Shown piece after piece: positions 1 to 64,000 of a stretch of DNA of 64,000 bases. Positions within the stretch are counted from its first letter, which is position 1; every line of letters starts with the position of its first letter. Below the pieces are notes generated by a model. The model searched no databases. It was not told where the DNA came from and saw only the letters and a program-made list of their open reading frames with translations. Position numbers and translations under genes: made by a program. The stretch lies in the NCBI GenBank assembly GCA_945787735.1, contig CALZIQ010000004.1:2075-66074 (forward strand), in the 5' to 3' direction. The stretch is from an uncultured Chromatiaceae bacterium (GTDB taxonomy: Bacteria; Pseudomonadota; Gammaproteobacteria; Tenderiales; Tenderiaceae).

Positions 1-79
1 ATTCCATTTTTTTACTTCTAATAACTAGAGCGGCACATATCCAACAACTCTTTAATGAGGAATATAACTGGGGGAAAGC

Positions 80-766
80 TTATGGCAGGCAAATGGAAAA
101 CTTGCCCCCACCATTGATGCCATGATTGCTTATCTGGATATGCCCGTGTTGTTGCTTGTTTTGATGGAGTTCCGCCACGACGCGGGCAAAATAGAGGCCG
201 AGACCGGTATTGCCGCTTTGAAAATCTATTGCCGACTGGGAGGCGTTATCAGCCGCGAGCATATTGTCCGGGTAGCCGGGGCCGTCGTCGCTAACGCTAA
301 TGATAAGCTGCGATTGATCAATGCAGGCAGAAAGCAATATTTTATTTTGGGCGTAGCGGCAGGTGTTATTGAGAATGGTGTTCAGAATACCACTCAATAG
401 GGCCTTGTCGAAAAACCAATCCAGTGCGTCATTACACTCAAACTCTGTAGTAAGTTGATGTTGCTCCAGGTTGGATTCATTTCCCAGCACGACATCTTCG
501 AGGCAATCAAAAACATTGTGGCTATCGATATTGAGGAAATATTGTTTGTTCTCGATTCTGTACAAGGAAAGCAGCTGGACAAAACTGTTGTTTAAGCGCA
601 TGCCTTCATCATGCAACTGTTTAAGCGCATAGTGGCCCTGTTGTGAGAGAGTGGCCTCTTTGTCGAGTGAGTCAAGGTTGTTGAGGATGATGCTGAGTGA
701 GTTTTTCATGTCATGCACCGCGCTTGACATGACTGTGGCGAGGTCAATGCTGTTAGAGTTGCTCAT
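80..766 (-). CDS. Soluble sensor histidine kinase (HisKA H-box + HATPase_c), no obvious TM segment
   Basis: 228-aa ORF with H-box 'SAVHDMKNSLSII', G1-like 'SVSDDGPGYP' and G2-like 'GNTGLGLYFARVV'. It starts 2 nt after the stop of the upstream receiver-TPR gene. Confidence 0.7.
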   Translation of the reverse strand: MSNSNSIDLATVMSSAVHDMKNSLSIILNNLDSLDKEATLSQQGHYALKQLHDEGMRLNNSFVQLLSLYRIENKQYFLNIDSHNVFDCLEDVVLGNESNLEQHQLTTEFECNDALDWFFDKALLSGILNTILNNTCRYAQNKILLSACIDQSQLIISVSDDGPGYPDNMLAADNASQSAIDFQSGNTGLGLYFARVVAELHQNKQQHGHIQISNHGINGGGKFSICLP

Positions 767-768
767 GC

Positions 769-2394
769 TTACCCTTCATGCATTTTGTTGACGATATCCC
801 AGTAGGCTTTGTTGAGTAACTGGTGACGTTTTCTAAGTTTTTCATTGTTGCTTGTTTTGTCGAGGCAACGGCGTACCTTTGCCAGTAGGGGTGGCTTGCT
901 GCCCCGCTGCTTGATCAACATGATGTAGGCCTGGGCACTGTTAATATTGATTGCCTGGTTCTCAGGTCCACGCTCGAGTGCCTGTTCAAACAGGGCGACG
1001 GATTCTTCCAATTTGCCATTTTCTAACAATTTCACCCCCTTGTTATTGGTGTCGATGATCTCTTGGCGGATTGCTGTGACAATCTGGTTAACGTTGTTAT
1101 CTGAATCGGCGTCCTTATAGATCTGGCTGACTTTGTCGAGTAGTTCCTGATTATCATGGTTGTTTGTGATCAGTTGTGTCACAAGTTTGTCGGCGATGTC
1201 TGCTTTGCCATTGGCTAGAAATGCCTCGGTTAATTCTATGGCCAGTTCTTTGCTGAGGTGAGACTGATTTTTAGAGAATAGTTCGGCCGCCTCATCGATG
1301 GCTGCCCGGCTCTCTGACTCCCTGCCTATCTGTGAATAAATTTTTCCCTTCGACACAGACGCAGCCAGTTTAGCCTCAGAGTCATTTTTAAAATCATGTT
1401 TAAGCTGGTCGACTATTCTGAGCGCTTCTTTGCTGTTGTCGTTGGCAGTGAGTACATTGGCGAGTTTGGTGTAGTCACTTGATTGACACAAAATTGAATT
1501 TTTTGCTGTGCGCAGGGTTTTTTTGCGTGCACGTTCTGCAATGCTAAGGTTGTTATTCTGCTCTGCTAAGTCTGCTAGCGTGCGTTGGCGTAGGACAGAT
1601 TTTGGCGATCGTTCGATCGCCATTTCTATGGTCTTTTGTGAAGCTTCGGTTTGTCCCTGTATTTGTTGGCATTTGGCCAACCAGTCATAGGCAGAGATAT
1701 AGGCGGCATTTTCCTGGATGAGGTCTTCAAAGATTTGTTTAGCGTCTTCATATGCCTGCTGCAGAAATAGTATCTTACCAAAGCTGAACTTGGCCCAGGG
1801 CAGGTTGCGTTCGGTCATTACCTGTTGGCATAACTCGGTGGCCTCATCATAGCGATGCTCATTAATGAGTAATTCGCATTTCAATTTTAGAAATTCATGT
1901 CGGTGACGCGGTTTGTTATTTATTTCCTCAGTACATAGCGCAATGGCGGTAGTGTTATTGTGTTGGTCCAGTGCCTTGGCTAGTTTTTTCAGGTCACCTT
2001 TTTTATCGAGTAGTTTTTTAATTCGGTTTTGAAGTACTGAATGGGTAAAGGGTTTGGATAGGTAATCATCAGGTTGGTACTCGAGTGCTCCCATAACCAT
2101 GAACGAGGTGTTTTCCGCCGTGACCATGATAAATACGGTCGAGTAGGCTAGCTTGTCGCGTAGCTTGACCTCTTCAAGCACCTGTTGGCCATCCTTGCCG
2201 TCGCCAAGGTTGTAATCGCACAGGATAATGTCGAAGTTGTTCTGGCAGATAATATCAACAGCTTCTTCACCATTACTGGCCATGCTGATATCGTCGGCAC
2301 CATAGGGGACGAGCATACCGCGAATGGTCGAGCGCATCTCGGCAAAGTCATCAACGATGAGTATCTTTTTCCCTTTTAGTGACCAGAGCCCCAT
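769..2394 (-). CDS. Response regulator receiver domain fused to a long TPR-like helical repeat region
   Basis: 541-aa ORF. The N-terminus 'KILIVDDFAEMR...DIILCDYNLGDGKDG...LSKPF' is a CheY-like receiver. The remainder is helical-repeat/TPR-like. Confidence 0.75.
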   Translation of the reverse strand: MGLWSLKGKKILIVDDFAEMRSTIRGMLVPYGADDISMASNGEEAVDIICQNNFDIILCDYNLGDGKDGQQVLEEVKLRDKLAYSTVFIMVTAENTSFMVMGALEYQPDDYLSKPFTHSVLQNRIKKLLDKKGDLKKLAKALDQHNNTTAIALCTEEINNKPRHRHEFLKLKCELLINEHRYDEATELCQQVMTERNLPWAKFSFGKILFLQQAYEDAKQIFEDLIQENAAYISAYDWLAKCQQIQGQTEASQKTIEMAIERSPKSVLRQRTLADLAEQNNNLSIAERARKKTLRTAKNSILCQSSDYTKLANVLTANDNSKEALRIVDQLKHDFKNDSEAKLAASVSKGKIYSQIGRESESRAAIDEAAELFSKNQSHLSKELAIELTEAFLANGKADIADKLVTQLITNNHDNQELLDKVSQIYKDADSDNNVNQIVTAIRQEIIDTNNKGVKLLENGKLEESVALFEQALERGPENQAININSAQAYIMLIKQRGSKPPLLAKVRRCLDKTSNNEKLRKRHQLLNKAYWDIVNKMHEG

Positions 2395-2706
2395 GTGGCA
2401 GAGAAACCTTGTGTAGTTGAATGGGTATCCTTTTATATAGCGCGCGCAGGGTCGAAAAGTTTAGTCTTCTATTCTCTGCTAAATAAATGAGTGTCCAGTG
2501 TTAGAGATGTGTCTGGGGGGTATACCTTAGGGGGGGCTCTGATTAATTCCCTGAAGCGGCACTGTCTGAGCTAAAAAGCAACTAAAATGCATGATTTACT
2601 CCATGCAAAGTCCGCTTTTCCGTGCCTTATTGCCTTGCCATCATCTGCTTGATGAACTTAATCAGATCATCCTTAAGTAACAATGGTCCGAATTTATTTG
2701 TTGCTA

Positions 2707-3750
2707 CTAAGAATTTTTCTTCGGAAAAAGGATAATTCCATCTTTAACTAATTGTTCGTACCAGCAAACCTGGTCGCGACCGTTTTGTTTGGCGAAGTAG
2801 AGTGCGTCGTCGGCACGCCCGAGCACCTTGCTGGGTATGGTTTCATTAGCGATTTCAACAGCGCCGATACTGACACTGATGTTACCAATCAGTGGGAATT
2901 TATGATTTTTCAAGTTTGTCATGAAGCGGTTCAGCGCAATGGTTGCGCCAGTCTTGTCTGTGTTGCGCAGGATCACTACAAACTCTTCCCCGCCAAAACG
3001 AAACAGTTTGTCCGCATTGCGAAAGGTGGTTTGCATTAGGTTCGACATTTCAATCAATACTGTATCACCATGAAGATGGCCATATTGGTCATTGATTCGC
3101 TTGAAATAGTCGATATCAATTTCGGCTAGCCAGTTGTCTTTGCCTTTTTTGTTGGTGCGGCGTTGGGGTAAGTCGGCGGCATTTTCGCAGGATAGCCCGC
3201 TTTGATGCCACTCAGTAAGTATTTTTCCCAAGTCCTGATCGAAGGTGCGACGATTAAGCAGGCCGGTTAAGGTATCGTGCTCACTTTCGTCTAACAAGCG
3301 CAGGTAATTGTTGTAGATCTTGAAATAGCCATCGATGATAGCTTTATTGGATTGGTAATCTGCGTTTCTGCCACACAGGCAGAAGATGCCGCTTACTTTT
3401 CCCTGAAAGTCGCTTATTGGATGTAGATAGGCACACCTGCTTTGATCCTGTTCCACTAGGATTGGTTGTCCCGATTCCAGGCACTTGATCAGCTTTTGAC
3501 GATCCTGCTCGCTGATACTTGGGCTGTCATCTGGTTCGTCTATATGGAGTCCATCACTGTCGAGATAGATGGCAAGATGAAAAATCGGCCTGTTGTATTC
3601 ATAGGTGATTTTGTATAGGTTGATGCGGTCTACGTTGAGAAGATCGTAGAGGCTGCGTGCGAGACTGTTTTCCAGCGCATCACGTTCAGAGTGGCCCGTG
3701 AAGTGTGCAATAGCATCAACAATTCTGTCGGCCGAGCGTTTTTTAGTCAT
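2707..3750 (-). CDS. GGDEF-domain diguanylate cyclase with N-terminal GAF-like sensor region
   Basis: Carries 'RFGGEEFVVIL' with the RxxD I-site 'RNAD' 5 residues upstream. The ATG at 3750 is preceded by 'aaggaga'. The track start at 3765 is an upstream extension. Confidence 0.85.
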   Translation of the reverse strand: MTKKRSADRIVDAIAHFTGHSERDALENSLARSLYDLLNVDRINLYKITYEYNRPIFHLAIYLDSDGLHIDEPDDSPSISEQDRQKLIKCLESGQPILVEQDQSRCAYLHPISDFQGKVSGIFCLCGRNADYQSNKAIIDGYFKIYNNYLRLLDESEHDTLTGLLNRRTFDQDLGKILTEWHQSGLSCENAADLPQRRTNKKGKDNWLAEIDIDYFKRINDQYGHLHGDTVLIEMSNLMQTTFRNADKLFRFGGEEFVVILRNTDKTGATIALNRFMTNLKNHKFPLIGNISVSIGAVEIANETIPSKVLGRADDALYFAKQNGRDQVCWYEQLVKDGIILFPKKNS

Positions 3751-4139
3751 TCTCCTTCCCACCACCTTAAGTCGATCTTGTTTTTGATCTTCTGTTTTTT
3801 TTATATTTTCGTTCTTTATAACACACTAAATTAACCAATAATTAACAATAGTTCAATTATTCACTAATTTAGCCTTTTGGTTTGTGGTGATATTCTCTCG
3901 ACAATTGTTAAAAATATTGAAGTTGTTTTTGTTCTTCACTTTGTCACTTTTTGAGACTGTGTTGGTTTGTGAGCTAGGGAGGAAGACAGGGGTGCGTCTC
4001 GTGGAAGTCGTGAGAATTTACCCTCGGGTGGGTAAGCCTTTCTGCGTAATCTAGAGAACCAAACTATGAATCAACTGTGGAGAAGCTTTTTTCCGGGCTG
4101 GTCGTTGTAATTTAACTTAAGGGAATAGAGCTGTCCGCT

Positions 4140-5225
4140 TTAGAACAACTCAACCTCAGAGGGTGTAATGGCTTTGGCGGGTGAAATTTTGCCTTCAGCA
4201 ACCAGTTTTTCGAAATTGGCAAGCTGGTTACGGCCATGTTTCTTGGCGTAGTAAAGAGCATTATCAGCATGCCCCAGAATCTCGGCCGGAATGGCTTGGT
4301 TGGTAATTTCTACGTAGCCGATGCTGACTGTGACATTGCCCACCTGGGGGAATGCAAATTCTTCGATATTTTTTCGGAAACGCTCGAGTATCAAACGAGC
4401 ATCTGTCTGATTTGTTGTGCGTAAGATGACAACGAATTCCTCACCACCGAAACGAAACATTTTGTCATATGTTCGAAATGTTTTGCGCATGATATTTGAT
4501 AGCAGCAACAAAACCTCATCACCATAGAGGTGGCCATATTTGTCATTGATGTGCTTGAAAAAGTCGATATCAATGACAGCTAGCCAGTTGCCCTTTTTAT
4601 CACTGCTATTCCGTCGGCGGCGGGGCTTATTGTTGTTAGTAAGCAATGAGGGGTCACTCACTTGATGTGATTGAGTTAATATCTTACAAAGATCTCGGTC
4701 AAAGGTGCGCCGGTTCAACAGGCCAGTTAGGGTGTCGTGCTCAGTCTTGTCGATTAGATGTAAATGGTTGCGGTAGATCGTGAATAAGGAAGAGATGAGT
4801 GGTTGGTCGTTATCGGGTGCTGTTTCAAAATTTCGTACACAGAAGATGCTGGTGATCTGATCAAGGTAATTGAAGACAGGGTAGAGCATGGCTGTGTCAT
4901 TTTGTTTGATCGACGTAAAGGTGGTGCATTTTCCTGTGAGGCAGTCGTCGAAGGCTGCAATTCTTTGCTTGTCATGGACTTTTGGCGGCGATTGATCTGC
5001 CCCGTAGACAACTCGTTTGTCGTTCGAGAAATCCAGCATGCAGTAATACTCTGGCTGGTTATATTCGTACAAGACCTTATACAGTTTGATTTGGTCAATA
5101 TTAAGCAGATCTAATAAAAGCTCGGCAAAACCGCTGTCGAACAAGTCGCGATCTGTATGGCTCGTAATCCTGGAGATGGCCTCTGCAACTCGACTCGAGG
5201 AAATTAATTTTTCATCCGAGCTCAT
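4140..5225 (-). CDS. GGDEF-domain diguanylate cyclase, paralog of the 2707-3750 gene
   Basis: 361-aa ORF with 'RFGGEEFVVIL' and I-site 'RTYD'. The N-terminal region is collinear with its neighbour ('LLDLLNIDQIKLYKVLYEYNQP' vs 'LYDLLNVDRINLYKITYEYNRP'). Confidence 0.85.
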   Translation of the reverse strand: MSSDEKLISSSRVAEAISRITSHTDRDLFDSGFAELLLDLLNIDQIKLYKVLYEYNQPEYYCMLDFSNDKRVVYGADQSPPKVHDKQRIAAFDDCLTGKCTTFTSIKQNDTAMLYPVFNYLDQITSIFCVRNFETAPDNDQPLISSLFTIYRNHLHLIDKTEHDTLTGLLNRRTFDRDLCKILTQSHQVSDPSLLTNNNKPRRRRNSSDKKGNWLAVIDIDFFKHINDKYGHLYGDEVLLLLSNIMRKTFRTYDKMFRFGGEEFVVILRTTNQTDARLILERFRKNIEEFAFPQVGNVTVSIGYVEITNQAIPAEILGHADNALYYAKKHGRNQLANFEKLVAEGKISPAKAITPSEVELF

Positions 5226-5488
5226 GTCTGCTTGAGTGTTGCTCTTGTCATATGCCTGAACATTGATATGTCTAGCTAAGGGATCACATTTGAGTTTACG
5301 GCGTCCTTATCCGAATCTTTACCTTACCGATGAAATTCAAGCAACACAACCACTTAATTACAAAGGGGATTTGATGGATCAGCTATAGTTTAGTCAACTA
5401 TTATTAAATGCAATACGTGAGAGAAAGCGCCTTTGCCCGTAGGGTTGGCGTTTCCAGTCTGTTGAAGCCCGGAAGTAAAGACAGAAGT

Positions 5489-7879
5489 TTAGGCTGGGCT
5501 TGTGTGGCTTTTTTGCAGGGTGTTAACTACGGCATCGATGGCGCGTTCGAAAATGGGTAGGTTGTCGACCAGTGCTGCCTGTCCGGAGCGAAATTTGGCG
5601 GCGAGCTGGTTAAAGCTGAAATCGGCAGCGACTTTGAATTTCCAGTTGATAAAGGTACATTCGCCCAACATGCCGCTCTTCCAAGCCAGTTTTATCTTTT
5701 GCGTTTTGCCATTGCTGTCTGTCAAAGAGATCCATTGGCCAGTGCTGAGTTCTTGCACCATGGCCCAGTAGCAGTCATCAATCTCTGGGATGGTTTTGTC
5801 ATTATCTGGTGTCGATGTCATGACAATTTCTTCTATGTCAGATTCAAACAGCTCAGATACGATTGCTTTTTTGCGAGCAATTTCTGCATTGTCTTTGTCT
5901 GGATTAATGTCGCTGAAAACATCACCCAGGAGATCATTTATATCACCGGCTTCAGCCAAACTATTGCGCATGGCGGCAAGTTCATTCTCGATATCTTCCT
6001 GTGTATTGGATGATTGGCCAGCCTCTGAAGCGTCTGCCTTTACTCTCACCGTTTTAAGCTTAGAGTTCTCGCCACGCAGGCTGGCGATATGCAATGCTTC
6101 AAGGTTAGCCAGCAAGGTATCTAACTTTGCCGGAGGGTAATAGATAACTTCCAGTTCTTTGTGCAGTGTATTAACTAGTTGGGGAATCAGTTTGCCTAGC
6201 CTTTGCCTGTCGACTTTGCCGTTATTGGTTTCGGTCGACCAGATTAGCACATCGATAAAACGTAGGTTTTCTTTCCAATGTTCACTGTTTTCACCATCAT
6301 CGAGATAGGTATTGATCATTACTTCTTTCCAAGGGCCATCGATCAGTTCAAATACTGCCTTGGGCAGATGTTTATTTTGAATGGTTGAGGCAATGACATC
6401 AGTAACCCAGGTACGGCTTAGGGCTTGTTGTTCACGCTGTTCAATACGCTTTTTGCTTGTTTCCTGTAATTCCTGCTCACGCTCAGAGTCGGCTTGAATG
6501 AATTGCTCAAACTCGCTTAGCAATTGTTCGAATATGCCTGGATCATCTTTAAAGCCAGTGCAGATACTGTTGACGCTGTCTTCTATCTTTTGAATGAGAG
6601 GGCAACTTTCACTGGTGATGTCATTGCTAAGACCGGCTGCCGATTTTGCCATCTGATTAAGCAGTTTTTTAGCCGGGTGTTCCTTAGAGGCGAAGAAGTC
6701 ACTGTCGACAAGGGCGATTTTGATCATTGGGATTTGCAGGCGTGCCAGTAGCGCCTTCGCGATTGTGGGTAGATTGTCATCATCCAGAATAAAATCAAAC
6801 AGCATGTCAATGATGTTGATAATGTCGTTATCCACCGTGCTAATCTTGCCGACGCTTTTTAAGCTTGATAGCTCATTGTGGAAAGCCTCGGTTGATGTTG
6901 TCAGGTTCAGTTGCTGCAGATTTGATAAAAGTTCGATGACTTCGGTATTTATATTTCGAGTTGCGTGTTCAAGACTGGCTTGTTTGCTGCTATGAAAGCC
7001 CTCTAGCCCCTGTGCGTGCAACAGACTCTGAAGTGTGTTCAACGTGGATGGAGGGTGTGATGATTCCCGGTAGCCTGCGCCGTTGTCGAGAGAATTTTGG
7101 GTCGGGCTAACCGATGAGTTATCTAGCCAGGAAGCTTCTTCCACTCTGGCTTGGTTGTGGTGACTGCTGCCTGGTTGCTTTTCTACCTGCATCTTAAGCT
7201 TTGGCAGAATGCCGGCAGAGATAAACAAAACATTGGTTTCGTCATACAGGGCCTGCAAATTCGACAGTACGTGTTTGTCGAAAAGCTTGTAGATAATGAG
7301 TTTGATCTTAATGTCGGTATTGAGCGATCTGACTGCCTCATCAAAGGCATGGCAAATCGATTTTGGGCCAATAGGAATCAGGTCGATATCTTGTTTGTCG
7401 ATGCTTGAAATTTTGCTAAAGCGCTTCTCAATCGCATACAGTTCACGCGGGTATCGACTTCTGATTTTAGACACCATGCCGTTGATGGCGAGAGATTCTT
7501 CTAGATCAATTTCATCTAAAAGGCTCATTTCGTCAAAGCCCGTTTCAATGGCAGGCGAAGAGTTGTTCAAATTATCTAGAGGTGGTTGAGAAAACTCGTC
7601 AAAGCTTGTGTTTAAATGTAGTTTAAATCCAGACTCAAGGCTTTTACGCGTTCTGCGCAATTCGCGCATGGCATCAAAATACGTGTTTTGCTCTTGGTTG
7701 TTATCCGCCTTGTCCGCGAGTTCAAAAAGGATGTCATCGGCATTGTCCAACATGCGTTGTAGCAATGCGGGCAGATACTTGATAGCGATGTTACGACTCT
7801 CTTCAAGCAAGTATTTGGTTTGAGCAAGTTTCTCTTTTGCTCTAAGCTGGATTACTTTTCCTTGCTGCATATTTTTCAA
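5489..7879 (-). CDS. DUF1631-family protein
   Basis: 796-aa ORF. The N-terminal 'LQRMLDNADDILFELADKADNNQEQNTYFDAMRELRR' matches my recollection of the DUF1631 signature region. Confidence 0.55.
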   Translation of the reverse strand: MKNMQQGKVIQLRAKEKLAQTKYLLEESRNIAIKYLPALLQRMLDNADDILFELADKADNNQEQNTYFDAMRELRRTRKSLESGFKLHLNTSFDEFSQPPLDNLNNSSPAIETGFDEMSLLDEIDLEESLAINGMVSKIRSRYPRELYAIEKRFSKISSIDKQDIDLIPIGPKSICHAFDEAVRSLNTDIKIKLIIYKLFDKHVLSNLQALYDETNVLFISAGILPKLKMQVEKQPGSSHHNQARVEEASWLDNSSVSPTQNSLDNGAGYRESSHPPSTLNTLQSLLHAQGLEGFHSSKQASLEHATRNINTEVIELLSNLQQLNLTTSTEAFHNELSSLKSVGKISTVDNDIINIIDMLFDFILDDDNLPTIAKALLARLQIPMIKIALVDSDFFASKEHPAKKLLNQMAKSAAGLSNDITSESCPLIQKIEDSVNSICTGFKDDPGIFEQLLSEFEQFIQADSEREQELQETSKKRIEQREQQALSRTWVTDVIASTIQNKHLPKAVFELIDGPWKEVMINTYLDDGENSEHWKENLRFIDVLIWSTETNNGKVDRQRLGKLIPQLVNTLHKELEVIYYPPAKLDTLLANLEALHIASLRGENSKLKTVRVKADASEAGQSSNTQEDIENELAAMRNSLAEAGDINDLLGDVFSDINPDKDNAEIARKKAIVSELFESDIEEIVMTSTPDNDKTIPEIDDCYWAMVQELSTGQWISLTDSNGKTQKIKLAWKSGMLGECTFINWKFKVAADFSFNQLAAKFRSGQAALVDNLPIFERAIDAVVNTLQKSHTSPA

Positions 7880-8395
7880 CCTTATACGGTTATTAATAAC
7901 CTGTATTCTCGGATATCTACTGTTGTAGTTAACGTCAACTATAGTGGATGTTTGAGTAGGAGAAAGGGCGTTATTCAGGATGTGTGAAGTGCGTCATGAA
8001 ACGAGTGAGCACTAGTCCTCACTATTAGTGGCTATTGGTAGATTCTGATATTTTTATGAATGCTGACAAAGTCGATTAATTCGTCGCGGAGTGCTTTTTT
8101 CCTGCAACCCCAGAGCTCATCCCATGGTACCAAACGGTTTAAGCCACATTTGCTTGATAGGTTTACGCTGTTGCTTTTAGAGGGCAAGCGCTAGCGAATG
8201 GCTTTGTAATCCAGGGCATCGATTTCGACGTTGATTGCCGCATTGCAGATTTGGGTTTCGAGCGATAAACAGGATGTTTTTGATCGCAGGTCTTTGTTCA
8301 GCGCCCTGAGCTTTTGGTATTCATGCTGATTCTAACTGCGATCATCCGTTTCGGTGGGCAAGTTGGGGATGGCACGAGCTGGATTCTTGCCTGGA

Positions 8396-8761
8396 TCAAC
8401 TGTCAGCGGCGCGGCGTTCCCTTCGTTCTGTTTGCGGTTCAGGATCAGTTTTTCTATCAGGGTCGTCAGCAGCAGAGTAAGAAATTACCACGCTTGGCCC
8501 TGCTAATGCTTTGATGCCTTTGCGGCTTGTCAGGCTGACCATGTTTAAGCGTCCACACTTGGGGCAGGTGGATTTGCGATAAATCGCAATGTGATAAGTA
8601 GTCCAGCCTAGTGGGATCAACATGAGTGGGAAAATGGAGGAAAACATCGACAGGCTGAAAAAAATCATCCACATCAGGATGTCAACGGCAAAGCTCCCCA
8701 TGCCTTGGGTGGTGGGTTGGCCGACGTGGTAACAATTTGTACAGATTCTGTCTTTCATCAT
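8396..8761 (-). CDS. Hypothetical small membrane protein with split zinc-ribbon (CxxC ... CxxC) flanking a hydrophobic hairpin
   Basis: 121-aa ORF with 'CTNCYH' and 'CPKCG' on either side of two hydrophobic segments. I recognise no family. Confidence 0.35.
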   Translation of the reverse strand: MMKDRICTNCYHVGQPTTQGMGSFAVDILMWMIFFSLSMFSSIFPLMLIPLGWTTYHIAIYRKSTCPKCGRLNMVSLTSRKGIKALAGPSVVISYSAADDPDRKTDPEPQTERRERRAADS

Positions 8762-9687
8762 GATTTTCCTGTGGTTAACTGGTTTTTAGCTGTCCACTGC
8801 ATTCCCTTAGCACAACAAAGCGGGTCTTCAGGGCTCTGGGTCTACAAAAAAGCCCCTACATTTTATGTTATCAAATTATTCTCAGAACCTGCGCAGTCTT
8901 TAGCTTAGGTGATGAAATCGCGCCTGTTCTGAACGCTCGCTTAAAGCCTGACCATATAAATAAGGTATGCAAGAAGATCAATCTGATCTGATGGCATTCT
9001 TATTCCGTCATGGCTGGCCTTAGATTGGTGCCTCGGCTGCCTAACGGGCGGCGTTGATTTGCATTTTTCCAATTGACTTGTTTTTGTCGCTAAATTATGT
9101 ACGGCAGACTTCTAGTAATTTCATTGTTGTTATCAAGGAAGTCGAGAAGAGTGCGTGTCACCAAGGGCCGCAGGCATACTTGTTCTGATAGGCGTGATTT
9201 AGCATGTCGCGTAAGTTGACGCTTGGCATTACCTTGCTCCTGCTTTGTTTGTTGCTATCACGCAATTTCTTTCATCTAGCACGACTTCCATCAATTGCAA
9301 TAGTTAGAAGTGATATTTGCATCCAGCGTAGTGATCGTGTTTCAGCTTGCTGGCCATCGATATACGCGGGTCTTAATTGTTTTATTGCTGCACCAAGAGA
9401 CCGCATTTCCCTCAAGATTAAATATGCTTGCTTTTGAGGGTGTGTGGCAGAATATCAGCGAGTTTTCCGCCGCTAGCTGTGTTGGGTTTGGTGATTTGAG
9501 TTTATTAGTATTTATTAAAGGTTGGATGTGGGATTTGGTATGACTATGATTTCTGACTATTTTGCTCGTAATTAAATAGACTTGCTTCTGTGTTTGATTA
9601 GCAATATGATCGCTTCTTGTACCCCATCGATGCATCCACTTGCATTGACAATAATAAATAACAAAGATTCATAACATCAATTGGCAT

Positions 9688-9706
9688 TAATCATCGGCGA
9701 TCATTA
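9688..9706. promoter_or_regulatory. Imperfect inverted repeat TAATCATCG-g-CGATCATTA containing TCA-N7-TCA; candidate LysR/CbbR operator upstream of cbbL
   Basis: 8 of 9 arm positions are complementary. It is centred about 69 nt upstream of the cbbL ATG and fits the TNA-N7-TNA pattern reported for CbbR sites. Confidence 0.2.
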
Positions 9707-9765
9707 GTATTCGCCTGACTAATCGTTTTGAGGTCTCAATCAACCACAGCAGGAGTGAACTGACT

Positions 9766-11178
9766 ATGGCAAAAAAATATGATGCTGGTGTAAAAGAATA
9801 CCGCGATCTGTACTGGGCACCGGACTACGTTCCTCTCGATACCGACTTGCTGGCCTGTTTTAAGGTGGTAGGGCAAGCTGGTGTCCCGCGTGAGGAAGTT
9901 GCTGCTGCGGTAGCGGCAGAAAGTTCAACTGGTACCTGGTCTACTGTATGGTCTGAGTTGTTGACCGACCTTGAATTCTATAAAGGTCGTGCGTATCGCA
10001 TCGAAGACGTGCCGGGTGATCCCGACGCTTTCTATACTTTCATTGCTTATCCTCTGGATTTGTTCGAAGAAGGTTCGGTTGTTAATGTGCTGACCTCTCT
10101 GGTTGGTAACGTATTTGGTTTCAAGGCCCTGCGTACTCTGCGTCTGGAAGATATCCGTTTTCCGATCGCCTTCATCAAGACTTGTGGTGGTCCTCCTGCT
10201 GGTATACAGCTGGAGCGCGATCGTCTGAATAAGTACGGTCGTCCATTGCTGGGTTGTACCATCAAACCTAAGCTGGGTCTGTCTGCTAAGAACTACGGTC
10301 GTGCGGTATATGAGTGTCTGCGCGGTGGTCTGGATCTGACCAAAGATGATGAAAACATCAACTCTCAGCCATTCATGCGCTGGCGTGATCGTTGGGACTT
10401 CGTTGCTGAAGCCATCGACAAGGCAGAGCGCGAAACCGGTGAGCGTAAGGGGCATTACTTAAACGTTACAGCGGCTACTCCAGAAGAAATGTACAAGCGC
10501 GCTGAGTACGCTAAAGAGCTGAACATGCCTATCATCATGCATGATTTCCTGACGGGTGGATTTACTGCTAACACTGGCCTGGCTAACTGGTGTCGTGAAA
10601 ATGGCATCCTGCTGCACATTCACCGTGCCATGCATGCTGTAATCGACCGTAATCCACACCACGGTATCCACTTCCGCGTATTGGCCAAGTGTCTGCGTCT
10701 GTCTGGTGGTGATCAGCTGCACACTGGTACCGTTGTAGGTAAGTTGGAAGGTGATCGTCAGTCAACACTAGGTTTCGTAGACCAGTTGCGTGAGTCTTTC
10801 GTTCCTGAAGATCGCAGCCGAGGTGTTTTCTTTGACCAAGACTGGGGTTCAATGCCAGGTGTATTCGCAGTAGCTTCTGGTGGTATCCACGTATGGCACA
10901 TGCCTGCGCTGCTGAATATCTTTGGTGATGATTCTTGTTTGCAGTTCGGTGGTGGTACGCAGGGTCACCCATGGGGTAATGCTGCAGGTGCTTCGGCTAA
11001 CCGTGTAGCACTGGAAGCCTGTGTTAAAGCCCGTAACGAGGGCCGTGAACTTGAGCGTGAAGCACGTGAAATTCTGACAGAAGCTGCCCAGCATAGCCCA
11101 GAGTTGGCTATTGCGATGGAAACTTGGAAAGAAATCAAGTTTGAATTCGACACTGTTGACAAGTTGGACGTTGCATAA
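9766..11178 (+). CDS. cbbL: RubisCO form IA large subunit
   Basis: 470-aa ORF starting '[17 protein letters not shown]', with the carbamylation-site region '[23 protein letters not shown]'. It is followed by cbbS and the cso genes. Confidence 0.98.
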
Positions 11179-11226
11179 CGTCCCGTCTTTCCTGAACAAC
11201 GTACGAATTAACAGAGAGGAATAAAG

Positions 11227-11562
11227 ATGAATACCGGAATTGTAGGTGATTATCAAACCAAGGCCCAATTAGAGACTTTTAGTTATCTTCCTAAGTTCAC
11301 CGCTGAAGACGTGCAAAAGCAAATTGCATACATTATTGCCAATAGCTGGTCCCCAGCGATTGAACATGAGCATCCAAGTAATTCCATGGATCACTACTGG
11401 ACTATGTGGAAGCTCCCCTTCTTCGGTGAAACTAATATGGGTAATGTGTTGACTGAGCTCGAAGCATGTCGTCGTGCCTATCCAGATCATCATCTTCGTT
11501 TGAGTGGTTACGACTCATATAGACAAAGCCAGGGTGTTAGCTTTGGGGTTTATGAAGGTTAA
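11227..11562 (+). CDS. cbbS: RubisCO small subunit
   Basis: 111-aa ORF 48 nt after cbbL, containing 'ETFSYLP...W.MWKLPFF'. Confidence 0.95.
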   Translation: MNTGIVGDYQTKAQLETFSYLPKFTAEDVQKQIAYIIANSWSPAIEHEHPSNSMDHYWTMWKLPFFGETNMGNVLTELEACRRAYPDHHLRLSGYDSYRQSQGVSFGVYEG

Positions 11563-11600
11563 GAGCTAAGAAGTAAGTTAAATCACGAGCGTCAGAAGAT

Positions 11601-11632
11601 GAATGTGAATAGCTGCACAGCTATTCGCATTC
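11601..11632 (+). promoter_or_regulatory. 14-bp stem-loop (one T-G wobble, GCAC loop) in the cbbS-csoS2 spacer
   Basis: GAATGTGAATAGCT gcac AGCTATTCGCATTC. There is no U-tract after it, so it is more likely a processing, stability or attenuation hairpin than a full terminator. Confidence 0.5.
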
Positions 11633-11650
11633 AGAACTGCCAGTACGGAG

Positions 11651-13948
11651 ATGACAATGGCACAAACAGCACGCGAAGCATCATTGGCTCGCCGCAAGGC
11701 ATTATCGTCAAGTGGTAAAGCCGCAATAACAGGAAAAGTTGATCGTACTCGCGCGGCATCTGCTGCTGCGGCTACAACATCGGTGCCGGCGACAAGTGCA
11801 CCTGCAGCATCAGCGTCTGCTGTAACGTACGCTGCTGCTCCTAACGCAGTTGCGCAGAGTGGCAGCAGTGCACGTAAAGCTGCATTGTCACGACGTATTG
11901 CAATGTCAAAAGGCGGCAAAAGGGCTGTAGCAAGTGCAGATAGAGTGCGCACTGGCGCTGGCCGCGCTTCAACAAACACCCCTGCAGCGGCTGAGCGCAA
12001 AGAAGGTTGTGATTGTGGGTGTGGTGAATGCGGTGGAAAGAAAAAGTCTGCTGCAGCAACAGGCGATTTGAACTTGTCATCGCTGGCCGTCCCACAAGTT
12101 ACTGTAAATGTACCGAACAAAATTGCAATGAGTCCTGCCAAAGCGGCGTCATTGTCGCGTCGTAAGGCTTTGTCTGCTAAAGGCAAGGCTGCGTTAAAAG
12201 GTGGCTCCGTGAGTGAGGCAAGTGCAGCACGTGCAGCTAATCCAAATATTAGTAGCCGTGAACTGGCTCAGGCATTGCGTCAGCAGCGCAGCGCTAAAGG
12301 CAAGACGGATAAGAAGAATACATCTGCGGTTGCGACAGGTCCTGGTCGTCATCGTAAGCCTCAAGAACCAGCGGAAGATCAGCCCTGGAAAGTTGGTGTG
12401 ACTGAAACGGCTTCTGGCCAGGCAGTTACGGGTACCATGGTAGATCGTGTCGCAGAAGTAACGGGAAATGAGGCAAGTACCTGCCGCACTGTTACAGGCA
12501 CAGAGTACATGGGGGCTGATGTTTTTCAAAGTTACTGTAAAGCTGAACCAAAAGCCGGTTTTAACCGTGTTTCTGTGACGACGACAGGTTCAGGTAATCC
12601 GGTGAGTGGCATTAGTGTTAGTCGTAGCGCCAAAGTAACTGGCAACGAGCCAGGCACATGTAAGGCGGTCACGGGAACTGAATATGTATCTTCAGAACAG
12701 GCTAATGCGTTCTGTGCGTCAAAAGCTCCAACTAAGCCGGCCAAGATTACATTGGCTGAAACGGCTAAGGGTAAAACAGTAAGCGGAAGCAACGTTGGTC
12801 GTTCAAGTAAAGTAACGGGTGATGAGCCTGGTTCTAATCGCCAACTAACTGGTACTCAGTATATGCAAGCCGGAAACGGAAATGCACCGACAAAAGTTGG
12901 AGTGAGCAAAACGCTACGCGGTGGTTCCGTTTCAGGTACACAGGTTGGCCGTAGCGACAAGGTGACAGGTGATGAGCCGGGTAGTTGCCGTAATGTTACT
13001 GGCGATGATTATGTAGGCGCAGAACAATATTCAGGTTTTTGCAAGAGTGCGCCTGCACCGACTGATCAGAAGGTAGGTGTGTCTGCCACTCTGATGGGAA
13101 AGGCTGTAACAGGTACCATGACTGATCGTGGTCGAAACGTAACGGGTAATGAAGCGGGTACCTGTAAAGCCGTTTCCGGCACGCCTTACGCCGGTTCTGC
13201 GCAGGCAGAAGCGTTTTGTTCATCGCCTGAAAAGTTTATGGCGATGGCGCGTGCACGCAAAGGTACGAGTAATGTAGGGCCGGTCGCTACGGGTCTTCAG
13301 CCGGGGATTAACGGTGTAATGACTGGCGCTGCCAAAGGTGCTTGTGAGCCTGTAACAGGCACGCCTTATATCGGTGCGGATCAGGCCGCCAATGCATGCC
13401 CAGCAACTGCGGCAACGCCAGTGAGTCCTGACTTTCCTCAGCCTATCGCAGGTCAGCCTTGGGGAGAGTTCAGTGTCGCGCCACCTTCAGGTGGTGCGTA
13501 TCAAGGTGCTCAGGTGAGCGGTATAACAGGTAGTCGCTATGAGCAAGGGCAAATTACCGGACCATTTGGGATGGCTGATGGCAAGGTAACAGGCACAGAA
13601 GAAGCGCGCTTCGGCGGGGGTGCTAAAACGGCAATGCCTGAGCCTGTTGTTGAGCCGATTGGAATGGTTGACGGCCCTGTTAAATCGCGCGTTACCGGTG
13701 AGGGTATGGCGGCTGGCCAGAAGATTACTGGCGACGATTGGGATCGTGGTGATCGAGTTACAGGTACTGAAGGTAATTCTGCGACACGTCGTAATCCCAC
13801 GCTTCGTGGTCCTACGCCTATGGCTTCAATGGCTGTGGTCAACAAGCGTAATGAAGAGGCACCTGTACCAGTAAGCAAAGTAACAGGAAGCAGTGGTAAT
13901 ACAGAGAAAGGTTCTTTGATTACTTATTCTGGTGGTGCTCGCGGTTAA
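11651..13948 (+). CDS. csoS2: Carboxysome scaffold protein CsoS2
   Basis: 765-aa low-complexity ORF. It has four basic N-terminal repeats ('RRKALSSSGKAA', 'RKAALSRRIAMSKGGKRA', 'SLSRRKALSAKGKAA', 'LRQQRSAKGK') and repeated 'VTG(N/D)E..(T/S)C..VTGT(E/Q)Y' middle repeats. Its position after cbbS also fits. The start could be the ATG at 11657. Confidence 0.9.
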   Translation: MTMAQTAREASLARRKALSSSGKAAITGKVDRTRAASAAAATTSVPATSAPAASASAVTYAAAPNAVAQSGSSARKAALSRRIAMSKGGKRAVASADRVRTGAGRASTNTPAAAERKEGCDCGCGECGGKKKSAAATGDLNLSSLAVPQVTVNVPNKIAMSPAKAASLSRRKALSAKGKAALKGGSVSEASAARAANPNISSRELAQALRQQRSAKGKTDKKNTSAVATGPGRHRKPQEPAEDQPWKVGVTETASGQAVTGTMVDRVAEVTGNEASTCRTVTGTEYMGADVFQSYCKAEPKAGFNRVSVTTTGSGNPVSGISVSRSAKVTGNEPGTCKAVTGTEYVSSEQANAFCASKAPTKPAKITLAETAKGKTVSGSNVGRSSKVTGDEPGSNRQLTGTQYMQAGNGNAPTKVGVSKTLRGGSVSGTQVGRSDKVTGDEPGSCRNVTGDDYVGAEQYSGFCKSAPAPTDQKVGVSATLMGKAVTGTMTDRGRNVTGNEAGTCKAVSGTPYAGSAQAEAFCSSPEKFMAMARARKGTSNVGPVATGLQPGINGVMTGAAKGACEPVTGTPYIGADQAANACPATAATPVSPDFPQPIAGQPWGEFSVAPPSGGAYQGAQVSGITGSRYEQGQITGPFGMADGKVTGTEEARFGGGAKTAMPEPVVEPIGMVDGPVKSRVTGEGMAAGQKITGDDWDRGDRVTGTEGNSATRRNPTLRGPTPMASMAVVNKRNEEAPVPVSKVTGSSGNTEKGSLITYSGGARG
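13096..13165 (+). other. Candidate -1 programmed ribosomal frameshift element inside csoS2
   Basis: There is an in-frame X_XXY_YYZ heptamer G_GGA_AAG at 13096-13102. After a 6-nt spacer comes a 9-bp stem, ACAGGTACC (13109-13117) paired with GGTACCTGT (13157-13165). The -1 frame reaches TGA at 13123-13125. Confidence 0.45.
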
Positions 13949-13974
13949 TAATCCCGGCATTATGTAGGTAGAAA

Positions 13975-15477
13975 ATGATTAGGCGTAGACCAACAAGTTC
14001 TTTGTCGAGAAGTAATCGAGAAAGAGCAGTTCAGCCAAAGACAGCGAATAGTAGTCGCTCATCAATGATGAGACCTCTGACTGCTGTGTCTGGCTCCGCC
14101 GATCATCCACTGGTAGATGGCTTTGAAAACAGCCATTTGTATCAATACGAGACGTCAGTCAAAAAAGCGTTTGATGCAATTGTGCCAACCTTGAAAAAGG
14201 TTTCGGCATACCAGCACGAAGAAGATTTTGTTGTACGTGTGCAAACAGTAGCCATGCAACAACTTGGGTTTGAGTTGCCAGATGAAATACTGGAAAACGC
14301 CTGGGTTGATCAATTGGACATGCGTTCATTGTTTGCTTGGTGTGTGTTCAAGACTTATCACCGTTTTTGTGATGATTTTTTTGGCAAAGCACCACTGAAC
14401 AATAAAAACGCTGAAGGGTTTCAGAGCTTTCTTCAGCAGTGTGGTTTCCACACCTTGGATGTTTCGCCCTGTGCAGACGGACGACTGGCCCATGCTATTC
14501 GTTACGTCCTAAGGCTGCCGATTGAAGCGGTTCGCCGTAAGTCTTACGCTGGCGCCATGTTTGATATTGATAACAGCATCCAGAAGTGGGTAGAAACGGA
14601 AATGCTGCGTTACAGGGAAGGCCAGCCAAATACGGCAGATGCATCGACGCGTTATCTGAAGACTGTTGCCTATCACTTCAGTTCGGTTGATCCGAGTCAT
14701 GAGGGTTGCGCGGCGCATGGCTCTGATGATGCGAAAGCGGCAGCGGAAGGTTTGAATCGTTTGTTGGCGTTTCAGCAGGCAATCGAAAACAGTTTTTGTT
14801 GTGGTGCCTCTATCGATCTGTTGTTGTTAGGTATTGATACAGACACTGACGCAATCAAGGTGCATATCCCTGATGCGAACGGCAACATTGATTTAGATAA
14901 GTTTGTTGATGCCAGAGAGGTTTATCTGCAAACACAACGCTTGTCAGCGACTGAGGGAATGCAGCGAATCGAACAGATGATTCGTAATGTGCAAGAAAGT
15001 GTTAACGAAGGGATGTTGAAGCTGATAAGCAAGCTGCTCGTTAACAACTTGTCGCAAATTGAATATGTACGTCGCTACTTTGGTAGCAACTACAAAGATA
15101 TCGGCCATGCTGAACGTTTTATCGGAGCAGGTATCGGTTTTGAAGAGGTGCAACTACGCAATCTGACATATTTTGCGTATTTGGACACTGTTGAGGAGTC
15201 AACGGCTGACTTTGATGTTGGCATTAAGATCTTCAGTAAACTGAATGTTGCAAATGGTTTGCCGGTGCCCGTTGTGATTCGGTTTGATTATCACGGCCAG
15301 GTTCCCGGGGCACGTGAAAGAGCAGTAGAACGTTGTCAGCGTGTTTCAGATGCAGTGGAGAGCAGATATGGCGAGCTTGCAGAAAAAGGTTTGTTGCACA
15401 CGCTGCTGGTAATTCGTGATTGCAATGCAAACGGCCAGATAGAGATTTTAGGTTCGTCGTTGAAAACGGCGATATAG
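13975..15477 (+). CDS. csoS3: Carboxysome shell carbonic anhydrase CsoSCA (CsoS3)
   Basis: 500-aa ORF containing 'DVSPCADGRL', 'YHFSSVDPSHEGCAAHGSDD' and 'CCGASIDLLLLGIDTDTDAI', which match remembered CsoSCA motifs. Confidence 0.9.
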   Translation: MIRRRPTSSLSRSNRERAVQPKTANSSRSSMMRPLTAVSGSADHPLVDGFENSHLYQYETSVKKAFDAIVPTLKKVSAYQHEEDFVVRVQTVAMQQLGFELPDEILENAWVDQLDMRSLFAWCVFKTYHRFCDDFFGKAPLNNKNAEGFQSFLQQCGFHTLDVSPCADGRLAHAIRYVLRLPIEAVRRKSYAGAMFDIDNSIQKWVETEMLRYREGQPNTADASTRYLKTVAYHFSSVDPSHEGCAAHGSDDAKAAAEGLNRLLAFQQAIENSFCCGASIDLLLLGIDTDTDAIKVHIPDANGNIDLDKFVDAREVYLQTQRLSATEGMQRIEQMIRNVQESVNEGMLKLISKLLVNNLSQIEYVRRYFGSNYKDIGHAERFIGAGIGFEEVQLRNLTYFAYLDTVEESTADFDVGIKIFSKLNVANGLPVPVVIRFDYHGQVPGARERAVERCQRVSDAVESRYGELAEKGLLHTLLVIRDCNANGQIEILGSSLKTAI

Positions 15478-15492
15478 CGCGGAGATGACCAG

Positions 15493-15738
15493 GTGAAAAT
15501 CGTTCAGGTAGAAAAACCTTTGGTGTCGACCAACCGCATTCCGGAAATGGAGCACAAGCATTTGCAAGTCGTGCGTGATGGTTCTTCGTTAGCCGTGGCC
15601 GTTGACGCCGTAGGTGCTAAACCTGGAGATTGGGTGATTTGTGTTGGTAGTTCGGCCGCGCGTGAAGCTGCAGGGAGTAAAGGGTATCCGAGTGACCTGA
15701 CCATCGTGGGCATAATTGACCACTGGGAAGAAGAATAG
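15493..15738 (+). CDS. csoS4A: Carboxysome vertex (pentamer) protein CsoS4A, EutN/CcmL family
   Basis: 81-aa ORF with a GTG start after 'ggaga', beginning 'MKIVQVEKPLVSTNRIPEM'. Confidence 0.85.
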   Translation: MKIVQVEKPLVSTNRIPEMEHKHLQVVRDGSSLAVAVDAVGAKPGDWVICVGSSAAREAAGSKGYPSDLTIVGIIDHWEEE

Positions 15739-15748
15739 GCTGTCAGCC

Positions 15749-16006
15749 GTGGATATCTACCAGGCAGAAAAGACATTGGTTTGTACTAGCCGTATACCCG
15801 GCTTAAAACAAGCTCCTTTGCGTATCTTACGTAGCAGAAGCGGCAGTAAAGTGGTAGCAACCGATCCGGTTGGTGTAAGAGAAGGTAATTGGGTTTTTAC
15901 CTCAAGTGGCTCGGCAGCACGTTTTGCACAAGGCGACTTTGAAGTACTGACTGATTTAACGATTGCAGGAATTATTGATAACTGGCAAGAAGACGCCAGT
16001 CAATAA
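15749..16006 (+). CDS. csoS4B: Carboxysome vertex protein CsoS4B, EutN/CcmL family
   Basis: I chose the in-frame GTG at 15749, 11 nt after the csoS4A stop. The track start at 15716 would overlap csoS4A. Contains 'TLVCTSRIPGL...GSAARF'. Confidence 0.8.
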   Translation: MDIYQAEKTLVCTSRIPGLKQAPLRILRSRSGSKVVATDPVGVREGNWVFTSSGSAARFAQGDFEVLTDLTIAGIIDNWQEDASQ

Positions 16007-16055
16007 ATTTAAAGACAGTAATTTTAATTTAACTGAGATATCAGGAGACAAACAA

Positions 16056-16355
16056 ATGGCTAGTGAAAACTACGGTATTGCCTTGGGTATGATCGAAACT
16101 CGTGGCTTAGTGCCAGCAATTGAAGCAGCAGATGCGATGACCAAAGCAGCTGAAGTTCGTCTGATTGGTCGTGAGTTTGTTGGTGGTGGTTATGTCACTG
16201 TTTTGGTTCGTGGCGAAACAGGCGCAGTAAACGCAGCCGTTCGTGCGGGTGCTGACGCTTGTGAACGTGTTGGTGACGGCCTTGTGGCTGCGCACATCAT
16301 TGCACGCCCTCATAAAGAAGTTGAGCCAGTATTACCAACTGGTGGCGCTGCTTAA
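16056..16355 (+). CDS. csoS1: Carboxysome hexameric shell protein CsoS1 (BMC-H), copy 1
   Basis: ATG at 16056 after 'aggaga'. Contains '[31 protein letters not shown]'. The track start at 15963 is an extension. Confidence 0.95.
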   Translation: MASENYGIALGMIETRGLVPAIEAADAMTKAAEVRLIGREFVGGGYVTVLVRGETGAVNAAVRAGADACERVGDGLVAAHIIARPHKEVEPVLPTGGAA

Positions 16356-16409
16356 TTTAAGCACATTATTTTTTAAACGAGACATTAGATACTCTAGAGG
16401 AGAGCGAAG

Positions 16410-16700
16410 ATGGCCAATGATAATTACGGTATTGCTCTGGGCATGATTGAAACACGTGGTTTAGTGCCAGCAATAGAAGCAGCAGATGCAATGACTAAAG
16501 CAGCTGAAGTTCGTCTGGTTGGACGTGAGTTTGTTGGTGGCGGTTACGTTACCGTTCTGGTTCGTGGTGAAACAGGTGCAGTGAACGCAGCCGTTCGTGC
16601 CGGTGCTGATGCCTGCGAGCGTGTCGGTGACGGCCTTGTGGCTGCACACATCATCGCCCGCCCACATAATGAAGTTGAGAATGTATTAGGCAAGAAGTAG
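16410..16700 (+). CDS. csoS1: Carboxysome hexameric shell protein CsoS1 (BMC-H), copy 2
   Basis: 96-aa ORF whose core is almost identical in protein sequence to copies 1 and 3. Confidence 0.95.
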
Positions 16701-16758
16701 CATATGCTACAAATTTTACAATCCAAACAAGCCATTTTTCATAAAGGAGCATAAGGCC

Positions 16759-17055
16759 ATGGCAAATGAAACATACGGTATTGCATTGGGTATGATTGAA
16801 ACCCGCGGTTTGGTACCGGCTATTGAAGCGGCGGATGCGATGACAAAAGCAGCGGAAGTGCGCCTTGTAGGTCGCGAATTTGTTGGCGGTGGTTATGTCA
16901 CTGTGCTCGTTCGTGGCGAAACAGGTGCTGTGAATGCGGCTGTTCGTGCCGGTGCCGACGCGTGTGAGCGTGTGGGTGACGGACTTGTAGCTGCACACAT
17001 CATTGCTCGCCCACACAAGGAAGTTGAGCAAGTACTGGGTGGTGCTCAGGCCTAA
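16759..17055 (+). CDS. csoS1: Carboxysome hexameric shell protein CsoS1 (BMC-H), copy 3
   Basis: 98-aa ORF with the same core sequence and a distinct C-terminal tail. Confidence 0.95.
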
Positions 17056-17145
17056 TATTGAGATGAGTGCATTGCGGGGAGCTGTTTTTTTACATGCTCC
17101 CAGCCATGTCTCTCGTACATACCTGGTTCTCATAGAGCAGCGTTA

Positions 17146-17598
17146 ATGATGCAGGATCCTACGGTACTTGGATATCTTGGTCGGGCTTTAAGCCTCGAAA
17201 TGTCAGCTGTGCAGCAATATCTGGCGTTAGCGAGGCTGTTGGAAGTTCGTGGCATGACCAAAGCGGGTGAAAAATTCCGTCATGAAGCACAGGAAGAAAT
17301 GGAGCATGCGGAACGGATCATGGGGCGGATGTTGGCGCTCGGGGTGGCCCCCGGCTCAAGTCAGCTCAGGCCGGTGCGTCTCGATGGTTCTTTGCCACAA
17401 CTGATGCAACATGTGAGTCAGTTAGAGCATCAAGCTGTGAGTTTTTATGCTCAGGCGGTGAGTCATTGCGAGCGGTCACAGGATCCTGAAAACAGGATGT
17501 TTTTCGCAACGCTGCTGCAAGAAGAGCAACAGCATGCCTCTGACATGGATGCCTGGCGGCAGCAAATTGAGACCGGAATGACGGTCGAATTGGGTTAG
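17146..17598 (+). CDS. Bacterioferritin/ferritin-like di-iron domain protein, carboxysome-operon associated
   Basis: 150-aa ORF with two ExxH motifs ('EEMEHAERI', 'QEEQQHASD'). It sits directly after csoS1, as in other cso loci. Confidence 0.7.
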   Translation: MMQDPTVLGYLGRALSLEMSAVQQYLALARLLEVRGMTKAGEKFRHEAQEEMEHAERIMGRMLALGVAPGSSQLRPVRLDGSLPQLMQHVSQLEHQAVSFYAQAVSHCERSQDPENRMFFATLLQEEQQHASDMDAWRQQIETGMTVELG

Positions 17599-17612
17599 AC
17601 GAGGGCCACACC

Positions 17613-17891
17613 ATGATTGATAACTGGGTCATACGTAAACGTCCGGCACGCTTGGAACGCCGCTTTGAATTCTCTGACTATGAAGAAACGCGTGAGTTTT
17701 TAGATCGTGCTGCCGAACTGGCCGAGCGGGAGGATTACTACCCAGATATGAGTTTTGGCCGCACCCATGTCAGTATGACACTGAATCCTCGAGAGGAAGG
17801 TGGTGAAGTGGACGAGGCATTGATGGAATATGCCCGTATGGTGGATGCCTTGTTGCCAAGCTCCCGGCTTAGCGATCAGTCTGCTGGGTAA
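17613..17891 (+). CDS. Pterin-4a-carbinolamine-dehydratase-like protein (acRAF-type RubisCO assembly factor candidate)
   Basis: 92-aa ORF with PCD-fold-like 'DYYPDMSFGRTHVSMTL', in which YY replaces the catalytic HH of true PCDs. Its operon context also fits. Confidence 0.7.
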   Translation: MIDNWVIRKRPARLERRFEFSDYEETREFLDRAAELAEREDYYPDMSFGRTHVSMTLNPREEGGEVDEALMEYARMVDALLPSSRLSDQSAG

Positions 17892-17908
17892 CATTGAGAG
17901 GAAACAAA

Positions 17909-18157
17909 ATGACTACCAACAGCAATCAGAATAAATCTAGCAATGAGAAGCCAGAAGCGAAATCAGCTGGGGTGGACAAGAACGTTGCTTCTACTGAAAA
18001 GCCAGATGTGACAGAGACTGCAGCGAGTTCTTCAACTGCTGCTAAGTCGGCACAAAAAACAGCTAAAACGCCGAGAAAAAAACAGGCACCACGTCGAAGT
18101 CAAAGCAAAGCTGAAGAATCTACGTTATTTTCTTCGCGTCGGGTATGGCCTGACTAA
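17909..18157 (+). CDS. Small disordered K/S/T/A/E-rich protein ending in RVWPD; McdB-like candidate
   Basis: ATG at 17909 follows 'gagagg'. The 82-aa product has almost no aromatic residues except the terminal W. It shares 'STEKP' and the C-terminal 'RVWPD' with the ORF at 23087-23242. Confidence 0.45.
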   Translation: MTTNSNQNKSSNEKPEAKSAGVDKNVASTEKPDVTETAASSSTAAKSAQKTAKTPRKKQAPRRSQSKAEESTLFSSRRVWPD

Positions 18158-18173
18158 GTCGGTGACATTTCCT

Positions 18174-18195
18174 GTGCTGCTTGATCATGCAGCAC
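18174..18195 (+). other. 7-bp stem-loop just after the McdB-like ORF
   Basis: GTGCTGC ttgatcat GCAGCAC, with no U-tract. It may be an operon boundary or a processing site. Confidence 0.3.
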
Positions 18196-18305
18196 TCACA
18201 AAATATTGCGTTTGCATAATGGTAATTGGCTGTAGTCACGGGAGAGCTGCGATCGTATAGACGCAGTTTAGCCATTAAGCGATAAGCGAACGGAGATCTA
18301 GAAAA

Positions 18306-19328
18306 GTGAGTATATCTAATCTTCTGGTCCCGGCAGTGCTGTTTTTTGCGCTGGGGTTTCTGGCCAGGGTGATAAAGTCGGATTTGCGTTTTCCACCCGA
18401 TCTGGCTAAAGCGCTATCAATCTACCTTTTAATGGCCATAGGCCTGCATGGTGGCTATGAGTTGGCGAAGGCAGACATGGTGACTGCCCTTAACTCCATC
18501 ATGTGGGCGCTGATTCTAGGCTTCACTTTACCGATTCTGGGTTACTTAATACTGGCGGTGACGCGCAAGGTTAATCCGTTGGATGCGGCGGCTATTTCCG
18601 CCCATTACGGTTCGGTCAGCGCCGGCACCTTCCTGACGGCGATCGCCTATCTGGATAATATCGGCGTTCAATACGAGACATATCCGCTGATCATGCTGGC
18701 TGTGATGGAGTCGCCGGCGATCATTGTCGGTCTGTTGCTTGCTGCCAAGGCGCGTCAAACTCTGGCTGCTCAGGAGGCGGCATCATCTCAAGGTGGAGCG
18801 GTAAGTTCACCGGATGAAGGTGGTGATAGTGGTAATAACTTTGGCGAATTGCTGCGTGATGCCTTTACCAATGGCAGCGTAGTGGTGCTCATCGGTTCCA
18901 TGATCATCGGTGCCATATCGGCACCTTCCGGTATGGAAAAGCTCTACCCCTTCGTCAACGATATTTTTATGGGTATATTGTGCTTGTTCTTGTTTGATAT
19001 GGGCATGGTGGCCGCAAAGCGTATTGGTGACTTTCGTAAGATCGGCATTGTGTTGGCGTTATTTGGGGTAGTGATGCCGGTGCTAGGTGGTCTAATCGGT
19101 GCGTATGTAGGCCACAGCATTCTCGGTTTCAGTGTTGGCGGTGCAACATTGGTAGCGATTCTCGGCGCCAGTGCCTCTTACATTGCGGTACCACCGGCAA
19201 TGCGCTTGGCAGTGCCTGAAGCGAATCCTTCGTTTTACCTAACGCTGTCTCTTGGTATCACCTTTCCATTCAATGTAATTGTTGGGATACCGTTGTATCA
19301 TAGTGTAGCGCAGGCATTGGCTGGATGA
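18306..19328 (+). CDS. sbtA: SbtA-like (DUF897) sodium-dependent bicarbonate transporter family permease
   Basis: 340-aa polytopic ORF with a GTG start. The N-terminus 'VLFFALGFLARVIKSDLRFPPDLAKALSIYLLMAIGLHGG' resembles SbtA-family proteins. It is followed by a PII-like gene. Confidence 0.75.
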   Translation: MSISNLLVPAVLFFALGFLARVIKSDLRFPPDLAKALSIYLLMAIGLHGGYELAKADMVTALNSIMWALILGFTLPILGYLILAVTRKVNPLDAAAISAHYGSVSAGTFLTAIAYLDNIGVQYETYPLIMLAVMESPAIIVGLLLAAKARQTLAAQEAASSQGGAVSSPDEGGDSGNNFGELLRDAFTNGSVVVLIGSMIIGAISAPSGMEKLYPFVNDIFMGILCLFLFDMGMVAAKRIGDFRKIGIVLALFGVVMPVLGGLIGAYVGHSILGFSVGGATLVAILGASASYIAVPPAMRLAVPEANPSFYLTLSLGITFPFNVIVGIPLYHSVAQALAG

Positions 19329-19363
19329 GCTGTATGTCTCTGAGTAATAAGGTCAGATAAATT

Positions 19364-19681
19364 ATGATTAAGCTGTACCCCGAAAAACTGCTTACCATTA
19401 TCACCAATGATTCGATGGAAGAGCGAATCATTGGCATGTTTAAAAAATATGGTGTCAATGGCTACACCATTTTTCAAGTTGGCGGTTCAGGATCGTCAGG
19501 GCATATTGATATGACTGGCTTCGATGCCAACATTATGGCCAAAGTAATTGTTACTAAAGAACAGCTAGATGTTTTGCTTGAGAGTATTGAACGTAAACTT
19601 CGCAAGGGTTATCACCTCACTGTTTATATCGCCGATGTGGATGTAATTACACCGGAAAAATTCGAACAGCGTCCACGCTAG
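19364..19681 (+). CDS. sbtB: PII-like signalling protein, SbtB-like partner of the permease
   Basis: 105-aa ORF with a beta-alpha-beta PII-like pattern, 'GVNGYTIFQVGGSGSSGH', 35 nt after sbtA. Confidence 0.65.
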   Translation: MIKLYPEKLLTIITNDSMEERIIGMFKKYGVNGYTIFQVGGSGSSGHIDMTGFDANIMAKVIVTKEQLDVLLESIERKLRKGYHLTVYIADVDVITPEKFEQRPR

Positions 19682-19715
19682 TGTGGATCTGTAGCCAGTT
19701 TGGCAGATTAAGTCG

Positions 19716-20768
19716 ATGACAAACAGCGACAATTCTCGGTTCAATGGCGGCCTACCGGACTATCTGGTTCGTCATACAACCTTTAGACAGATGCAAATCT
19801 TCGAGGCAGTTGTACGCTTGCAGAGTTTTACCCGGGCCGCCGAAGAGTTGTTTCTGACGCAGCCGACGGTGTCGACCCAGCTAAAAAAATTGACCGACGC
19901 AATGGGACTGCCACTGTTGGATCAGGCAGGTCGCAAGCTCAAGCCAACTGAAGCGGGTGAGGAGCTTTATCGGGCGATCCACCGCATTTTCGATTCACTG
20001 TCCGATCTAGATACTCGCATTTCAGGGCTCAAGGGATTGCGCCGAGGTCGCTTGCGTCTGGGGGTGATCACCACAGCTAAATACTTTGCGCCAGAGATCC
20101 TTGGTGGGTTTTGTCGCGACTATCCGGGTGTGGATGTATCGCTTATGGTGACTAATCGGGAGCATATCATCGAACGAATTCAGAATAATGAAGATGATAT
20201 TTACATTCTTGGGCGGCCACCTGAAAAGGAACTCAACCTCAAATGCTATCCATTTGCTCCTAATCCTTTGGTTGTGCTGGCGGCACCTGATCACCCATTG
20301 TGCCGCGAGTCAAATATCTCCCTTGAGCGACTGGCCGAGGAGCCGCTGATCTCGCGAGAGGCGGGTTCGGGTATTCGAGATACCACCATGCGGCTGTTTG
20401 CCGAGCGCGGGTTGACTCCACAGGTGCGTATGGAATTGGGTAGCAACGAGGCTATCAAACACGCGGTATTGGGTGGTCTGGGTGTGGCGGTAATGTCATT
20501 GCATGCGCTGGTTTTAGAAGGTGCGGATGGGCCTGTGGCTGTATTGGATGTAGAGGGATTCCCAATTGATCGCCAATGGTATTTAGCCTCTCACCAGGAA
20601 AAACAACTATCGCTCATCGCTACCACTTTTCTAGAGTTCGCCAAGGCCCACGGGCCGATTATTTCTGAGCGTATGGATACCCTCTTAGCGGCATTCAAGT
20701 GGCGCCAAAAAGCGAGGAATGCCACAAGTGAAAGCGCAGAATCGGTAGTCAAAGTAGAGCTTAAATGA
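19716..20768 (+). CDS. cbbR: LysR-family transcriptional regulator (CbbR-like by context)
   Basis: 350-aa ORF with HTH '[37 protein letters not shown]'. It is embedded in the CCM locus. Confidence 0.8.
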
Positions 20769-21391
20769 TTAGTTTACGCGCATATGTATTTATCGATTCG
20801 CTGCAGCCCCAGCTGGCCACCTATATGGGAACGGTATCCCAGGGGTTTCTGCCGGTGCCCGGTGATTCCTGTCTGTGGATGGAAGTTTCTCCCGGTATGG
20901 CCATTCATCGACTCACCGATGTTGCGCTCAAGGCAACTCGTGTCCATTTAGGTGCGCAGGTGGTAGAGCGGGCCTTTGGCTCCATGGTATTTCACCACCG
21001 GGATCAGAGTGATGTGATCGAAGCGGGTCATGCAGTGCTTAATGTGCTCCGTACCGATGAGGATGCCCGTCAGAAATGCCGTATTGCCTGGAGCGAGACG
21101 GTCCGTGCCATCACGCCAGACCATGCAGTCTTGATCAACCGTCAGGACCGTAAAGGCTCCATGATCTTGCCGGGTCAGAGTATGTTTATACTTGAGACTG
21201 AGCCGGCAGGTTATATCGTCTATGCCGCCAACGAGGCGGAAAAGGCTGCTAATATCACCTTGGTGGATGCCCGGGCAGTTGGGGCCTTCGGTCGACTGAC
21301 GCTTGCCGGCAAAGAGGCTGACATCGATGCTGCAGCCCATGCTGCCAGACATGCGGTGCAAAGCCTTTCAGGGATCGATCCTAGTCAATGA
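20765..21391 (+). CDS. csoS1D: Tandem-BMC-domain shell protein CsoS1D (pseudohexamer/BMC-T)
   Basis: 208-aa ORF containing '[40 protein letters not shown]' and '[29 protein letters not shown]...[10 protein letters not shown]'. Its ATG overlaps the cbbR stop (ATGA). Confidence 0.8.
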
Positions 21392-21442
21392 ACAAGCGCA
21401 CTATAGCCGACTGCGTAACTAATTCAGATTTCTTGTATTCTT

Positions 21443-21457
21443 ACGCCCTGAGGGCGT
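21443..21457. other. Short GC hairpin in the convergent csoS1D/NUDIX spacer
   Basis: ACGCCC tga GGGCGT, followed about 30 nt later by the G-rich box 'GGGGGTGGGGGATT'. Confidence 0.3.
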
Positions 21458-21581
21458 GTCAGGCATAGGGCTGGAGTAGGAGGGGGTGGGGGATTGCGCG
21501 CTCAAGGTTCAATGTTGCAGTCGCAGTAGATTTTGTCTGAGAAGTCTAAGCTCGAACGTCTAATACTTGATCAGATTGGTC

Positions 21582-22133
21582 CTATGAAAACATTCGGCGC
21601 GTTTTCAGCACCATACGACGTAAAGAGAGTGCGTTGTTGAAGCGACAAACCTGATCCAAGTGTACCCAGCGCACTTCATGGGACTCGACATTGCCCGGCA
21701 ACGATAGCCGATCATCAATCTCGACCAAAAAACGAATGTCGAAATGCACGTGACGGGGATCGTGTGAACTCTCATGAACCGTATGCACATCCACGTCAAA
21801 AACATTCTCACTAAGTAGTTTGATGTGCTCAATGTCGACCCCGGATTCCTCGGCGGTTTCCTTTAACACCACTCGCAACATGTCGGGATCACCATCGGCA
21901 TGGCCGCCGGGTTGTAGCCAAAGATCAAGCTTGCGGTGGTGCATCATCAGCACATGGTCCCGTGCCGGATTTATGACCCAGGATGAGCCGGAAACATGGC
22001 CAGGTAGAAGCTCACGGTCAAAACAGTTGAGGTGTTGGGCAATAAATCGGCGCGTGCGGTCTACCATCGCCGCCTCTTCCATATACGGTGTTCGATAATG
22101 GGTCAGTAATTGTAAAAGTTGTTGCCGGTGCAT
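21582..22133 (-). CDS. NUDIX hydrolase
   Basis: 183-aa ORF with the Nudix box 'GGHADGDPDMLRVVLKETAEESGV'. Confidence 0.8.
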   Translation of the reverse strand: MHRQQLLQLLTHYRTPYMEEAAMVDRTRRFIAQHLNCFDRELLPGHVSGSSWVINPARDHVLMMHHRKLDLWLQPGGHADGDPDMLRVVLKETAEESGVDIEHIKLLSENVFDVDVHTVHESSHDPRHVHFDIRFLVEIDDRLSLPGNVESHEVRWVHLDQVCRFNNALSLRRMVLKTRRMFS

Positions 22134-22451
22134 GGTGTGCGATCTCAGATCAGCCGGTTATTCTACTATTTCAAAGTGTACACAATAGTGGGGGGGACTG
22201 CATTGGAATCATCAATGGCTACTATTGCTAAATATGAATAGTGCGCTAACTATCAATGCAGCAGCCAAATCAGTTGGGCTCTAGCGTTGAGTCTGTCTGT
22301 GCGGGCCTCAGTCCTGAAAGCTTGTAATTTTTGTACACTACAATGTCCTCGCTACTAAGTGGAGGAGAAGGCAAGCCAAATCGCTGCAGGTTTGCTTTGT
22401 ACGACGATTTTTGATTATATTCATTCGAATGACTTAAACGGGATCAATGGC

Positions 22452-23087
22452 ATGTCGGCACTGGTATTTGCGGTATCAAACCAAAAGGGTGGTACAGGCA
22501 AGACGACTCTGAGTATGAATCTGGCTGCCGGTCTGGCAAAAAGAGGGCGAACGCTGGTGATCGATGCGGATCCGCAAGGTTCAGCTGGGCAATGGGCGGG
22601 TCTAGCGCCAGATGAGCGGCCATTTCCATTGTCGGTGATTTCCGTGGCCGGTAACCTGGCGCGAGAGGTTAACCATTTTCGCCAGAATTATCAGTACATC
22701 GTAATAGATTGTCCGCCGACGCTGGAAACGGACACAACCAGACAGGCGATGCTGGCATCGGATATCGTTTTGATTCCGGTGCAGCCATCCCCCATCGACT
22801 TATGGGCCAGTGTTAGCTTGTCGAATACCATAGAGAAGATCAGGCAGGACAAACCAGAAATTCAGGCCTTCATCGTGGTCAATCAAGCCGAACCGCGTAA
22901 CGCGCTTTCACGCGCCATGCATCAGGCGTTGTTGGAATTTTCTATCCCTGCACTCAGCAACGTGTTGCGTCGCCGTGCAATTTATCGCAACTCAGCTATA
23001 CAAGGTGCTAGTGTATTCTGCATCGGCAAGCGTGGTGAGCCGGCCGCGGCAGAGGTTAACTCAATCATTGAGGAGTTATTGCAATAA
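22452..23087 (+). CDS. mcdA: ParA/MinD-family ATPase, McdA-like (carboxysome positioning) by context
   Basis: Deviant Walker A 'SNQKGGTGKTT', 'VIDADPQGS' and 'YIVIDCPP'. The ATG at 22452 gives a typical ParA N-terminus. An in-frame GTG at 22359 is the alternative start. Confidence 0.7.
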   Translation: MSALVFAVSNQKGGTGKTTLSMNLAAGLAKRGRTLVIDADPQGSAGQWAGLAPDERPFPLSVISVAGNLAREVNHFRQNYQYIVIDCPPTLETDTTRQAMLASDIVLIPVQPSPIDLWASVSLSNTIEKIRQDKPEIQAFIVVNQAEPRNALSRAMHQALLEFSIPALSNVLRRRAIYRNSAIQGASVFCIGKRGEPAAAEVNSIIEELLQ

Positions 23088-23242
23088 TGAAAACAACTTT
23101 GGCAGACAAACTCGCCGCAAGTGTGCGTGAGGCAAAGCAGCAGCAAACGTCAACCGAAAAACCGGAAACTCAAACTGCAGAGCCCGTCAAAGCGGAGGCT
23201 CAGGCAAAGCAGGTGCCGGCAAAACGCGTGTGGCCGGATTGA
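23087..23242 (+). CDS. mcdB: 51-aa disordered protein ending in RVWPD; McdB-like adaptor candidate (not in ORF track)
   Basis: My translation is MKTTLADKLAASVREAKQQQTSTEKPETQTAEPVKAEAQAKQVPAKRVWPD. Its ATG overlaps the mcdA TAA by 1 nt (TAATG). Confidence 0.45.
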   Translation: MKTTLADKLAASVREAKQQQTSTEKPETQTAEPVKAEAQAKQVPAKRVWPD

Positions 23243-23744
23243 TATTTTGGATTAGCCAGCAATGGTTATAATTGTGCGTCCAGGGCTAGCGCATAAAAAA
23301 TATAAAAATAAATAAAGGGTCAATTATCAATTTTGACAGCTTGCTCCCCGTATTTATTTATAATTGAGGGCGTAGGGCGTTTAGAATAATTATACATTAG
23401 AAGAAAATGTCCCGTGCTTAGTTGTAACGAATCTCTTTTAAGCTGCACGTTGTACTGCCTGCCGTATTAGATTCGTATTAACCGTAATTTTGTGGTTCGG
23501 AGGGGGCAGCACAGTAATCGCGATGGCCATCATGGCGGTGGCCTTATATGATGGATAGGGACGATCCTTACAACAGGTTTGTCTGTGTACACGGGTTGAT
23601 CTTATTCTGCAATAAAGTGGCGTTGGACAATGTAATGATAGTTCCTGATAACAATTATTCAGGCTGATTCTATATTCATATATAAGATCAAATAGGCCGT
23701 AATCGATGGTTCAGTTGGCTTAGACATGATCAAATAAGGTAATT

Positions 23745-23764
23745 AATTTTCGAATACGAAAATT
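23745..23764. promoter_or_regulatory. Perfect 8-bp inverted repeat AATTTTCG-aata-CGAAAATT in the dabB upstream region
   Basis: Read directly from the sequence, about 185 nt upstream of the dabB ATG. It is an operator or hairpin candidate only. Confidence 0.2.
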
Positions 23765-23949
23765 TTACGATTTGATGAAGATGAACAGAGTGTAAAGAGA
23801 ACAAATTATGGAATATCTGAATATCAGTAATCAGGTGTTTCTCTAAGCCAAGATAAAACTACAGTCTTCACGCCAGAGACAATAATAGAGCTTGGTATTG
23901 GACATAATGCACTTTTGGTACCTTTTTTAAATGGAGATAGTTCGGCTTT

Positions 23950-25629
23950 ATGGAGCAACTAATCGTTTTACTGCCGGCATTACCGCTTTTCTCAGCCCTT
24001 TTTATTCATGTTTTATCCAGTCAGCTTGGTCGTCGGGTAGCTGATCTAAGCGTTGCGACAGCAGTTTTGGCGTTTATAGTAGCTGCTGTGCTACTGGGGC
24101 TAGCGCTAAAAGGCAATGATGCAAGCCAGGTAGCTATTGGTGGCACATGGGGTGTCTTGCTTGCCGATCCATTAAGCACATTGATGGGAGTGCTTATAGC
24201 CGGTATCAGTCTTATCGTACGCATATACTCAGTGCGATATATGGTAGAGGAGAAGGGTTACGGCCGCTTCTTTATGTTGCTAGATCTGATGACCGCGACA
24301 CTTTTAATCATGGTGGCGGCCGGTGATTTGCTAACTCTGCTAGTGGCCTGGCACTTGATTGGTGTATTGCTTTACTTCTTGCTCGGTTTCGATACGCGCA
24401 GCCAGACTGCAAGCCGCTACGCTTTTTGGACCTTGATAACCTATCGCATCGGCGATTTGGCCTTGGTGTTGGCTGCCGGGCTGTTGTTTCACGCCTATGG
24501 CACTTGGACGTTATCAGAAATCTTTGCACAAATCACAGAAAACCCTGGTGCACATAACTATTTCGGTTTCGCGTTGGAAGAGCTTGTCGGAACACTGCTG
24601 GCCTTCGCTGCCTTTGCGCGCTCTGCGCAATTTTTTCTCCATACCTGGTTGCCTTACACCATGGATGGTCCCACGCCTGTGTCGGCATTGATGCATGCGG
24701 GCATTGTGAATGCAGGTGGTTTTCTGATTAATCGTTTTGCGCCGGTATTTGTTCAAACAGACAGCGTGTTGCACTTATTGTTTGTTGTGGGTTTGGTGAC
24801 CGCGATCATTGGTTCCGTTTTGATGCTGACGCAAAACGATATCAAAAAGGCGCTTGGCTATTCCACCATGGGGCAGATGGGTTTCATGATTATGGAATGC
24901 GGTGTTGGTGCATTCTCACTGGCTATTTACCACTTAATTGCACACGGTCTGTTCAAAGGAACATTGTTCCTTGGTGCGGGCGCCGTCATCAATGAAGCGC
25001 GCGCACATGATGGGGTGCCTAAAGATGATCTATACACCTTTGTTGTAGAGCGACGACCGGCCAAAGTCCGCCAGCCTTGGTTGGTTATGGCGGGGATGAC
25101 ACTGGCCGTGCCGATCATTATTTTGTTTATCGCGCATTGGCTTGTGGCCCAGAATTATTTTCAGCAGCAGGGTGCTATCGTGTTGCTCTTCTTTGGTTGG
25201 GTAACTGGCGCGCAATTGTTATTCACCGCCTACCGTATGGATACACAAAATGTCTGGCGCCTGGTGGGTACGGTGGTTTTTTCATTCGCCGTGATTGTGT
25301 TGGGCTATGCTCTGATCAGCCACGCATTTGATCTATTTTTATACTCAGATCCGGAATTCCGTAGCCAAATTTATGTTGCCGCTGGCATTGACGTATTCTG
25401 GTTCGATGTCCTGGTTGTGCTCACCACCGTAGTCATCGTGGCCGGTTGGGTACTGACCTATTACTCTGAACAAAATGTACTGATCAGTCAAAAGAAAATA
25501 GGCCAAATTTGGTTGGGTTTTTATGCGTTAGTCTCTAGAGAGTTTTACATAATAGATATTTACGCATGGTTGACTCGCACACTGCTAAATGCAGCCGCGC
25601 GACTAAACGTTTTATTGAGGTGGCGCTAA
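23950..25629 (+). CDS. dabB: DabB: NuoL/ND5/MnhA-like proton-conducting membrane subunit of a DAB-type inorganic-carbon pump
   Basis: 559-aa polytopic ORF with 'WLPYTMDGPTPVSALMHAGIVNAGGFL' and 'HLIAHGLFKGTLFLGAGAV'. It lies upstream of a DUF2309 gene. Confidence 0.85.
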   Translation: MEQLIVLLPALPLFSALFIHVLSSQLGRRVADLSVATAVLAFIVAAVLLGLALKGNDASQVAIGGTWGVLLADPLSTLMGVLIAGISLIVRIYSVRYMVEEKGYGRFFMLLDLMTATLLIMVAAGDLLTLLVAWHLIGVLLYFLLGFDTRSQTASRYAFWTLITYRIGDLALVLAAGLLFHAYGTWTLSEIFAQITENPGAHNYFGFALEELVGTLLAFAAFARSAQFFLHTWLPYTMDGPTPVSALMHAGIVNAGGFLINRFAPVFVQTDSVLHLLFVVGLVTAIIGSVLMLTQNDIKKALGYSTMGQMGFMIMECGVGAFSLAIYHLIAHGLFKGTLFLGAGAVINEARAHDGVPKDDLYTFVVERRPAKVRQPWLVMAGMTLAVPIIILFIAHWLVAQNYFQQQGAIVLLFFGWVTGAQLLFTAYRMDTQNVWRLVGTVVFSFAVIVLGYALISHAFDLFLYSDPEFRSQIYVAAGIDVFWFDVLVVLTTVVIVAGWVLTYYSEQNVLISQKKIGQIWLGFYALVSREFYIIDIYAWLTRTLLNAAARLNVLLRWR

Positions 25630-25630
25630 C

Positions 25631-26389
25631 ATGTCAGAAGTGATGCTGCTGTTCGCGGGTTTATTTTTACCGCTGTTCCCGCTAAGTATGGTTTTCAACG
25701 AAATATTTGAGCGCCTACGCGCGCCCAAGTTGCGTATTGCATTATTGATGATATGGCCGCAGTTTGGCCTGATCATCGCACACAGTGCAGGTATCGAAAT
25801 GCCAGATTGGATCATAGTCTGGGCGCTGTTTACCGCAATGCTTTATGGTTTTAGAGTCCTGGCATTGCGTGAAGTAGGTCTATGGACCAGTTTTATGGCC
25901 ACATCAACCTGGGCAGTTTTGTGGCTTACATTGGATAGTAATGCTGGGCTGACCCAGTCGATCTTTTATGCCTTTGGATTTAGCGTGCCACTGGCAATGC
26001 TAGTGCTAATCAGTGGAGAGCTGGAAGAACGATTTGGAGCAGCATACACAGAATTATACGGTGGCCTGGCACTGACGCTGCCTCGTTTGAGCGGCGTGCT
26101 GGTATTTGTGGTATTAGCCATTATTGCCACGCCGTTGTTTCCTGGGTTCGCTGTTATGGTGGTCTCAATTGTTGGCTCCACCGCAAGTTCAATGGCGACT
26201 GCTATGACAGTGGCTGGCATATGGCTGCTGTGGGGTTGGGCGGGGGCCCGCTTACTGCAAGGTTTGATCATCGGGCCAGCCCACGAAGAGACGACCACGG
26301 ACCTCAGTGCCGCGACGGCATGGTTCTATGCGGCAATCTTAGGCCTGTTAGTCATCAGTGGAACATATTCAATAGGTGGCTTGTCATGA
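25631..26389 (+). CDS. Truncated, degenerate Proton_antipo_M (NuoM/N/ND4)-like membrane protein; possible extra DAB subunit
   Basis: 252-aa hydrophobic ORF. 'GLFLPLFPLSMVF' aligns by eye with NuoM 'KMPVVPLHGWL', and 'ERFGAAYTELYGGLALTLPRLSGVLVFVVLAIIATPLFPGF' fits the antiporter C-terminal pattern. It starts 1 nt after the dabB stop, and its stop overlaps the dabA ATG. Confidence 0.55.
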   Translation: MSEVMLLFAGLFLPLFPLSMVFNEIFERLRAPKLRIALLMIWPQFGLIIAHSAGIEMPDWIIVWALFTAMLYGFRVLALREVGLWTSFMATSTWAVLWLTLDSNAGLTQSIFYAFGFSVPLAMLVLISGELEERFGAAYTELYGGLALTLPRLSGVLVFVVLAIIATPLFPGFAVMVVSIVGSTASSMATAMTVAGIWLLWGWAGARLLQGLIIGPAHEETTTDLSAATAWFYAAILGLLVISGTYSIGGLS

Positions 26390-29300
26390 GTCTTGCTTTG
26401 GGTGAAAAATTAAAAATACGTTCCATGATTTATGTGGCGGCAGAGCCCGTGCCGTTTTTTTGGCCTATGCGGTCTTTTATTCATCACAACCCATTGCACG
26501 GCCTGGAACACCTGCCTTTCGATGAGGCGGTGAAGAAGGGGGCTAAGATATTTCATGGGCGTAGTTTTCTGCCTCGCCGTATTTATCAAAACTACCTGGC
26601 ACAAGGCAAGGTTGATCGGGCAAAACTCGAATCTATTGTTGCCTCTTTTGTGAATTCACGCCCAAGTATTCCGGGTGTAGATTTGCAGCGTTTGCTTATG
26701 AGTATGCTCACAGAATGCGAAACTCCGGTGATGCTTGCAAGCGATTTTGCCGATGCCAACGATGTTCAAGCCGCCTTGTCAGGTGCAGCGCTCTCAGATC
26801 TTACTAGGCTCACACCTGACTTTCTCGTTGAACGATTGCGTGAACAGTTGTTGGGTGACCGGCCGATTTATGAATCAGTTGATGCGCTTTACGGCACGGG
26901 GATCGGTGCTGATCTAGATGAGCTGGTCATAAAAAGTTGTCTCGACTTTTTTGATGAAGGCCAGTCAGTTTGGTCTATGCCAAAACGCAAGCGTGGCTTT
27001 TTTGCTGCCTGGAGCGAAGTTGCACGTAGAAACGTAAGATTATTCCTGCGTGGACTTCATATCAATGAAATACTCGCTGTTGATGATAGTCCTGAAGGTA
27101 TTATCAGTTATGTTATGAAAGTTTTGGGAATACCGGAGCAATACTGGACCAGTTATTTTACCCGTGAGCTCTCTCGTTTGCATGGTTGGGCAGGATTTAT
27201 CCGTTGGCGTTCAAATTCACAGCATTATTATTGGAGTAAAAAGTACCCCGGCGACCTTGTCGATTTCATGGCGATTCGAATGACACTTGCCCTGGCATTG
27301 TTACAAGAGCGCGGAAAGCACCAAATTGCATACACCAACAGTACGATTAATTCAGTCATTGAAACGCAAACAGAGGCAATCTATCTGGGCCATGAGTTCC
27401 ACAGTAGAGAGATTCTGCCTGCAATGGCTCATAAAGTAGAGATGGCGTTGTCGAGCAAATCTGAGCAACACCTTACGCAAATATTCCATGAATACATCCA
27501 GAAGAAACGCGTGCATGAAGCAACGCGTCAGGCTCAACGTCTGCACGACCTGGCGCAACGTGTTGGCAAGCTCAAAGAAGTGGAGCAGCTGTCAAGTGAG
27601 GATTTTTTGCAGTTGTTGGCATCTCTACGTGAATTTGAAAAACGTGAAGGCATGTGTTGGCTGCATGGCATGGAAGAACATGCCATGCAGCGTTTAATCA
27701 AGGATATAAAGCTTACCCCGCCAATAGAACGGGAAAAACGTCCCTTTGTGCAGATGCTGTTTTGCATTGATACACGTTCAGAGCGTATTCGACGCAATTT
27801 GGAGAGTGTTGGTGATTACCAGACCTTTGGTATTGCAGGTTTCTTTGGTGTGCCGGTGAGTTTCATGGAGCTGGGTAAAGGTAGCGAAAGTCATCTTTGC
27901 CCCGTCATACTTACCCCCAAAAACCTGGTGTTGGAAGTCAGCACCTCAGGCCAGACAGAAGACGCTGCTGCGTTGACTGCGTTGGAAAAGGCTTTGCATG
28001 AACTGAAAGAGTCGGTTTTGACGCCTTTCGTCACAGTAGAAGCAATCGGGCTATTGTTCGGCCTCGATATGATAGGTAAAACCATTGCGCCCAAAAGCTA
28101 CAATAATTGGCGCAAACGATTTAGTCATACTAAACCACCAACATTGTTGTTAATCGATAAGTTGAGTCGTGAGCAAGCAGACTCCGTGGTGCGTACAGTC
28201 CAACGTGCAGTCATCATAAAAGCGGTGGAACAGGAGCTCGAATTTAAGCCTGAAAATATTACCGATGACATTATTCGTGGATTACGCGAGTGCGCCCTTG
28301 GCAATTCTAAAGAATACGCCGGGCTTGCTGAGTCGCTAGGCATTGAACAGTCTCGTACCGAAGTGCTTGTGCAACGCTTACGTGATGCTTACCGAATCAA
28401 TAAGTCATTTGCCCAGGTACAAATGGAACAGCTTGGTCGCATCGGTTTTACACTGGATGAGCAAACTAACTTTGTCGCTCAGGCGCTTAGCGCCATTGGC
28501 CTGACCAAAGGCTTTTCTCGTTTTATATTAATCGTCGGCCATGGCAGTAGCTCGGAAAACAATCCCTATGAATCCGCGCTTGATTGCGGTGCGTGTGGTG
28601 GTAATCACGGTCTTGTGAGTGCTAAAGTTATCGCCCAAATGGCGAACAAGCCCGAAGTGCGCTCACGTCTGCGAAGAAAGGGTATCGATATTCCCGATGA
28701 TGCCTATTTCATGCCTGCACTGCACAATACAACCACAGATGAGATACAGATGTTTGATCTCGACCAAATGCCGCCTTCACATCTGTTCTATCTCGATCGT
28801 CTGCGTAATGGTCTAACGTCTGCATCACACTTATGCGCCCAGGAACGTTTGCCCAGCTTACAGCCTCAAGCGGCTTCTACTGATGCTACAAAAGCCTTTC
28901 TTGAGGCGCGGCGAAACTCGCTGGATTGGTCCCAGGTGCGGCCTGAATGGGGCTTGTCGCGCAACGCCTATTTTATTATCGGGCGCCGCGACTTGACCGA
29001 GCAATCGGCGCTGGATGGCCGGGCTTTTCTTCACTCATACGACTACCGGGTCGACCCAAAACGTCGTCTATTAGAAAATATTATCACCGGTCCACTGGTC
29101 GTTGGTCAGTGGATTAATATGGAGCATTATTTTTCCGCTGTAGACAACGAATGCTTCGGCAGCGGCAGTAAGGCATACCATAATGTTGCTGGCCGTTTTG
29201 GCGTCATGACCGGTAACCTGAGCGATCTGCGAACTGGTTTACCATCACAGACCGTGCTTGATCAGGGCCTGCCTTATCATGAGCCAATTCGACTCATAAC

Positions 29301-29508
29301 TGTCGTAGAGGCACCTTTTGAACATGCTAAAAGCGCAATAGAGTCTGTTGTTACAGTCAAGTATTTGGTACGAAATGGCTGGATTCGATTAATGGTGGTA
29401 GATCCGGAAACAGCAAAAATTTACACATATGAAGATGATGCATGGCACAGTCGTCCGCATGCAGACATCTGTGAAAGCGAATTACCTAAGGAGTCTTGCG
29501 TATCATGA
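26386..29508 (+). CDS. dabA: DabA: DUF2309-family protein, beta-carbonic-anhydrase-like cytoplasmic subunit of the DAB pump
   Basis: 1040 aa from the ATG at 26386. Contains 'FIHHNPLHGLEHLPF', 'FCIDTRSERIRR', 'GHGSSSENNPYESALDCGACGGNHG', 'VRPEWGLSRNAYFIIG' and 'HNVAGRFGVMTGNLSDLRTGLPSQTV'. The track start at 26221 overlaps the previous gene by 169 nt. Confidence 0.9.
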   Translation: MSLALGEKLKIRSMIYVAAEPVPFFWPMRSFIHHNPLHGLEHLPFDEAVKKGAKIFHGRSFLPRRIYQNYLAQGKVDRAKLESIVASFVNSRPSIPGVDLQRLLMSMLTECETPVMLASDFADANDVQAALSGAALSDLTRLTPDFLVERLREQLLGDRPIYESVDALYGTGIGADLDELVIKSCLDFFDEGQSVWSMPKRKRGFFAAWSEVARRNVRLFLRGLHINEILAVDDSPEGIISYVMKVLGIPEQYWTSYFTRELSRLHGWAGFIRWRSNSQHYYWSKKYPGDLVDFMAIRMTLALALLQERGKHQIAYTNSTINSVIETQTEAIYLGHEFHSREILPAMAHKVEMALSSKSEQHLTQIFHEYIQKKRVHEATRQAQRLHDLAQRVGKLKEVEQLSSEDFLQLLASLREFEKREGMCWLHGMEEHAMQRLIKDIKLTPPIEREKRPFVQMLFCIDTRSERIRRNLESVGDYQTFGIAGFFGVPVSFMELGKGSESHLCPVILTPKNLVLEVSTSGQTEDAAALTALEKALHELKESVLTPFVTVEAIGLLFGLDMIGKTIAPKSYNNWRKRFSHTKPPTLLLIDKLSREQADSVVRTVQRAVIIKAVEQELEFKPENITDDIIRGLRECALGNSKEYAGLAESLGIEQSRTEVLVQRLRDAYRINKSFAQVQMEQLGRIGFTLDEQTNFVAQALSAIGLTKGFSRFILIVGHGSSSENNPYESALDCGACGGNHGLVSAKVIAQMANKPEVRSRLRRKGIDIPDDAYFMPALHNTTTDEIQMFDLDQMPPSHLFYLDRLRNGLTSASHLCAQERLPSLQPQAASTDATKAFLEARRNSLDWSQVRPEWGLSRNAYFIIGRRDLTEQSALDGRAFLHSYDYRVDPKRRLLENIITGPLVVGQWINMEHYFSAVDNECFGSGSKAYHNVAGRFGVMTGNLSDLRTGLPSQTVLDQGLPYHEPIRLITVVEAPFEHAKSAIESVVTVKYLVRNGWIRLMVVDPETAKIYTYEDDAWHSRPHADICESELPKESCVS

Positions 29509-29831
29509 AAAACCTGAACTTAAGTCTGCTCAAGAAAGTTGAAATAATCCTGGAAGGTGAACACAAAAGATTTGTCACTGATCTGCTGGATCGTGCAGGT
29601 GTTACAGGTTACACGATTGTCAATAACCTCTCAGGTAAGGGTGGTCACGGTTTTCATGAAGGGCACCTTATGTTTAATGAGGATGACGTGTTAATCATGA
29701 TTATCGCAGCCGTTCCTGAAGATCTTGTTGATCCAATCTTAGAGGGGCTGGCGCCCTTCTTCAGCGAACACTCAGGTGTTGTCTTTCTGTCGGACATACA
29801 AGTGACGCGAATGGTGAAATTTCGTGTATAA
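29505..29831 (+). CDS. PII-like protein (carboxysome-associated CPII-like) coupled to dabA
   Basis: 108 aa from the ATG at 29505, which overlaps the dabA TGA (ATGA). 'GVTGYTIVNNLSGKGGHGFH' parallels the SbtB-like paralog. Confidence 0.65.
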   Translation: MKNLNLSLLKKVEIILEGEHKRFVTDLLDRAGVTGYTIVNNLSGKGGHGFHEGHLMFNEDDVLIMIIAAVPEDLVDPILEGLAPFFSEHSGVVFLSDIQVTRMVKFRV

Positions 29832-30184
29832 CTGCAGTGAGGAAATGTTTTAGAGTGTAGTTCTTTGCTTTGGGATGAATTTGAAGCTGGTCTATAAAGA
29901 ATGTTTTATATAGTCAACGCTTTTTGATCACTCATGATACTCAGTATTGCCGAACCTCAACTTGCCCAAGGAAATAGTATCGAATTGTTAGCGCTGCCAG
30001 AAACCTTGGTTGTAACGGCATGATGCTGGCCACCTCTAACAAAGACTTGCTCGATAATATTGAACTACACGCGAAGCCGTTGAGGTGGTATATAGCTGCG
30101 GTGTGCCGGTTATGGGGCAGCTTAAGGGGTGCGCTAAGCTCGATATCTGAGGTTGGATTTATCATTTTCCAGCACTATGTTGGC

Positions 30185-30433
30185 TTAAGATTGCTCGTCT
30201 AATGAGCGCTTGATTCTGGCTTTGGCTTGGTCGGAAAGGTGGAGTTCAGCCATATTTTCGATGTGGTCTTCTATTATTGGTGCTGTGCGATGTAAAAACG
30301 CCAACTGCCGGGCATAGTTGCGGCATAAATGACACATCATCAAATGTAATTTGAGCGAGATTCGCCGCCCCAGACTGAGTTTGCTGTCCAGGTTGTGCGA
30401 AACCAATTCAGTGGCTTGTTTGCAGTTCATCAT
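30185..30433 (-). CDS. Anti-sigma factor, zf-HC2 type
   Basis: Starts 'MMNCKQATELVS' and carries 'HLMMCHLCRNY' (H-x3-C-x2-C). The ATG at 30433 lies 13 nt after the sigma stop. The track start at 30475 would overlap the sigma gene by 29 nt. Confidence 0.65.
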   Translation of the reverse strand: MMNCKQATELVSHNLDSKLSLGRRISLKLHLMMCHLCRNYARQLAFLHRTAPIIEDHIENMAELHLSDQAKARIKRSLDEQS

Positions 30434-30446
30434 CTCACTAGTTAGC

Positions 30447-31031
30447 CTAAATTTTGCCAAACCATTGTTGTTCAAGGCATTGTCTCAGGCGCATGCGCAT
30501 CCTCGATAACATTGTCCACAGATTATTGGTCGAAGATAAATCCATTTCCTTACAGATGGTGTCGCTATCCAGGCCGTCGATTTCGCGCAGAATAAACAGG
30601 GTTGCCATGCGCTTGGGAAGGCGAGCCACACAATCCTGCAGGGTTTGCCAGAACTGTTGCTGTTCGAGACTGGCGTCGGGGTTATTCCAGCGATTGACGT
30701 CGATTTTCCAGTGGCCTTTTCCATCAAAACTTTCGTTCTGGATCTCATCGAGGCTCTGGAGGGATTCATCATAAGGCTGTTCGCGCACTGCCTTGCGAAG
30801 GTAATCGACGATTTTATGCTTCAGAATGCCAATCATCCAGGTCTTTTCGGCGGAGTTGCCGGCAAAACGCTCATGGGCTTTGAGTGCGGCGAGGAAGGTT
30901 TCCTGCACCAGTTCTTCAGCCAACATTTCGTCACGCAAGCGAAAATAGGCGTGGCGATAGAGGGCATCTCCATAGAGATCCGGCCAGTTGCAGGGGTCCG
31001 AGCGCATTGTCATGGGGTTACTTTTTATCAC
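30447..31031 (-). CDS. ECF (RpoE-like) sigma-70 family factor
   Basis: 194-aa ORF with region 2 'AEELVQETFLAALK' and region 4 'LPKRMATLFILREIDGLDSDTICKEMDLSSTNNLWTMLSRMRMRL'. Confidence 0.85.
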   Translation of the reverse strand: MIKSNPMTMRSDPCNWPDLYGDALYRHAYFRLRDEMLAEELVQETFLAALKAHERFAGNSAEKTWMIGILKHKIVDYLRKAVREQPYDESLQSLDEIQNESFDGKGHWKIDVNRWNNPDASLEQQQFWQTLQDCVARLPKRMATLFILREIDGLDSDTICKEMDLSSTNNLWTMLSRMRMRLRQCLEQQWFGKI

Positions 31032-31141
31032 AAATGTGGAGCCCCCGCGATATTGGCCGATTTCATATAGGGGGTAGCTGTGGCTTGGCTATGTTAAAAT
31101 CCGATCAGTTAGGTCTTTAAGTTACGGTTGAGGTAAGGTTC

Positions 31142-33031
31142 GTGGAGTTGGGTGGTAAATTCAGATATTTTTGCAGTGCTGTGTTGGCCACGTTGGTGCT
31201 CCTGCTTGCCGCATGTAATCATCAGGACGACAACAGTTTCAGAAGCCTTAACCTTGAAGCCACAGCCACCGGCGCTGTAGATGCCGCCGAGCAAACCCTT
31301 AAGGTGCTGGTGGTGGGGGATTCGGTATCTCCCAGGTTGTCTGGGTTTTTGAATGGTAAGAACTTTGAGATAGATACGAATCCCTATGTCATCGAAACAA
31401 CTGACGTGCCGTATGCTTCTTATAAAGCGGCTGCCGTGGATATGGATGGCGATTACATCGTCTGGAGCGATGACAGGAATGGTAACTCTGATATATTCGG
31501 TTATCAAATTTCCACAGGGACAGAGTTTGTCATCAGCACAGCGGCTGGAGATCAGCTGTCTCCCAGGGTTTCAGGCGATTATGTCGTGTGGCAGGACAGT
31601 CGCAACGGCAATGCCGATGTCTATGCCTATCAGCTCTCTAGCACGACCGAGATTACTGTAACTACCGCCAACCGTAACCAACGTTTCCCCCAGGTCGATG
31701 GTGATTATGTCGTATGGCAGGACGAGCGCAACAGCGATGCAGAGATCTTTGCGTATCAATTTTCCACTGCGACCGAGTTGCAGGTTTCCAGTCTGAGTGG
31801 CGACCAGTGGACCCCCCAAGTTGCCGGGGATTACATCGTTTGGCGGTCATATGAAAACGGTTTCACCGATATTTATGGTTATCGTATCTCCACTGCTACT
31901 CAGTTCGCCATTAGCCAAGCCAGTGGCAGTCAATTTCAGCCAGCCTTGTCAGACAAGTATGTGGCCTGGGTCGATAATCGCAACGGCAATGATGATATTT
32001 ATGCCTATGAGTTGGCCACTGGGCAAGAGTTGTTAATCAGCAACGCGGCCGGGGAACAATTATCGCCACAGGTTTCAAACGACTATGTGGTTTGGCAAGA
32101 CAACCGCAATGGTGATTTCGATATCTATGCTTACCACTTTGCCAGTGCAAGTGAGATTGAAGTTTCAAGGGTCAATGGTTTACAGGCTTTTCCAAATATT
32201 CGGGATGACTACATTGTTTGGCAGGATTCCCGTGATGGGAACAACGACGTTTATGCTTATCGGCTATCGACAGCACAAGAGCTTAGAATTACCGATCATG
32301 TCACTGCACAAAGTCGCCCGGTGGTGAGTGGCGACAATTTTGCCTGGCTCGATGGTCGTCGCGGTCTAGTGGATGTGATGTTTCGCCAGGGTGCTACAGG
32401 GCAGGATCTGCTGGCCACTACCAATTTGGAAACCCCGGCAGGGGCAGTAAACCTGCTGGCTGCAGATGACTACGAGCTGATAATTCTGGGTAGTAATGTT
32501 TTTTCGGATGAGGTGGTGCTGGATCTATTTGATGCTGCCCTGGCTGAAAAAGTAAATGTTTTAGGCCTGGGCGGTACCGGCATCTCCTTAGCCAGCGCCC
32601 TGGCAGGTGCGGGGCGCTATGGTATCAGCACGACACCTGCGAGCGGCTGTTCACCTACCGAAGTGGTGTCCGGAAGCCAGGCAGTGGCACTGCACCCAGT
32701 TTTTGCCGGGTTGAATATAAGCGATGTGTTAACGCTGGAAAGCGAAGCTGCTGTGACGAAAGACGAGCTGGCCATTGAGACCGATGCCAGTGACAGCGCT
32801 AGTCCGGCCGACTGGCTGGTGATGGCCACATTTAGCGGCAATATGTGCAATGCCGCTAAACCGGCCCTGGTTGAATTCACCGGTGGCAACAACACCGCTA
32901 TCTTGCTGGATGGCAGCGCCAATGTGGCGGATGATTACCTTTACTGGAGTGCCAACCATTGGACGCTGTTCACCAACGAGGTGACCCATCTGCTTACTCG
33001 TGCGGTCAGCAGAGATTTGTCAGAACAGTAA
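31142..33031 (+). CDS. Lipoprotein with an 8-bladed beta-propeller built from 42-aa 'GDY(V/I)VWQD.RNGN.D(I/V)YAY' repeats plus a roughly 190-aa C-terminal domain
   Basis: 629-aa ORF with a GTG start and lipobox 'LLLAAC'. It has seven clear repeats and one degenerate one, and is divergent from the ECF sigma operon. Confidence 0.7.
   Translation: MELGGKFRYFCSAVLATLVLLLAACNHQDDNSFRSLNLEATATGAVDAAEQTLKVLVVGDSVSPRLSGFLNGKNFEIDTNPYVIETTDVPYASYKAAAVDMDGDYIVWSDDRNGNSDIFGYQISTGTEFVISTAAGDQLSPRVSGDYVVWQDSRNGNADVYAYQLSSTTEITVTTANRNQRFPQVDGDYVVWQDERNSDAEIFAYQFSTATELQVSSLSGDQWTPQVAGDYIVWRSYENGFTDIYGYRISTATQFAISQASGSQFQPALSDKYVAWVDNRNGNDDIYAYELATGQELLISNAAGEQLSPQVSNDYVVWQDNRNGDFDIYAYHFASASEIEVSRVNGLQAFPNIRDDYIVWQDSRDGNNDVYAYRLSTAQELRITDHVTAQSRPVVSGDNFAWLDGRRGLVDVMFRQGATGQDLLATTNLETPAGAVNLLAADDYELIILGSNVFSDEVVLDLFDAALAEKVNVLGLGGTGISLASALAGAGRYGISTTPASGCSPTEVVSGSQAVALHPVFAGLNISDVLTLESEAAVTKDELAIETDASDSASPADWLVMATFSGNMCNAAKPALVEFTGGNNTAILLDGSANVADDYLYWSANHWTLFTNEVTHLLTRAVSRDLSEQ
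31448..32455 (+). repeat. Tandem 126-nt (42-codon) coding repeats, 7 clear plus 1 degenerate
   Basis: Blades start at residues 103, 145, 187, 229, 271, 313, 355 and 397 of the lipoprotein. The periodicity was read directly from the translation. Confidence 0.8.
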
Positions 33032-33032
33032 G

Positions 33033-34463
33033 TTATTCTCCGCGCAGGCCGAAAATCCTTTTAATCCATTTTTTTGCGCTTGGGGTCAGTCCTTCCTTCA
33101 TACGGGCATCGGCAACACGGCGGTTGATCTGGGCCAGGGTTGGGTAGATGTGAATGACACTCGATAGGTCTGATGCCTTCATGCCCTTGGCAATCGCCAG
33201 CACATATTCATGAATCAGCTCACCGGCATGCGGGCCGACGATCGCCGCACCCAACAACTTGCCCTTGGGTGAGGTGATGATCTTGGCAAAACCTTCGCTG
33301 GTGCCGTCGGCGCGGGCCCGGTCCATATCTTGAAAGGGAAAGGTGTAAGCCTTGTGGGCGATGCCCTGTTCCTTAGCCTCGGTTTCGGACAAGCCGACAC
33401 GGGCCAGTTCAGGGTCGCAGAAGGTAGCCCAGGGGATGACCTTTTGTTCCACCTTTGCCGGCAGACGAAAGATGGCATTGCGCAGCACTACGCCGGCATG
33501 GTGCTCGGCCATGTGAGTAAACTGTGGGCCGCCTGCCACATCACCGGCGACAAAGATGCGTTTGTTCGTAGTACGCAGGCGGGTATCGCTGATGATGCGG
33601 CCATTGTGCAGTTCAACACCGGCGGCCTTCAGGCCCAAATTCTCCACATTGGCCCGACGTCCGGCAGCCACCAGCAGATGGCTGGCATTAATGCTTTTCT
33701 CATTGCCGTGTGCATCCTTGAGCAATAGACGGATATCGCCCGCGCTGCCTTCAACACGTACAGTGCTGTGGCCAGTGAGAATCTCAATGCCTTCGTTTTT
33801 AAGCTGTTCAGCCACCACGGCGGCCATATCGGCATCTTCGCGTGGCAAAATTTGAGTATCACGCTGGATCACATAGACCTTGCTGCCGAGCCGCTCAAAG
33901 GCCTGAGCCATTTCGATGCCGATGGGTCCGCCGCCGATGACGATCAGGCTGGGCACCGGCTCTCTAAGATCAAATACCTGCTCGTTGGTCAGATAAGGCG
34001 TGTTCTCTATGCCATCGATGGCGGGCACGGCGGCACGCGAGCCGGTGGCGATGACAAAGTGTTTTGCCCTGATTTCGCGACCGTCGACGCTAAAGGAGTT
34101 AGGCCCGGTGAATTGACCGCCGCCCAGGATGACGTCTACTCCCAGTTCGCGAAAACGCTCGGGGCTGTCGTGGGGTTCGATGCTTTTGATCACTGCCGCT
34201 ACCCGTTCCATCACGGTGCTGATGTCTGGGTTTGGGTTGTGGGCTGGAATGGCGGAACGCTCGGCCGTTCGCATGGTATGGGCTACCATCGCCGACTTCA
34301 ACAGGGTTTTGCTCGGGACACAGCCATAATGAAGGCAGTCACCGCCCATTTTGTGTTTCTCTACCAAGGCCACTTTGGCGCCGAGTGAGGCCCCGCCGGC
34401 GGCCACCACCAGTCCGGCAGCGCCGCCGCCGATGATACATATATCGAATTCTGGGTTGTTCAT
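33033..34463 (-). CDS. Class I pyridine nucleotide-disulfide oxidoreductase (dihydrolipoyl dehydrogenase / mercuric-reductase-like family)
   Basis: 476-aa ORF with 'DICIIGGGAAGLVVA' and the redox-active 'GGDCLHYGCVPSK'. Confidence 0.8.
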   Translation of the reverse strand: MNNPEFDICIIGGGAAGLVVAAGGASLGAKVALVEKHKMGGDCLHYGCVPSKTLLKSAMVAHTMRTAERSAIPAHNPNPDISTVMERVAAVIKSIEPHDSPERFRELGVDVILGGGQFTGPNSFSVDGREIRAKHFVIATGSRAAVPAIDGIENTPYLTNEQVFDLREPVPSLIVIGGGPIGIEMAQAFERLGSKVYVIQRDTQILPREDADMAAVVAEQLKNEGIEILTGHSTVRVEGSAGDIRLLLKDAHGNEKSINASHLLVAAGRRANVENLGLKAAGVELHNGRIISDTRLRTTNKRIFVAGDVAGGPQFTHMAEHHAGVVLRNAIFRLPAKVEQKVIPWATFCDPELARVGLSETEAKEQGIAHKAYTFPFQDMDRARADGTSEGFAKIITSPKGKLLGAAIVGPHAGELIHEYVLAIAKGMKASDLSSVIHIYPTLAQINRRVADARMKEGLTPSAKKWIKRIFGLRGE

Positions 34464-34667
34464 GACAGTCCGTTTTTAATTAACTAATTGTTTCGATTGG
34501 TGAGTTTGACATGAGTTTGGTCGAGGTAGTGTATATTTCCTTACAAGCAGAATATTCGTGTCTATTAATTCGCTATAATCAGCTAATATTTTCAGACAAC
34601 AAGGCCGATCTGTTAGATACGGAGATTAAATGACAATGATGAACGGAACCTCATACAAAAGGGGGCC

Positions 34668-35882
34668 TTGGTGTCACTGAAACGTAACGATGGGATAAAA
34701 CCCACCAACATCGATGCGCTGCTCAAAATCATGGTTGAAGAGCAGGCCTCTGACCTGTTCATTACTGTGGGCATGCCGCCCAGTCTAAAAGTAAATGGTA
34801 ATGTACGGACATTGTCGGAACGGTGCTTAAGCGCCGAACAGGTTGAAGCGCACGTCTACAGTGTGATGACGCCGGATCAGGCACAGGATTTCGAAGAGAT
34901 GCTGGAGTCCAATTTCGCCATCAACAAAGGCCGTGTCGGCCGTTTTCGAGTCAACGTGTTTCAACAACAAAATGAAGTCGGCATGGTAATCCGGCGCATC
35001 AATATGCAGATTCCCACGGTGGAAGAGCTACAGCTGCCCACACAGCTGAAAGACCTTGCGATGAACAAGCGCGGCCTAGTTCTGGTAGTAGGTGCCACCG
35101 GTTCGGGTAAGTCCACCACACTGGCCGCATTGGTCGGACACCGCAATCAGTACAGCCATGGCCATATTGTCACGGTTGAGGATCCTGTCGAGTTTGTCCA
35201 TATTCATCGAGGTTGCATCGTGACCCAGCGCGAGGTCGGTATCGATACGCATAGCTATGAGGCGGCGTTGAAAAATACCCTGCGCCAAGCGCCAGACGTG
35301 ATCATGATTGGTGAAATTCGCAGCCGCGAAACCATGGAACATGCCATTGCCTTTGCCGAAACAGGCCATCTGGTGTTGTCCACCCTGCATGCCAATAATG
35401 CCTCTCAGGCGCTTGATCGCATCATCAATTTCTTTCCTGATGAACGCCGTTCACAGCTGTTGATGGATTTATCACTACAGCTCAAGGCTGTGGTGGCCCA
35501 GCGGTTGATCCCGTGTGCTAACGGCAAGCAGCGTCGTGTTGCGGTGGAAGTGTTGCAGAATACGCCATTGGTGTCTGATCTAATCCTGCGCGGTGAAACT
35601 AACCTATTACGTGATGTGATGAAGAAATCGAATCAGCAGGGCATGAAGACCTTCGATCAAGCCCTCTTCGATCTCTACAACAAGGGACATATCAGCCTCG
35701 ACGATGCCATTATGTATGCCGATTCAGCCAACGAGGTCAGGTTGATGATTAAGCTTGGCGGCAAACTCGATCCGGGTGATTTGGCCTCAGCCATGCAAGG
35801 TGTCACCTACGATGGGGCGGGTAGCGAAGATGATGGGAACCAGGTGCTCCTGCATCATGCCCGGCCACACAAGAAGCGCTAG
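34668..35882 (+). CDS. pilU: Type IV pilus retraction ATPase PilU
   Basis: Contains 'LLKIMVEEQASDLFITVGMPPSLKVNG' and Walker A 'GATGSGKST'. The start is uncertain because the GTG at 34668 may be an extension. Confidence 0.8.
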   Translation: MVSLKRNDGIKPTNIDALLKIMVEEQASDLFITVGMPPSLKVNGNVRTLSERCLSAEQVEAHVYSVMTPDQAQDFEEMLESNFAINKGRVGRFRVNVFQQQNEVGMVIRRINMQIPTVEELQLPTQLKDLAMNKRGLVLVVGATGSGKSTTLAALVGHRNQYSHGHIVTVEDPVEFVHIHRGCIVTQREVGIDTHSYEAALKNTLRQAPDVIMIGEIRSRETMEHAIAFAETGHLVLSTLHANNASQALDRIINFFPDERRSQLLMDLSLQLKAVVAQRLIPCANGKQRRVAVEVLQNTPLVSDLILRGETNLLRDVMKKSNQQGMKTFDQALFDLYNKGHISLDDAIMYADSANEVRLMIKLGGKLDPGDLASAMQGVTYDGAGSEDDGNQVLLHHARPHKKR

Positions 35883-35896
35883 GTGCAAGTATTAAA

Positions 35897-35927
35897 CAAA
35901 AAGGCCGCTTATCTGCGGCCTTTTTTA
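35897..35927. terminator. Bidirectional rho-independent terminator between convergent pilU and pyrC'
   Basis: AAAAA GGCCGC ttatct GCGGCC TTTTTT. The T-tract overlaps the pyrC' stop codon. Confidence 0.7.
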
Positions 35928-37202
35928 TGTCCTGCTGAACACCTGTCTGCCCGACAATAGAGTCTGGCTGACACGGCCTTTCATGTCCCAGTCAAGGAAG
36001 GGAGTGTTGTGGCCACGGCTGATGAGATTCTCAGGTGCCACCTTCCAGTAAATCTCAGGGTCGATAACGATGACATCGGCCGCCGCTCCTAGGCTTAGAC
36101 TACCGGCTTCAAGGCCAATGATGCGGGCAGGTTCAATGGTGACCTTGCCGATGGCGTCAGAGAGGCTCACGCGGGTTTCCTCGGCGAAGCGTAGGGTTAG
36201 TGGCAGCAGGGTTTCCAAGGCCGAAATGCCAGCCTCGGTTTCAATGAAAGGATTCAGCTTGGCGTCGGCCTCATGGGGTTGGTGGTCGGAACAGATCGCA
36301 GTGATCGTGCCCCTGCTCAAACCTTCACGCAGTCCCTGCAGGTCACGCTGGCCGCGCAGGGGTGGGCGTACGTGGCACTGACTGTCAAACTCACCGATAT
36401 CCATATCGGTCAGGTAGAGCTGGTGGGCCGCCACGTCCACGCTGACGGACAGACCGTCGAACTGGGCCCGGGCGATCATCTGTAAGGCTTTGGCGGAGGA
36501 AATGTGACAGAAGTGGGCGCGAACACCCGTGTCGGCAATTAGCGCCAGATCGCGCGCGACGGCGACGGCCTCGGCGGCTTCAGGAATGCCAGGCAGGCCA
36601 AGGCGGGTACTGACCGCACCCTCATGCACACAACCCGCATGGCGCAGGGTTGGGTCTTCGGAAAACAGAAACAAGGTCAGGTCGAAGGTGGCAGCATATT
36701 CCATAACGCGCTTCATGATCAGCGGGTTTTTGATTGGTGTCAGGGCATTGCTGATGCCGACACAGCCAGCTGCCTTGAGTGCGCCCATTTCACTCAGGTG
36801 TTCTCCACCCAGGTTCTGTGTTGCTGCTCCCAGGCTGTAAACCTTGCAATGGCCGGCGTCCTGGGCGGTTTTGCGAATCAGTTTTGCGACCGCTGGGGTG
36901 TCGATGACTGGGTCGGTATCCGGCGGCGTGACTAACGAGGTGATGCCTGCCGCTGCAGCCGCGTAGGTTTCAGAGGCGATAGTGCCTTTGTGTTCCAGAC
37001 CGGGCTCACGCAGCCGGGCGGCCAGGTCGACCAGACCGGGGCAGACCAGTTGGTGTGTGGCATCGATCGTTTGATCGGCGTTGAAACCGTCCAGGTTGTC
37101 TGCAACCGCGCTGATCTTGCCATCGGCGATGTAAACATTGGTTACGTTGTCTATGTTGTTGGCGGGATCGATGACACGGCCGTTTTTGATCAGAATGCGC
37201 AT
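35925..37202 (-). CDS. pyrC': Dihydroorotase-like protein PyrC' (predicted non-catalytic ATCase partner)
   Basis: 425 aa from the ATG at 37202, which overlaps the pyrB TGA by 1 nt. 'GLVDLAARLREPG' stands where active enzymes have 'D.H.HLREPG'. Confidence 0.8.
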   Translation of the reverse strand: MRILIKNGRVIDPANNIDNVTNVYIADGKISAVADNLDGFNADQTIDATHQLVCPGLVDLAARLREPGLEHKGTIASETYAAAAAGITSLVTPPDTDPVIDTPAVAKLIRKTAQDAGHCKVYSLGAATQNLGGEHLSEMGALKAAGCVGISNALTPIKNPLIMKRVMEYAATFDLTLFLFSEDPTLRHAGCVHEGAVSTRLGLPGIPEAAEAVAVARDLALIADTGVRAHFCHISSAKALQMIARAQFDGLSVSVDVAAHQLYLTDMDIGEFDSQCHVRPPLRGQRDLQGLREGLSRGTITAICSDHQPHEADAKLNPFIETEAGISALETLLPLTLRFAEETRVSLSDAIGKVTIEPARIIGLEAGSLSLGAAADVIVIDPEIYWKVAPENLISRGHNTPFLDWDMKGRVSQTLLSGRQVFSRT

Positions 37203-38176
37203 CAGGCGGCCGCTCCTTCGGCATGGCTGCCGAGGCACATGGACATCACTGCCATGCGCACAGCGATGCCGTGGGTGACCTGTTGCAGGATCACCGAGCG
37301 TGGCCCGTCGGCAACGCCGGATTCTATCTCAACACCGCGGTTGATCGGCCCCGGATGCATGACAATGGCATCCGGCTTGGCGCGCTCGAGGCGCTCTTGG
37401 GTGAGGCCGTAGAGTTGAAAATATTCGTGTTCGCTGGGCAGCAGCTCGCCTTGCATGCGCTCGTTTTGCAGCCGCAGCATGATAACGACGTCCACATCGC
37501 GCAGGCCTTCGTCCAGGTCATGGAAGACATGCACCCCGAGGGCCTCAACATCCTTAGGCATCAGGGTCTTAGGGCCGATCACACGCACCTCGGTTACGCC
37601 CAGGGTGGTGAGGGCATGGATCTGGGATCGGGCCACACGTGAATGCATGATGTCGCCCACAATCGCCACGGTGAGTGGATAAAAATCGCCTTTGGCGCGG
37701 CGGATGGTGAACATGTCCAGCATCGCCTGGGTTGGGTGAGCGTGGCTGCCGTCGCCGGCGTTGACCACGCTGATATGGGGGGCAACGTGATTGGCGATAA
37801 AGTGGGCTGAGCCGCTGTCGGCATGACGCACCACAAACATGTCACAGTGCATGGCCTCGAGATTGCGCAGGGTGTCGAGCAGGGTCTCGCCCTTTTTGGT
37901 GGCCGAGGCGGATATGTTGAGATTCAACACGTCGGCAGAGAGCCGCTTGGCGGCCAGCTCAAAAGTGGTGCGGGTGCGGGTGCTGGCCTCGAAAAACAGG
38001 TTGACGATGGTCTTGCCGCGCAGCAGTGGTACTTTTTTTACCGTTTGATCGGTAACGCCACTCAGCGACTCGGCTGTGTCGAGAATATCCACCAGTACCT
38101 GACGCTTGAGACCTTCAATGGTAAGAAAGTGGCGCAGTCGCCCCTGTTCATTAAGCTGGATATTCCGTCGGATCAT
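37202..38176 (-). CDS. pyrB: Aspartate carbamoyltransferase catalytic subunit
   Basis: 324-aa ORF with '[19 protein letters not shown]' and 'HPTQAMLD'. Confidence 0.9.
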
Positions 38177-38197
38177 GCGCTTCCTTTGTGCTTCTTG

Positions 38198-38707
38198 TTA
38201 TTCACCTTTTTGGGCGATGTGCAAACTGAGGGGTTCTGGCCCTTTTAGTTTGATGTTTTCGCCGGCGGCCAGTTCGATTTTTAGGCCGCTAACATTTGCC
38301 TCGATTGGCAGTTCGCGCCCACCGCGGTCGATTAGTACGGCCAAGCTGACGGCCGAGGGGCGGCCGTAATCGAAAATCTCATTCAGTGCGGCGCGAATGG
38401 TGCGACCAGTGAAGAGCACATCATCCACGAGGATTATGTGGCGGTCATCAACATTGAAAGGCAGGTGTGAAGGTTTGACCTGCGGGTTCATGCCGATGCG
38501 GCTGAAATCGTCGCGGTAAAAGGAAATGTCGAGATGGCCTAGTGGGTCTGTCACCCCTAGCATTTGGTGCAATCGCTCGGCCACCCAGACACCGCCGGAG
38601 TGAATGCCTATCATAAGCGGTGCGTCCACGCCAAGTTGTGATAAGTGTACCTTGAGCCGGTCGGCCAGATCGTTGAGGACTTTGTCGCTATCGACAGATT
38701 GGGTCAT
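38198..38707 (-). CDS. pyrR: PyrR bifunctional pyrimidine regulator / uracil phosphoribosyltransferase
   Basis: 169-aa ORF with the PRPP-binding 'ILVDDVLFTGRT'. Confidence 0.85.
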   Translation of the reverse strand: MTQSVDSDKVLNDLADRLKVHLSQLGVDAPLMIGIHSGGVWVAERLHQMLGVTDPLGHLDISFYRDDFSRIGMNPQVKPSHLPFNVDDRHIILVDDVLFTGRTIRAALNEIFDYGRPSAVSLAVLIDRGGRELPIEANVSGLKIELAAGENIKLKGPEPLSLHIAQKGE

Positions 38708-38790
38708 GGTGCTTCCTTATTACTGCGAACGCCCGGAACTGCTCGCATTTGTGAGCGCTATTGTACCGGTATCCGGGAAACGATAACAGG

Positions 38791-39216
38791 CTACTGATTT
38801 AGCCAGGTACGGATGATAACTTCGGCGGCGACCTGGTCAACAGAGCGCTTGGCCTGGCCTTTTTTGATCCGACCATCACGACGTGCTTCGCGAATGATTT
38901 CTTCCGCTTCCATGGAACTTAGCCGTTCGTCCACCAGCTCCACCGGTAGTTGATAACGGCCATTGAGCTGGTTGGCAAAGCGTCGCGCTGCCTTGCTGAT
39001 ATCGTGTTCGGTACCGTCCATATTCATGGGCAGACCGATTAATAAAAGGTCAGGCTTCCATTCGTCGAGCAGGCGGGTGATGTGATCCCAATCGGGTTTG
39101 TTTTGCCTGACGGCAATGGTGTCGATGGGTTGAGCGGTGGTAGTGAGTTCCTGACCGATGGCCACGCCGATGCGTTTTAGGCCGTAATCGAAGCCCATCA
39201 AAGTGCGTGCATTCAT
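38791..39216 (-). CDS. ruvX: YqgF/RuvX putative pre-16S rRNA nuclease / Holliday junction resolvase-like
   Basis: 141-aa ORF containing 'GFDYGLKRIGVAIG'. Confidence 0.85.
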   Translation of the reverse strand: MNARTLMGFDYGLKRIGVAIGQELTTTAQPIDTIAVRQNKPDWDHITRLLDEWKPDLLLIGLPMNMDGTEHDISKAARRFANQLNGRYQLPVELVDERLSSMEAEEIIREARRDGRIKKGQAKRSVDQVAAEVIIRTWLNQ

Positions 39217-39243
39217 TCGTTTGAAAGGTGTGGCGCTACAGGC

Positions 39244-39804
39244 TTAGGCATGACCAATATCGTCTGACAACAACTGCAGATCAACGCCCAGCAATGAAGC
39301 AGCAGCATGCCAGCGTTTTTCCACCGGCGTGTCAAAAATAACTTCTGCCGAGGCGGGCACGCTGAGCCAGGCATTCTGGGCCAGCTCCTGTTCCAGTTGG
39401 CCTCTGCCCCAACCGGCATAACCCAGTGCAATCAGGCTCTGCTTGGGGCCGTTATTTTGGGCAATATCGGTGAGGATATCGCCGGAGGTGGTGAGGGCAA
39501 TATCATCCGAAATGAACATCGTGCCCTGCCAATTCTTGGCCGGACGATGCAGTATAAAACCGCGGTCGGGTTGCACCGGGCCACCGAAGTAAATCGTCTG
39601 CTGACCCGTGGCGGCATCCTGGTTGTCGATTTCAAGATGTTCCAAAATCTCAGTTAGCCGCATATCGAGCGGCTGATTGATGATGATGCCCATAGCGCCT
39701 TCGTCGTCATGCTGGCACAGGTAGGTGACGCTGTGGAAAAAGTTTGGGTCATCCAGCTGCGGCATGGCGATGAGAAAATGGTTGGTCAGGCTCACGGTAT
39801 CCAT
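39244..39804 (-). CDS. yqgE: YqgE/AlgH family protein (UPF0301)
   Basis: 186-aa ORF containing 'LTNHFLIAMPQLDDPNFFHSVTYLCQH'. Confidence 0.8.
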   Translation of the reverse strand: MDTVSLTNHFLIAMPQLDDPNFFHSVTYLCQHDDEGAMGIIINQPLDMRLTEILEHLEIDNQDAATGQQTIYFGGPVQPDRGFILHRPAKNWQGTMFISDDIALTTSGDILTDIAQNNGPKQSLIALGYAGWGRGQLEQELAQNAWLSVPASAEVIFDTPVEKRWHAAASLLGVDLQLLSDDIGHA

Positions 39805-39852
39805 ATAGTTAGTATCGTTGTTGAGCGAGCCGGCAGCAAGCTGGTTTTAAAT

Positions 39853-40737
39853 CTAGCGCGTACTTAATTCGTTGCTGGAGGTGAAAAGCCAGGTGCGGGT
39901 GATGTGCAACACATCCGTGTCTTTGAGCATTTCTGGGGGTAATGGCGCATATGGGCCCGCTAGGCGGACAATGCGAGTGGCGGCGTCATCCAGTATCTTG
40001 TGACCGGAAGGACGCAGGATAGTGACTTCGCGGATGGTGCCGTTGGCATTGATGGCAACATCCATGATCAAACTGCCCGACAGGCCTTTACGTTTGGCAG
40101 CGCCGGGGAAGTTGACCGTGCCGACTCGTTCGATCTTGCGGCGCCAGGCGTCGAGATAGGCGGCATCACGGTAGGCTTGGGTGCTGGCTGAAATGAAGCG
40201 GTGTTTTTCCTTCTTCGAATAAATCTCGAAAGATTGCTTGATCTCGGCGCTTAGGCGGGCGATCTCCTGGCCTCTGCGGATCAGTTCTGCCGTGGTGGTT
40301 TCCTCGGCCTGCTGTTTTTCCTCATTTTCCAGCGAATAGATCTGGGTGGTGGAATCATGCCGGGTCAGCACTTCTTCTTGTGCCATTGGCGCATGCTCGG
40401 CGGTTTGCTCAGGGCGCAGGACGTCAGAGTTGCCATCGAAGGGCACGGGCAATTCCTGTGCTGCCTCCATGGTGCGGGGTGTTTTTCTGTCTTGGGTATT
40501 GCCCATGCCGCTCTGGTCCACTTGGGCTAGGAAGTCAGCATCCTCCGGTGCATCCGAATCATTCTTTTCCACCAGAATCACTTCCAGTGTCGGCAGAGGG
40601 GATTCATCTTCGAAAAGATCGGTGAAATCAAAGCCTATACCCAAAATCACAACGACGTTCAGGGCGATAGACATGAGTAAAGTGAAGACTATTCGGTCGC
40701 TGGCCGAGACCTTGGCGCTGGTTACTGCTGTACTCAT
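39853..40737 (-). CDS. TonB-family energy transducer (C-terminal TonB domain)
   Basis: 294-aa ORF with an N-terminal TM segment, an acidic/proline linker and a C-terminal 'GSLIMDVAINANGTIREVTILRPSGHKILDDAA'. Synteny matches the Pseudomonas pyr-algH-tonB3-gshB block. Confidence 0.6.
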   Translation of the reverse strand: MSTAVTSAKVSASDRIVFTLLMSIALNVVVILGIGFDFTDLFEDESPLPTLEVILVEKNDSDAPEDADFLAQVDQSGMGNTQDRKTPRTMEAAQELPVPFDGNSDVLRPEQTAEHAPMAQEEVLTRHDSTTQIYSLENEEKQQAEETTTAELIRRGQEIARLSAEIKQSFEIYSKKEKHRFISASTQAYRDAAYLDAWRRKIERVGTVNFPGAAKRKGLSGSLIMDVAINANGTIREVTILRPSGHKILDDAATRIVRLAGPYAPLPPEMLKDTDVLHITRTWLFTSSNELSTR

Positions 40738-41246
40738 AGTTGTTTGATTCTATTAATCATATGCTTAGCGATTATGCCACTACTGATGCCGAATACAACG
40801 GCGATTGTCATTAGTATCGGCAGCAAGTGGAATAAACCTTGATGCGGGATAAACAGACTATAAGCGGTGAAGAATTGTGCGCCCATATGGGCCATCGCCG
40901 CCAGCAGGCTCAAGCCGATTGGGCCCAGTCCCTCGCCGGGAAGCCGGCTGGCCAAGCCCAGCACGATAATGCTGGCGACGGCGCCGCTCATGCTCATGGC
41001 GAAGGTGGGTGAAAGAAAGGTGCCAATCAGAATAGAGCCCACCAGTACCCGCAGAATCGCCACCCAGGCCGCTGTGGGCCAGCCGTACTGGATTAGGCAA
41101 ATAATGGTAATTATATTCGCCAGCCCCGGTTTAACGCCGGGGATGGGGCTAGGCAGGGCACTTTCGGCGATGTGGATGGTGATCGCTAGAGCGGTAAGCC
41201 AGGCGATGCGTTGATCGTCTCGAGTTGTTTGTATGCTTAACTTCAT
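40734..41246 (-). CDS. Gx transporter family membrane protein (Hpre_diP_synt_I-like)
   Basis: 170-aa ORF containing 'AITIHIAESALPSPIPGVKPGLANIITI'. Confidence 0.55.
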   Translation of the reverse strand: MKLSIQTTRDDQRIAWLTALAITIHIAESALPSPIPGVKPGLANIITIICLIQYGWPTAAWVAILRVLVGSILIGTFLSPTFAMSMSGAVASIIVLGLASRLPGEGLGPIGLSLLAAMAHMGAQFFTAYSLFIPHQGLFHLLPILMTIAVVFGISSGIIAKHMINRIKQL

Positions 41247-41343
41247 CTAGTGTGATTATGCAGCAGGGGAATTTCTTCACTACCTAGTATGGGGGAATCA
41301 TAATAAGAGTCAATCCAATTTAGATCGTGCAAGGGGGTGCGAG

Positions 41344-42027
41344 ATGAGAAGAATCGATGACGACATCTGGGTGGTCGAACGGCCATTCAAACTATTCGGG
41401 GCAGAATTCGGTAACCGCATGACGGTGATTCGTATGGCAGACGGCAAGTTGCTGCTGCATTCGCCAGTCATTCTGGACCCACAACTTAGGGCGGAGGTCG
41501 AAGCCCTGGGGCAGGTCGCTTATCTGTTAACGCCCAATGCCTTTCATGGCCTTCATGTTGGCCAGTGGTCGGCGACCTTTCCACATGCTCAGATTTTCGA
41601 GGCGCGTGATGATCGTACATCCTCGAGCTTTTTGCCTGCGTTAGAGTTGAAATCAGTCAAAGGCATGAGCAAGCTCAACGAAGTGGTCTGTTATCACCCC
41701 GCCAGCCGCACGCTGATTCTGACCGATCTCTGTTTTAATATCGGTGAGGGTGTGTCGGCTTGGACTCAGTTTTTTTTCAGTTTGAATGGCGCCTATAACC
41801 GTTTTGGTCCTTCACGCATGATGCGTGGCATGATCGATGACCAGCAGCGCTTGCGCGAATCGATTACTGACATACTGTCATGGCCGTTCGAACGGGTGAT
41901 TGTTTCGCATGGTGAGGTGATTGAACACAATGGCCAAAAGGCCTTGCGCGATGCCTTTGATTTTCTTGAAGGGAGTAAACCACACTGTAGCCATTCGGCC
42001 ACGTCTTTTTCGTTGCGATGTGGCTAG
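41344..42027 (+). CDS. DUF4336-like protein (metallo-beta-lactamase-fold-like)
   Basis: 227-aa ORF containing 'GNRMTVIRMADGKLLLHSPV...LTPNAFHGLHV'. The family recall is moderate. Confidence 0.4.
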   Translation: MRRIDDDIWVVERPFKLFGAEFGNRMTVIRMADGKLLLHSPVILDPQLRAEVEALGQVAYLLTPNAFHGLHVGQWSATFPHAQIFEARDDRTSSSFLPALELKSVKGMSKLNEVVCYHPASRTLILTDLCFNIGEGVSAWTQFFFSLNGAYNRFGPSRMMRGMIDDQQRLRESITDILSWPFERVIVSHGEVIEHNGQKALRDAFDFLEGSKPHCSHSATSFSLRCG

Positions 42028-42047
42028 CCCGATACGGCTGAATCAAA

Positions 42048-42407
42048 CTAAAAATTTACCGCATCAAAGCGGTTGTTGCGACCAATGATTTGCACGGTGA
42101 CGCCATTGGGCAGGCATGCGGCCAGCTCGCCGTCTTTATCAAGCCAGCCGGTCAATACGCATTGCTTGCCTTGGCAGGGGCTGTCGATGAAACGTACTTG
42201 ACGGTGTTTGATTTCAATAATGCTGTTGCCTAAGGCACCTTCGATTTCCAGACGTTTGTTTTGATCCAGCGGCAGGCTTAGATCGCCGCTGCTGGCGCTG
42301 CGTATTTGCACCACTTCGCCTTGTGAACTATTACCCCAGAACGTGACATAGAGATAGGGTAGAAACAACAGTGCCAGGGCGATGACAATTTTGTCGCCGA
42401 GGGTCAT
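42048..42407 (-). CDS. NusG domain II-containing (DUF1312) small membrane-anchored protein
   Basis: 119-aa ORF with an N-terminal TM segment and 'IDSPCQGKQCV'. Its ATG overlaps the apbE stop (ATGA). Confidence 0.5.
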   Translation of the reverse strand: MTLGDKIVIALALLFLPYLYVTFWGNSSQGEVVQIRSASSGDLSLPLDQNKRLEIEGALGNSIIEIKHRQVRFIDSPCQGKQCVLTGWLDKDGELAACLPNGVTVQIIGRNNRFDAVNF

Positions 42408-43438
42408 GGCACGATAATGGTTTTAGGCGGGGTTTCGGTTTCAAAGCGAATGCGTTGGCTCATCGCCTCGGTCATGTAAACCGTGCCTTCATGGTCGATC
42501 AGCATCGCTTCTGTAATGTCCATGGCGCGGGCGGTTTCGCGCCAGTGTTTAGCGCCGGCAATAAACACGGCTGTGGCGGCGGCATCGGCGCGGGTGGCGT
42601 CTTGATGAATGATGGTGACCGAACTTGCGCCGCGGGCTGGGCGACCGCTGCGTGGGTCAATAATGTGATGAAAACGTTGTCCCCGGTATTCGAAATAGCG
42701 TTCGTAATCGCCCGAGGTGAAGACGCTTTCATCTTGACCGGTTTCGAGTGAAGCGAGCACACCCGGTTGGCGTGGATGACGGATACCGATACGCCAGGCG
42801 CGCTTGCCTTTGTTGCCTATAGCACGAAGATCGCCACCGGCATTGACGATGGCGTTATTGATACCCATCTTGCGCAGTTCGGCGATGGCTTGATCGACGG
42901 CATAACCCTTGGCGTAGCCACCGGCATCAATCAATACCTCGGTATTATTGCTGCTCAGTTGATCGGCATCTAATTTCAGATCACTCATTGTTGGTGCAGC
43001 TACAACCAGCGCGGCAATGTCGCTTTCGGCGGGCGGGGCGGCATCGGGTCGTTCGTCGCTGTGAAATCCCCACAGGGCAATCAGCTTGCCAGCGGCGGGA
43101 TTGAACAGGTTGTTGCTTTGTCGGGCCAATTCGATGCCGTTCTGGATAAGCGTTTGTTGTTCGGCGTTGAGTGTAACCGTGTTGCCAGTCTCCAGCTGCT
43201 CATTGATGTAGGTGAGTTTGCTAGGCTGCCATGCATGCCAGTCGTGGTGGATGGCTTCCATTTTATGGGTAACTGCAGTGATGGCTTTGGCCGCCTTTTC
43301 TTCGTCAACACCGTAAAGGGAGATGTCTACCAGGGTGCCGAGGGCCAGCACTTGTTGCTGATAGACCTGGGGGCGTTGTTCGCAGCCAGGCAACAGGAAA
43401 CACCAGATGATGAAAAGAATGAAACCCGGGAAACGCAT
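42404..43438 (-). CDS. apbE: FAD:protein FMN transferase ApbE, lipoprotein
   Basis: 344 aa from the ATG at 43438 ('MRFPGFILFIIWCFLLPGC' lipobox), with 'GGYAKGYAVD' and 'SGDYERYF'. The track start at 43678 reads through an intergenic palindromic repeat. Confidence 0.8.
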   Translation of the reverse strand: MRFPGFILFIIWCFLLPGCEQRPQVYQQQVLALGTLVDISLYGVDEEKAAKAITAVTHKMEAIHHDWHAWQPSKLTYINEQLETGNTVTLNAEQQTLIQNGIELARQSNNLFNPAAGKLIALWGFHSDERPDAAPPAESDIAALVVAAPTMSDLKLDADQLSSNNTEVLIDAGGYAKGYAVDQAIAELRKMGINNAIVNAGGDLRAIGNKGKRAWRIGIRHPRQPGVLASLETGQDESVFTSGDYERYFEYRGQRFHHIIDPRSGRPARGASSVTIIHQDATRADAAATAVFIAGAKHWRETARAMDITEAMLIDHEGTVYMTEAMSQRIRFETETPPKTIIVP

Positions 43439-43487
43439 TGGGTGCTTGCCCCGGGTGTTGTTCTGTTTTGTTTGGGGTGCGGTTTTT

Positions 43488-43609
43488 GAAATCCCCCCTA
43501 GCCCCCCTTTAAAAAAGGGGGGAACGAAAGAGCTGGGTAGAAAGAGCATACTTCGGACGAGGCTAGAAACAGTTCCCCCCTTTGAAAAAGGGGGGCTAGG
43601 GGGGATTTC
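43488..43609. repeat. 122-bp nested palindromic (MITE/REP-like) element
   Basis: The 38-nt arms GAAATCCCCCCTAGCCCCCCTTTAAAAAAGGGGGGAAC (43488-43525) and GTTCCCCCCTTTGAAAAAGGGGGGCTAGGGGGGATTTC (43572-43609) are near-perfect reverse complements. Each arm also contains its own C6/G6 hairpin. Confidence 0.75.
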
Positions 43610-43618
43610 AGCCATGAT

Positions 43619-43635
43619 GGTGCGCGATGCGCACC
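43619..43635. repeat. REP-like GC palindrome GGTGCGC-gat-GCGCACC just downstream of gshB
   Basis: Perfect 7-bp stem. The extended 20-mer TGCGCGATGCGCACCCTACG recurs with 3 mismatches at 53465-53484. Confidence 0.6.
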
Positions 43636-43650
43636 CTACGTTATGCGACC

Positions 43651-44601
43651 TCATGATTCTAGTTTGTTGGCAATGCAATCCATCAAGGCACCGCCAATGT
43701 CGAGCCCAAACTGAGCATCTAATTCACGAATGCAGGTGGGGCTGGTGACATTGATCTCGGTTAGATAATCACCGATCACATCCAGCCCAACGAAGAGCAG
43801 GCCTTTTTGTTTCAGGGTTGGGCCGACCTGTGCGCAGATCCAGTAGTCTCGTTCACTTAATGGAATGCCTTCACCTCGACCTCCGGCGGCCAGGTTGCCA
43901 CGTGTTTCACCGCTGGCCGGAATGCGTGCCAGGGCGTAGGGCATAGGTTCGCCGTCAACCAGCAGAATGCGTTTGTCGCCGGCGCTGATTTCAGGAATGA
44001 AGCGCTGCGCCATGATGTATTGGTGGCCGTTCTGAGTCAGGGTCTCCAGCGCGACGCTGATGTTTGGGTCACCGTGTTTAAGACGAAAGATGGACATGCC
44101 GCCCATCCCTTCCAGCGGTTTGATGATGATGTCGCCATGCTCATCAAGAAAACCACGCAGCTGGTTCATGTCGCGGCTGACCAGGGTCGGTGGACAACAT
44201 TGCGGAAACCAGGCAGTAAACAATTTTTCATTGGCATCACGCAGGGTTTGGGGTTTGTTCACGACCACCACGCCGGCAGCTTCGGCCAGCTCGAGCAGGT
44301 AGGTGGTGTGGATGTATTGCATGTCCAGCGGTGGATCTTTGCGCATCAGGATCACATCCAGCTCGGTCGCTGGCATGTGTTGTCTCTCGCCCAGGCTGAA
44401 CCAGTCGTGCATGTCATCACGCACGGTTAGGGTTTGCGTCTGAATCAATAGTTTGCCGTCGCGCACCGACAGATCATGCTGTTGCATGTAATAGAGTTGC
44501 CAGCCGCGTTTTTGTGCCGCCAGCAACATCGCCAGAGTGCTGTCTTTTTTCGGGTTGATGGCCTCGATGGGGTCCATCACCACGCCGAGTTTTACACTCA
44601 T
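43651..44601 (-). CDS. gshB: Glutathione synthetase
   Basis: 316-aa ATP-grasp ORF containing 'MKLGVVMDPIEAINPKKDST'-type 'SVKLGVVMDPIEAINPKKDSTLAML'. Confidence 0.9.
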   Translation of the reverse strand: MSVKLGVVMDPIEAINPKKDSTLAMLLAAQKRGWQLYYMQQHDLSVRDGKLLIQTQTLTVRDDMHDWFSLGERQHMPATELDVILMRKDPPLDMQYIHTTYLLELAEAAGVVVVNKPQTLRDANEKLFTAWFPQCCPPTLVSRDMNQLRGFLDEHGDIIIKPLEGMGGMSIFRLKHGDPNISVALETLTQNGHQYIMAQRFIPEISAGDKRILLVDGEPMPYALARIPASGETRGNLAAGGRGEGIPLSERDYWICAQVGPTLKQKGLLFVGLDVIGDYLTEINVTSPTCIRELDAQFGLDIGGALMDCIANKLES

Positions 44602-44603
44602 AA

Positions 44604-45905
44604 TTAGTTCTTACTTGAGGCAGCGATTTCACGCGCCGCGGCCAGCAGGGCCAGGCGGGCGATAACCCCATAGGCATAAAAGCGATTTGGGTTGGCGTCG
44701 GGTGATTTATTCAGGTCCGGCGTGTTGCAGGGTTCGACAAAGGCGAGTGGTTCAAAATGCATGCCGGGGGCGTTGAGGTTTTCATTAGGGCCGCGACCGG
44801 TGTGAACGCGGTAAAAGCCGCCAACGACATAGTGATCCATCATGTAGACCACTGGTTCGGCCACCGCTTGTTCACTGCCCCAGGTCTCAAATGAATAAAC
44901 CCCTTCTTGAATGATCACGCGGGTTACGGACTGGCCGCCTTTCGAGGCCGCCATCTTGGTGCGCTGTTTGCGGTTGAGCTCCATCACATCTTCCACCGAC
45001 TGCACCATCATGATGCCCATGCCATACGTGCCGGCATCGGCCTTAACGACGACAAAGGGTTTGTCGGTTAGGCCGTATTGATCGTATTTTTCCTGGATCT
45101 CTTGCAATAGCCTGCCCACATGCTTGGCCAGGCAGCCGGCGCCTTCCTGTTTCATAAAATCGATCTTGCCGCATTGTCTGAACTTGGGGTTGATCAGCCA
45201 GGGGTCGATTTCAGCCATGGCGGCGAATTCATCCACCACCGCATTATATTCACCAAAATGATCCGATTTAAGGCGCTTGGCCCAGCCCAGTTCCAGCGGA
45301 GGCAGGATGGGTTGATCGATATCCTTAAGGATTTCTGGAATGCCGGCTGAGAGATCATTGTTGAGCAGCACCATGCAAGGGTCGAAGTCTTGCAGATAAA
45401 CGCGTTCTTCATCGCGCTGGATTGATTCCAGCAACACGCTCCTGCCTGAGGGCAGGTCGATTGTCATCTTATCTTCCAGGTCAGGCAGCAGCGAACCGAT
45501 GCGCACTGCATAACCGGCGTTGGAAATCATGTCGCGCAGGGTGGCCACGTTTTCCAGATAAAACATGTTGCGGGTGTGATTCTCAGGGATCAGCAGGATG
45601 TTGCAGGCCTTGGGCATTTCACGTTCGAGGGTGGATTGGATCGCTTGGATACACAGCGGCATGAAGGCCGGGTTGAGATTGTTGAAGCCGGCGGGAAACA
45701 GGTTGGTATCCACCGGGGCAAGTTTGAAACCGGAATTGCGCAGGTCCACTGAGGCGTAGAAGGGTGCCGGGGTCTTGAGCCACTGCTGGCGGAACCAAGC
45801 CTCGATTTCAGCCTGATGGTCGAGAAAGTGGCTCTCGATTTCCATCAGCGGGCCTTTCAGCGAAGTGGTCAGGTGGGGGACCGCGTGTAGGTGTTCAATG
45901 CTCAT
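44604..45905 (-). CDS. gshA: Glutamate-cysteine ligase (short proteobacterial GshA type)
   Basis: 433-aa ORF immediately upstream of gshB, containing 'FYASVDLRNSGFKLAPVDTNLFPAGFNNL'. Confidence 0.7.
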   Translation of the reverse strand: MSIEHLHAVPHLTTSLKGPLMEIESHFLDHQAEIEAWFRQQWLKTPAPFYASVDLRNSGFKLAPVDTNLFPAGFNNLNPAFMPLCIQAIQSTLEREMPKACNILLIPENHTRNMFYLENVATLRDMISNAGYAVRIGSLLPDLEDKMTIDLPSGRSVLLESIQRDEERVYLQDFDPCMVLLNNDLSAGIPEILKDIDQPILPPLELGWAKRLKSDHFGEYNAVVDEFAAMAEIDPWLINPKFRQCGKIDFMKQEGAGCLAKHVGRLLQEIQEKYDQYGLTDKPFVVVKADAGTYGMGIMMVQSVEDVMELNRKQRTKMAASKGGQSVTRVIIQEGVYSFETWGSEQAVAEPVVYMMDHYVVGGFYRVHTGRGPNENLNAPGMHFEPLAFVEPCNTPDLNKSPDANPNRFYAYGVIARLALLAAAREIAASSKN

Positions 45906-45926
45906 GGTGTGTTTACCTTTTTGAGA

Positions 45927-46157
45927 TCAACGCATTTTAACGTAAATAGCGGGTCTGGAGAAATTCACGGATGTTTGTCCATCCTGCTGGAATTTAAGCA
46001 CTTTGATCCAGTATTGCTGGAAACGTTTATTAATTTTGCGCCCAGTTGGTACGAAAATTTTGGCCGAGACGGTTATACAGTTTGATTTAGGTTTTATCCG
46101 TAGGTGTGCGTGAATACATTCTTCAATGTCCGCCTGAGTTAGGCGTGTAAATAGCAT
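45927..46157 (-). CDS. Hypothetical small basic protein (weak call)
   Basis: 76-aa ORF packed between the rsmE stop (2-nt gap) and the gshA start (21-nt gap). I see no Shine-Dalgarno and recognise no family. Confidence 0.25.
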   Translation of the reverse strand: MLFTRLTQADIEECIHAHLRIKPKSNCITVSAKIFVPTGRKINKRFQQYWIKVLKFQQDGQTSVNFSRPAIYVKMR

Positions 46158-46159
46158 GT

Positions 46160-46891
46160 TTAATTTAGATCTCCCCACAACTGCTGAATGGTGCTGATAG
46201 CTGCAAGGCCCGCCGTTTCGGTGCGTAGGATACGCGGCCCCAGACGCATGCCGGTAAATCCATGCTTAATTACTGTATTAATTTCGGCATCAGTTAACCC
46301 ACCTTCAGGACCAATCAGCAATGCGACATTTTTTTCTGGTTTTGTCAGAGTAGCCAGAGAGTTTACCGCAGTTGGGTCAAGCGCTAGCTTGAGTGAGGCA
46401 TCGACTCGTTGTTGCCATTCTTGCAATGTCAGTACTTCATGTAATTTGGGGATCTGATTACGGCCGCACTGTTCACAGGCGCTGATGATCACGCTTTCCC
46501 AATGACGCAGGCGCTTTCCCATGCGTCCCTGATTTAGCTTCACGCCGCAGCGTTCGCTGAACAGCGGCACGATTTCGCTTACACCCAGCTCCACGGCCTT
46601 TTGAATGGTGTAGTCCATCTTTTCGCCACGCGAAATGCACTGGCCCAGAATGATCGGCAAGGGCGATTCACAATCGTTGTTGATGAAGTTGCCGACATTT
46701 GCGCTGGCGCGTTTTTTTTGCACTTCAGTCAGTTCGGCTTCATATTCACCGCCATTGCCATTAAACAGGGTTAGCATATCGCCTTGTTTCAGGCGTAATA
46801 CACGCACGGCATGATTAAAGGCATTTTCGTCAAGCTCAATCGTGTTGCCGCTATTGAGTGCGGTGGGAGTATAGATTCTTGGAATGCGCAT
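46160..46891 (-). CDS. rsmE: 16S rRNA (uracil1498-N3)-methyltransferase RsmE
   Basis: Starts 'MRIPRIY' and contains 'LLIGPEGGL'. The ATG at 46891 overlaps the bioA TGA by 1 nt. Confidence 0.85.
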   Translation of the reverse strand: MRIPRIYTPTALNSGNTIELDENAFNHAVRVLRLKQGDMLTLFNGNGGEYEAELTEVQKKRASANVGNFINNDCESPLPIILGQCISRGEKMDYTIQKAVELGVSEIVPLFSERCGVKLNQGRMGKRLRHWESVIISACEQCGRNQIPKLHEVLTLQEWQQRVDASLKLALDPTAVNSLATLTKPEKNVALLIGPEGGLTDAEINTVIKHGFTGMRLGPRILRTETAGLAAISTIQQLWGDLN

Positions 46892-48267
46892 CAATTTTCT
46901 TTCGTGGCAATCTCAATGCCTTCGCTAGCAATCGTCGCCAGTGTGTCGATTTGTTCAGGGGTGATGACATAGGGCGGCATGAAATAAATGACATTGCCGA
47001 GCGGCCGCAGCAGTGCACCTTGTTCAAGTGCGTGTTGATAGACCTTGAGGCCGCGCCGCTCTTGCCAGGGATAGGGGGTTTTGTTGGCCTTGTCCTTGAC
47101 CATTTCGATGGCCAGAATCATGCCTTGTTGGCGTACTTCAGCTACATGTGGATGATCTTGTAAATGTGCCACAGCAATGCCCATGTGTGTTGATAGTTTT
47201 TTGTTATTTTCAATGACATCATCCTGGCGGAATATATCCAGCGTTGCCAGCGCCGCGGCACAACCAAGTGGGTTGCCGGTATAGCTGTGTGAATGCAGAA
47301 AGGCGGTCATGTTTTCGTAGTCATCGTAAAAGGCCTGATAGATGCGGTCATGCGTAAGCACACAAGCCAGTGGCAGATAACCGCCGGTCAGACCTTTCGA
47401 CAGACAAATAAAGTCGGGTGTGATGTCGGCCTGCTCGCAGGCAAACAGGGTGCCTGTGCGGCCAAAACCCACGGCGATTTCATCGGCAATCAGATGTACG
47501 CCATGTTTGTCACAGGCCTTGCGCAATAGTTTTAGATAGACCGGGTGATACATGCGCATGTTGCCGGCGCATTGCACCAGCGGTTCGACAATCACGGCGC
47601 AAGTTTCATGGGCATGTTGTTCAAGTGCCGCTTCCATATGTTTGAACATGCGTGTGCTGTAATCGATTTTGGTCTCGCCTGTTTCGCGAAAATAATTGTC
47701 AGGCGAGGGCACGGTGATAACCTCCATCAACAACGGCGCATAGGTCTCTTTATAAAGTGAGACATCTCCAACCGCCAGCGCGCCCAAGGTTTCGCCGTGG
47801 TAGCTGTTGGCTAATGTAATGAACTTGGTCTTCTGATGTTGGCCCTTGTTGCGCCAGTAATGAAAGCTCATCTTCAGGGTGGCTTCAATCGCTGAAGAGC
47901 CGTTGTCGGCATAAAAACAACGGTTCAAGCCCTTAGGGGTAATTTCGACAAGACGCTCTGACAGCTCAACTACCGGTTCATGGCTGAAGCCGGCCAGAAT
48001 CACATGTTCAAGTGAATCGAGTTGTTGTTTGATACGGTCGTTGATGCGCGGATTGCAATGGCCAAATAGATTGACCCACCATGAGCTGATGGCGTCGAGG
48101 TAGCGCTTGCCGTTGAAATCCTCAAGCCACACACTTTCACCTCTTTTGATTGGAACCAGAGGCAGCCACTCATGGTCTTTCATCTGGGTGCAAGGATGCC
48201 AGAGATTGGCTAGGTCGCGCTGGATAAGGTCGGTGTTGTTATGCATAGTCTGATCATTTTTAACCAA
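46891..48267 (-). CDS. bioA: Adenosylmethionine-8-amino-7-oxononanoate aminotransferase
   Basis: 458-aa class-III aminotransferase with 'LIADEIAVGFGRTGTLFACE' and 'LSKGLTGGYLPL'. The start may be an internal ATG. Confidence 0.85.
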   Translation of the reverse strand: MVKNDQTMHNNTDLIQRDLANLWHPCTQMKDHEWLPLVPIKRGESVWLEDFNGKRYLDAISSWWVNLFGHCNPRINDRIKQQLDSLEHVILAGFSHEPVVELSERLVEITPKGLNRCFYADNGSSAIEATLKMSFHYWRNKGQHQKTKFITLANSYHGETLGALAVGDVSLYKETYAPLLMEVITVPSPDNYFRETGETKIDYSTRMFKHMEAALEQHAHETCAVIVEPLVQCAGNMRMYHPVYLKLLRKACDKHGVHLIADEIAVGFGRTGTLFACEQADITPDFICLSKGLTGGYLPLACVLTHDRIYQAFYDDYENMTAFLHSHSYTGNPLGCAAALATLDIFRQDDVIENNKKLSTHMGIAVAHLQDHPHVAEVRQQGMILAIEMVKDKANKTPYPWQERRGLKVYQHALEQGALLRPLGNVIYFMPPYVITPEQIDTLATIASEGIEIATKEN

Positions 48268-48379
48268 AATCTAAGTATATGTGAAGCAGGATAGCCCTGA
48301 AAGTGAATAACCGTCGTCTATGATTGAAGAGTGTGACGCTATTTAGAGTAGAATTGCTATAACGAGTTTTGACCAGGGG

Positions 48380-51235
48380 ATGGGTTGCATGCAGTTTTAT
48401 TTTTGGGTGCGCTGCATAACCATTTTTCTATGCGGCATTTTGCTGGTGGCCTGTGGTGGCGGTGGGGATCAAACGAACCAAGCACCAGTGGCCGCTTTCA
48501 CAGCCAGTGTGTTGAGCACTGGCGCAGGGGCGATGCGTTTTAATGGTTCGGCCTCAGTTGATTCAGATGGTGAGGTGGTCGACTATGCCTGGGATTTCGG
48601 CGATGGCCAGACTGGCCAGGGGCAGGTAATTGATCATAGCTATGCTGCTTTGGGCACCTATTCCGTCACACTCGTGGTGAGAGATAATGGCGGCGCCACC
48701 GCGGCCAGAAGTCAGAATGTGGATGTGAGTTCCTCTGAAACCTTGTCTGGCAGAATTACGGTTGCTGCTGGAATGATGGTGGATTCCGATACCAATACGT
48801 CCGTAGCCAGCTACAGCGGCAACGATACGCCTGATACAGCACAAACGATCGCCAACCCAGTGTTGCTGGGTGGCTATGCAAATCTAGCCTTAACCGGTCC
48901 ACCTGGACCTTCATTTGATGTGGGCGACGAGTCCGATTTTTTTCGCGTGGATCTGGCTGAGGGGCAGACCATCACGCTCAATATTGCCGACCACATTAAC
49001 GGTGATTTGGATCTCTATCTTTACGCAGATGATGGCAGTATCGACTTACTCAATCCGGATGATGCTTCGGTGGGTCTAGGGCAGACCGAGATTTTGAGTG
49101 TTAGTAGCGCCGGCAGTTATCTTATCGAGGTGTTTGTCTTCAGTGGATATTCAAATTACAACCTGGTCGTGGGGCAAGATATTATCCCCGCCGGGCGTGA
49201 AAGCCTGCGTCTGAGTCATGATTTCGTACCGGGCGAGCTGATCGTGCAGATGAACGAAGCGGGCCTGGCGCGCAGTGTTAAATCAGACGCCATGACAGCC
49301 TTGGGTTTATCCGCCAAGGCCGGTGAGCCAGCGCGGCCGATGTTGTTGAAGCTGGGGGATACAGCGCAGCAGAGACAAGCAGCTTTGCGTGCCCTGGGAG
49401 AAACAAACTCGCCGCGGCGACGCTATCAGGCGCAGGATCAAACACAGCAATTGAAGCTGGAAACCCTACAGGCGGTCAAACTTTTGCGCCAGCGCAAGGA
49501 TCTTCTTTATGCCGAGCCCAACTACATACTAAAAGCATTCAAGGCACCTCTGGACGCTGAATATGGCAAGCAATGGCACTATCGCACCATTAACCTACCG
49601 AGTGCTTGGGATGTCACTACCGGCAGTTCAACGGTGAAGGTAGCGATAGTGGATACCGGTGTGTTGTTGAATCATCCCGATTTAATCGGGCAATTCAGCA
49701 GCGATGGTGGCTACGATTTTATCCTTGATGACCAGAGTTCAGATGATGGTGAACCCGGCATCGATTCCAATGCAGATGATCCTGGTGATTCGAGTTTTGG
49801 TGATAGCTCTTTTCACGGCACCCATGTGGCGGGCACAGTGGCCGCCAGGACAGATTTTGTCACGGCTAGCTCTGGTGTGGCGGGTGTCGCGCCCGGTGTT
49901 AAGATTATGCCTCTTCGCGTGCTGGGAGCTTTTGGTGGCACCCAGTATGACATTAATCAGGCACTGCTCTATGCCGCTGGACTGCCCAACGATTCCGGCA
50001 CCGTTCCCGCACAGAAAGCGGATGTGATCAACATGAGCCTGGGCGGTGCTGGATTTTCTCAGAGCTCTCAAAATGTTATCAATCAGGTGCGTGCCGCAGG
50101 CAGCATTGTAGTGGCCGCCGCGGGCAATGAAGCCAGCGGTGTGCCCTCATATCCAGCCAGTTATAACGGCGTGATCTCGGTGAGTGCCGTGGATCTGAAT
50201 AACAACTTGGCACCTTACTCCAATTTTGGCAGCGGCATTGATGTGGCTGCACCGGGTGGCAACACCGGTCGCGATGATAATGGCGATGGTAATCCCGATG
50301 GGGTATTGAGCACGGCGGGCGATGATTCCGGCGTTGGCATCGTCAACAACTATAAATTATTTCAAGGTACCTCAATGGCTAGTCCGCACGTAGCTGGCGT
50401 GTTTGCCCTGATGAAATCCGTGTATGGCGATTTAACGCCAGCCCAAGTGGACAGTTTGCTGAGTGCGGGCGACCTAAGTCGTGATCTTGGCGTGAGCGGA
50501 CGTGATGATAGTTTTGGACATGGTTTGATTGATGCGGCCAAAGCAGTGGCCGCGGCGCGAATTCTGGCAGGCAGTGGTGGTGCGCTGCCGCCTCGCCTGA
50601 ATGTTGTGCCAGAAGCCTTAAACCTGGGATTCCTTGGCACCTCGGCACAGTTGGTTTTGAGCAATGGCGGCGCCGGCAATCTTACGATTAGCAGTGTTAC
50701 CTCTGACAAGGCCTGGATGACGGTGACAGAGGAAGCGGTAGATGCGGTGAGCAAGCTGGGCACATATCGTTTGACCGCTGACCGCGCCAGCCTGGCCGTA
50801 GGCACACACCAGGCCGTGCTCACAATCGTTTCCTCGATCAACGCCGTGACCGTGCCCGCCATTCTCCAGGTGACCGATGGTAGCGTGTCTGATGATGCCG
50901 GCTACCAGTTTGTCCTGTTGATCGACAGTGATACCAATGAAGTGATTGATGAACAATCCGGGGCCTTCGTCAACGGTGAGATGGTGTTTGCATTTACTAA
51001 TGTGTCATTTTCGAATGGCAGGCGCTACAACATTTTCAGTGGTAGTGACATGAATAATGATGATCTAATTTGTGATGCAGGTGAATCCTGTGGCGCCTAT
51101 TTAGCGCTGGACTCGCCGGTGGAAATTACTGAGGACAGTGATCTTATGGGGCTGAATTTTCTGACAGGCTTTGATGTGCCGCTTTCTCTCCTGTCGCGGC
51201 CGCTAGGCTCGTCCAAATCCAAGCAATCACGGTGA
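48380..51235 (+). CDS. Secreted multidomain subtilisin-like (S8) serine protease lipoprotein: PKD + PPC-like + propeptide + S8 + C-terminal domains
   Basis: Lipobox 'LLVAC', PKD-like 'YAWDFGDGQTGQG...YSVTLVVRDNGG', and catalytic triad motifs 'VAIVDTGV', 'HGTHVAGTV' and 'GTSMASPHVAG'. Confidence 0.85.
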   Translation: MGCMQFYFWVRCITIFLCGILLVACGGGGDQTNQAPVAAFTASVLSTGAGAMRFNGSASVDSDGEVVDYAWDFGDGQTGQGQVIDHSYAALGTYSVTLVVRDNGGATAARSQNVDVSSSETLSGRITVAAGMMVDSDTNTSVASYSGNDTPDTAQTIANPVLLGGYANLALTGPPGPSFDVGDESDFFRVDLAEGQTITLNIADHINGDLDLYLYADDGSIDLLNPDDASVGLGQTEILSVSSAGSYLIEVFVFSGYSNYNLVVGQDIIPAGRESLRLSHDFVPGELIVQMNEAGLARSVKSDAMTALGLSAKAGEPARPMLLKLGDTAQQRQAALRALGETNSPRRRYQAQDQTQQLKLETLQAVKLLRQRKDLLYAEPNYILKAFKAPLDAEYGKQWHYRTINLPSAWDVTTGSSTVKVAIVDTGVLLNHPDLIGQFSSDGGYDFILDDQSSDDGEPGIDSNADDPGDSSFGDSSFHGTHVAGTVAARTDFVTASSGVAGVAPGVKIMPLRVLGAFGGTQYDINQALLYAAGLPNDSGTVPAQKADVINMSLGGAGFSQSSQNVINQVRAAGSIVVAAAGNEASGVPSYPASYNGVISVSAVDLNNNLAPYSNFGSGIDVAAPGGNTGRDDNGDGNPDGVLSTAGDDSGVGIVNNYKLFQGTSMASPHVAGVFALMKSVYGDLTPAQVDSLLSAGDLSRDLGVSGRDDSFGHGLIDAAKAVAAARILAGSGGALPPRLNVVPEALNLGFLGTSAQLVLSNGGAGNLTISSVTSDKAWMTVTEEAVDAVSKLGTYRLTADRASLAVGTHQAVLTIVSSINAVTVPAILQVTDGSVSDDAGYQFVLLIDSDTNEVIDEQSGAFVNGEMVFAFTNVSFSNGRRYNIFSGSDMNNDDLICDAGESCGAYLALDSPVEITEDSDLMGLNFLTGFDVPLSLLSRPLGSSKSKQSR

Positions 51236-51239
51236 TGCG

Positions 51240-51734
51240 ATGAAAAGTTACTTGAAACAGCTGTTGATACTGTTGGGATTGGTCTTTATCGCCGCCTGCC
51301 AGCCTGGAGTTAAAGGTATGGCAAAGCCACTTACTGCAACACTTCTATATCAGGGCCAGCAATGCGGTCGTCAGGAGCCATCGGCCGCGGTTAGCAGAGT
51401 TGCCGATGAACAGGCACTGGCGGCCTTGGCAAAACGTGTCGGCAAAACATTTTCATTTGCCGATGAAGTGGATTTTGAACAGCAGTTGTTGCTATTGGTG
51501 GAAATGGGCATCAAGCCCACCACGGGTTATCGTCTGCTGTTGTCAGATCCTATCGTTGCTGTGAATCAGGCAAACGCGGTGCTGAGACTGGATTGGCGTC
51601 AGCCGCCTTCCGATGTCATGCTGGCACAGATGCTCACTAGTCCCTGTCTTCTGCTCTCTCTTCCACTGGCTGACTACACTGAGGTTGATGTGGTCGATGC
51701 TGAGGGCAAGCACAGGCTTGTACTTGATTTATAA
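51240..51734 (+). CDS. PrcB-like (PrcB_C domain) lipoprotein, putative protease partner
   Basis: 164-aa ORF 4 nt after the protease stop, with lipobox 'FIAAC'. 'GIKPTTGYRLLL...MLAQMLTSPCLLLSL' fits the PrcB C-terminal pattern as I recall it. Confidence 0.5.
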   Translation: MKSYLKQLLILLGLVFIAACQPGVKGMAKPLTATLLYQGQQCGRQEPSAAVSRVADEQALAALAKRVGKTFSFADEVDFEQQLLLLVEMGIKPTTGYRLLLSDPIVAVNQANAVLRLDWRQPPSDVMLAQMLTSPCLLLSLPLADYTEVDVVDAEGKHRLVLDL

Positions 51735-51851
51735 TTTTAATCTGTAAAATAACACGGACTTGATCTGGCAGCAGACTGTGTTAGATCGAGACTGACTGGT
51801 TTCGACAACGGGCAATAGTTTTCGCCATCCAGCGGGTACGTGTGCCCAGAC

Positions 51852-52697
51852 TTAGTCAGAGACTCCCTGATGAGATGCCAGGCGCTGCTGGATATAGTCA
51901 CGAATGACGCTCAACTGGGTTTCAGAAAAACACGACTTAAACGGGCCTCGATGCCCCCTTGGCTCCGGGCAATCATTGCCATCAGTCGCTCCAGGCAACT
52001 CATCAGAATTTATTAACACCACGCCTGCAATAGTCCCTAGAAACGATAAGTCGCTCGGGTCATTAAACGGGTCGCTTTCAAAGGCATATATCAACGCAGG
52101 TAAATATTGCGCTTGCTGCAGGTAGTCTACGTGTTGGTTTCTTAATTCCCACCAACCCTCGGAACGGTCAGCCTCTTTGCCGGAAAATGCAGGCGCAAAG
52201 CCAATCACACTATTAAATTCTACCTCGCCGCGCCGCGCCACCAGCAGAGATGCCCAGGCTCCGGCTGAATGCCCAGCCAAGAAGATTCGATTACCTGGAA
52301 CGCCATGTTCAATAAACTGCTTGACCAAGATTTCCAGAGACTTTGCCCGTTTTAACACCTTGGGTTCGCCCATACGTAACGCGCCGTTGTAACCGCCAAA
52401 ACGCCAGGGCGAACAAAAGCCATAAACAACGACCTCAAGTCCATTAATGACATCGCCGCTCAAACGCTTTATCACACTGGGAGTCGTCCAGCTATTCGGA
52501 TAACAATAGTCCTTCTTGTTCTCAGCTTGGGAGCCATGGTTATAGATGATAAGAATTTTATTTTCAGGATGAAGCAGGGAAAAAGGCGTATGGCTGTCTG
52601 TTATATTTGCAGGCACATATTGGCTATAACTAGCACACCCGCTCATGCAAACGGAAAGTAGCATTAACAGGCGCTGAAGAAAATTTTGTCGCGACAT
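51852..52697 (-). CDS. Alpha/beta-hydrolase-fold lipoprotein
   Basis: 281-aa ORF with lipobox 'CMSGC' and nucleophile elbow 'GHSAGAW'. Confidence 0.6.
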   Translation of the reverse strand: MSRQNFLQRLLMLLSVCMSGCASYSQYVPANITDSHTPFSLLHPENKILIIYNHGSQAENKKDYCYPNSWTTPSVIKRLSGDVINGLEVVVYGFCSPWRFGGYNGALRMGEPKVLKRAKSLEILVKQFIEHGVPGNRIFLAGHSAGAWASLLVARRGEVEFNSVIGFAPAFSGKEADRSEGWWELRNQHVDYLQQAQYLPALIYAFESDPFNDPSDLSFLGTIAGVVLINSDELPGATDGNDCPEPRGHRGPFKSCFSETQLSVIRDYIQQRLASHQGVSD

Positions 52698-52907
52698 GAT
52701 CAGGTAAGGCCGACAGGTAGCTCATGCAAATGATAGACACCATTCTACATCGTGGTGGAATTAACGTGCCGGTATTATGGAACATCAGTTAAGGCCGGCG
52801 AGTATTTTCGGGACAGACCACGAATACTGTGAACTATCAGGCCTGTCGACGCAACTGGAAGGGCAGGTCGGACTCGCTAATGTCTGATTGAATTTTTACA
52901 TGCCGAG

Positions 52908-52932
52908 GGCGAGACTAAGTCTCGCCTTTTTT
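52908..52932 (+). terminator. Orphan rho-independent terminator on the + strand
   Basis: GGCGAGAC taa GTCTCGCC TTTTTT. There is no + strand CDS upstream, because the neighbouring gene is on the - strand. Confidence 0.5.
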
Positions 52933-53002
52933 CTGGCTGCATATCGCTTGCTAATGAGCTAGTTTGTTAAGAAGGCCGCACAACTATTTTTGAAGAGGGT
53001 TT

Positions 53003-53419
53003 ATGTCATCGAGTTGGCAACATTTCGAGCATGAAGCGGATATCGGCGTGCGCGGCATTGCCGATAGCCTCGAAGCTGCTTTCGAACAGGCGGCATTGGC
53101 CATGACAGCGGTAATTGCCGACCTGGAAACTATCAATGCGGAAGAGCTTGTCACAGTCGAATGTCAGGCGCCGGATAAAGAGCTGTTGCTGGTGGACTGG
53201 CTCAATGCCCTGATCTATGAGATGGCCGTGCGCAAGATGTTGTTTTCGCGTTTTACGGTGAAGATAGACAATGAGGTGCTTCGAGCTAAGGCCTGGGGCG
53301 AACGAGTAGATGTAAAAAGACATCAGCCCACGGTCGAGATCAAGGGTGCAACCTATACTGAGTTAAAGGTGGCACAGCAAAGCGGGCACTGGTTGGCCCA
53401 GTGCATTATTGATGTGTAG
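53003..53419 (+). CDS. Archease (RtcB activator)
   Basis: 138-aa ORF containing '[27 protein letters not shown]', upstream of rtcB. Confidence 0.85.
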
Positions 53420-53480
53420 GGTGTGCATCGCGCAGCATTGATTTGTTGTATTAATGCTTTTTGGTACGCGATGCACACCC
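53419..53480 (+). repeat. Nested inverted repeat (REP-pair-like) between archease and rtcB
   Basis: The outer stem is a perfect 14 bp: GGGTGTGCATCGCG paired with CGCGATGCACACCC. The inner stem AGCATT/AATGCT (53434-53458) is followed by TTTTT. Confidence 0.7.
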
Positions 53481-53510
53481 TTCGCATCTTATTCGGTTCA
53501 GGAGATATGC

Positions 53511-54941
53511 ATGGACATCTCACAATTGATCAAGCTTAGCGATTACAGCTGGGAGATTCCCACCCAAGGCGAGATGCGTGCGCCTGCAATTATCTTTGCC
53601 GATCAGCAGCTGATTGAGGCCATGGATGAGAAGGTCTATCAGCAGGCCACGAATGTGGCGACCCTGCCGGGCATTGTGCAGGCCTCTTATGCCATGCCGG
53701 ATGCCCATTGGGGCTATGGCTTTCCGATCGGTGGAGTGGCGGCCTTTGATCCGGATGAAGGTGGGGTGGTCTCGGCCGGGGGAGTCGGTTTTGATATCTC
53801 CTGCGGGGTGAGCACCCTGCTGACTGGTTTGAGAAAGCAGGACGTGATGGGCGAGCAGAAGGCCTTGGCCGACATGCTGTTCTATCAGATTCCGGCAGGG
53901 GTCGGCAGCACCGGCACTGTTCATCTCAACGATCAACAAATGGACAAGATGCTCAAGGGCGGTGCCCAGTGGGCGGTGCAGCAGGGTTTTGGCATTGAGG
54001 CCGACCTGGAACGGATTGAGGAGCATGGCTGCATGGCTGGCGCCGAGCCAAGTCAGGTATCTGCCCATGCCAAGCGACGCCAGCGCGATGAAATGGGTAC
54101 CCTTGGGTCGGGCAATCACTATCTTGAGGTGCAGTATGTCAGCCGGGTGTTTGATGAAAAAATCGCCGAGTTTTATCAGCTGCAAGCGGGCGATGTGGTG
54201 GTCAGCATCCACTGCGGTTCGCGTGGTCTGGGCCATCAGATCGGTACCGAGTTTTTGAAGAGTATGGTTATCGAGGCGAGTCATCACGGCATCAAACTGC
54301 CGGACCGGGAGTTGGCTTGTGCGCCGATCAATTCGGCAACCGGCCAGGCCTATCTTGGTGCCATGCGTGCCGGTATCAATTGTGCGTTGGCGAACAGGCA
54401 GATTCTGACCCACCTGACGCGTAAGGTGTTTGCCGAGATACTGCCGCAGGCCGACCTGCGTCTACTCTATGATGTATCACACAATACCTGCAAGCTGGAG
54501 ACGCACGTGATCAATGGTCGCAAACGTAAACTATTTGTGCATCGTAAGGGCGCGACACGAGCCTTTGGACCAGGCAACTCTGCTATTCCGGAATCGTTGC
54601 GTCCGGTGGGACAACCGGTGATCATCGGTGGCTCGATGGGCACGTCTTCCTACATCCTCGCGGGTACCACCGAGAGCGAACAACTGGCCTTCAGTTCGGC
54701 ATGTCATGGCGCTGGCCGGGCCATGAGTCGTCACGCTGCAAAAAAACGCTGGTTTGGCCGTAGAGTTATGGATGACTTGGCCGAGCGCGGCATCCTTATT
54801 CGTAGCCCCAGTCTTCGTGGTGTGGCGGAAGAGGCGCCAGGGGCATACAAAGATGTCTCGGCGGTTGTCGATGTCGCTGACCTCAGCGGCTTGGCGAAAA
54901 AGGTGGCGAGATTGGAACCGTTGGTGTGTGTGAAAGGATAA
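53511..54941 (+). CDS. rtcB: RNA 3'-phosphate/2',3'-cyclic-phosphate ligase RtcB
   Basis: 476 aa from the ATG at 53511, after 'aggaga'. Contains 'MPDAHWGYGFPIGGV', 'GSGNHYLEVQ', 'HCGSRGLGHQ' and 'SACHGAGR'. The track start at 53454 reads through the repeat. Confidence 0.9.
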   Translation: MDISQLIKLSDYSWEIPTQGEMRAPAIIFADQQLIEAMDEKVYQQATNVATLPGIVQASYAMPDAHWGYGFPIGGVAAFDPDEGGVVSAGGVGFDISCGVSTLLTGLRKQDVMGEQKALADMLFYQIPAGVGSTGTVHLNDQQMDKMLKGGAQWAVQQGFGIEADLERIEEHGCMAGAEPSQVSAHAKRRQRDEMGTLGSGNHYLEVQYVSRVFDEKIAEFYQLQAGDVVVSIHCGSRGLGHQIGTEFLKSMVIEASHHGIKLPDRELACAPINSATGQAYLGAMRAGINCALANRQILTHLTRKVFAEILPQADLRLLYDVSHNTCKLETHVINGRKRKLFVHRKGATRAFGPGNSAIPESLRPVGQPVIIGGSMGTSSYILAGTTESEQLAFSSACHGAGRAMSRHAAKKRWFGRRVMDDLAERGILIRSPSLRGVAEEAPGAYKDVSAVVDVADLSGLAKKVARLEPLVCVKG

Positions 54942-54942
54942 G

Positions 54943-55875
54943 TTGATCAACGTATCCCATTTTAAGCATCAATGTGTGCGTGACCTGGCTTGGGTAATGG
55001 CCAGCCCTTCCTTACTGGCGCAGAGTCAAACACCGTATGTTGGTGAAAAGGTATCTGATGAATGGTGTGGGAATATATATCAACAAAACCTCGATTGGTT
55101 GTCTCAGCTGGATAATGATCCCACCCCATTGCTGCAATGGCTTGAGCAAAAAGAATCGCCCTTGCTTGGCCTCTATTTTGAATCGCTGTTGGCCTTTTGG
55201 ATAAAACATCTGCCCGATACAGAACTTTTGGCACAGAACCTGGTGGTGGGTCAGCCCGGTTTACAGATGGGTGAGTTTGATTTGCTGTTTAAAGATTGCA
55301 CCTGCGATCAAATTATCCACTGGGAGATGGCGGTGAAGTTTTATCTGCGCTATGGAGCGACAGACTATCAATGGCTGGGCCCAAATCCGCGCGACAGTCT
55401 GCAGCGTAAACTGAACAAGGTATTTAACCAGCAGTTGCGGCTGTCAGAACATGCACAAGCACAGCAGCTTTTGCAGGCTCAATTCGGCCAGAATCAAGTT
55501 GTTTCACAGGCCTTTATCAAGGGCTATCTCTTTTATCCCTATGCGGGGGATTGGCAAACAAGCAAAGATATCCCTGCCGCTGTTTCACCACAGCATCTGA
55601 GAGGTTGGTGGTGTCGGCATGATGCATTGGCGGCGCGGCTGAACCAGAAGGATAGTGCAAGGTGTTGGCTGTTGCCGCCCCGGCTAGAGTGGCTGGCACC
55701 TGTTGTTGTGATGGGTAATCAGGAGTTAATGGATGATGATGCGCTGCTGAAACACCTGGTTACATATTTTGCTGAACATTATCAGGCACTAATGCTGGTG
55801 GAGCTTAAGAATGTTGCCGGCATGTGGCAGGAAATATCCAGAGGTTTCGTGGTGAATCAGCAATGGCCGCACTGA
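54943..55875 (+). CDS. DUF1853-family protein (predicted PD-(D/E)xK nuclease fold)
   Basis: 310-aa ORF starting at a TTG 1 nt after the rtcB stop. Contains 'VRDLAWVMASPSLL' and 'GEFDLLFKD...HWEMAVKFYL' (a D...E-x-K arrangement). Confidence 0.55.
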   Translation: MINVSHFKHQCVRDLAWVMASPSLLAQSQTPYVGEKVSDEWCGNIYQQNLDWLSQLDNDPTPLLQWLEQKESPLLGLYFESLLAFWIKHLPDTELLAQNLVVGQPGLQMGEFDLLFKDCTCDQIIHWEMAVKFYLRYGATDYQWLGPNPRDSLQRKLNKVFNQQLRLSEHAQAQQLLQAQFGQNQVVSQAFIKGYLFYPYAGDWQTSKDIPAAVSPQHLRGWWCRHDALAARLNQKDSARCWLLPPRLEWLAPVVVMGNQELMDDDALLKHLVTYFAEHYQALMLVELKNVAGMWQEISRGFVVNQQWPH

Positions 55876-55992
55876 ATTCAGTCTTTGCTTATCTTCTTTC
55901 TTCGGCTTGAACAACGGTGCTCATAGACTAAGATTGGTGAGGCGTTGGTTTCAATATAAATATTGTTCTAATTTTGCAAATGGGGGCATTTG

Positions 55993-57123
55993 ATGAGGGT
56001 GATTCAAGGACAGGGTTCTGGGCTTAGCGAAGTTGATCAGGAGGACTATTCTGTTCTGATCATCGATGATGACCCAAATATCCGTCACTTTATCAGGGTG
56101 GTGCTCACAGATTCTGGTTATCAAGCTGATTGTGCGGTGAACGGTGTTCAGGCCATGACGATGCTTGCCAACAATTCACCTGATCTGATCTGTCTTGACC
56201 TCTACCTGCCAGACATTTCTGGTCTCGATCTCTTGCGACAGATTCGTGCTGATGCTGCTTTTAAGGACATTCCGATTGTCGTAATTACAGTGAGTAATGA
56301 TCGGGATACCAAACTTGAATGCTTGAAGAGTGGCGCGAATGAATTCCTCCATAAACCATTGGATTATGCTGAGTTGAGTACACGTGTCTCGAATCTGCTG
56401 CGGGTGAAGCGATATGGCGATTTGTTAAAACAATATAACGCCACACTCGAAGCGCAGGTAAGATCTAAGACTGTGCAAGTTAGAAGGCACTGTATTGATA
56501 CCGTGATGACGCTGACGCGTGCCGCCGAGTTTCGTGATGAGGATACGGGTTGCCATGTTGCTCGCATCAGTCACTATTCCAAAGAGCTGGCGCAGGCCTT
56601 GGGTATGAATGCTGATTATAGCGAGAATATATTTTATGCCAGTCCAATGCATGATATTGGCAAATTGGCGATTCCAGATCATATCCTGCTCAAGCGTGGC
56701 ACGCTTTCAAAGGACGAATGGGTGGTGATGAGGACTCATACATCGATCGGCAAAGGAATATTGCACGGCCATGGCAGTCCTTACTTAGAAATGGGTGCTG
56801 AGATTGCCGAAAGTCACCATGAGTACTGGGATGGTTCAGGTTACCCTCATGGCTTGAAGGCGGAGGCAATCCCCTTGTCTGCAAGAATTGTAACCTTGTG
56901 TGATGTGTATGATGCGCTTCGCAGTAGACGTCCGTATAAGACTTTTTATACTCATGAAGAGGCTATGAATATGATCAGGTTAGGGGATACGCGCACTCGG
57001 CCAGGACACTTTGACCCGGATGTATTTAATACCTTTCTGGAAATCAATGACCGCTTTGCCGAAATCTATGACGAGTCCTTTCGTGAAGCGGATTTTGAGT
57101 TGGGTTATTCAAAGCTACACTGA
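55993..57123 (+). CDS. Response regulator with HD-GYP c-di-GMP phosphodiesterase domain (RpfG family)
   Basis: Receiver 'VLIIDDDPNIR...DLICLDLYLPDISG...HKPL', HD motif 'MHDIGKLAIPD' and GYP motif 'HHEYWDGSGYPHGL'. Confidence 0.85.
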   Translation: MRVIQGQGSGLSEVDQEDYSVLIIDDDPNIRHFIRVVLTDSGYQADCAVNGVQAMTMLANNSPDLICLDLYLPDISGLDLLRQIRADAAFKDIPIVVITVSNDRDTKLECLKSGANEFLHKPLDYAELSTRVSNLLRVKRYGDLLKQYNATLEAQVRSKTVQVRRHCIDTVMTLTRAAEFRDEDTGCHVARISHYSKELAQALGMNADYSENIFYASPMHDIGKLAIPDHILLKRGTLSKDEWVVMRTHTSIGKGILHGHGSPYLEMGAEIAESHHEYWDGSGYPHGLKAEAIPLSARIVTLCDVYDALRSRRPYKTFYTHEEAMNMIRLGDTRTRPGHFDPDVFNTFLEINDRFAEIYDESFREADFELGYSKLH

Positions 57124-57137
57124 GTTTAGCAGTCGCA

Positions 57138-58565
57138 TCAGACAAGCGTTGCGTTGAGTTCTTTGGCGTAATTTTCCAGGGTGTTTAGCAGCTCTTGGTC
57201 TTGATCCTTGCGCTCAGGCGCTTGTCGTAGTTCTGCAATTTCTGCCAAATAGCTATTCAGATCGATGCGTGATTTTCGGAATGTCTGCCAACGTTGTTTC
57301 TCTTCTTCGGTTAGCGTCTCAGGCCAATTGCGGGCGCGCATGCGAAACAGCATCTCACTCAGACGGTTGTCGTTAAAGACTGGGCTATAGCCGGCCAGTT
57401 CTTCAGGCGGTAGGGTGTGAATATGGCGCATGCGTTCTTTGTCATCGTCATTAAAAAAAGGACCGCCGTAAAGCATTAGATCAGGGTCGGTACGTTTTTC
57501 AAACGCGGTTTCTGAGAAGACTTTCTGGATTTTTTTCGCCAGGCCCGGCTGGCTTTTTATGGTGTCGAGATTAGTGCGGCACACATTCATGTCGATGTTG
57601 TATTTCTTTGCCGCCTTCGCGTCCAGAGTCATGAAGGGGGCGATGATGGGGCACTTATTGACGTGTACTGTTTTTAGTGGAATACGGTCTACCCCTTCAG
57701 GCATTTCATCATTGGGGGTGAAAATGCGTTCGTGAATTTTGGCCGGGCTGAGAGCAATCAGATCTTTTGGATCGATGCTGAGGTCATAGACAATAATGCC
57801 ATTCTTGTTGATAGGGTGCTGTGCCACCGGCACCACTACCGCCATGTTGCCTTTCTCAGCCGGGTACATGCCTGAGATGTGTAGTACCGGTTTTTGTTCA
57901 CGTAGATTAAGCAGTTTGAACAGCTTGTTCTTGCTGCGATTGTCAAAAGCAAAGTCAAACAGCTTAGGTTGTTTCTCTTTGATTAATTTGGCTACTGCGA
58001 TGGTGGCGTAAACATCTGACAAGGCATCATGTGCCGACTCATGGGCAATGCCGTTGGCCACGGTGAGATCTTCGAGGCGCACGCTTGGGCGGCCTTCGTC
58101 GTTGATTGGCCACTCGATGCCTTCCGGACGTAGGGTGCGGGTCATGCGTACTACGTCGAGCAGGTCCCAGCGTGAACAGCCGTTTTGCCACTCACGCGCA
58201 TAGGCGTCAAACAGGTTGCGATATAAAACATGACGGGTGAACTCATCATCAAAGCGCAGGTTGTTATAACCCAGTACGCAGGTATTGGGCTGTGAGAATT
58301 CGCTATTGATGCGTTGAATGAACTCTGCTTCAGGCACGCCATCGGCCAGGGCTTTTTGCGGAGTGATGCCGGTAATCAGACACGAAGTGGGATTGGGCAG
58401 GAAATCATCGGCCGGTTTGCAATACATCATCAAAGGTTCACCGATGATGTTTAGCTCCGTGTCAGTGCGTACACCTGCAAATTGAGACAGGCGGTCGGTC
58501 ATTGGGTTAAGGCCAAAGGCCTCATAGTCGTACCAGTAAAAGCTTTGAGTGCCCGTCTTATTCAT
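57138..58565 (-). CDS. sbcB: Exodeoxyribonuclease I
   Basis: 475 aa from the ATG at 58565, containing 'FYWYDYEAFGLNP' and 'HDALSDVYATIA'. The track start at 58673 is an extension. Confidence 0.9.
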   Translation of the reverse strand: MNKTGTQSFYWYDYEAFGLNPMTDRLSQFAGVRTDTELNIIGEPLMMYCKPADDFLPNPTSCLITGITPQKALADGVPEAEFIQRINSEFSQPNTCVLGYNNLRFDDEFTRHVLYRNLFDAYAREWQNGCSRWDLLDVVRMTRTLRPEGIEWPINDEGRPSVRLEDLTVANGIAHESAHDALSDVYATIAVAKLIKEKQPKLFDFAFDNRSKNKLFKLLNLREQKPVLHISGMYPAEKGNMAVVVPVAQHPINKNGIIVYDLSIDPKDLIALSPAKIHERIFTPNDEMPEGVDRIPLKTVHVNKCPIIAPFMTLDAKAAKKYNIDMNVCRTNLDTIKSQPGLAKKIQKVFSETAFEKRTDPDLMLYGGPFFNDDDKERMRHIHTLPPEELAGYSPVFNDNRLSEMLFRMRARNWPETLTEEEKQRWQTFRKSRIDLNSYLAEIAELRQAPERKDQDQELLNTLENYAKELNATLV

Positions 58566-58760
58566 GCGGTTTTTTTTAATTCTTGTGAATTGAAAACGCA
58601 ATTTAGCATAGATGGTTGATTTGCTGTGAAATTGATCGGTAATCCCAGTATTTCTGTGTGCTGCGATGGTCATATATTGTAAAACCTTGTTCTGAGTTGT
58701 TTTTTTGTTGATGGCACTGGCTTATCCTTTGTTAAAAGCACCTAGCAAAGGGGGTTTGAT

Positions 58761-59426
58761 ATGGAAACCGTAGAAATTATTGCCTTGAGTATGGGGGTGG
58801 CCTGGGCCAGTGGCCTTAACCTATATGCCGCAATTTTTGTATTGGGTTGGCTCGGTATGACAGGCAACATTGTTTTGCCCGAGCAGTTGCAGGTCTGTAG
58901 CGATCCTATGGTGATGGGTGTTGCCGGCTTTATGTATTTTGTTGAATTTTTTGCCGATAAGACACCTGGCGTTGATACCGGCTGGGACGTGATTCATAGC
59001 TTTATTCGTATTCCCGCGGGCGCTATTTTGGCAGCAGGGGCAGTGGGTGAGCTGGGTCAGGGAGCAGAGCTAGCGGCCCTGTTGTTGGGGGGCACACTGA
59101 CTGCGGCAACACATGCAACAAAGGCGGGGAGTCGTGTGTTGATCAACACCTCGCCAGAGCCGATAACCAACTGGACCGCGTCCTTGGGTGAGGATATCGC
59201 TGTGATCGCCGGTTTATGGACGGCGCTAAATTCGCCCGTCATATTTTTGGTGTTTATGGTGCTTGTTATCGTGCTAATGGCTTGGTTGCTGCCGAAGATA
59301 TGGCGGGGCATTAAGGTTTTGTTTGGCAAAATTGCTGGTTTATTTACACGTAACAATGATCAAGATCAGGTTGAGTTACAGCAATCAGCATTGCCTGACC
59401 CTGGCGCTGACCGCAATAAGAAATAG
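58761..59426 (+). CDS. DUF4126-family membrane protein
   Basis: 221-aa ORF containing 'WASGLNLYAAIFVLG' and 'FVEFFADKTPGVDTGWD'. Confidence 0.55.
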   Translation: METVEIIALSMGVAWASGLNLYAAIFVLGWLGMTGNIVLPEQLQVCSDPMVMGVAGFMYFVEFFADKTPGVDTGWDVIHSFIRIPAGAILAAGAVGELGQGAELAALLLGGTLTAATHATKAGSRVLINTSPEPITNWTASLGEDIAVIAGLWTALNSPVIFLVFMVLVIVLMAWLLPKIWRGIKVLFGKIAGLFTRNNDQDQVELQQSALPDPGADRNKK

Positions 59427-59795
59427 TGGTGAAATAAACCGCCTTCGAGTTACCGCTGCTGCGCTAATCACAGCTATAAAGTGGCTCACCTGGAAATCGC
59501 TTTTTTGATCCACCTATAGGTTCAGATCAAGTATCTCTGTTAATGCCTGTCTCTCGAGCAAGTTCGCCTGCATCATCCTTGTAGTGTTTGAGGGGCGCCC
59601 AGAAATGCGTCTTAGCAGTTGCAATAACAACATTTGATAGAGAGTGGTTTGAGTCGTTGAAGAAACGCAGTATCATAAAATATCTTGGGCCGAACTACTT
59701 ACTATGACAACGTTTTGTTAGCACTTACATCGTAATAATTTGAGTTCGGGCTTCGCTATTTATTTTCTAGTTGTGTGGCAGCAGTGGGTTAATCC

Positions 59796-59820
59796 CGTCT
59801 TTCTTGCGAAAGACGTTTTT
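59796..59820 (+). terminator. Rho-independent terminator-like hairpin 16 nt upstream of the macro-domain gene start
   Basis: CGTCTTTC ttgc GAAAGACG TTTTT. The macro-gene RBS 'aggaga' follows immediately. Confidence 0.5.
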
Positions 59821-59835
59821 AATCAGGAGAACGTT

Positions 59836-60327
59836 ATGATTAAGCTTATCCTTGGCGATATCACCAAACTCAAAGTCGACGCCATCGTCAATGCCGCCAA
59901 TGCTGAATTAGTACCGGGCGGCGGCGTGGATGGTGCTATCCGCCGAGCAGCCGGCCATGAGTTGAGCGAAGCTTGTGAGAGATTGGGTGGTTGCCCGACT
60001 GGTGAGGCCCGCTTGACGCTTGGATTTCACTTGCCAGCGAGGTACGTGATTCATACTGCCGGCCCTGTCTGGCAGGGGGGTGATCAAGGCGAGGCCGAGT
60101 TGCTGCGTCAGTGTTATCGCTCATGTTTCAAGCAGGCGATGGAAAAAGATATTGAAACCATAGCCTTTCCCTGTATCAGCACTGGCGTGTACGGGTTTCC
60201 GAAGCAAAAGGCTGCCGCTATTGCCATAAAAGAGATGCATTTTTTCGAAAACAGATTTAGTGAGATCATCGCCTGTTGCCATTCAGAAGAAGACCGGCGC
60301 ATATATTTGCAGGTGCTTGGCAAATAG
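59836..60327 (+). CDS. ymdB: Macro-domain protein (YmdB-like O-acetyl-ADP-ribose deacetylase)
   Basis: 163 aa from the ATG at 59836, containing 'LILGDITKLKVDAIVNAAN', 'GGGVDGAI' and 'IAFPCISTGVYGFP'. Confidence 0.85.
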   Translation: MIKLILGDITKLKVDAIVNAANAELVPGGGVDGAIRRAAGHELSEACERLGGCPTGEARLTLGFHLPARYVIHTAGPVWQGGDQGEAELLRQCYRSCFKQAMEKDIETIAFPCISTGVYGFPKQKAAAIAIKEMHFFENRFSEIIACCHSEEDRRIYLQVLGK

Positions 60328-60475
60328 CAGGCTATAGCTTGAGCTCATCAGCACAGCGGGGTCTAGCTAAAAAAGTAGGTGAAAAGCGAAGTTACACTGC
60401 GTAAGCGTGGGGCTTGAGCTGATTTATAAACGAAGTTGCAAGTGCAATGGTTTTTTCAACAGCCTGCTGGGTTAA

Positions 60476-60850
60476 TTATTGCGTAAGGCTCAGGTTTTCA
60501 GTAGTGGGGATGCGCAGTATAATCGCCGCCGGAATCAGTAGTAATAGTGCAACAAGGGCCTGAGTCGCGCCCGATTCAATCACTATCATGGAAATAGCCC
60601 CCGAACAGCAGAGAGTGGTCATGGCGATTATTTTGGCTCGTTTGGGCATGGAGCGGCTAACCTGCCACTGCTGGATCATAGGGCCAAAGATCCGGCTGGC
60701 CAGCAACCATTGATAGAAACGATCAGAGGATTTGGCAAAGCAGGCAGCCGCCATCAAGACAAAACAGGTGGTGGGCATGACCGGCAGAATGACGCCGAGG
60801 ACGGCCAGCGCCAAAAAGAAGAAGCCGAGAATTGTTAGAAAAGGTTTCAT
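60476..60850 (-). CDS. YbaN/DUF454-family inner-membrane protein, copy 1
   Basis: 124-aa ORF containing 'LGVILPVMPTTCFVLMAAACFAKSSDRFYQWL'. Confidence 0.7.
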   Translation of the reverse strand: MKPFLTILGFFFLALAVLGVILPVMPTTCFVLMAAACFAKSSDRFYQWLLASRIFGPMIQQWQVSRSMPKRAKIIAMTTLCCSGAISMIVIESGATQALVALLLLIPAAIILRIPTTENLSLTQ

Positions 60851-60970
60851 TTGCTCTGCGTTTCACCCGGTTTCAGAAAGCTGATTTCTTAACAGCCCGA
60901 TAAATATATATCGGTCGGTTTTGGCTGGGCTGTAGCCGAAATGAGTCGTCAGCCTGGGCGAAACAAGCGC

Positions 60971-61363
60971 TTAGTTCGGATGTTTTTGTGTGTCGGCTGG
61001 GATCAGGTCTTCACTGTTTGGCAAGCGCAGAATAATGAAAATTGGTATCAGCAGGATCGAGGCGACCAGCAGTTTAATCAGCAGCTGACTGATCAGATAG
61101 ATGGAAATGGCGCCGCTGGCGACAATGGTGGTCAACGCCATCAGCTTGGCGCGTTTGGGCATGGAGCGGTTGGTTTGCCAGTTGTGCAGAATGGGGCCGA
61201 AGTGGCGGTTGCTTTTCAGCCAGCGATGAAAGCTCGGTGATGACTTGGCGAAACAGGCCGCGGCCAGCAACACAAATGGGGTTGTGGGTAGTACAGGCAG
61301 AAAAATCCCGGCACAGGCGAGTGCGATAAAACAGCAGCCGAGCAGAGTGAGCAGTGCTTTCAT
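60971..61363 (-). CDS. YbaN/DUF454-family inner-membrane protein, copy 2
   Basis: 130-aa ORF containing 'AGIFLPVLPTTPFVLLAAACFAKSSPSFHRWL'. It is collinear with copy 1. Confidence 0.7.
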   Translation of the reverse strand: MKALLTLLGCCFIALACAGIFLPVLPTTPFVLLAAACFAKSSPSFHRWLKSNRHFGPILHNWQTNRSMPKRAKLMALTTIVASGAISIYLISQLLIKLLVASILLIPIFIILRLPNSEDLIPADTQKHPN

Positions 61364-61404
61364 GTTGCCTATTGTACTCCTGGGCAGCGAGATGAAACAG
61401 CGGC

Positions 61405-62790
61405 TTACTGAGGCGGCAGTTTTTTGCCGGGATTCAGAATGTTGTTGGGATCGAACTGGCGCTTGATGCGTTGCATTAAGTCCAGGGTGACAGCATCGAT
61501 CTCGCGGGCGACAAAATCGCGTTTTTCAAGCCCCACGCCATGTTCACCCGAAATGGTGCCGTTCAGTTTCAGCACTAGGCTGAAGACTTCGTCCAAACAC
61601 TTCTCGGCGTTCTGCATTTGTTGTGGATCATCCGGGTCGATCAACAGGTTGACGTGGATGTTGCCATTGCCGGCGTGGCCAAAATTGACGATAGTTATGC
61701 CGAATTTCCCCGCCAAATCCTGCAGTCCGCTGATCAGGGTGGGTATTTCAGAAACCGGCACCACCACGTCTTCGTTGATCTTTTTCGGTGCGATGTTGCG
61801 CAGCGCCGGCGACAGTGCCTTGCGCGTCTCCCACAGTGCTTTCACCTCATCCTGGTTTCTGGCGACGGTGACATCGAGCAGTCCATCGTTGCGGGCGGCG
61901 GCGGCGACCTTGTCGGCGGCCTGGTCCAGCCCAGCCTCCAGACCATCCACCTCGATCATCAGCATGGCGCCGGCCCCTTGAGGCAGATTTGCTTTGGAAT
62001 AGCTGCGGATCATCTCGATTGCCAGGCCATCGATAAACTCCAGCGCGCAAGGGGTAACCGGCTGGGCCATGATGGCCGAGACCGCCTTGGCAGCACTGTC
62101 GATATCACGATAGATAGCTTGTAGCGTGCGTTTGGCCTCTGGCAGCGGCAGCAGTTTTAGCGTCGCCTCAGTGATCACCGCCAGCGTGCCTTCGGAACCG
62201 ATCAGCAAACGGGTGAGGTCATAACCGACCACGCCTTTGCTGGTGTAAACGCCAGTGCGGATTTCATTGCCCTCGCCAATGATGGCGCGCAGCCCCAGCA
62301 CGTTGTCGCGGGTGGAGCCGTATTTCACCGTGCGTGGTCCGGCCGAGTTGTAAGCCAAATTTCCGCCGACGGTGCAAAATGCAGCGCTGGTGGGATCGGG
62401 CGACCAGAAGAAGCCATGTTCTTTGGCGGCGTCCTGCACCTGCTGGTTGGTAATGCCCGGTTCTACCACCATTATCCGGTTGGCCGGGTCCATCTTGATG
62501 ATGCGTGTCATGCGTTCCAGTGATAACACAATGCCACCGTGGATGGGCACGGTGGCGCCGGTGGTGCCGGTGCCGCGGCCGCGGGCGATGAGCGGGATCT
62601 TCTCTTGGTTGCAGTGTTGGATCAGGCCTTGAATCTGGTCGTGATCAGTGGCCAGCACCACGGCATCGGGTAGGGCCTGGCGGCGGCTATTGTCATAACC
62701 GTAGGGCCAGCAGTCGGAAGGGTCGGTAAGTAAATTCTCCTTGCCGCAGATTTCACGCAGACGGGCAACAATGTTTGGGCTCAGGCTCAC
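61405..62790 (-). CDS. FAD-linked oxidase (GlcD / D-lactate dehydrogenase family)
   Basis: 461-aa ORF with a GTG start overlapping the upstream stop (GTGA). Contains the FAD-binding 'IPLIARGRGTGTTGATVP' and the C-terminal 'GTISGEHGVGLEKR'. Confidence 0.8.
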   Translation of the reverse strand: MSLSPNIVARLREICGKENLLTDPSDCWPYGYDNSRRQALPDAVVLATDHDQIQGLIQHCNQEKIPLIARGRGTGTTGATVPIHGGIVLSLERMTRIIKMDPANRIMVVEPGITNQQVQDAAKEHGFFWSPDPTSAAFCTVGGNLAYNSAGPRTVKYGSTRDNVLGLRAIIGEGNEIRTGVYTSKGVVGYDLTRLLIGSEGTLAVITEATLKLLPLPEAKRTLQAIYRDIDSAAKAVSAIMAQPVTPCALEFIDGLAIEMIRSYSKANLPQGAGAMLMIEVDGLEAGLDQAADKVAAAARNDGLLDVTVARNQDEVKALWETRKALSPALRNIAPKKINEDVVVPVSEIPTLISGLQDLAGKFGITIVNFGHAGNGNIHVNLLIDPDDPQQMQNAEKCLDEVFSLVLKLNGTISGEHGVGLEKRDFVAREIDAVTLDLMQRIKRQFDPNNILNPGKKLPPQ

Positions 62791-63377
62791 TTGTTGACCG
62801 TTTTGTATTCAAATAGTTTGACGATCTGTTTGACACCTTCCACCTGACGCACGGCGTTGGCGGCGATAGTTCCTTCTTCTTCGCTTACCAGTCCCATCAG
62901 GTAGACGATCTGGTTTTCAGTCACGACCTTGAATTGCATGCTGTTGATGTTCTTGGTGCCGAGCAGGACGGATTTTGCCTTGGTGGTGATCCAGGCGTCC
63001 TCGCGGCGTGATTTGAATTCGGACACAGGGGCGACAATGGTTTCGTTATAGATGCGCTTTACTTTGGCGACATGCTGGGCATGGCGCACGACCTTGTCGC
63101 GCATGGCCATGGTCGGTGTTTCGCCGCTCAACAACACTGCACCGTTATAACTGGTGACGTTAACGTGGATGTCCCGCTTAATACTCTCATCGGTATAGAT
63201 CGCTTCCTTAATCTTAAGCACGATGTTGTTGTCATCGACGATGGCTTGGGTATCGCGCCGGTCTACCGCCATGGCGCCCGCGGCAGCGCCACCGGCGACG
63301 AGGGCCGGCGCAGCGCAACCGGAGAGTGTGACGATGCTAATCAATGAAACGATTAGCAGACTGAAAAGTTTACTCAT
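62787..63377 (-). CDS. dolP: Dual-BON-domain lipoprotein (DolP/YraP-like)
   Basis: 196-aa ORF with lipobox 'LSGC' and two BON-like halves. It lies downstream of the diaA-like gene, as in E. coli. Confidence 0.7.
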   Translation of the reverse strand: MSKLFSLLIVSLISIVTLSGCAAPALVAGGAAAGAMAVDRRDTQAIVDDNNIVLKIKEAIYTDESIKRDIHVNVTSYNGAVLLSGETPTMAMRDKVVRHAQHVAKVKRIYNETIVAPVSEFKSRREDAWITTKAKSVLLGTKNINSMQFKVVTENQIVYLMGLVSEEEGTIAANAVRQVEGVKQIVKLFEYKTVNK

Positions 63378-63382
63378 CGTGC

Positions 63383-63979
<597 letters not shown>

Positions 63980-64000
63980 TTAATTCCTCGTTAGCATGCT

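Follow-up and report, generated by a model that had tools for sequence, protein, structure and literature searches.

The closest described system is the α-carboxysome positioning pair of H. neapolitanus, in which mcdA, a ParA-like gene of the cso operon, and the next small coding sequence, mcdB, are both needed to distribute α-carboxysomes over the nucleoid, and the loss of either one collapses the carboxysomes into polar aggregates (PMC8359340). MacCready et al. (2021, PMC8359340) defined the α-McdB proteins by their position directly downstream of mcdA, an N-terminus that is charged and conserved, V(I)WPD at the C-terminal end, disorder, and a low hydrophobicity combined with a bias toward A, P, K, S, and T. 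Their consensus end was given as R(V/I)WPD and their length range as 51 to 169 aa (Basalla et al. 2024, PMC11321042). In H. neapolitanus McdB, association with the carboxysome requires W94, the third residue from the end, and can be brought about by the C-terminal motif on its own (PMC11321042). The first 20 residues of the same protein are necessary and sufficient for McdA binding, for which K7 is critical, with L4, L8, and I12 predicted to contribute (PMC12139897). Two mcdB genes occur in 12% of genomes, with the Type 1 gene adjoining mcdA at another locus (PMC8359340). As of 2021, Type 2 was described as having no known function and the need for two mcdB paralogues as unclear, and MacCready et al. 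raised the possibility that Type 2 dilutes the productive tethers (PMC8359340). In S. elongatus, a role of McdB beyond positioning has been described as well (PMC8359340).

We analyzed a 64-kb stretch of DNA, here called the window, in which the earlier note, made from the letters alone, had described a ParA gene with the Walker A motif KGGTGKTT, a TAA stop overlapping the ATG of a 51-codon ORF, and a KRVWPD end on the product of that ORF. Coordinates and sequence were as it had described them. The mcdA ORF starts at ATG 22452 and stops with the TAA at 23085-23087, encoding 211 aa; the mcdB ATG at 23087-23089 has one base in common with that stop (TAATG), and 51 codons follow up to the TGA at 23240-23242, giving the product MKTTLADKLAASVREAKQQQTSTEKPETQTAEPVKAEAQAKQVPAKRVWPD with the C-terminus KRVWPD. 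The features of the locus, with the evidence used for each, are as follows.

9766..17891, + strand: cso operon, encoding the presumed cargo organelle (ORF translations and Pfam matches).

17909..18157, + strand: putative mcdB Type 2 ("orphan"), 82 aa, without an adjacent mcdA (SSRRVWPD end and position at the end of the cso operon).

22452..23087, + strand: mcdA, predicted to encode α-McdA, a ParA-family ATPase of 211 aa (NCBIfam NF041546, Pfam AAA_31 and CbiA, and orthologues).

22485..22508, + strand: deviant Walker A KGGTGKTT of McdA, residues 12-19, with the signature lysine K12 (translation and orthologue alignment).

23070..23075, + strand: Shine-Dalgarno-like GAGGAG within the last mcdA codons (IEELLQ), ending 11 nt before the mcdB ATG.

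23087..23242, + strand: probable mcdB Type 1, 51 aa, with its start overlapping the mcdA stop (conservation, dN/dS, and relatives).

23093..23155, + strand: predicted N-terminal helix of McdB, residues 3-23, with K8-L9 and V13-R14, the candidate McdA-binding module (AlphaFold2, invariant residues, dN/dS, and analogy with H. neapolitanus).

23225..23239, + strand: C-terminal RVWPD of McdB, residues 47-51, the candidate carboxysome-binding motif (invariant residues and published consensus).

The pair is part of a large carbon-concentrating locus on the + strand. The genes cbbLS, csoS2, csoSCA, csoS4AB, and csoS1 span 9766-17055, placing an α-carboxysome locus in the same genome as mcdB; the whole cso operon comprises cbbL (9766), cbbS, csoS2, csoSCA, csoS4A, csoS4B, three csoS1 genes, a ferritin-like gene (17146), and a pterin-4a-carbinolamine-dehydratase-like gene (17613). 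Downstream of it lie an 82-aa ORF and the genes for an SbtA-family transporter, a P-II protein, a LysR regulator, and a CsoS1D-like tandem-BMC protein (20765), after which come a divergent Nudix gene, the ParA gene, and the 51-aa ORF. An AT-rich spacer of 707 nt then separates the 51-aa ORF from a set of DAB-type genes, which encode a proton-antiporter-like subunit, a 252-aa membrane protein, and DabA. Scans of 21300-24100 for promoters and terminators returned counts at the shuffle expectation and gave no usable signal, and an Rfam search of the whole 64-kb window found no match.

The ATPase scored 205.8 bits against the NCBIfam model NF041546 (ParA_partition), whose cut-off is 180, and also matched Pfam AAA_31 and CbiA. 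In an alignment of 20 McdA orthologues, the residues K12, G13, G14, G16, K17, T18, and T19 were invariant, as were the segments LVIDADPQ (D38, D40) and YIVIDCPP (D86). A basic cluster of R174, R175, and R179 was also invariant and would be compatible with ATP-dependent, non-specific nucleoid binding by McdA. The orthologues were 46 to 83% identical to the window's McdA, and those of Thioalkalivibrio, Thiobacillus, Sulfuriferula, and Gallionella lie within cso operons, after ferritin-like and pterin-dehydratase-like genes. The window's McdA was 46 to 66% identical to the ParAs located inside cso operons (loci L011-L021) and at most 42% identical to the other ParAs (L022-L081). An upstream GTG at 22359, which would give a protein of 242 aa, was considered as the start of mcdA and rejected, as the orthologues are 207 to 214 aa long and start at the equivalent of ATG 22452; the 211-aa protein from this ATG is also the one called in the public annotation.

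The 51-codon frame is short, low in complexity, and matches no family model, which would suit a frame in the 3′ region of mcdA that arose by chance or is not translated. To weigh this reading, we used the surroundings of other ParA genes. Using the alignment of 20 McdA orthologues, we scanned one genome per species and obtained at least 80 loci; among the loci listed, 20 had a ParA 46 to 70% identical to the window's, and 60 had ParAs at most 42% identical, which served as controls. H. neapolitanus and the window's own species were absent from these 80 listed loci. An ORF of 57 to 140 aa ending in WPD, starting between −18 and +3 nt from the ParA stop, was present in all 19 of the listed orthologous loci that continue past the stop. 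Three more relatives, fetched via McdA proteins 73 to 82% identical (L082, L083/84, and L085/86), carried WPD-ending ORFs of 51, 62, and 60 aa directly after ParA, and so did L001. The earlier note had tied its reading to the conservation of a small ORF with a WPD end after orthologous parA genes, and a small WPD ORF (51 to 140 aa) abutting or overlapping the ParA stop was indeed kept in 22 of 22 distinct checkable orthologous loci. No WPD-ending ORF followed the ParA gene in any of the 60 control loci, where a WPD end occurred just once among 10,068 ORFs of 30 aa or more, a background of about 1e-4. The 64-kb window itself has 659 ORFs of 30 aa or more, and the 51-aa and the 82-aa ORF are the only two among them with a WPD end.

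The substitution pattern pointed the same way. K8, L9, R14, R47, W49, P50, and D51 (window numbering) were invariant in an alignment of 19 sequences, with a hugely variable length between the two motifs. Because the window and L001 differ at only three nucleotides in mcdB, too few for a selection test, we used the 82%-identical relative L082, against which the dN/dS of mcdB was about 0.16 over the whole gene (dN 0.279, dS 1.70) and about 0.08 over codons 1-20 (dN 0.127, dS 1.54); the middle of the gene was heavily substituted, and both ends were kept. In addition, each of the 22 loci had a GAGG/GGAG-type motif 7 to 17 nt 5′ of the mcdB start, where the conserved end of McdA, IEE(V/L), is encoded. 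For a chance ORF, one would have to accept that the frame, its overlap or abutment with the stop, and both terminal motifs are kept although McdA is only 46 to 83% identical and the length ranges from 51 to 140 aa, that its dN/dS lies well below 1, that a Shine-Dalgarno-like motif precedes its start at every locus, and that its WPD end has so low a background, whereas the homologous gene of H. neapolitanus has a deletion phenotype (PMC8359340). This makes the chance reading barely credible. From its conservation and dN/dS, we conclude that mcdB does encode a protein and is under purifying selection, which constrains its two ends and leaves the middle free. Translation of mcdA and mcdB is probably coupled, given their TAATG overlap and the Shine-Dalgarno-like sequence within mcdA, and such coupling would fix the McdA:McdB ratio.

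When 5.8 billion proteins were searched with a profile, 142 relatives came up, of which 120 were listed; all 120 of those listed, 52 to 136 aa long, end in R[VIC]WPD, and 115 of the 120 carry KLxx[SGA][VLI]R within the N-terminal 30 residues. With the 51-aa sequence as the only query, an exhaustive phmmer search of 1.84 billion representatives gave six relatives of 48 to 53 aa, all ending in [R/H]VWPD, so the very short form of McdB (48 to 53 aa), judged by these sequences, is typical of a small clade. Profile and phmmer searches were needed to reach the relatives, as a word-indexed search with the single 51-aa sequence returned only its own cluster. Neither the 51-aa nor the 82-aa protein had a significant match in Pfam, NCBIfam, or PHROG, the best being a PHROG match of the 82-aa protein with E = 0.13; this is because these collections have no model of the α-McdB family, and it says nothing either way on the identity of the two proteins.

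The earlier note had held that an ORF of this size is easily missed by annotation, and this was only partly borne out. The ORF was missing from the list available at that time as an artifact of a 60-aa cut-off and appears when the minimum is set to 40 aa. On the other hand, the exact 51-aa protein is already in an NCBI-derived protein collection, and a variant 98% identical to it is a called gene in the metagenome-assembled genome GCA_947259155.1, where the gene order is identical. Some α-McdB copies are uncalled, for example, the Type 2 ORF in L082. The α-McdB family has an annotation gap, as there is no Pfam, NCBIfam, or PHROG model for it: none of the listed relatives bears the name McdB, and nearly all of the named ones are called "hypothetical protein."

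The earlier note's description of the protein as rich in K, Q, E, A, and T held up on counting, with A at 18%, K at 14%, Q and T at 12% each, and E at 10%, and W49, third from the end, as the sole aromatic residue. A, P, K, S, and T together make up 55% of the protein, and its GRAVY is −1.03. Its composition and hydropathy fit those of a disordered protein. The N-terminal part has the motif DKLAASVREAK, and its first 20 residues include four K/R and two D/E, a net charge of only +2, for which "basic" is a better word than "highly charged." AlphaFold2, run with an alignment of 60 sequences, placed a single helix at residues 3-23 (pLDDT 72-79) and left the chain beyond it without predicted secondary structure (pLDDT 51-52 for residues 21-40), a model of modest confidence overall (mean pLDDT 65). 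The McdB-like identity suggested earlier is thereby strengthened, as the 51-aa ORF has all of the sequence-level features that define α-McdB.

ParF-type ATPases also have small partners encoded directly 3′ of their own genes. The pair could thus be a DNA-partition module of the ParF-ParG type, in which the 51-aa protein would be the centromere-binding partner for a plasmid or a chromosome. The solved structures closest to the window's ParA by sequence are indeed those of plasmid ParF and ParA (4dzz and 5u1g; E of about 1e-18), and its top NCBIfam model is the generic "ParA family partition ATPase." However, the 51-aa protein shows no DNA-binding fold, having only the one predicted helix and no Pfam, NCBIfam, or PHROG match, and a repeat search of 22100-24000 found no centromere-like iterated repeats, only short two-copy matches. 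The location of orthologous ParA/small-ORF pairs inside cso operons, the presence of the same RVWPD end on a second gene within the cso operon, and the lack of a WPD-ending downstream ORF at the 60 loci of other ParAs also argue against DNA as the cargo, and we regard a DNA-partition module as very unlikely.

We are thus highly confident that 22452..23242 is a two-gene α-McdAB carboxysome-positioning module and that its 51-aa product is a minimal α-McdB Type 1 adaptor. The gene itself, its conservation, its motif architecture, and the genomic context of the pair were observed here directly. Its kinship to the characterized McdB is supported indirectly, by the published family criteria and by the orthologues embedded in cso operons. 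The binding partners of McdB, the stimulation of the ATPase, and the positioning function we infer by analogy with the characterized system. According to that analogy, an ATP-bound McdA dimer would coat the nucleoid non-specifically. The amphipathic N-terminal helix of McdB (approximately residues 3-23, with K8-L9 and V13-R14) would bind the McdA dimer and trigger its release from DNA, and the C-terminal RVWPD would anchor McdB to the carboxysome shell through W49, with a disordered, freely evolving spacer of about 25 residues probably joining the two ends. Carboxysomes coated with McdB would deplete McdA locally and, through a Brownian ratchet, climb the McdA gradients that arise, and they would in effect repel one another, leading to even spacing along the nucleoid, no aggregation, and secured inheritance. 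None of the results contradicted the α-McdAB reading.

The window also contains a second McdB-like gene at 17909..18157, which had not been noticed in the earlier note. Its ORF starts at ATG 17909, after the pterin-dehydratase-like gene (the mechanically assigned ORF start is a TTG at 17894), and encodes an 82-aa protein that is rich in S, A, K, and T, has a GRAVY of −1.34, and ends in SSRRVWPD. The N-terminus of this protein, MTTNSNQNKSSNEKPE, lacks the KLxx[SG][VL]R motif. The 82-aa protein is a called gene in L001, and an equivalent ORF follows the pterin-dehydratase-like gene in L082. By these sequence features, 17909..18157 matches a published type of gene, the α-McdB Type 2 orphan as it is defined in PMC8359340. 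In the mechanism set out above, such a paralogue would bring the shell-binding end without the McdA-binding helix, and it may therefore dilute the productive tethers. In the literature that we searched, we found no later test of Type 2 function.

The presence of two WPD proteins in one locus, the very short spacer of the 51-aa form, the unclear need for two paralogues, and the role of S. elongatus McdB beyond positioning (PMC8359340) might also suggest that the 51-aa protein is a true McdB with a division of labor that differs from that in H. neapolitanus, e.g., with the 82-aa protein as the main shell-bound species and the 51-aa protein chiefly regulating McdA turnover, or with a role beyond positioning. 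Yet the 51-aa protein keeps both modules, as a direct tether needs, and no result here demands another mechanism, so that such a departure from the H. neapolitanus scheme appears improbable, if less so than a DNA-partition role. We propose as a tentative extension, which we consider possible though rather doubtful, that in this clade Type 1 has shrunk to 48 to 53 aa (a McdA-binding helix, a spacer of about 25 residues, and RVWPD), always alongside a helix-less Type 2 from the cso operon, and that Type 2 competes for shell sites and so sets the number of McdA-engaging tethers per carboxysome. If true, the two partner paralogues on one cargo would form a built-in valency tuner for a ParA ratchet.

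The α-McdAB system, the WPD terminus, the split into Type 1 and Type 2, and the present arrangement were already described in 2021, and the system was dissected experimentally in 2024-2025. The pair in the window thus adds little scientifically, belonging to a known, published family in a published arrangement, with the gene already called. Its use may lie elsewhere: the clade with the shortest natural α-McdBs (48 to 53 aa) could serve as a compact template when carboxysome positioning is to be engineered in heterologous hosts, and the presence of both paralogues in one locus would make a convenient system for probing Type 2 function.

Among known systems, the ParF-ParG pair of plasmid TP228 and other small type Ib ParA systems have in common with the window a small downstream-encoded partner that acts via its N-terminal segment; the window's partner, in contrast, has no ribbon-helix-helix domain and no flanking centromere repeats, and its probable cargo is a protein organelle rather than DNA. 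The β-McdAB system of Synechococcus elongatus PCC 7942 follows a similar logic, with a nucleoid-bound ParA-type ATPase and a carboxysome-binding partner, and β-McdB resembles the window's McdB in its basic N-terminus and invariant C-terminal tryptophan. However, β-McdB is 132 to 394 aa long, has a coiled coil and glutamine-rich stretches, and oligomerizes, features absent from the window's McdB (PMC8359340, PMC11321042).

The closest likeness is to the α-McdB proteins of Type 1, such as the 96-aa McdB of H. neapolitanus. The two share the small coding sequence immediately 3′ of mcdA, the C-terminal R(V/I)WPD with the tryptophan third from the end, an N-terminal helix that bears a K-L pair, and a disordered, hydrophilic character rich in A, P, K, S, and T, in a genome with a cso locus. 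By position, K7-L8 of H. neapolitanus McdB corresponds to K8-L9 of the window's protein, and L5, K8-L9, and V13-R14 of the latter fit the L4/K7/L8/I12 pattern of the former. The window's McdB differs in its length of 51 aa, at the lower limit of the published range of 51 to 169 aa, with only about 25 residues between its two modules. Its overlap with mcdA is TAATG, whereas most of the orthologues checked use ATGA. The location differs as well: H. neapolitanus mcdA lies within the cso operon, while mcdAB in the window lies outside it, 4.3 kb 3′ of its last gene, with the sbtA-like, P-II, lysR, csoS1D-like, and divergent Nudix genes in between. Among the orthologous loci, mcdAB is inside the cso operon in L011-L021, and no cso genes were found within 10 kb of mcdAB in L004, L005, L007-L010, and L083-L086; in L003, L006, and L082, much as in the window, DAB genes, a Nudix gene, or a cso operon lie close by.

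With the Type 2 gene at 17909..18157 and mcdA followed by Type 1 at 22452..23242, the window, as read from its sequence, reproduces the published third arrangement, (iii), known, e.g., from Thiohalospira halophila (PMC8359340), in which a motif-less WPD protein is encoded in the cso operon and a motif-bearing one after mcdA elsewhere. It departs from that arrangement in that its "distant" locus is only a few kilobases away, in the same carbon-concentrating cluster and next to the DAB genes.

The translation-initiation signal of mcdB was found to lie within the coding sequence of mcdA. Across the loci with McdA orthologues (L003-L021 and L082-L086), a Shine-Dalgarno-like sequence for mcdB, either GAGGAG or GAGGAGGT, occurs in the last mcdA codons. 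In 22 of 22 loci it is formed by the codons of the conserved C-terminal McdA residues I-E-E-(V/L), and the same bases thus serve as both coding sequence and mcdB translation-initiation signal.

The region downstream of mcdB includes the following features:
23243-23949, AT-rich spacer of 707 nt between mcdB and the DAB genes
25631-26389, + strand, membrane protein of 252 aa, between the DabB-like gene and DabA
26221/26386-29508, + strand, DabA, with two alternative starts
29496-29831, + strand, second P-II-like gene, 3′ of DabA

The spacer, which may be the regulatory region of the DAB operon, has a GC content of 0.37, compared with about 0.5 in the neighboring genes. It carries a 17-nt imperfect inverted repeat (23303-23319/23346-23362) and two copies, at 23266 and 23358, of a 21-nt direct repeat that begins TTATAATTG. 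Rfam gave zero matches in the spacer, and promoter and terminator scans of it yielded chance-level hits only. The 252-aa membrane protein matched no Pfam family and weakly resembles the C-terminal part of NuoM/MrpD subunits, with an NCBIfam match that falls well short of the cut-off (E = 4e-9); it looks like a C-terminal piece split off DabB. Called mechanically, the DabA ORF begins at 26221, encodes 1095 aa and overlaps the gene of this membrane protein. DabA has 1040 aa in the public annotation of a near-identical contig, and from that length its start would be close to 26386.

Upstream of mcdA, we found two further features:
18306-19681, + strand, SbtA-family transporter followed by the first P-II-like gene
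20765-21391, + strand, tandem-BMC protein of 208 aa, overlapping the LysR gene stop (ATGA)

The locus holds two P-II-like genes. The first forms an SbtA/SbtB-like pair with its transporter neighbor, and the second is called as 108 aa on the public contig with identical gene order (MAG GCA_947259155.1). The top NCBIfam match of the tandem-BMC protein was the beta-carboxysome CcmP (244.7 bits, under the 340-bit cut-off). An identical protein has a precomputed Pfam match to CsoS1D_N, indicating a CsoS1D-type shell protein, whose gene lies outside the core cso operon.

Two McdB-like genes lie immediately 3′ of, or 3′ of, a pterin-dehydratase-like gene, respectively:
Window 17909-18157, + strand, 82 aa, C-terminus SSRRVWPD, at the cso operon end
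L082 (contig of MAG GCA_040752855.1) 1958-2158, - strand, Type 2 orphan equivalent, ending LSRRVWPD

The L082 copy is missing from the called genes of its contig, so annotation really does miss some McdB copies. The mcdA gene on this contig is broken by an N run and labeled "partial." The 82-aa gene, the second McdB-like gene of the window, whose mechanical ORF begins upstream at TTG 17894, was overlooked in the earlier note. Its protein lacks the N-terminal KLxxSVR motif, and the gene is the counterpart of the Type 2 "orphan" described in the literature for alpha-McdB (PMC8359340).

Follow-up and report, generated by a model that had tools for sequence, protein, structure and literature searches.

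An ORF between dabB and dabA of an uncultured gammaproteobacterium very probably encodes DabC, the third membrane subunit of a DAB1-type CO2-hydrating complex

Desmarais et al. 2018 (10.1101/476713) reported that 'DAB1 is a cluster of 3 genes', in which a half-length protein is encoded between DabA1 and DabB1; the figure legend ascribed to the half-length gene 'distant homology to DabA1'. In H. neapolitanus, DabB1 and DabA1 are 559 aa and 1046 aa long, respectively, and DAB1 is located downstream of the alpha-carboxysome operon (10.1101/476713). The gene hneap_0908 has been cited as the third subunit in a 2026 Nature Communications paper. The T. albus DAB1 was resolved at 2.1 A by cryo-EM as a DabA-DabB-DabC heterotrimer (Phillips, Oltrogge, Remis, Savage 2026 preprint, 10.64898/2026.05.01.722082), and the name DabC comes from this preprint; elsewhere in the literature 'DabC' also denotes unrelated genes, for instance of domoic acid and monobactam pathways. 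The T. albus DabC has a half-NuoM fold adjoining DabB; its former proton-path residues are hydrophobic, and the water chain is absent. Moreover, deletion of dabC abolished the rescue of carbonic-anhydrase-free E. coli by the H. neapolitanus and T. albus systems, and the authors proposed 'a structural or allosteric role' for DabC (10.64898/2026.05.01.722082). Table S6 of the same preprint gives 'DabC present: yes' for the loci of N. mobilis Nb-231 (DabA A4BLJ5, DabB A4BLJ3) and Thiohalophilus thiocyanatoxydans, and lists the DabC state of Aquificales as 'fused'.

DAB2/MpsAB (H. neapolitanus DabA2B2, PDB 9rd0) shares with these systems the DabA PF10070 plus DabB PF00361 core and the proposed function. 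However, DabC is absent from it, and DabA2, at 827 aa versus about 1040, is shorter by about 200 residues. The original prediction for the DNA studied here took DAB systems to be usually two-component, which is right for the DAB2-type but not for DAB1, known as a 3-gene cluster since 2018 (10.1101/476713).

The window, that is, the whole stretch of 64,000 nucleotides that was analysed, contains an ORF of 252 aa between dabB and dabA. It is called dabC below, because its product is very probably DabC, a membrane protein that would serve as the third and non-catalytic subunit in an energy-coupled CO2-hydrating complex of the DAB1 type (three-subunit DAC). The features of the locus are as follows.

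23950 to 25629, plus strand: dabB (DabB1-type), 559 aa, NuoL-like proton-conducting membrane subunit
25631 to 26389, plus strand: dabC, 252 aa, ATG start, predicted 8-TM protein corresponding to TM7-TM14 of NuoM/MrpD
25658 to 25687, plus strand: dabC residues 10-19, GLFLPLFPLS, predicted break in the first (TM7-like) helix
26027 to 26149, plus strand: dabC residues 133-173, ERFGAAYTELYGGL...PRLSG...ATPLFPGF, the signature from the end of TM11 to the broken TM12, common to NuoM
26386 to 29508, plus strand: dabA (DabA1-type), 1040 aa, cytoplasmic beta-carbonic-anhydrase-like subunit
29505 to 29831, plus strand: P-II family gene (Pfam P-II, E 1e-22)

The dabB stop codon TAA occupies positions 25627-25629 and is followed by a single base, 25630, and the dabC ATG. 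The dabC stop codon TGA (26387-26389) overlaps the dabA ATG at 26386 as ATGA, so the ORF lies exactly where it had been placed, 1 nt after the dabB stop and overlapping the dabA start. A further ATGA joins the dabA stop to the P-II ATG at 29505, which suggests that the dabA-P-II gene pair is translationally coupled. The 1-nt gap and the ATGA overlaps together suggest that dabB, dabC, dabA and the P-II gene are all translationally coupled. The mechanical ORF call gave dabA 1095 aa and a start at 26221, which falls within dabC in a different frame. A start at 26386 is favoured by the Pfam DabA match, which begins at residue 17, and by the homologs, which align from residue 1.

The two flanking proteins were assigned as follows. 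DabA matched Pfam PF10070 over residues 17-1000 (E 2e-253) and the PDB chain of DabA2, 9rd0_A, at E 1.7e-95. DabB matched Pfam Proton_antipo_N and Proton_antipo_M (PF00361) at E 1e-50 and the NCBIfam NuoL model at E 3.5e-81, and it has retained the TM8 His (PTPVSALMH) as well as the HxxxHxxxK motif of TM11. Its length of 559 aa equals that of the H. neapolitanus DabB1, and the DabA of the window, at 1040 aa, compares with 1046 aa for DabA1. Two further features of DabB were observed. At the NuoL TM7 Lys position it carries Arg224 ('RSAQFFLHTWLP'), and Arg is found there in 74 of 75 related loci; around residue 134, 'WH' stands in place of the canonical TM5 'WE' with its Glu.

The window DabC was compared with the DAB1 DabC proteins of T. 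albus, H. neapolitanus (Hneap_0908) and N. mobilis (A4BLJ4). As in those systems, dabC adjoins dabB and dabA, the operon is of the DabA1 type and includes a P-II gene, and carboxysome genes lie upstream. The H. neapolitanus numbering, 0907 (A), 0908 (C) and 0909 (B), makes DabC the middle gene there as in the window. The protein is likewise of about 250 aa, without a Pfam domain, with a half-NuoM fold (here in a predicted model) and with hydrophobic proton-path positions. The window locus differs in its host, which is an uncultured gammaproteobacterium. The middle gene of N. mobilis, A4BLJ4 (NB231_15218, locus L009), is 58% identical to the window DabC, and that of T. thiocyanatoxydans, A0A4R8IPL3 (locus L062), is 53% identical; each lies between the DabB and DabA entries listed in Table S6. 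In the text of the T. albus synthetic gene, which is OCR-corrupted with many indels, there was one match to the motif 'xPLFPIS', at HMM positions 10-28. Each published DabC property that can be computed was reproduced for the window protein. The dabC ORF is an ordinary member of an already described family and is not new. By analogy with the T. albus and H. neapolitanus homologs, for which both properties are published, the window protein would belong to a heterotrimer and would be needed for inorganic-carbon uptake.

The fused state also has its counterpart among the sequences collected here. A Nitrospiraceae protein of 871 aa (P0240) begins with a complete DabB part and continues with a DabC part, corresponding to the 'fused' entry of Table S6. 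DabC is fused to DabB in Aquificales and some Nitrospiraceae, whereas it is a separate ORF in the window. The DabC family also includes, at E 4e-14, a stand-alone member from Aquificota (P0208/P0299). In another member of 380 aa (P0239), additional N-terminal helices precede the DabC-like part.

Immediately upstream of the DAB1 genes the window carries an alpha-carboxysome gene set (9766-19328 region). The main features from this set to dabB are listed below.

9766 to 11178: RuBisCO large subunit, alpha-carboxysome set
11651 to 13948: CsoS2, alpha-carboxysome set
13975 to 15477: CsoSCA, alpha-carboxysome set
17146 to 17598: ferritin-like gene, after the carboxysome genes
18306 to 19328: SbtA-like bicarbonate transporter, after the ferritin-like gene
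19716 to 20768: LysR-family regulator, with a 4-nt overlap with the BMC-domain gene
20765 to 21391: 208-aa protein with a C-terminal BMC domain, overlapped by the LysR gene
22359 to 23087: ParA-like ATPase, with an ATGA overlap with the next ORF
to 23242: 51-aa low-complexity ORF ending ...RVWPD, following the ParA-like gene with the ATGA overlap

A single carboxysome locus is thereby flanked by two different inorganic-carbon uptake systems, one SbtA-like and one DAB1. Many related loci contain close homologs of the BMC protein within a few kb of the dab genes, and both the side and the strand vary. The ParA-like ATPase and the 51-aa ORF are reminiscent of the McdA/McdB carboxysome-positioning pair, to which they may correspond. 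In the approximately 700 bp 5' of dabB (23243-23949) there is no plus-strand ORF of at least 60 aa, and this segment is presumably the promoter/regulatory region of the dabBCA-P-II operon. An Rfam scan of the whole window at the gathering threshold returned no match.

To which protein family DabC belongs was examined with profiles, sequences and structures. No Pfam family was matched by DabC at E<=1, and the gathering score of Proton_antipo_M was thus not reached. The NCBIfam NuoM and MrpD models matched weakly and with their C-terminal halves only (best E 4e-9): positions 267-467 of the 486 of TIGR01972 align with DabC residues 52-246, and the NuoM score was 35.6 bits against a cut-off of 550. 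When the PDB sequences were searched, the only significant match was residues 312-492 of the Mycobacterium NuoM 8e9g_M, at E 4.5e-4 with the single sequence and E 6.7e-5 with a 25-sequence profile. An AlphaFold2 model of DabC from the 25-sequence alignment (pLDDT 82, pTM 0.84) contains 8 transmembrane helices, two of which are broken (residues 2-12/19-28 and 146-165/171-183). Foldseek with this model gave 48 PDB matches at E<=1e-3. At the top of the list were only ND4, NuoM, NdhD and MrpD, whose TM-scores were 0.80-0.85 by query length and about 0.43 by target length; L-type subunits (NuoL, ND5, MrpA) appeared only far lower. Since the score is high over the query and only about half as high over the target, the whole of DabC superposes on half an M-type subunit. 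The fourteen-TM layout with inverted five-helix repeats (TM4-8, TM9-13) was not found in DabC, which has 8 TM helices only, and there is no room for further helices because dabB ends 1 nt upstream.

The possibility that DabC is a duplicated half of DabB was also considered. The DabC alignment profile showed no similarity to the DabB of the window (probability 0.3%), and this candidate was dropped. As modelled, DabC is a half-size M/D-type antiporter-like subunit that comprises TM7 to TM14 and is no copy of DabB.

DabC has several features in common with NuoM/ND4/NdhD/MrpD (PF00361): the TM7-TM14 fold with two discontinuous helices, the signature from the end of TM11 to TM12 (E-R-x9-GGL...P...P-G-x-x-F), and a gene that follows a NuoL/MrpA-like gene, with side-by-side L-type packing in the published DAB1 structure. 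However, DabC is without TM1-TM6 and hence without the N-terminal half-channel and the TM5 Glu; it falls below the Pfam threshold; its equivalents of K234, H241, K265, H322, H348 and E407 are uncharged; and it lies outside any redox or antiporter complex. The structural matches of DabC included NdhD3 (6tjv_D). NDH-1MS and NDH-1MS' (NdhD3/NdhF3/CupA and NdhD4/NdhF4/CupB) resemble DAB1 in placing a vectorial CO2-hydrating protein on an adjacent pair of L-type and M-type subunits. Unlike DabC, NdhD3 is of full length with intact charged residues, and its module belongs to a redox-driven complex. In DAB1 the M-type partner would be halved and proton-dead, and the energy would come from the proton motive force through DabB alone.

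To map the proton-path residues, four NuoM/NdhD references were used (E. coli NuoM, P. denitrificans Nqo13, M. smegmatis NuoM and T. elongatus NdhD3). The reference numbering was taken from HMMER alignments to PDB chains, and the family and the 4 references were aligned with MAFFT. The E. coli NuoM fragment reproduced the known positions E144, K234, K265, H322, H348 and E407. The equivalents in the 83-sequence alignment are given below.

E. coli NuoM K234: DabC F12
E. coli NuoM H241: DabC S19
E. coli NuoM K265: DabC Q44 (this column is alignment-sensitive)
E. coli NuoM H322: DabC T93
E. coli NuoM H348: DabC F117
E. coli NuoM E407: DabC M176 (just after the 133-173 signature)

The K265 position was assigned to R28, via a 15-residue gap, in a 29-sequence alignment and to Q44 in the 83-sequence alignment; helix counting in the DabC model points to W42-Q44. 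None of 79 diverse DabC-family members, among them Aquificota proteins and the C-terminal portions of DabB-DabC fusions, carried Lys, Arg, Asp or Glu at any of the six proton-path columns. According to the alignment, every membrane-embedded ionisable proton-path residue is replaced in DabC by a hydrophobic or small polar one. At the H241 position, Ser is found in stand-alone DabC in 67 of the 79 members, and His is kept in fused DabB-DabC proteins of Nitrospiraceae MAGs (P0240 and P0242; 'PLVPFH', 'LFPLH').

Other positions of the M-type fold are well conserved. Among the 79 diverse members, conservation of P14 and P17 is 90% or more, and the model breaks the helix around them, at residues 13-18. 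The pattern ERFG..YGGL..P...P..GF is kept at DabC residues 133-173, as seen with HMMER against 8e9g_M and with MAFFT, and within it F135, G136, A137, A138, Y139, Y143, G145, P151, R152, P168, P171 and F173 are invariant in 25 sequences. A charged class is conserved at R28, R35, R75, R80, E81, R134, R152, R207 and D224, and all of these positions lie at helix ends in the model. NuoM has a periplasmic N-terminus, and its odd-numbered helices run towards the cytoplasm. With this topology, the conserved charged helix ends of DabC would be cytoplasmic, on the side where DabA sits. These residues may thus serve as a docking platform for DabA, although the positive-inside rule alone predicts the same pattern.

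It is known from complex I that NuoM TM12 couples electrostatically to NuoL TM5. By analogy, DabC could be an active or regulatory half-channel that forms part of a proton or ion path at the DabB interface, and the best conserved part of DabC is indeed the TM12-like broken helix with the flanking ERFG..YGGL..P..PGF. Position 44 is often Gln, His is found at the K265 and E407 equivalents in 2 of the 79 members each, and the fused DabB-DabC forms have His at the H241 equivalent. Nevertheless, we consider such a half-channel very unlikely. The count of Lys, Arg, Asp and Glu at the six canonical positions is 0/79, the conserved charged residues are all at helix ends, DabC is without a water chain in the cryo-EM preprint, and DAB2 complexes work without such a subunit.

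The same replacement of residues could also be read in terms of gas passage, with the hydrophobic former channel of DabC, or the DabB interface, acting as a CO2 conduit from the membrane or periplasm to DabA. The polar path residues have been systematically exchanged for hydrophobic ones while the channel-forming broken helices are kept, and there is a precedent in NDH-1/CupA, since a hydrophobic CO2 channel has been proposed through NdhF3 of the cyanobacterial NDH-1MS (introduction of the preprint, 10.64898/2026.05.01.722082). However, in the preprint the CO2 and water entry channels of DabA open to the cytosol in state A, and DabC is assigned no channel. Furthermore, DAB2 takes up CO2 without DabC, and the bulky Phe, Leu and Met side chains could just as well plug a cavity as form its walls. 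A conduit of this kind must be regarded as extremely unlikely.

Conservation of DabC was then assessed in sequence collections and in genomes. At E<=1e-3, 693 DabC homologs were found in a collection clustered at 90% identity, and the best 120 of the 693 were 246-259 aa long; the length in the family is 242-265 aa. An exhaustive search of 1.84 billion representatives gave 149 clusters at 50% identity. In 25 DabC sequences, down to 50% identity, 47 columns are invariant. Compared with an 89%-identical relative (L081), dabC had a dN/dS of 0.14; the values were 0.10 in dabA and 0.05 in the C-terminal part of dabB. The dabC gene is under purifying selection and shows no decay.

A scan of one genome per species yielded 80 loci, mostly from gammaproteobacterial sulfur and nitrite oxidisers; the hosts include Nitrococcus mobilis, Thiohalophilus, Thermithiobacillus tepidarius, Imhoffiella, Candidatus Thiodiazotropha and many MAGs. 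The order dabB, dabC, dabA, P-II was found in every one of the 80 loci where the contig reaches far enough. The gap between dabB and dabC was 1 nt in 55 of 79 loci, and ATGA overlaps joined dabC to dabA in 71 of 78 loci and dabA to the P-II gene in 58 of 73 measurable loci. The length of dabC was 246-261 aa in 75 of 79 measurable loci. Some loci were odd. In L077 and L079 (about 6000-7000), an ORF of 334-336 aa takes the place of dabC and the dabA matches were truncated, and the dabA match was without its N-terminal part in L014, L032 and L034. These five loci may represent assembly errors, masked stretches or real rearrangements.

That dabC is a non-functional remnant, or a frameshift-split C-terminal piece of dabB with no role of its own, might be read from its being half an antiporter subunit without a Pfam match, from its start 1 nt past the dabB stop and from its fusion to dabB in some lineages, but the chance of this is negligible in view of the dN/dS of 0.14, the steady length, the 47 invariant columns, a DabB that is already full length (559 aa, as DabB1), closest folds that are M/D-type and not L-type with no DabC-DabB profile similarity, and the published essentiality of homologs. 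The conservation and selection data refute a dead remnant. For DabC essentiality, the 2026 preprint probably relies on Schmid et al. 2021, as its reference 23.

The original prediction had described the ORF as a truncated, catalytically degenerate NuoM/ND4-like subunit, and on this the fold search, residue mapping, synteny and dN/dS agree. Its estimate of roughly 8 TM helices coincides with the AlphaFold2 model. The alignment by eye to the TM7-onward half only is borne out by the C-terminal halves of the NCBIfam models, residues 312-492 of 8e9g_M and the half-target TM-score. The replacement of Lys and His that it saw in the 'K-MPxxPLH-WLP' helix is found as F12 at K234 and S19 at H241, and the C-terminal ERFG/YGGL/P/GF pattern that it reported as retained is located at residues 133-173. 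It had also proposed a structure search and a survey of dab loci; the former recovered the antiporter-like fold of ND4/NuoM/NdhD/MrpD at the TM-score of 0.80-0.85 over the query, and the latter the order dabB, ORF, dabA, P-II in the 80 loci wherever the contig is long enough. As for its suggestion of a remnant kept for assembly or for a structural or regulatory role, the fold, the residues and the synteny favour the role, whereas a remnant in the sense of decay is contradicted by the dN/dS of 0.14.

For DabC as a non-catalytic third subunit, the following origin and mechanism can be proposed. DabC would derive from a NuoM/MrpD-type antiporter subunit after the loss of TM1-TM6. The ancestral pair may have been nuoL-nuoM or mrpA-mrpD-like, with the 5' half of the M-type gene deleted, and the nuoL-nuoM gene order would persist as dabB-dabC. 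The TM7-TM14 fold, both broken helices included, appears to have been retained. Judging from the structure of the T. albus homolog, DabC itself would not conduct protons and would pack on DabB where NuoM packs on NuoL, probably shielding a lateral face of DabB from the surrounding lipid. DabB and DabC could together form a membrane platform and docking site for the large DabA1-type carbonic-anhydrase subunit. Proton flow via DabB alone would then drive the conformational cycle of DabA, leading to one-directional CO2 hydration, and coupled translation of dabB, dabC, dabA and the P-II gene may provide near-stoichiometric synthesis.

The retained broken helices and the hydrophobic lining of the former proton path make it conceivable that DabC goes beyond a passive scaffold, either as a gas conduit, alone or at the DabB interface, or as an allosteric clamp specific to the larger DabA1. 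We regard this as unlikely. If it were true, it would explain why DAB1 needs DabC whereas DAB2 does without it.

Many chemolithoautotrophs take up CO2 mainly by means of DAB complexes, which are also candidates for engineering CO2-concentrating mechanisms in crops and industrial microbes. The window adds one more dabC ortholog and leaves the published picture unchanged. Two results are modestly useful: the charged proton-path residues are lost universally among about 80 diverse family members, fused forms included, and both sequence and predicted fold point to a NuoM/MrpD-type origin and argue against a duplication of DabB. A DAB1-type locus needs three genes, not two, which matters for annotation and for heterologous expression.
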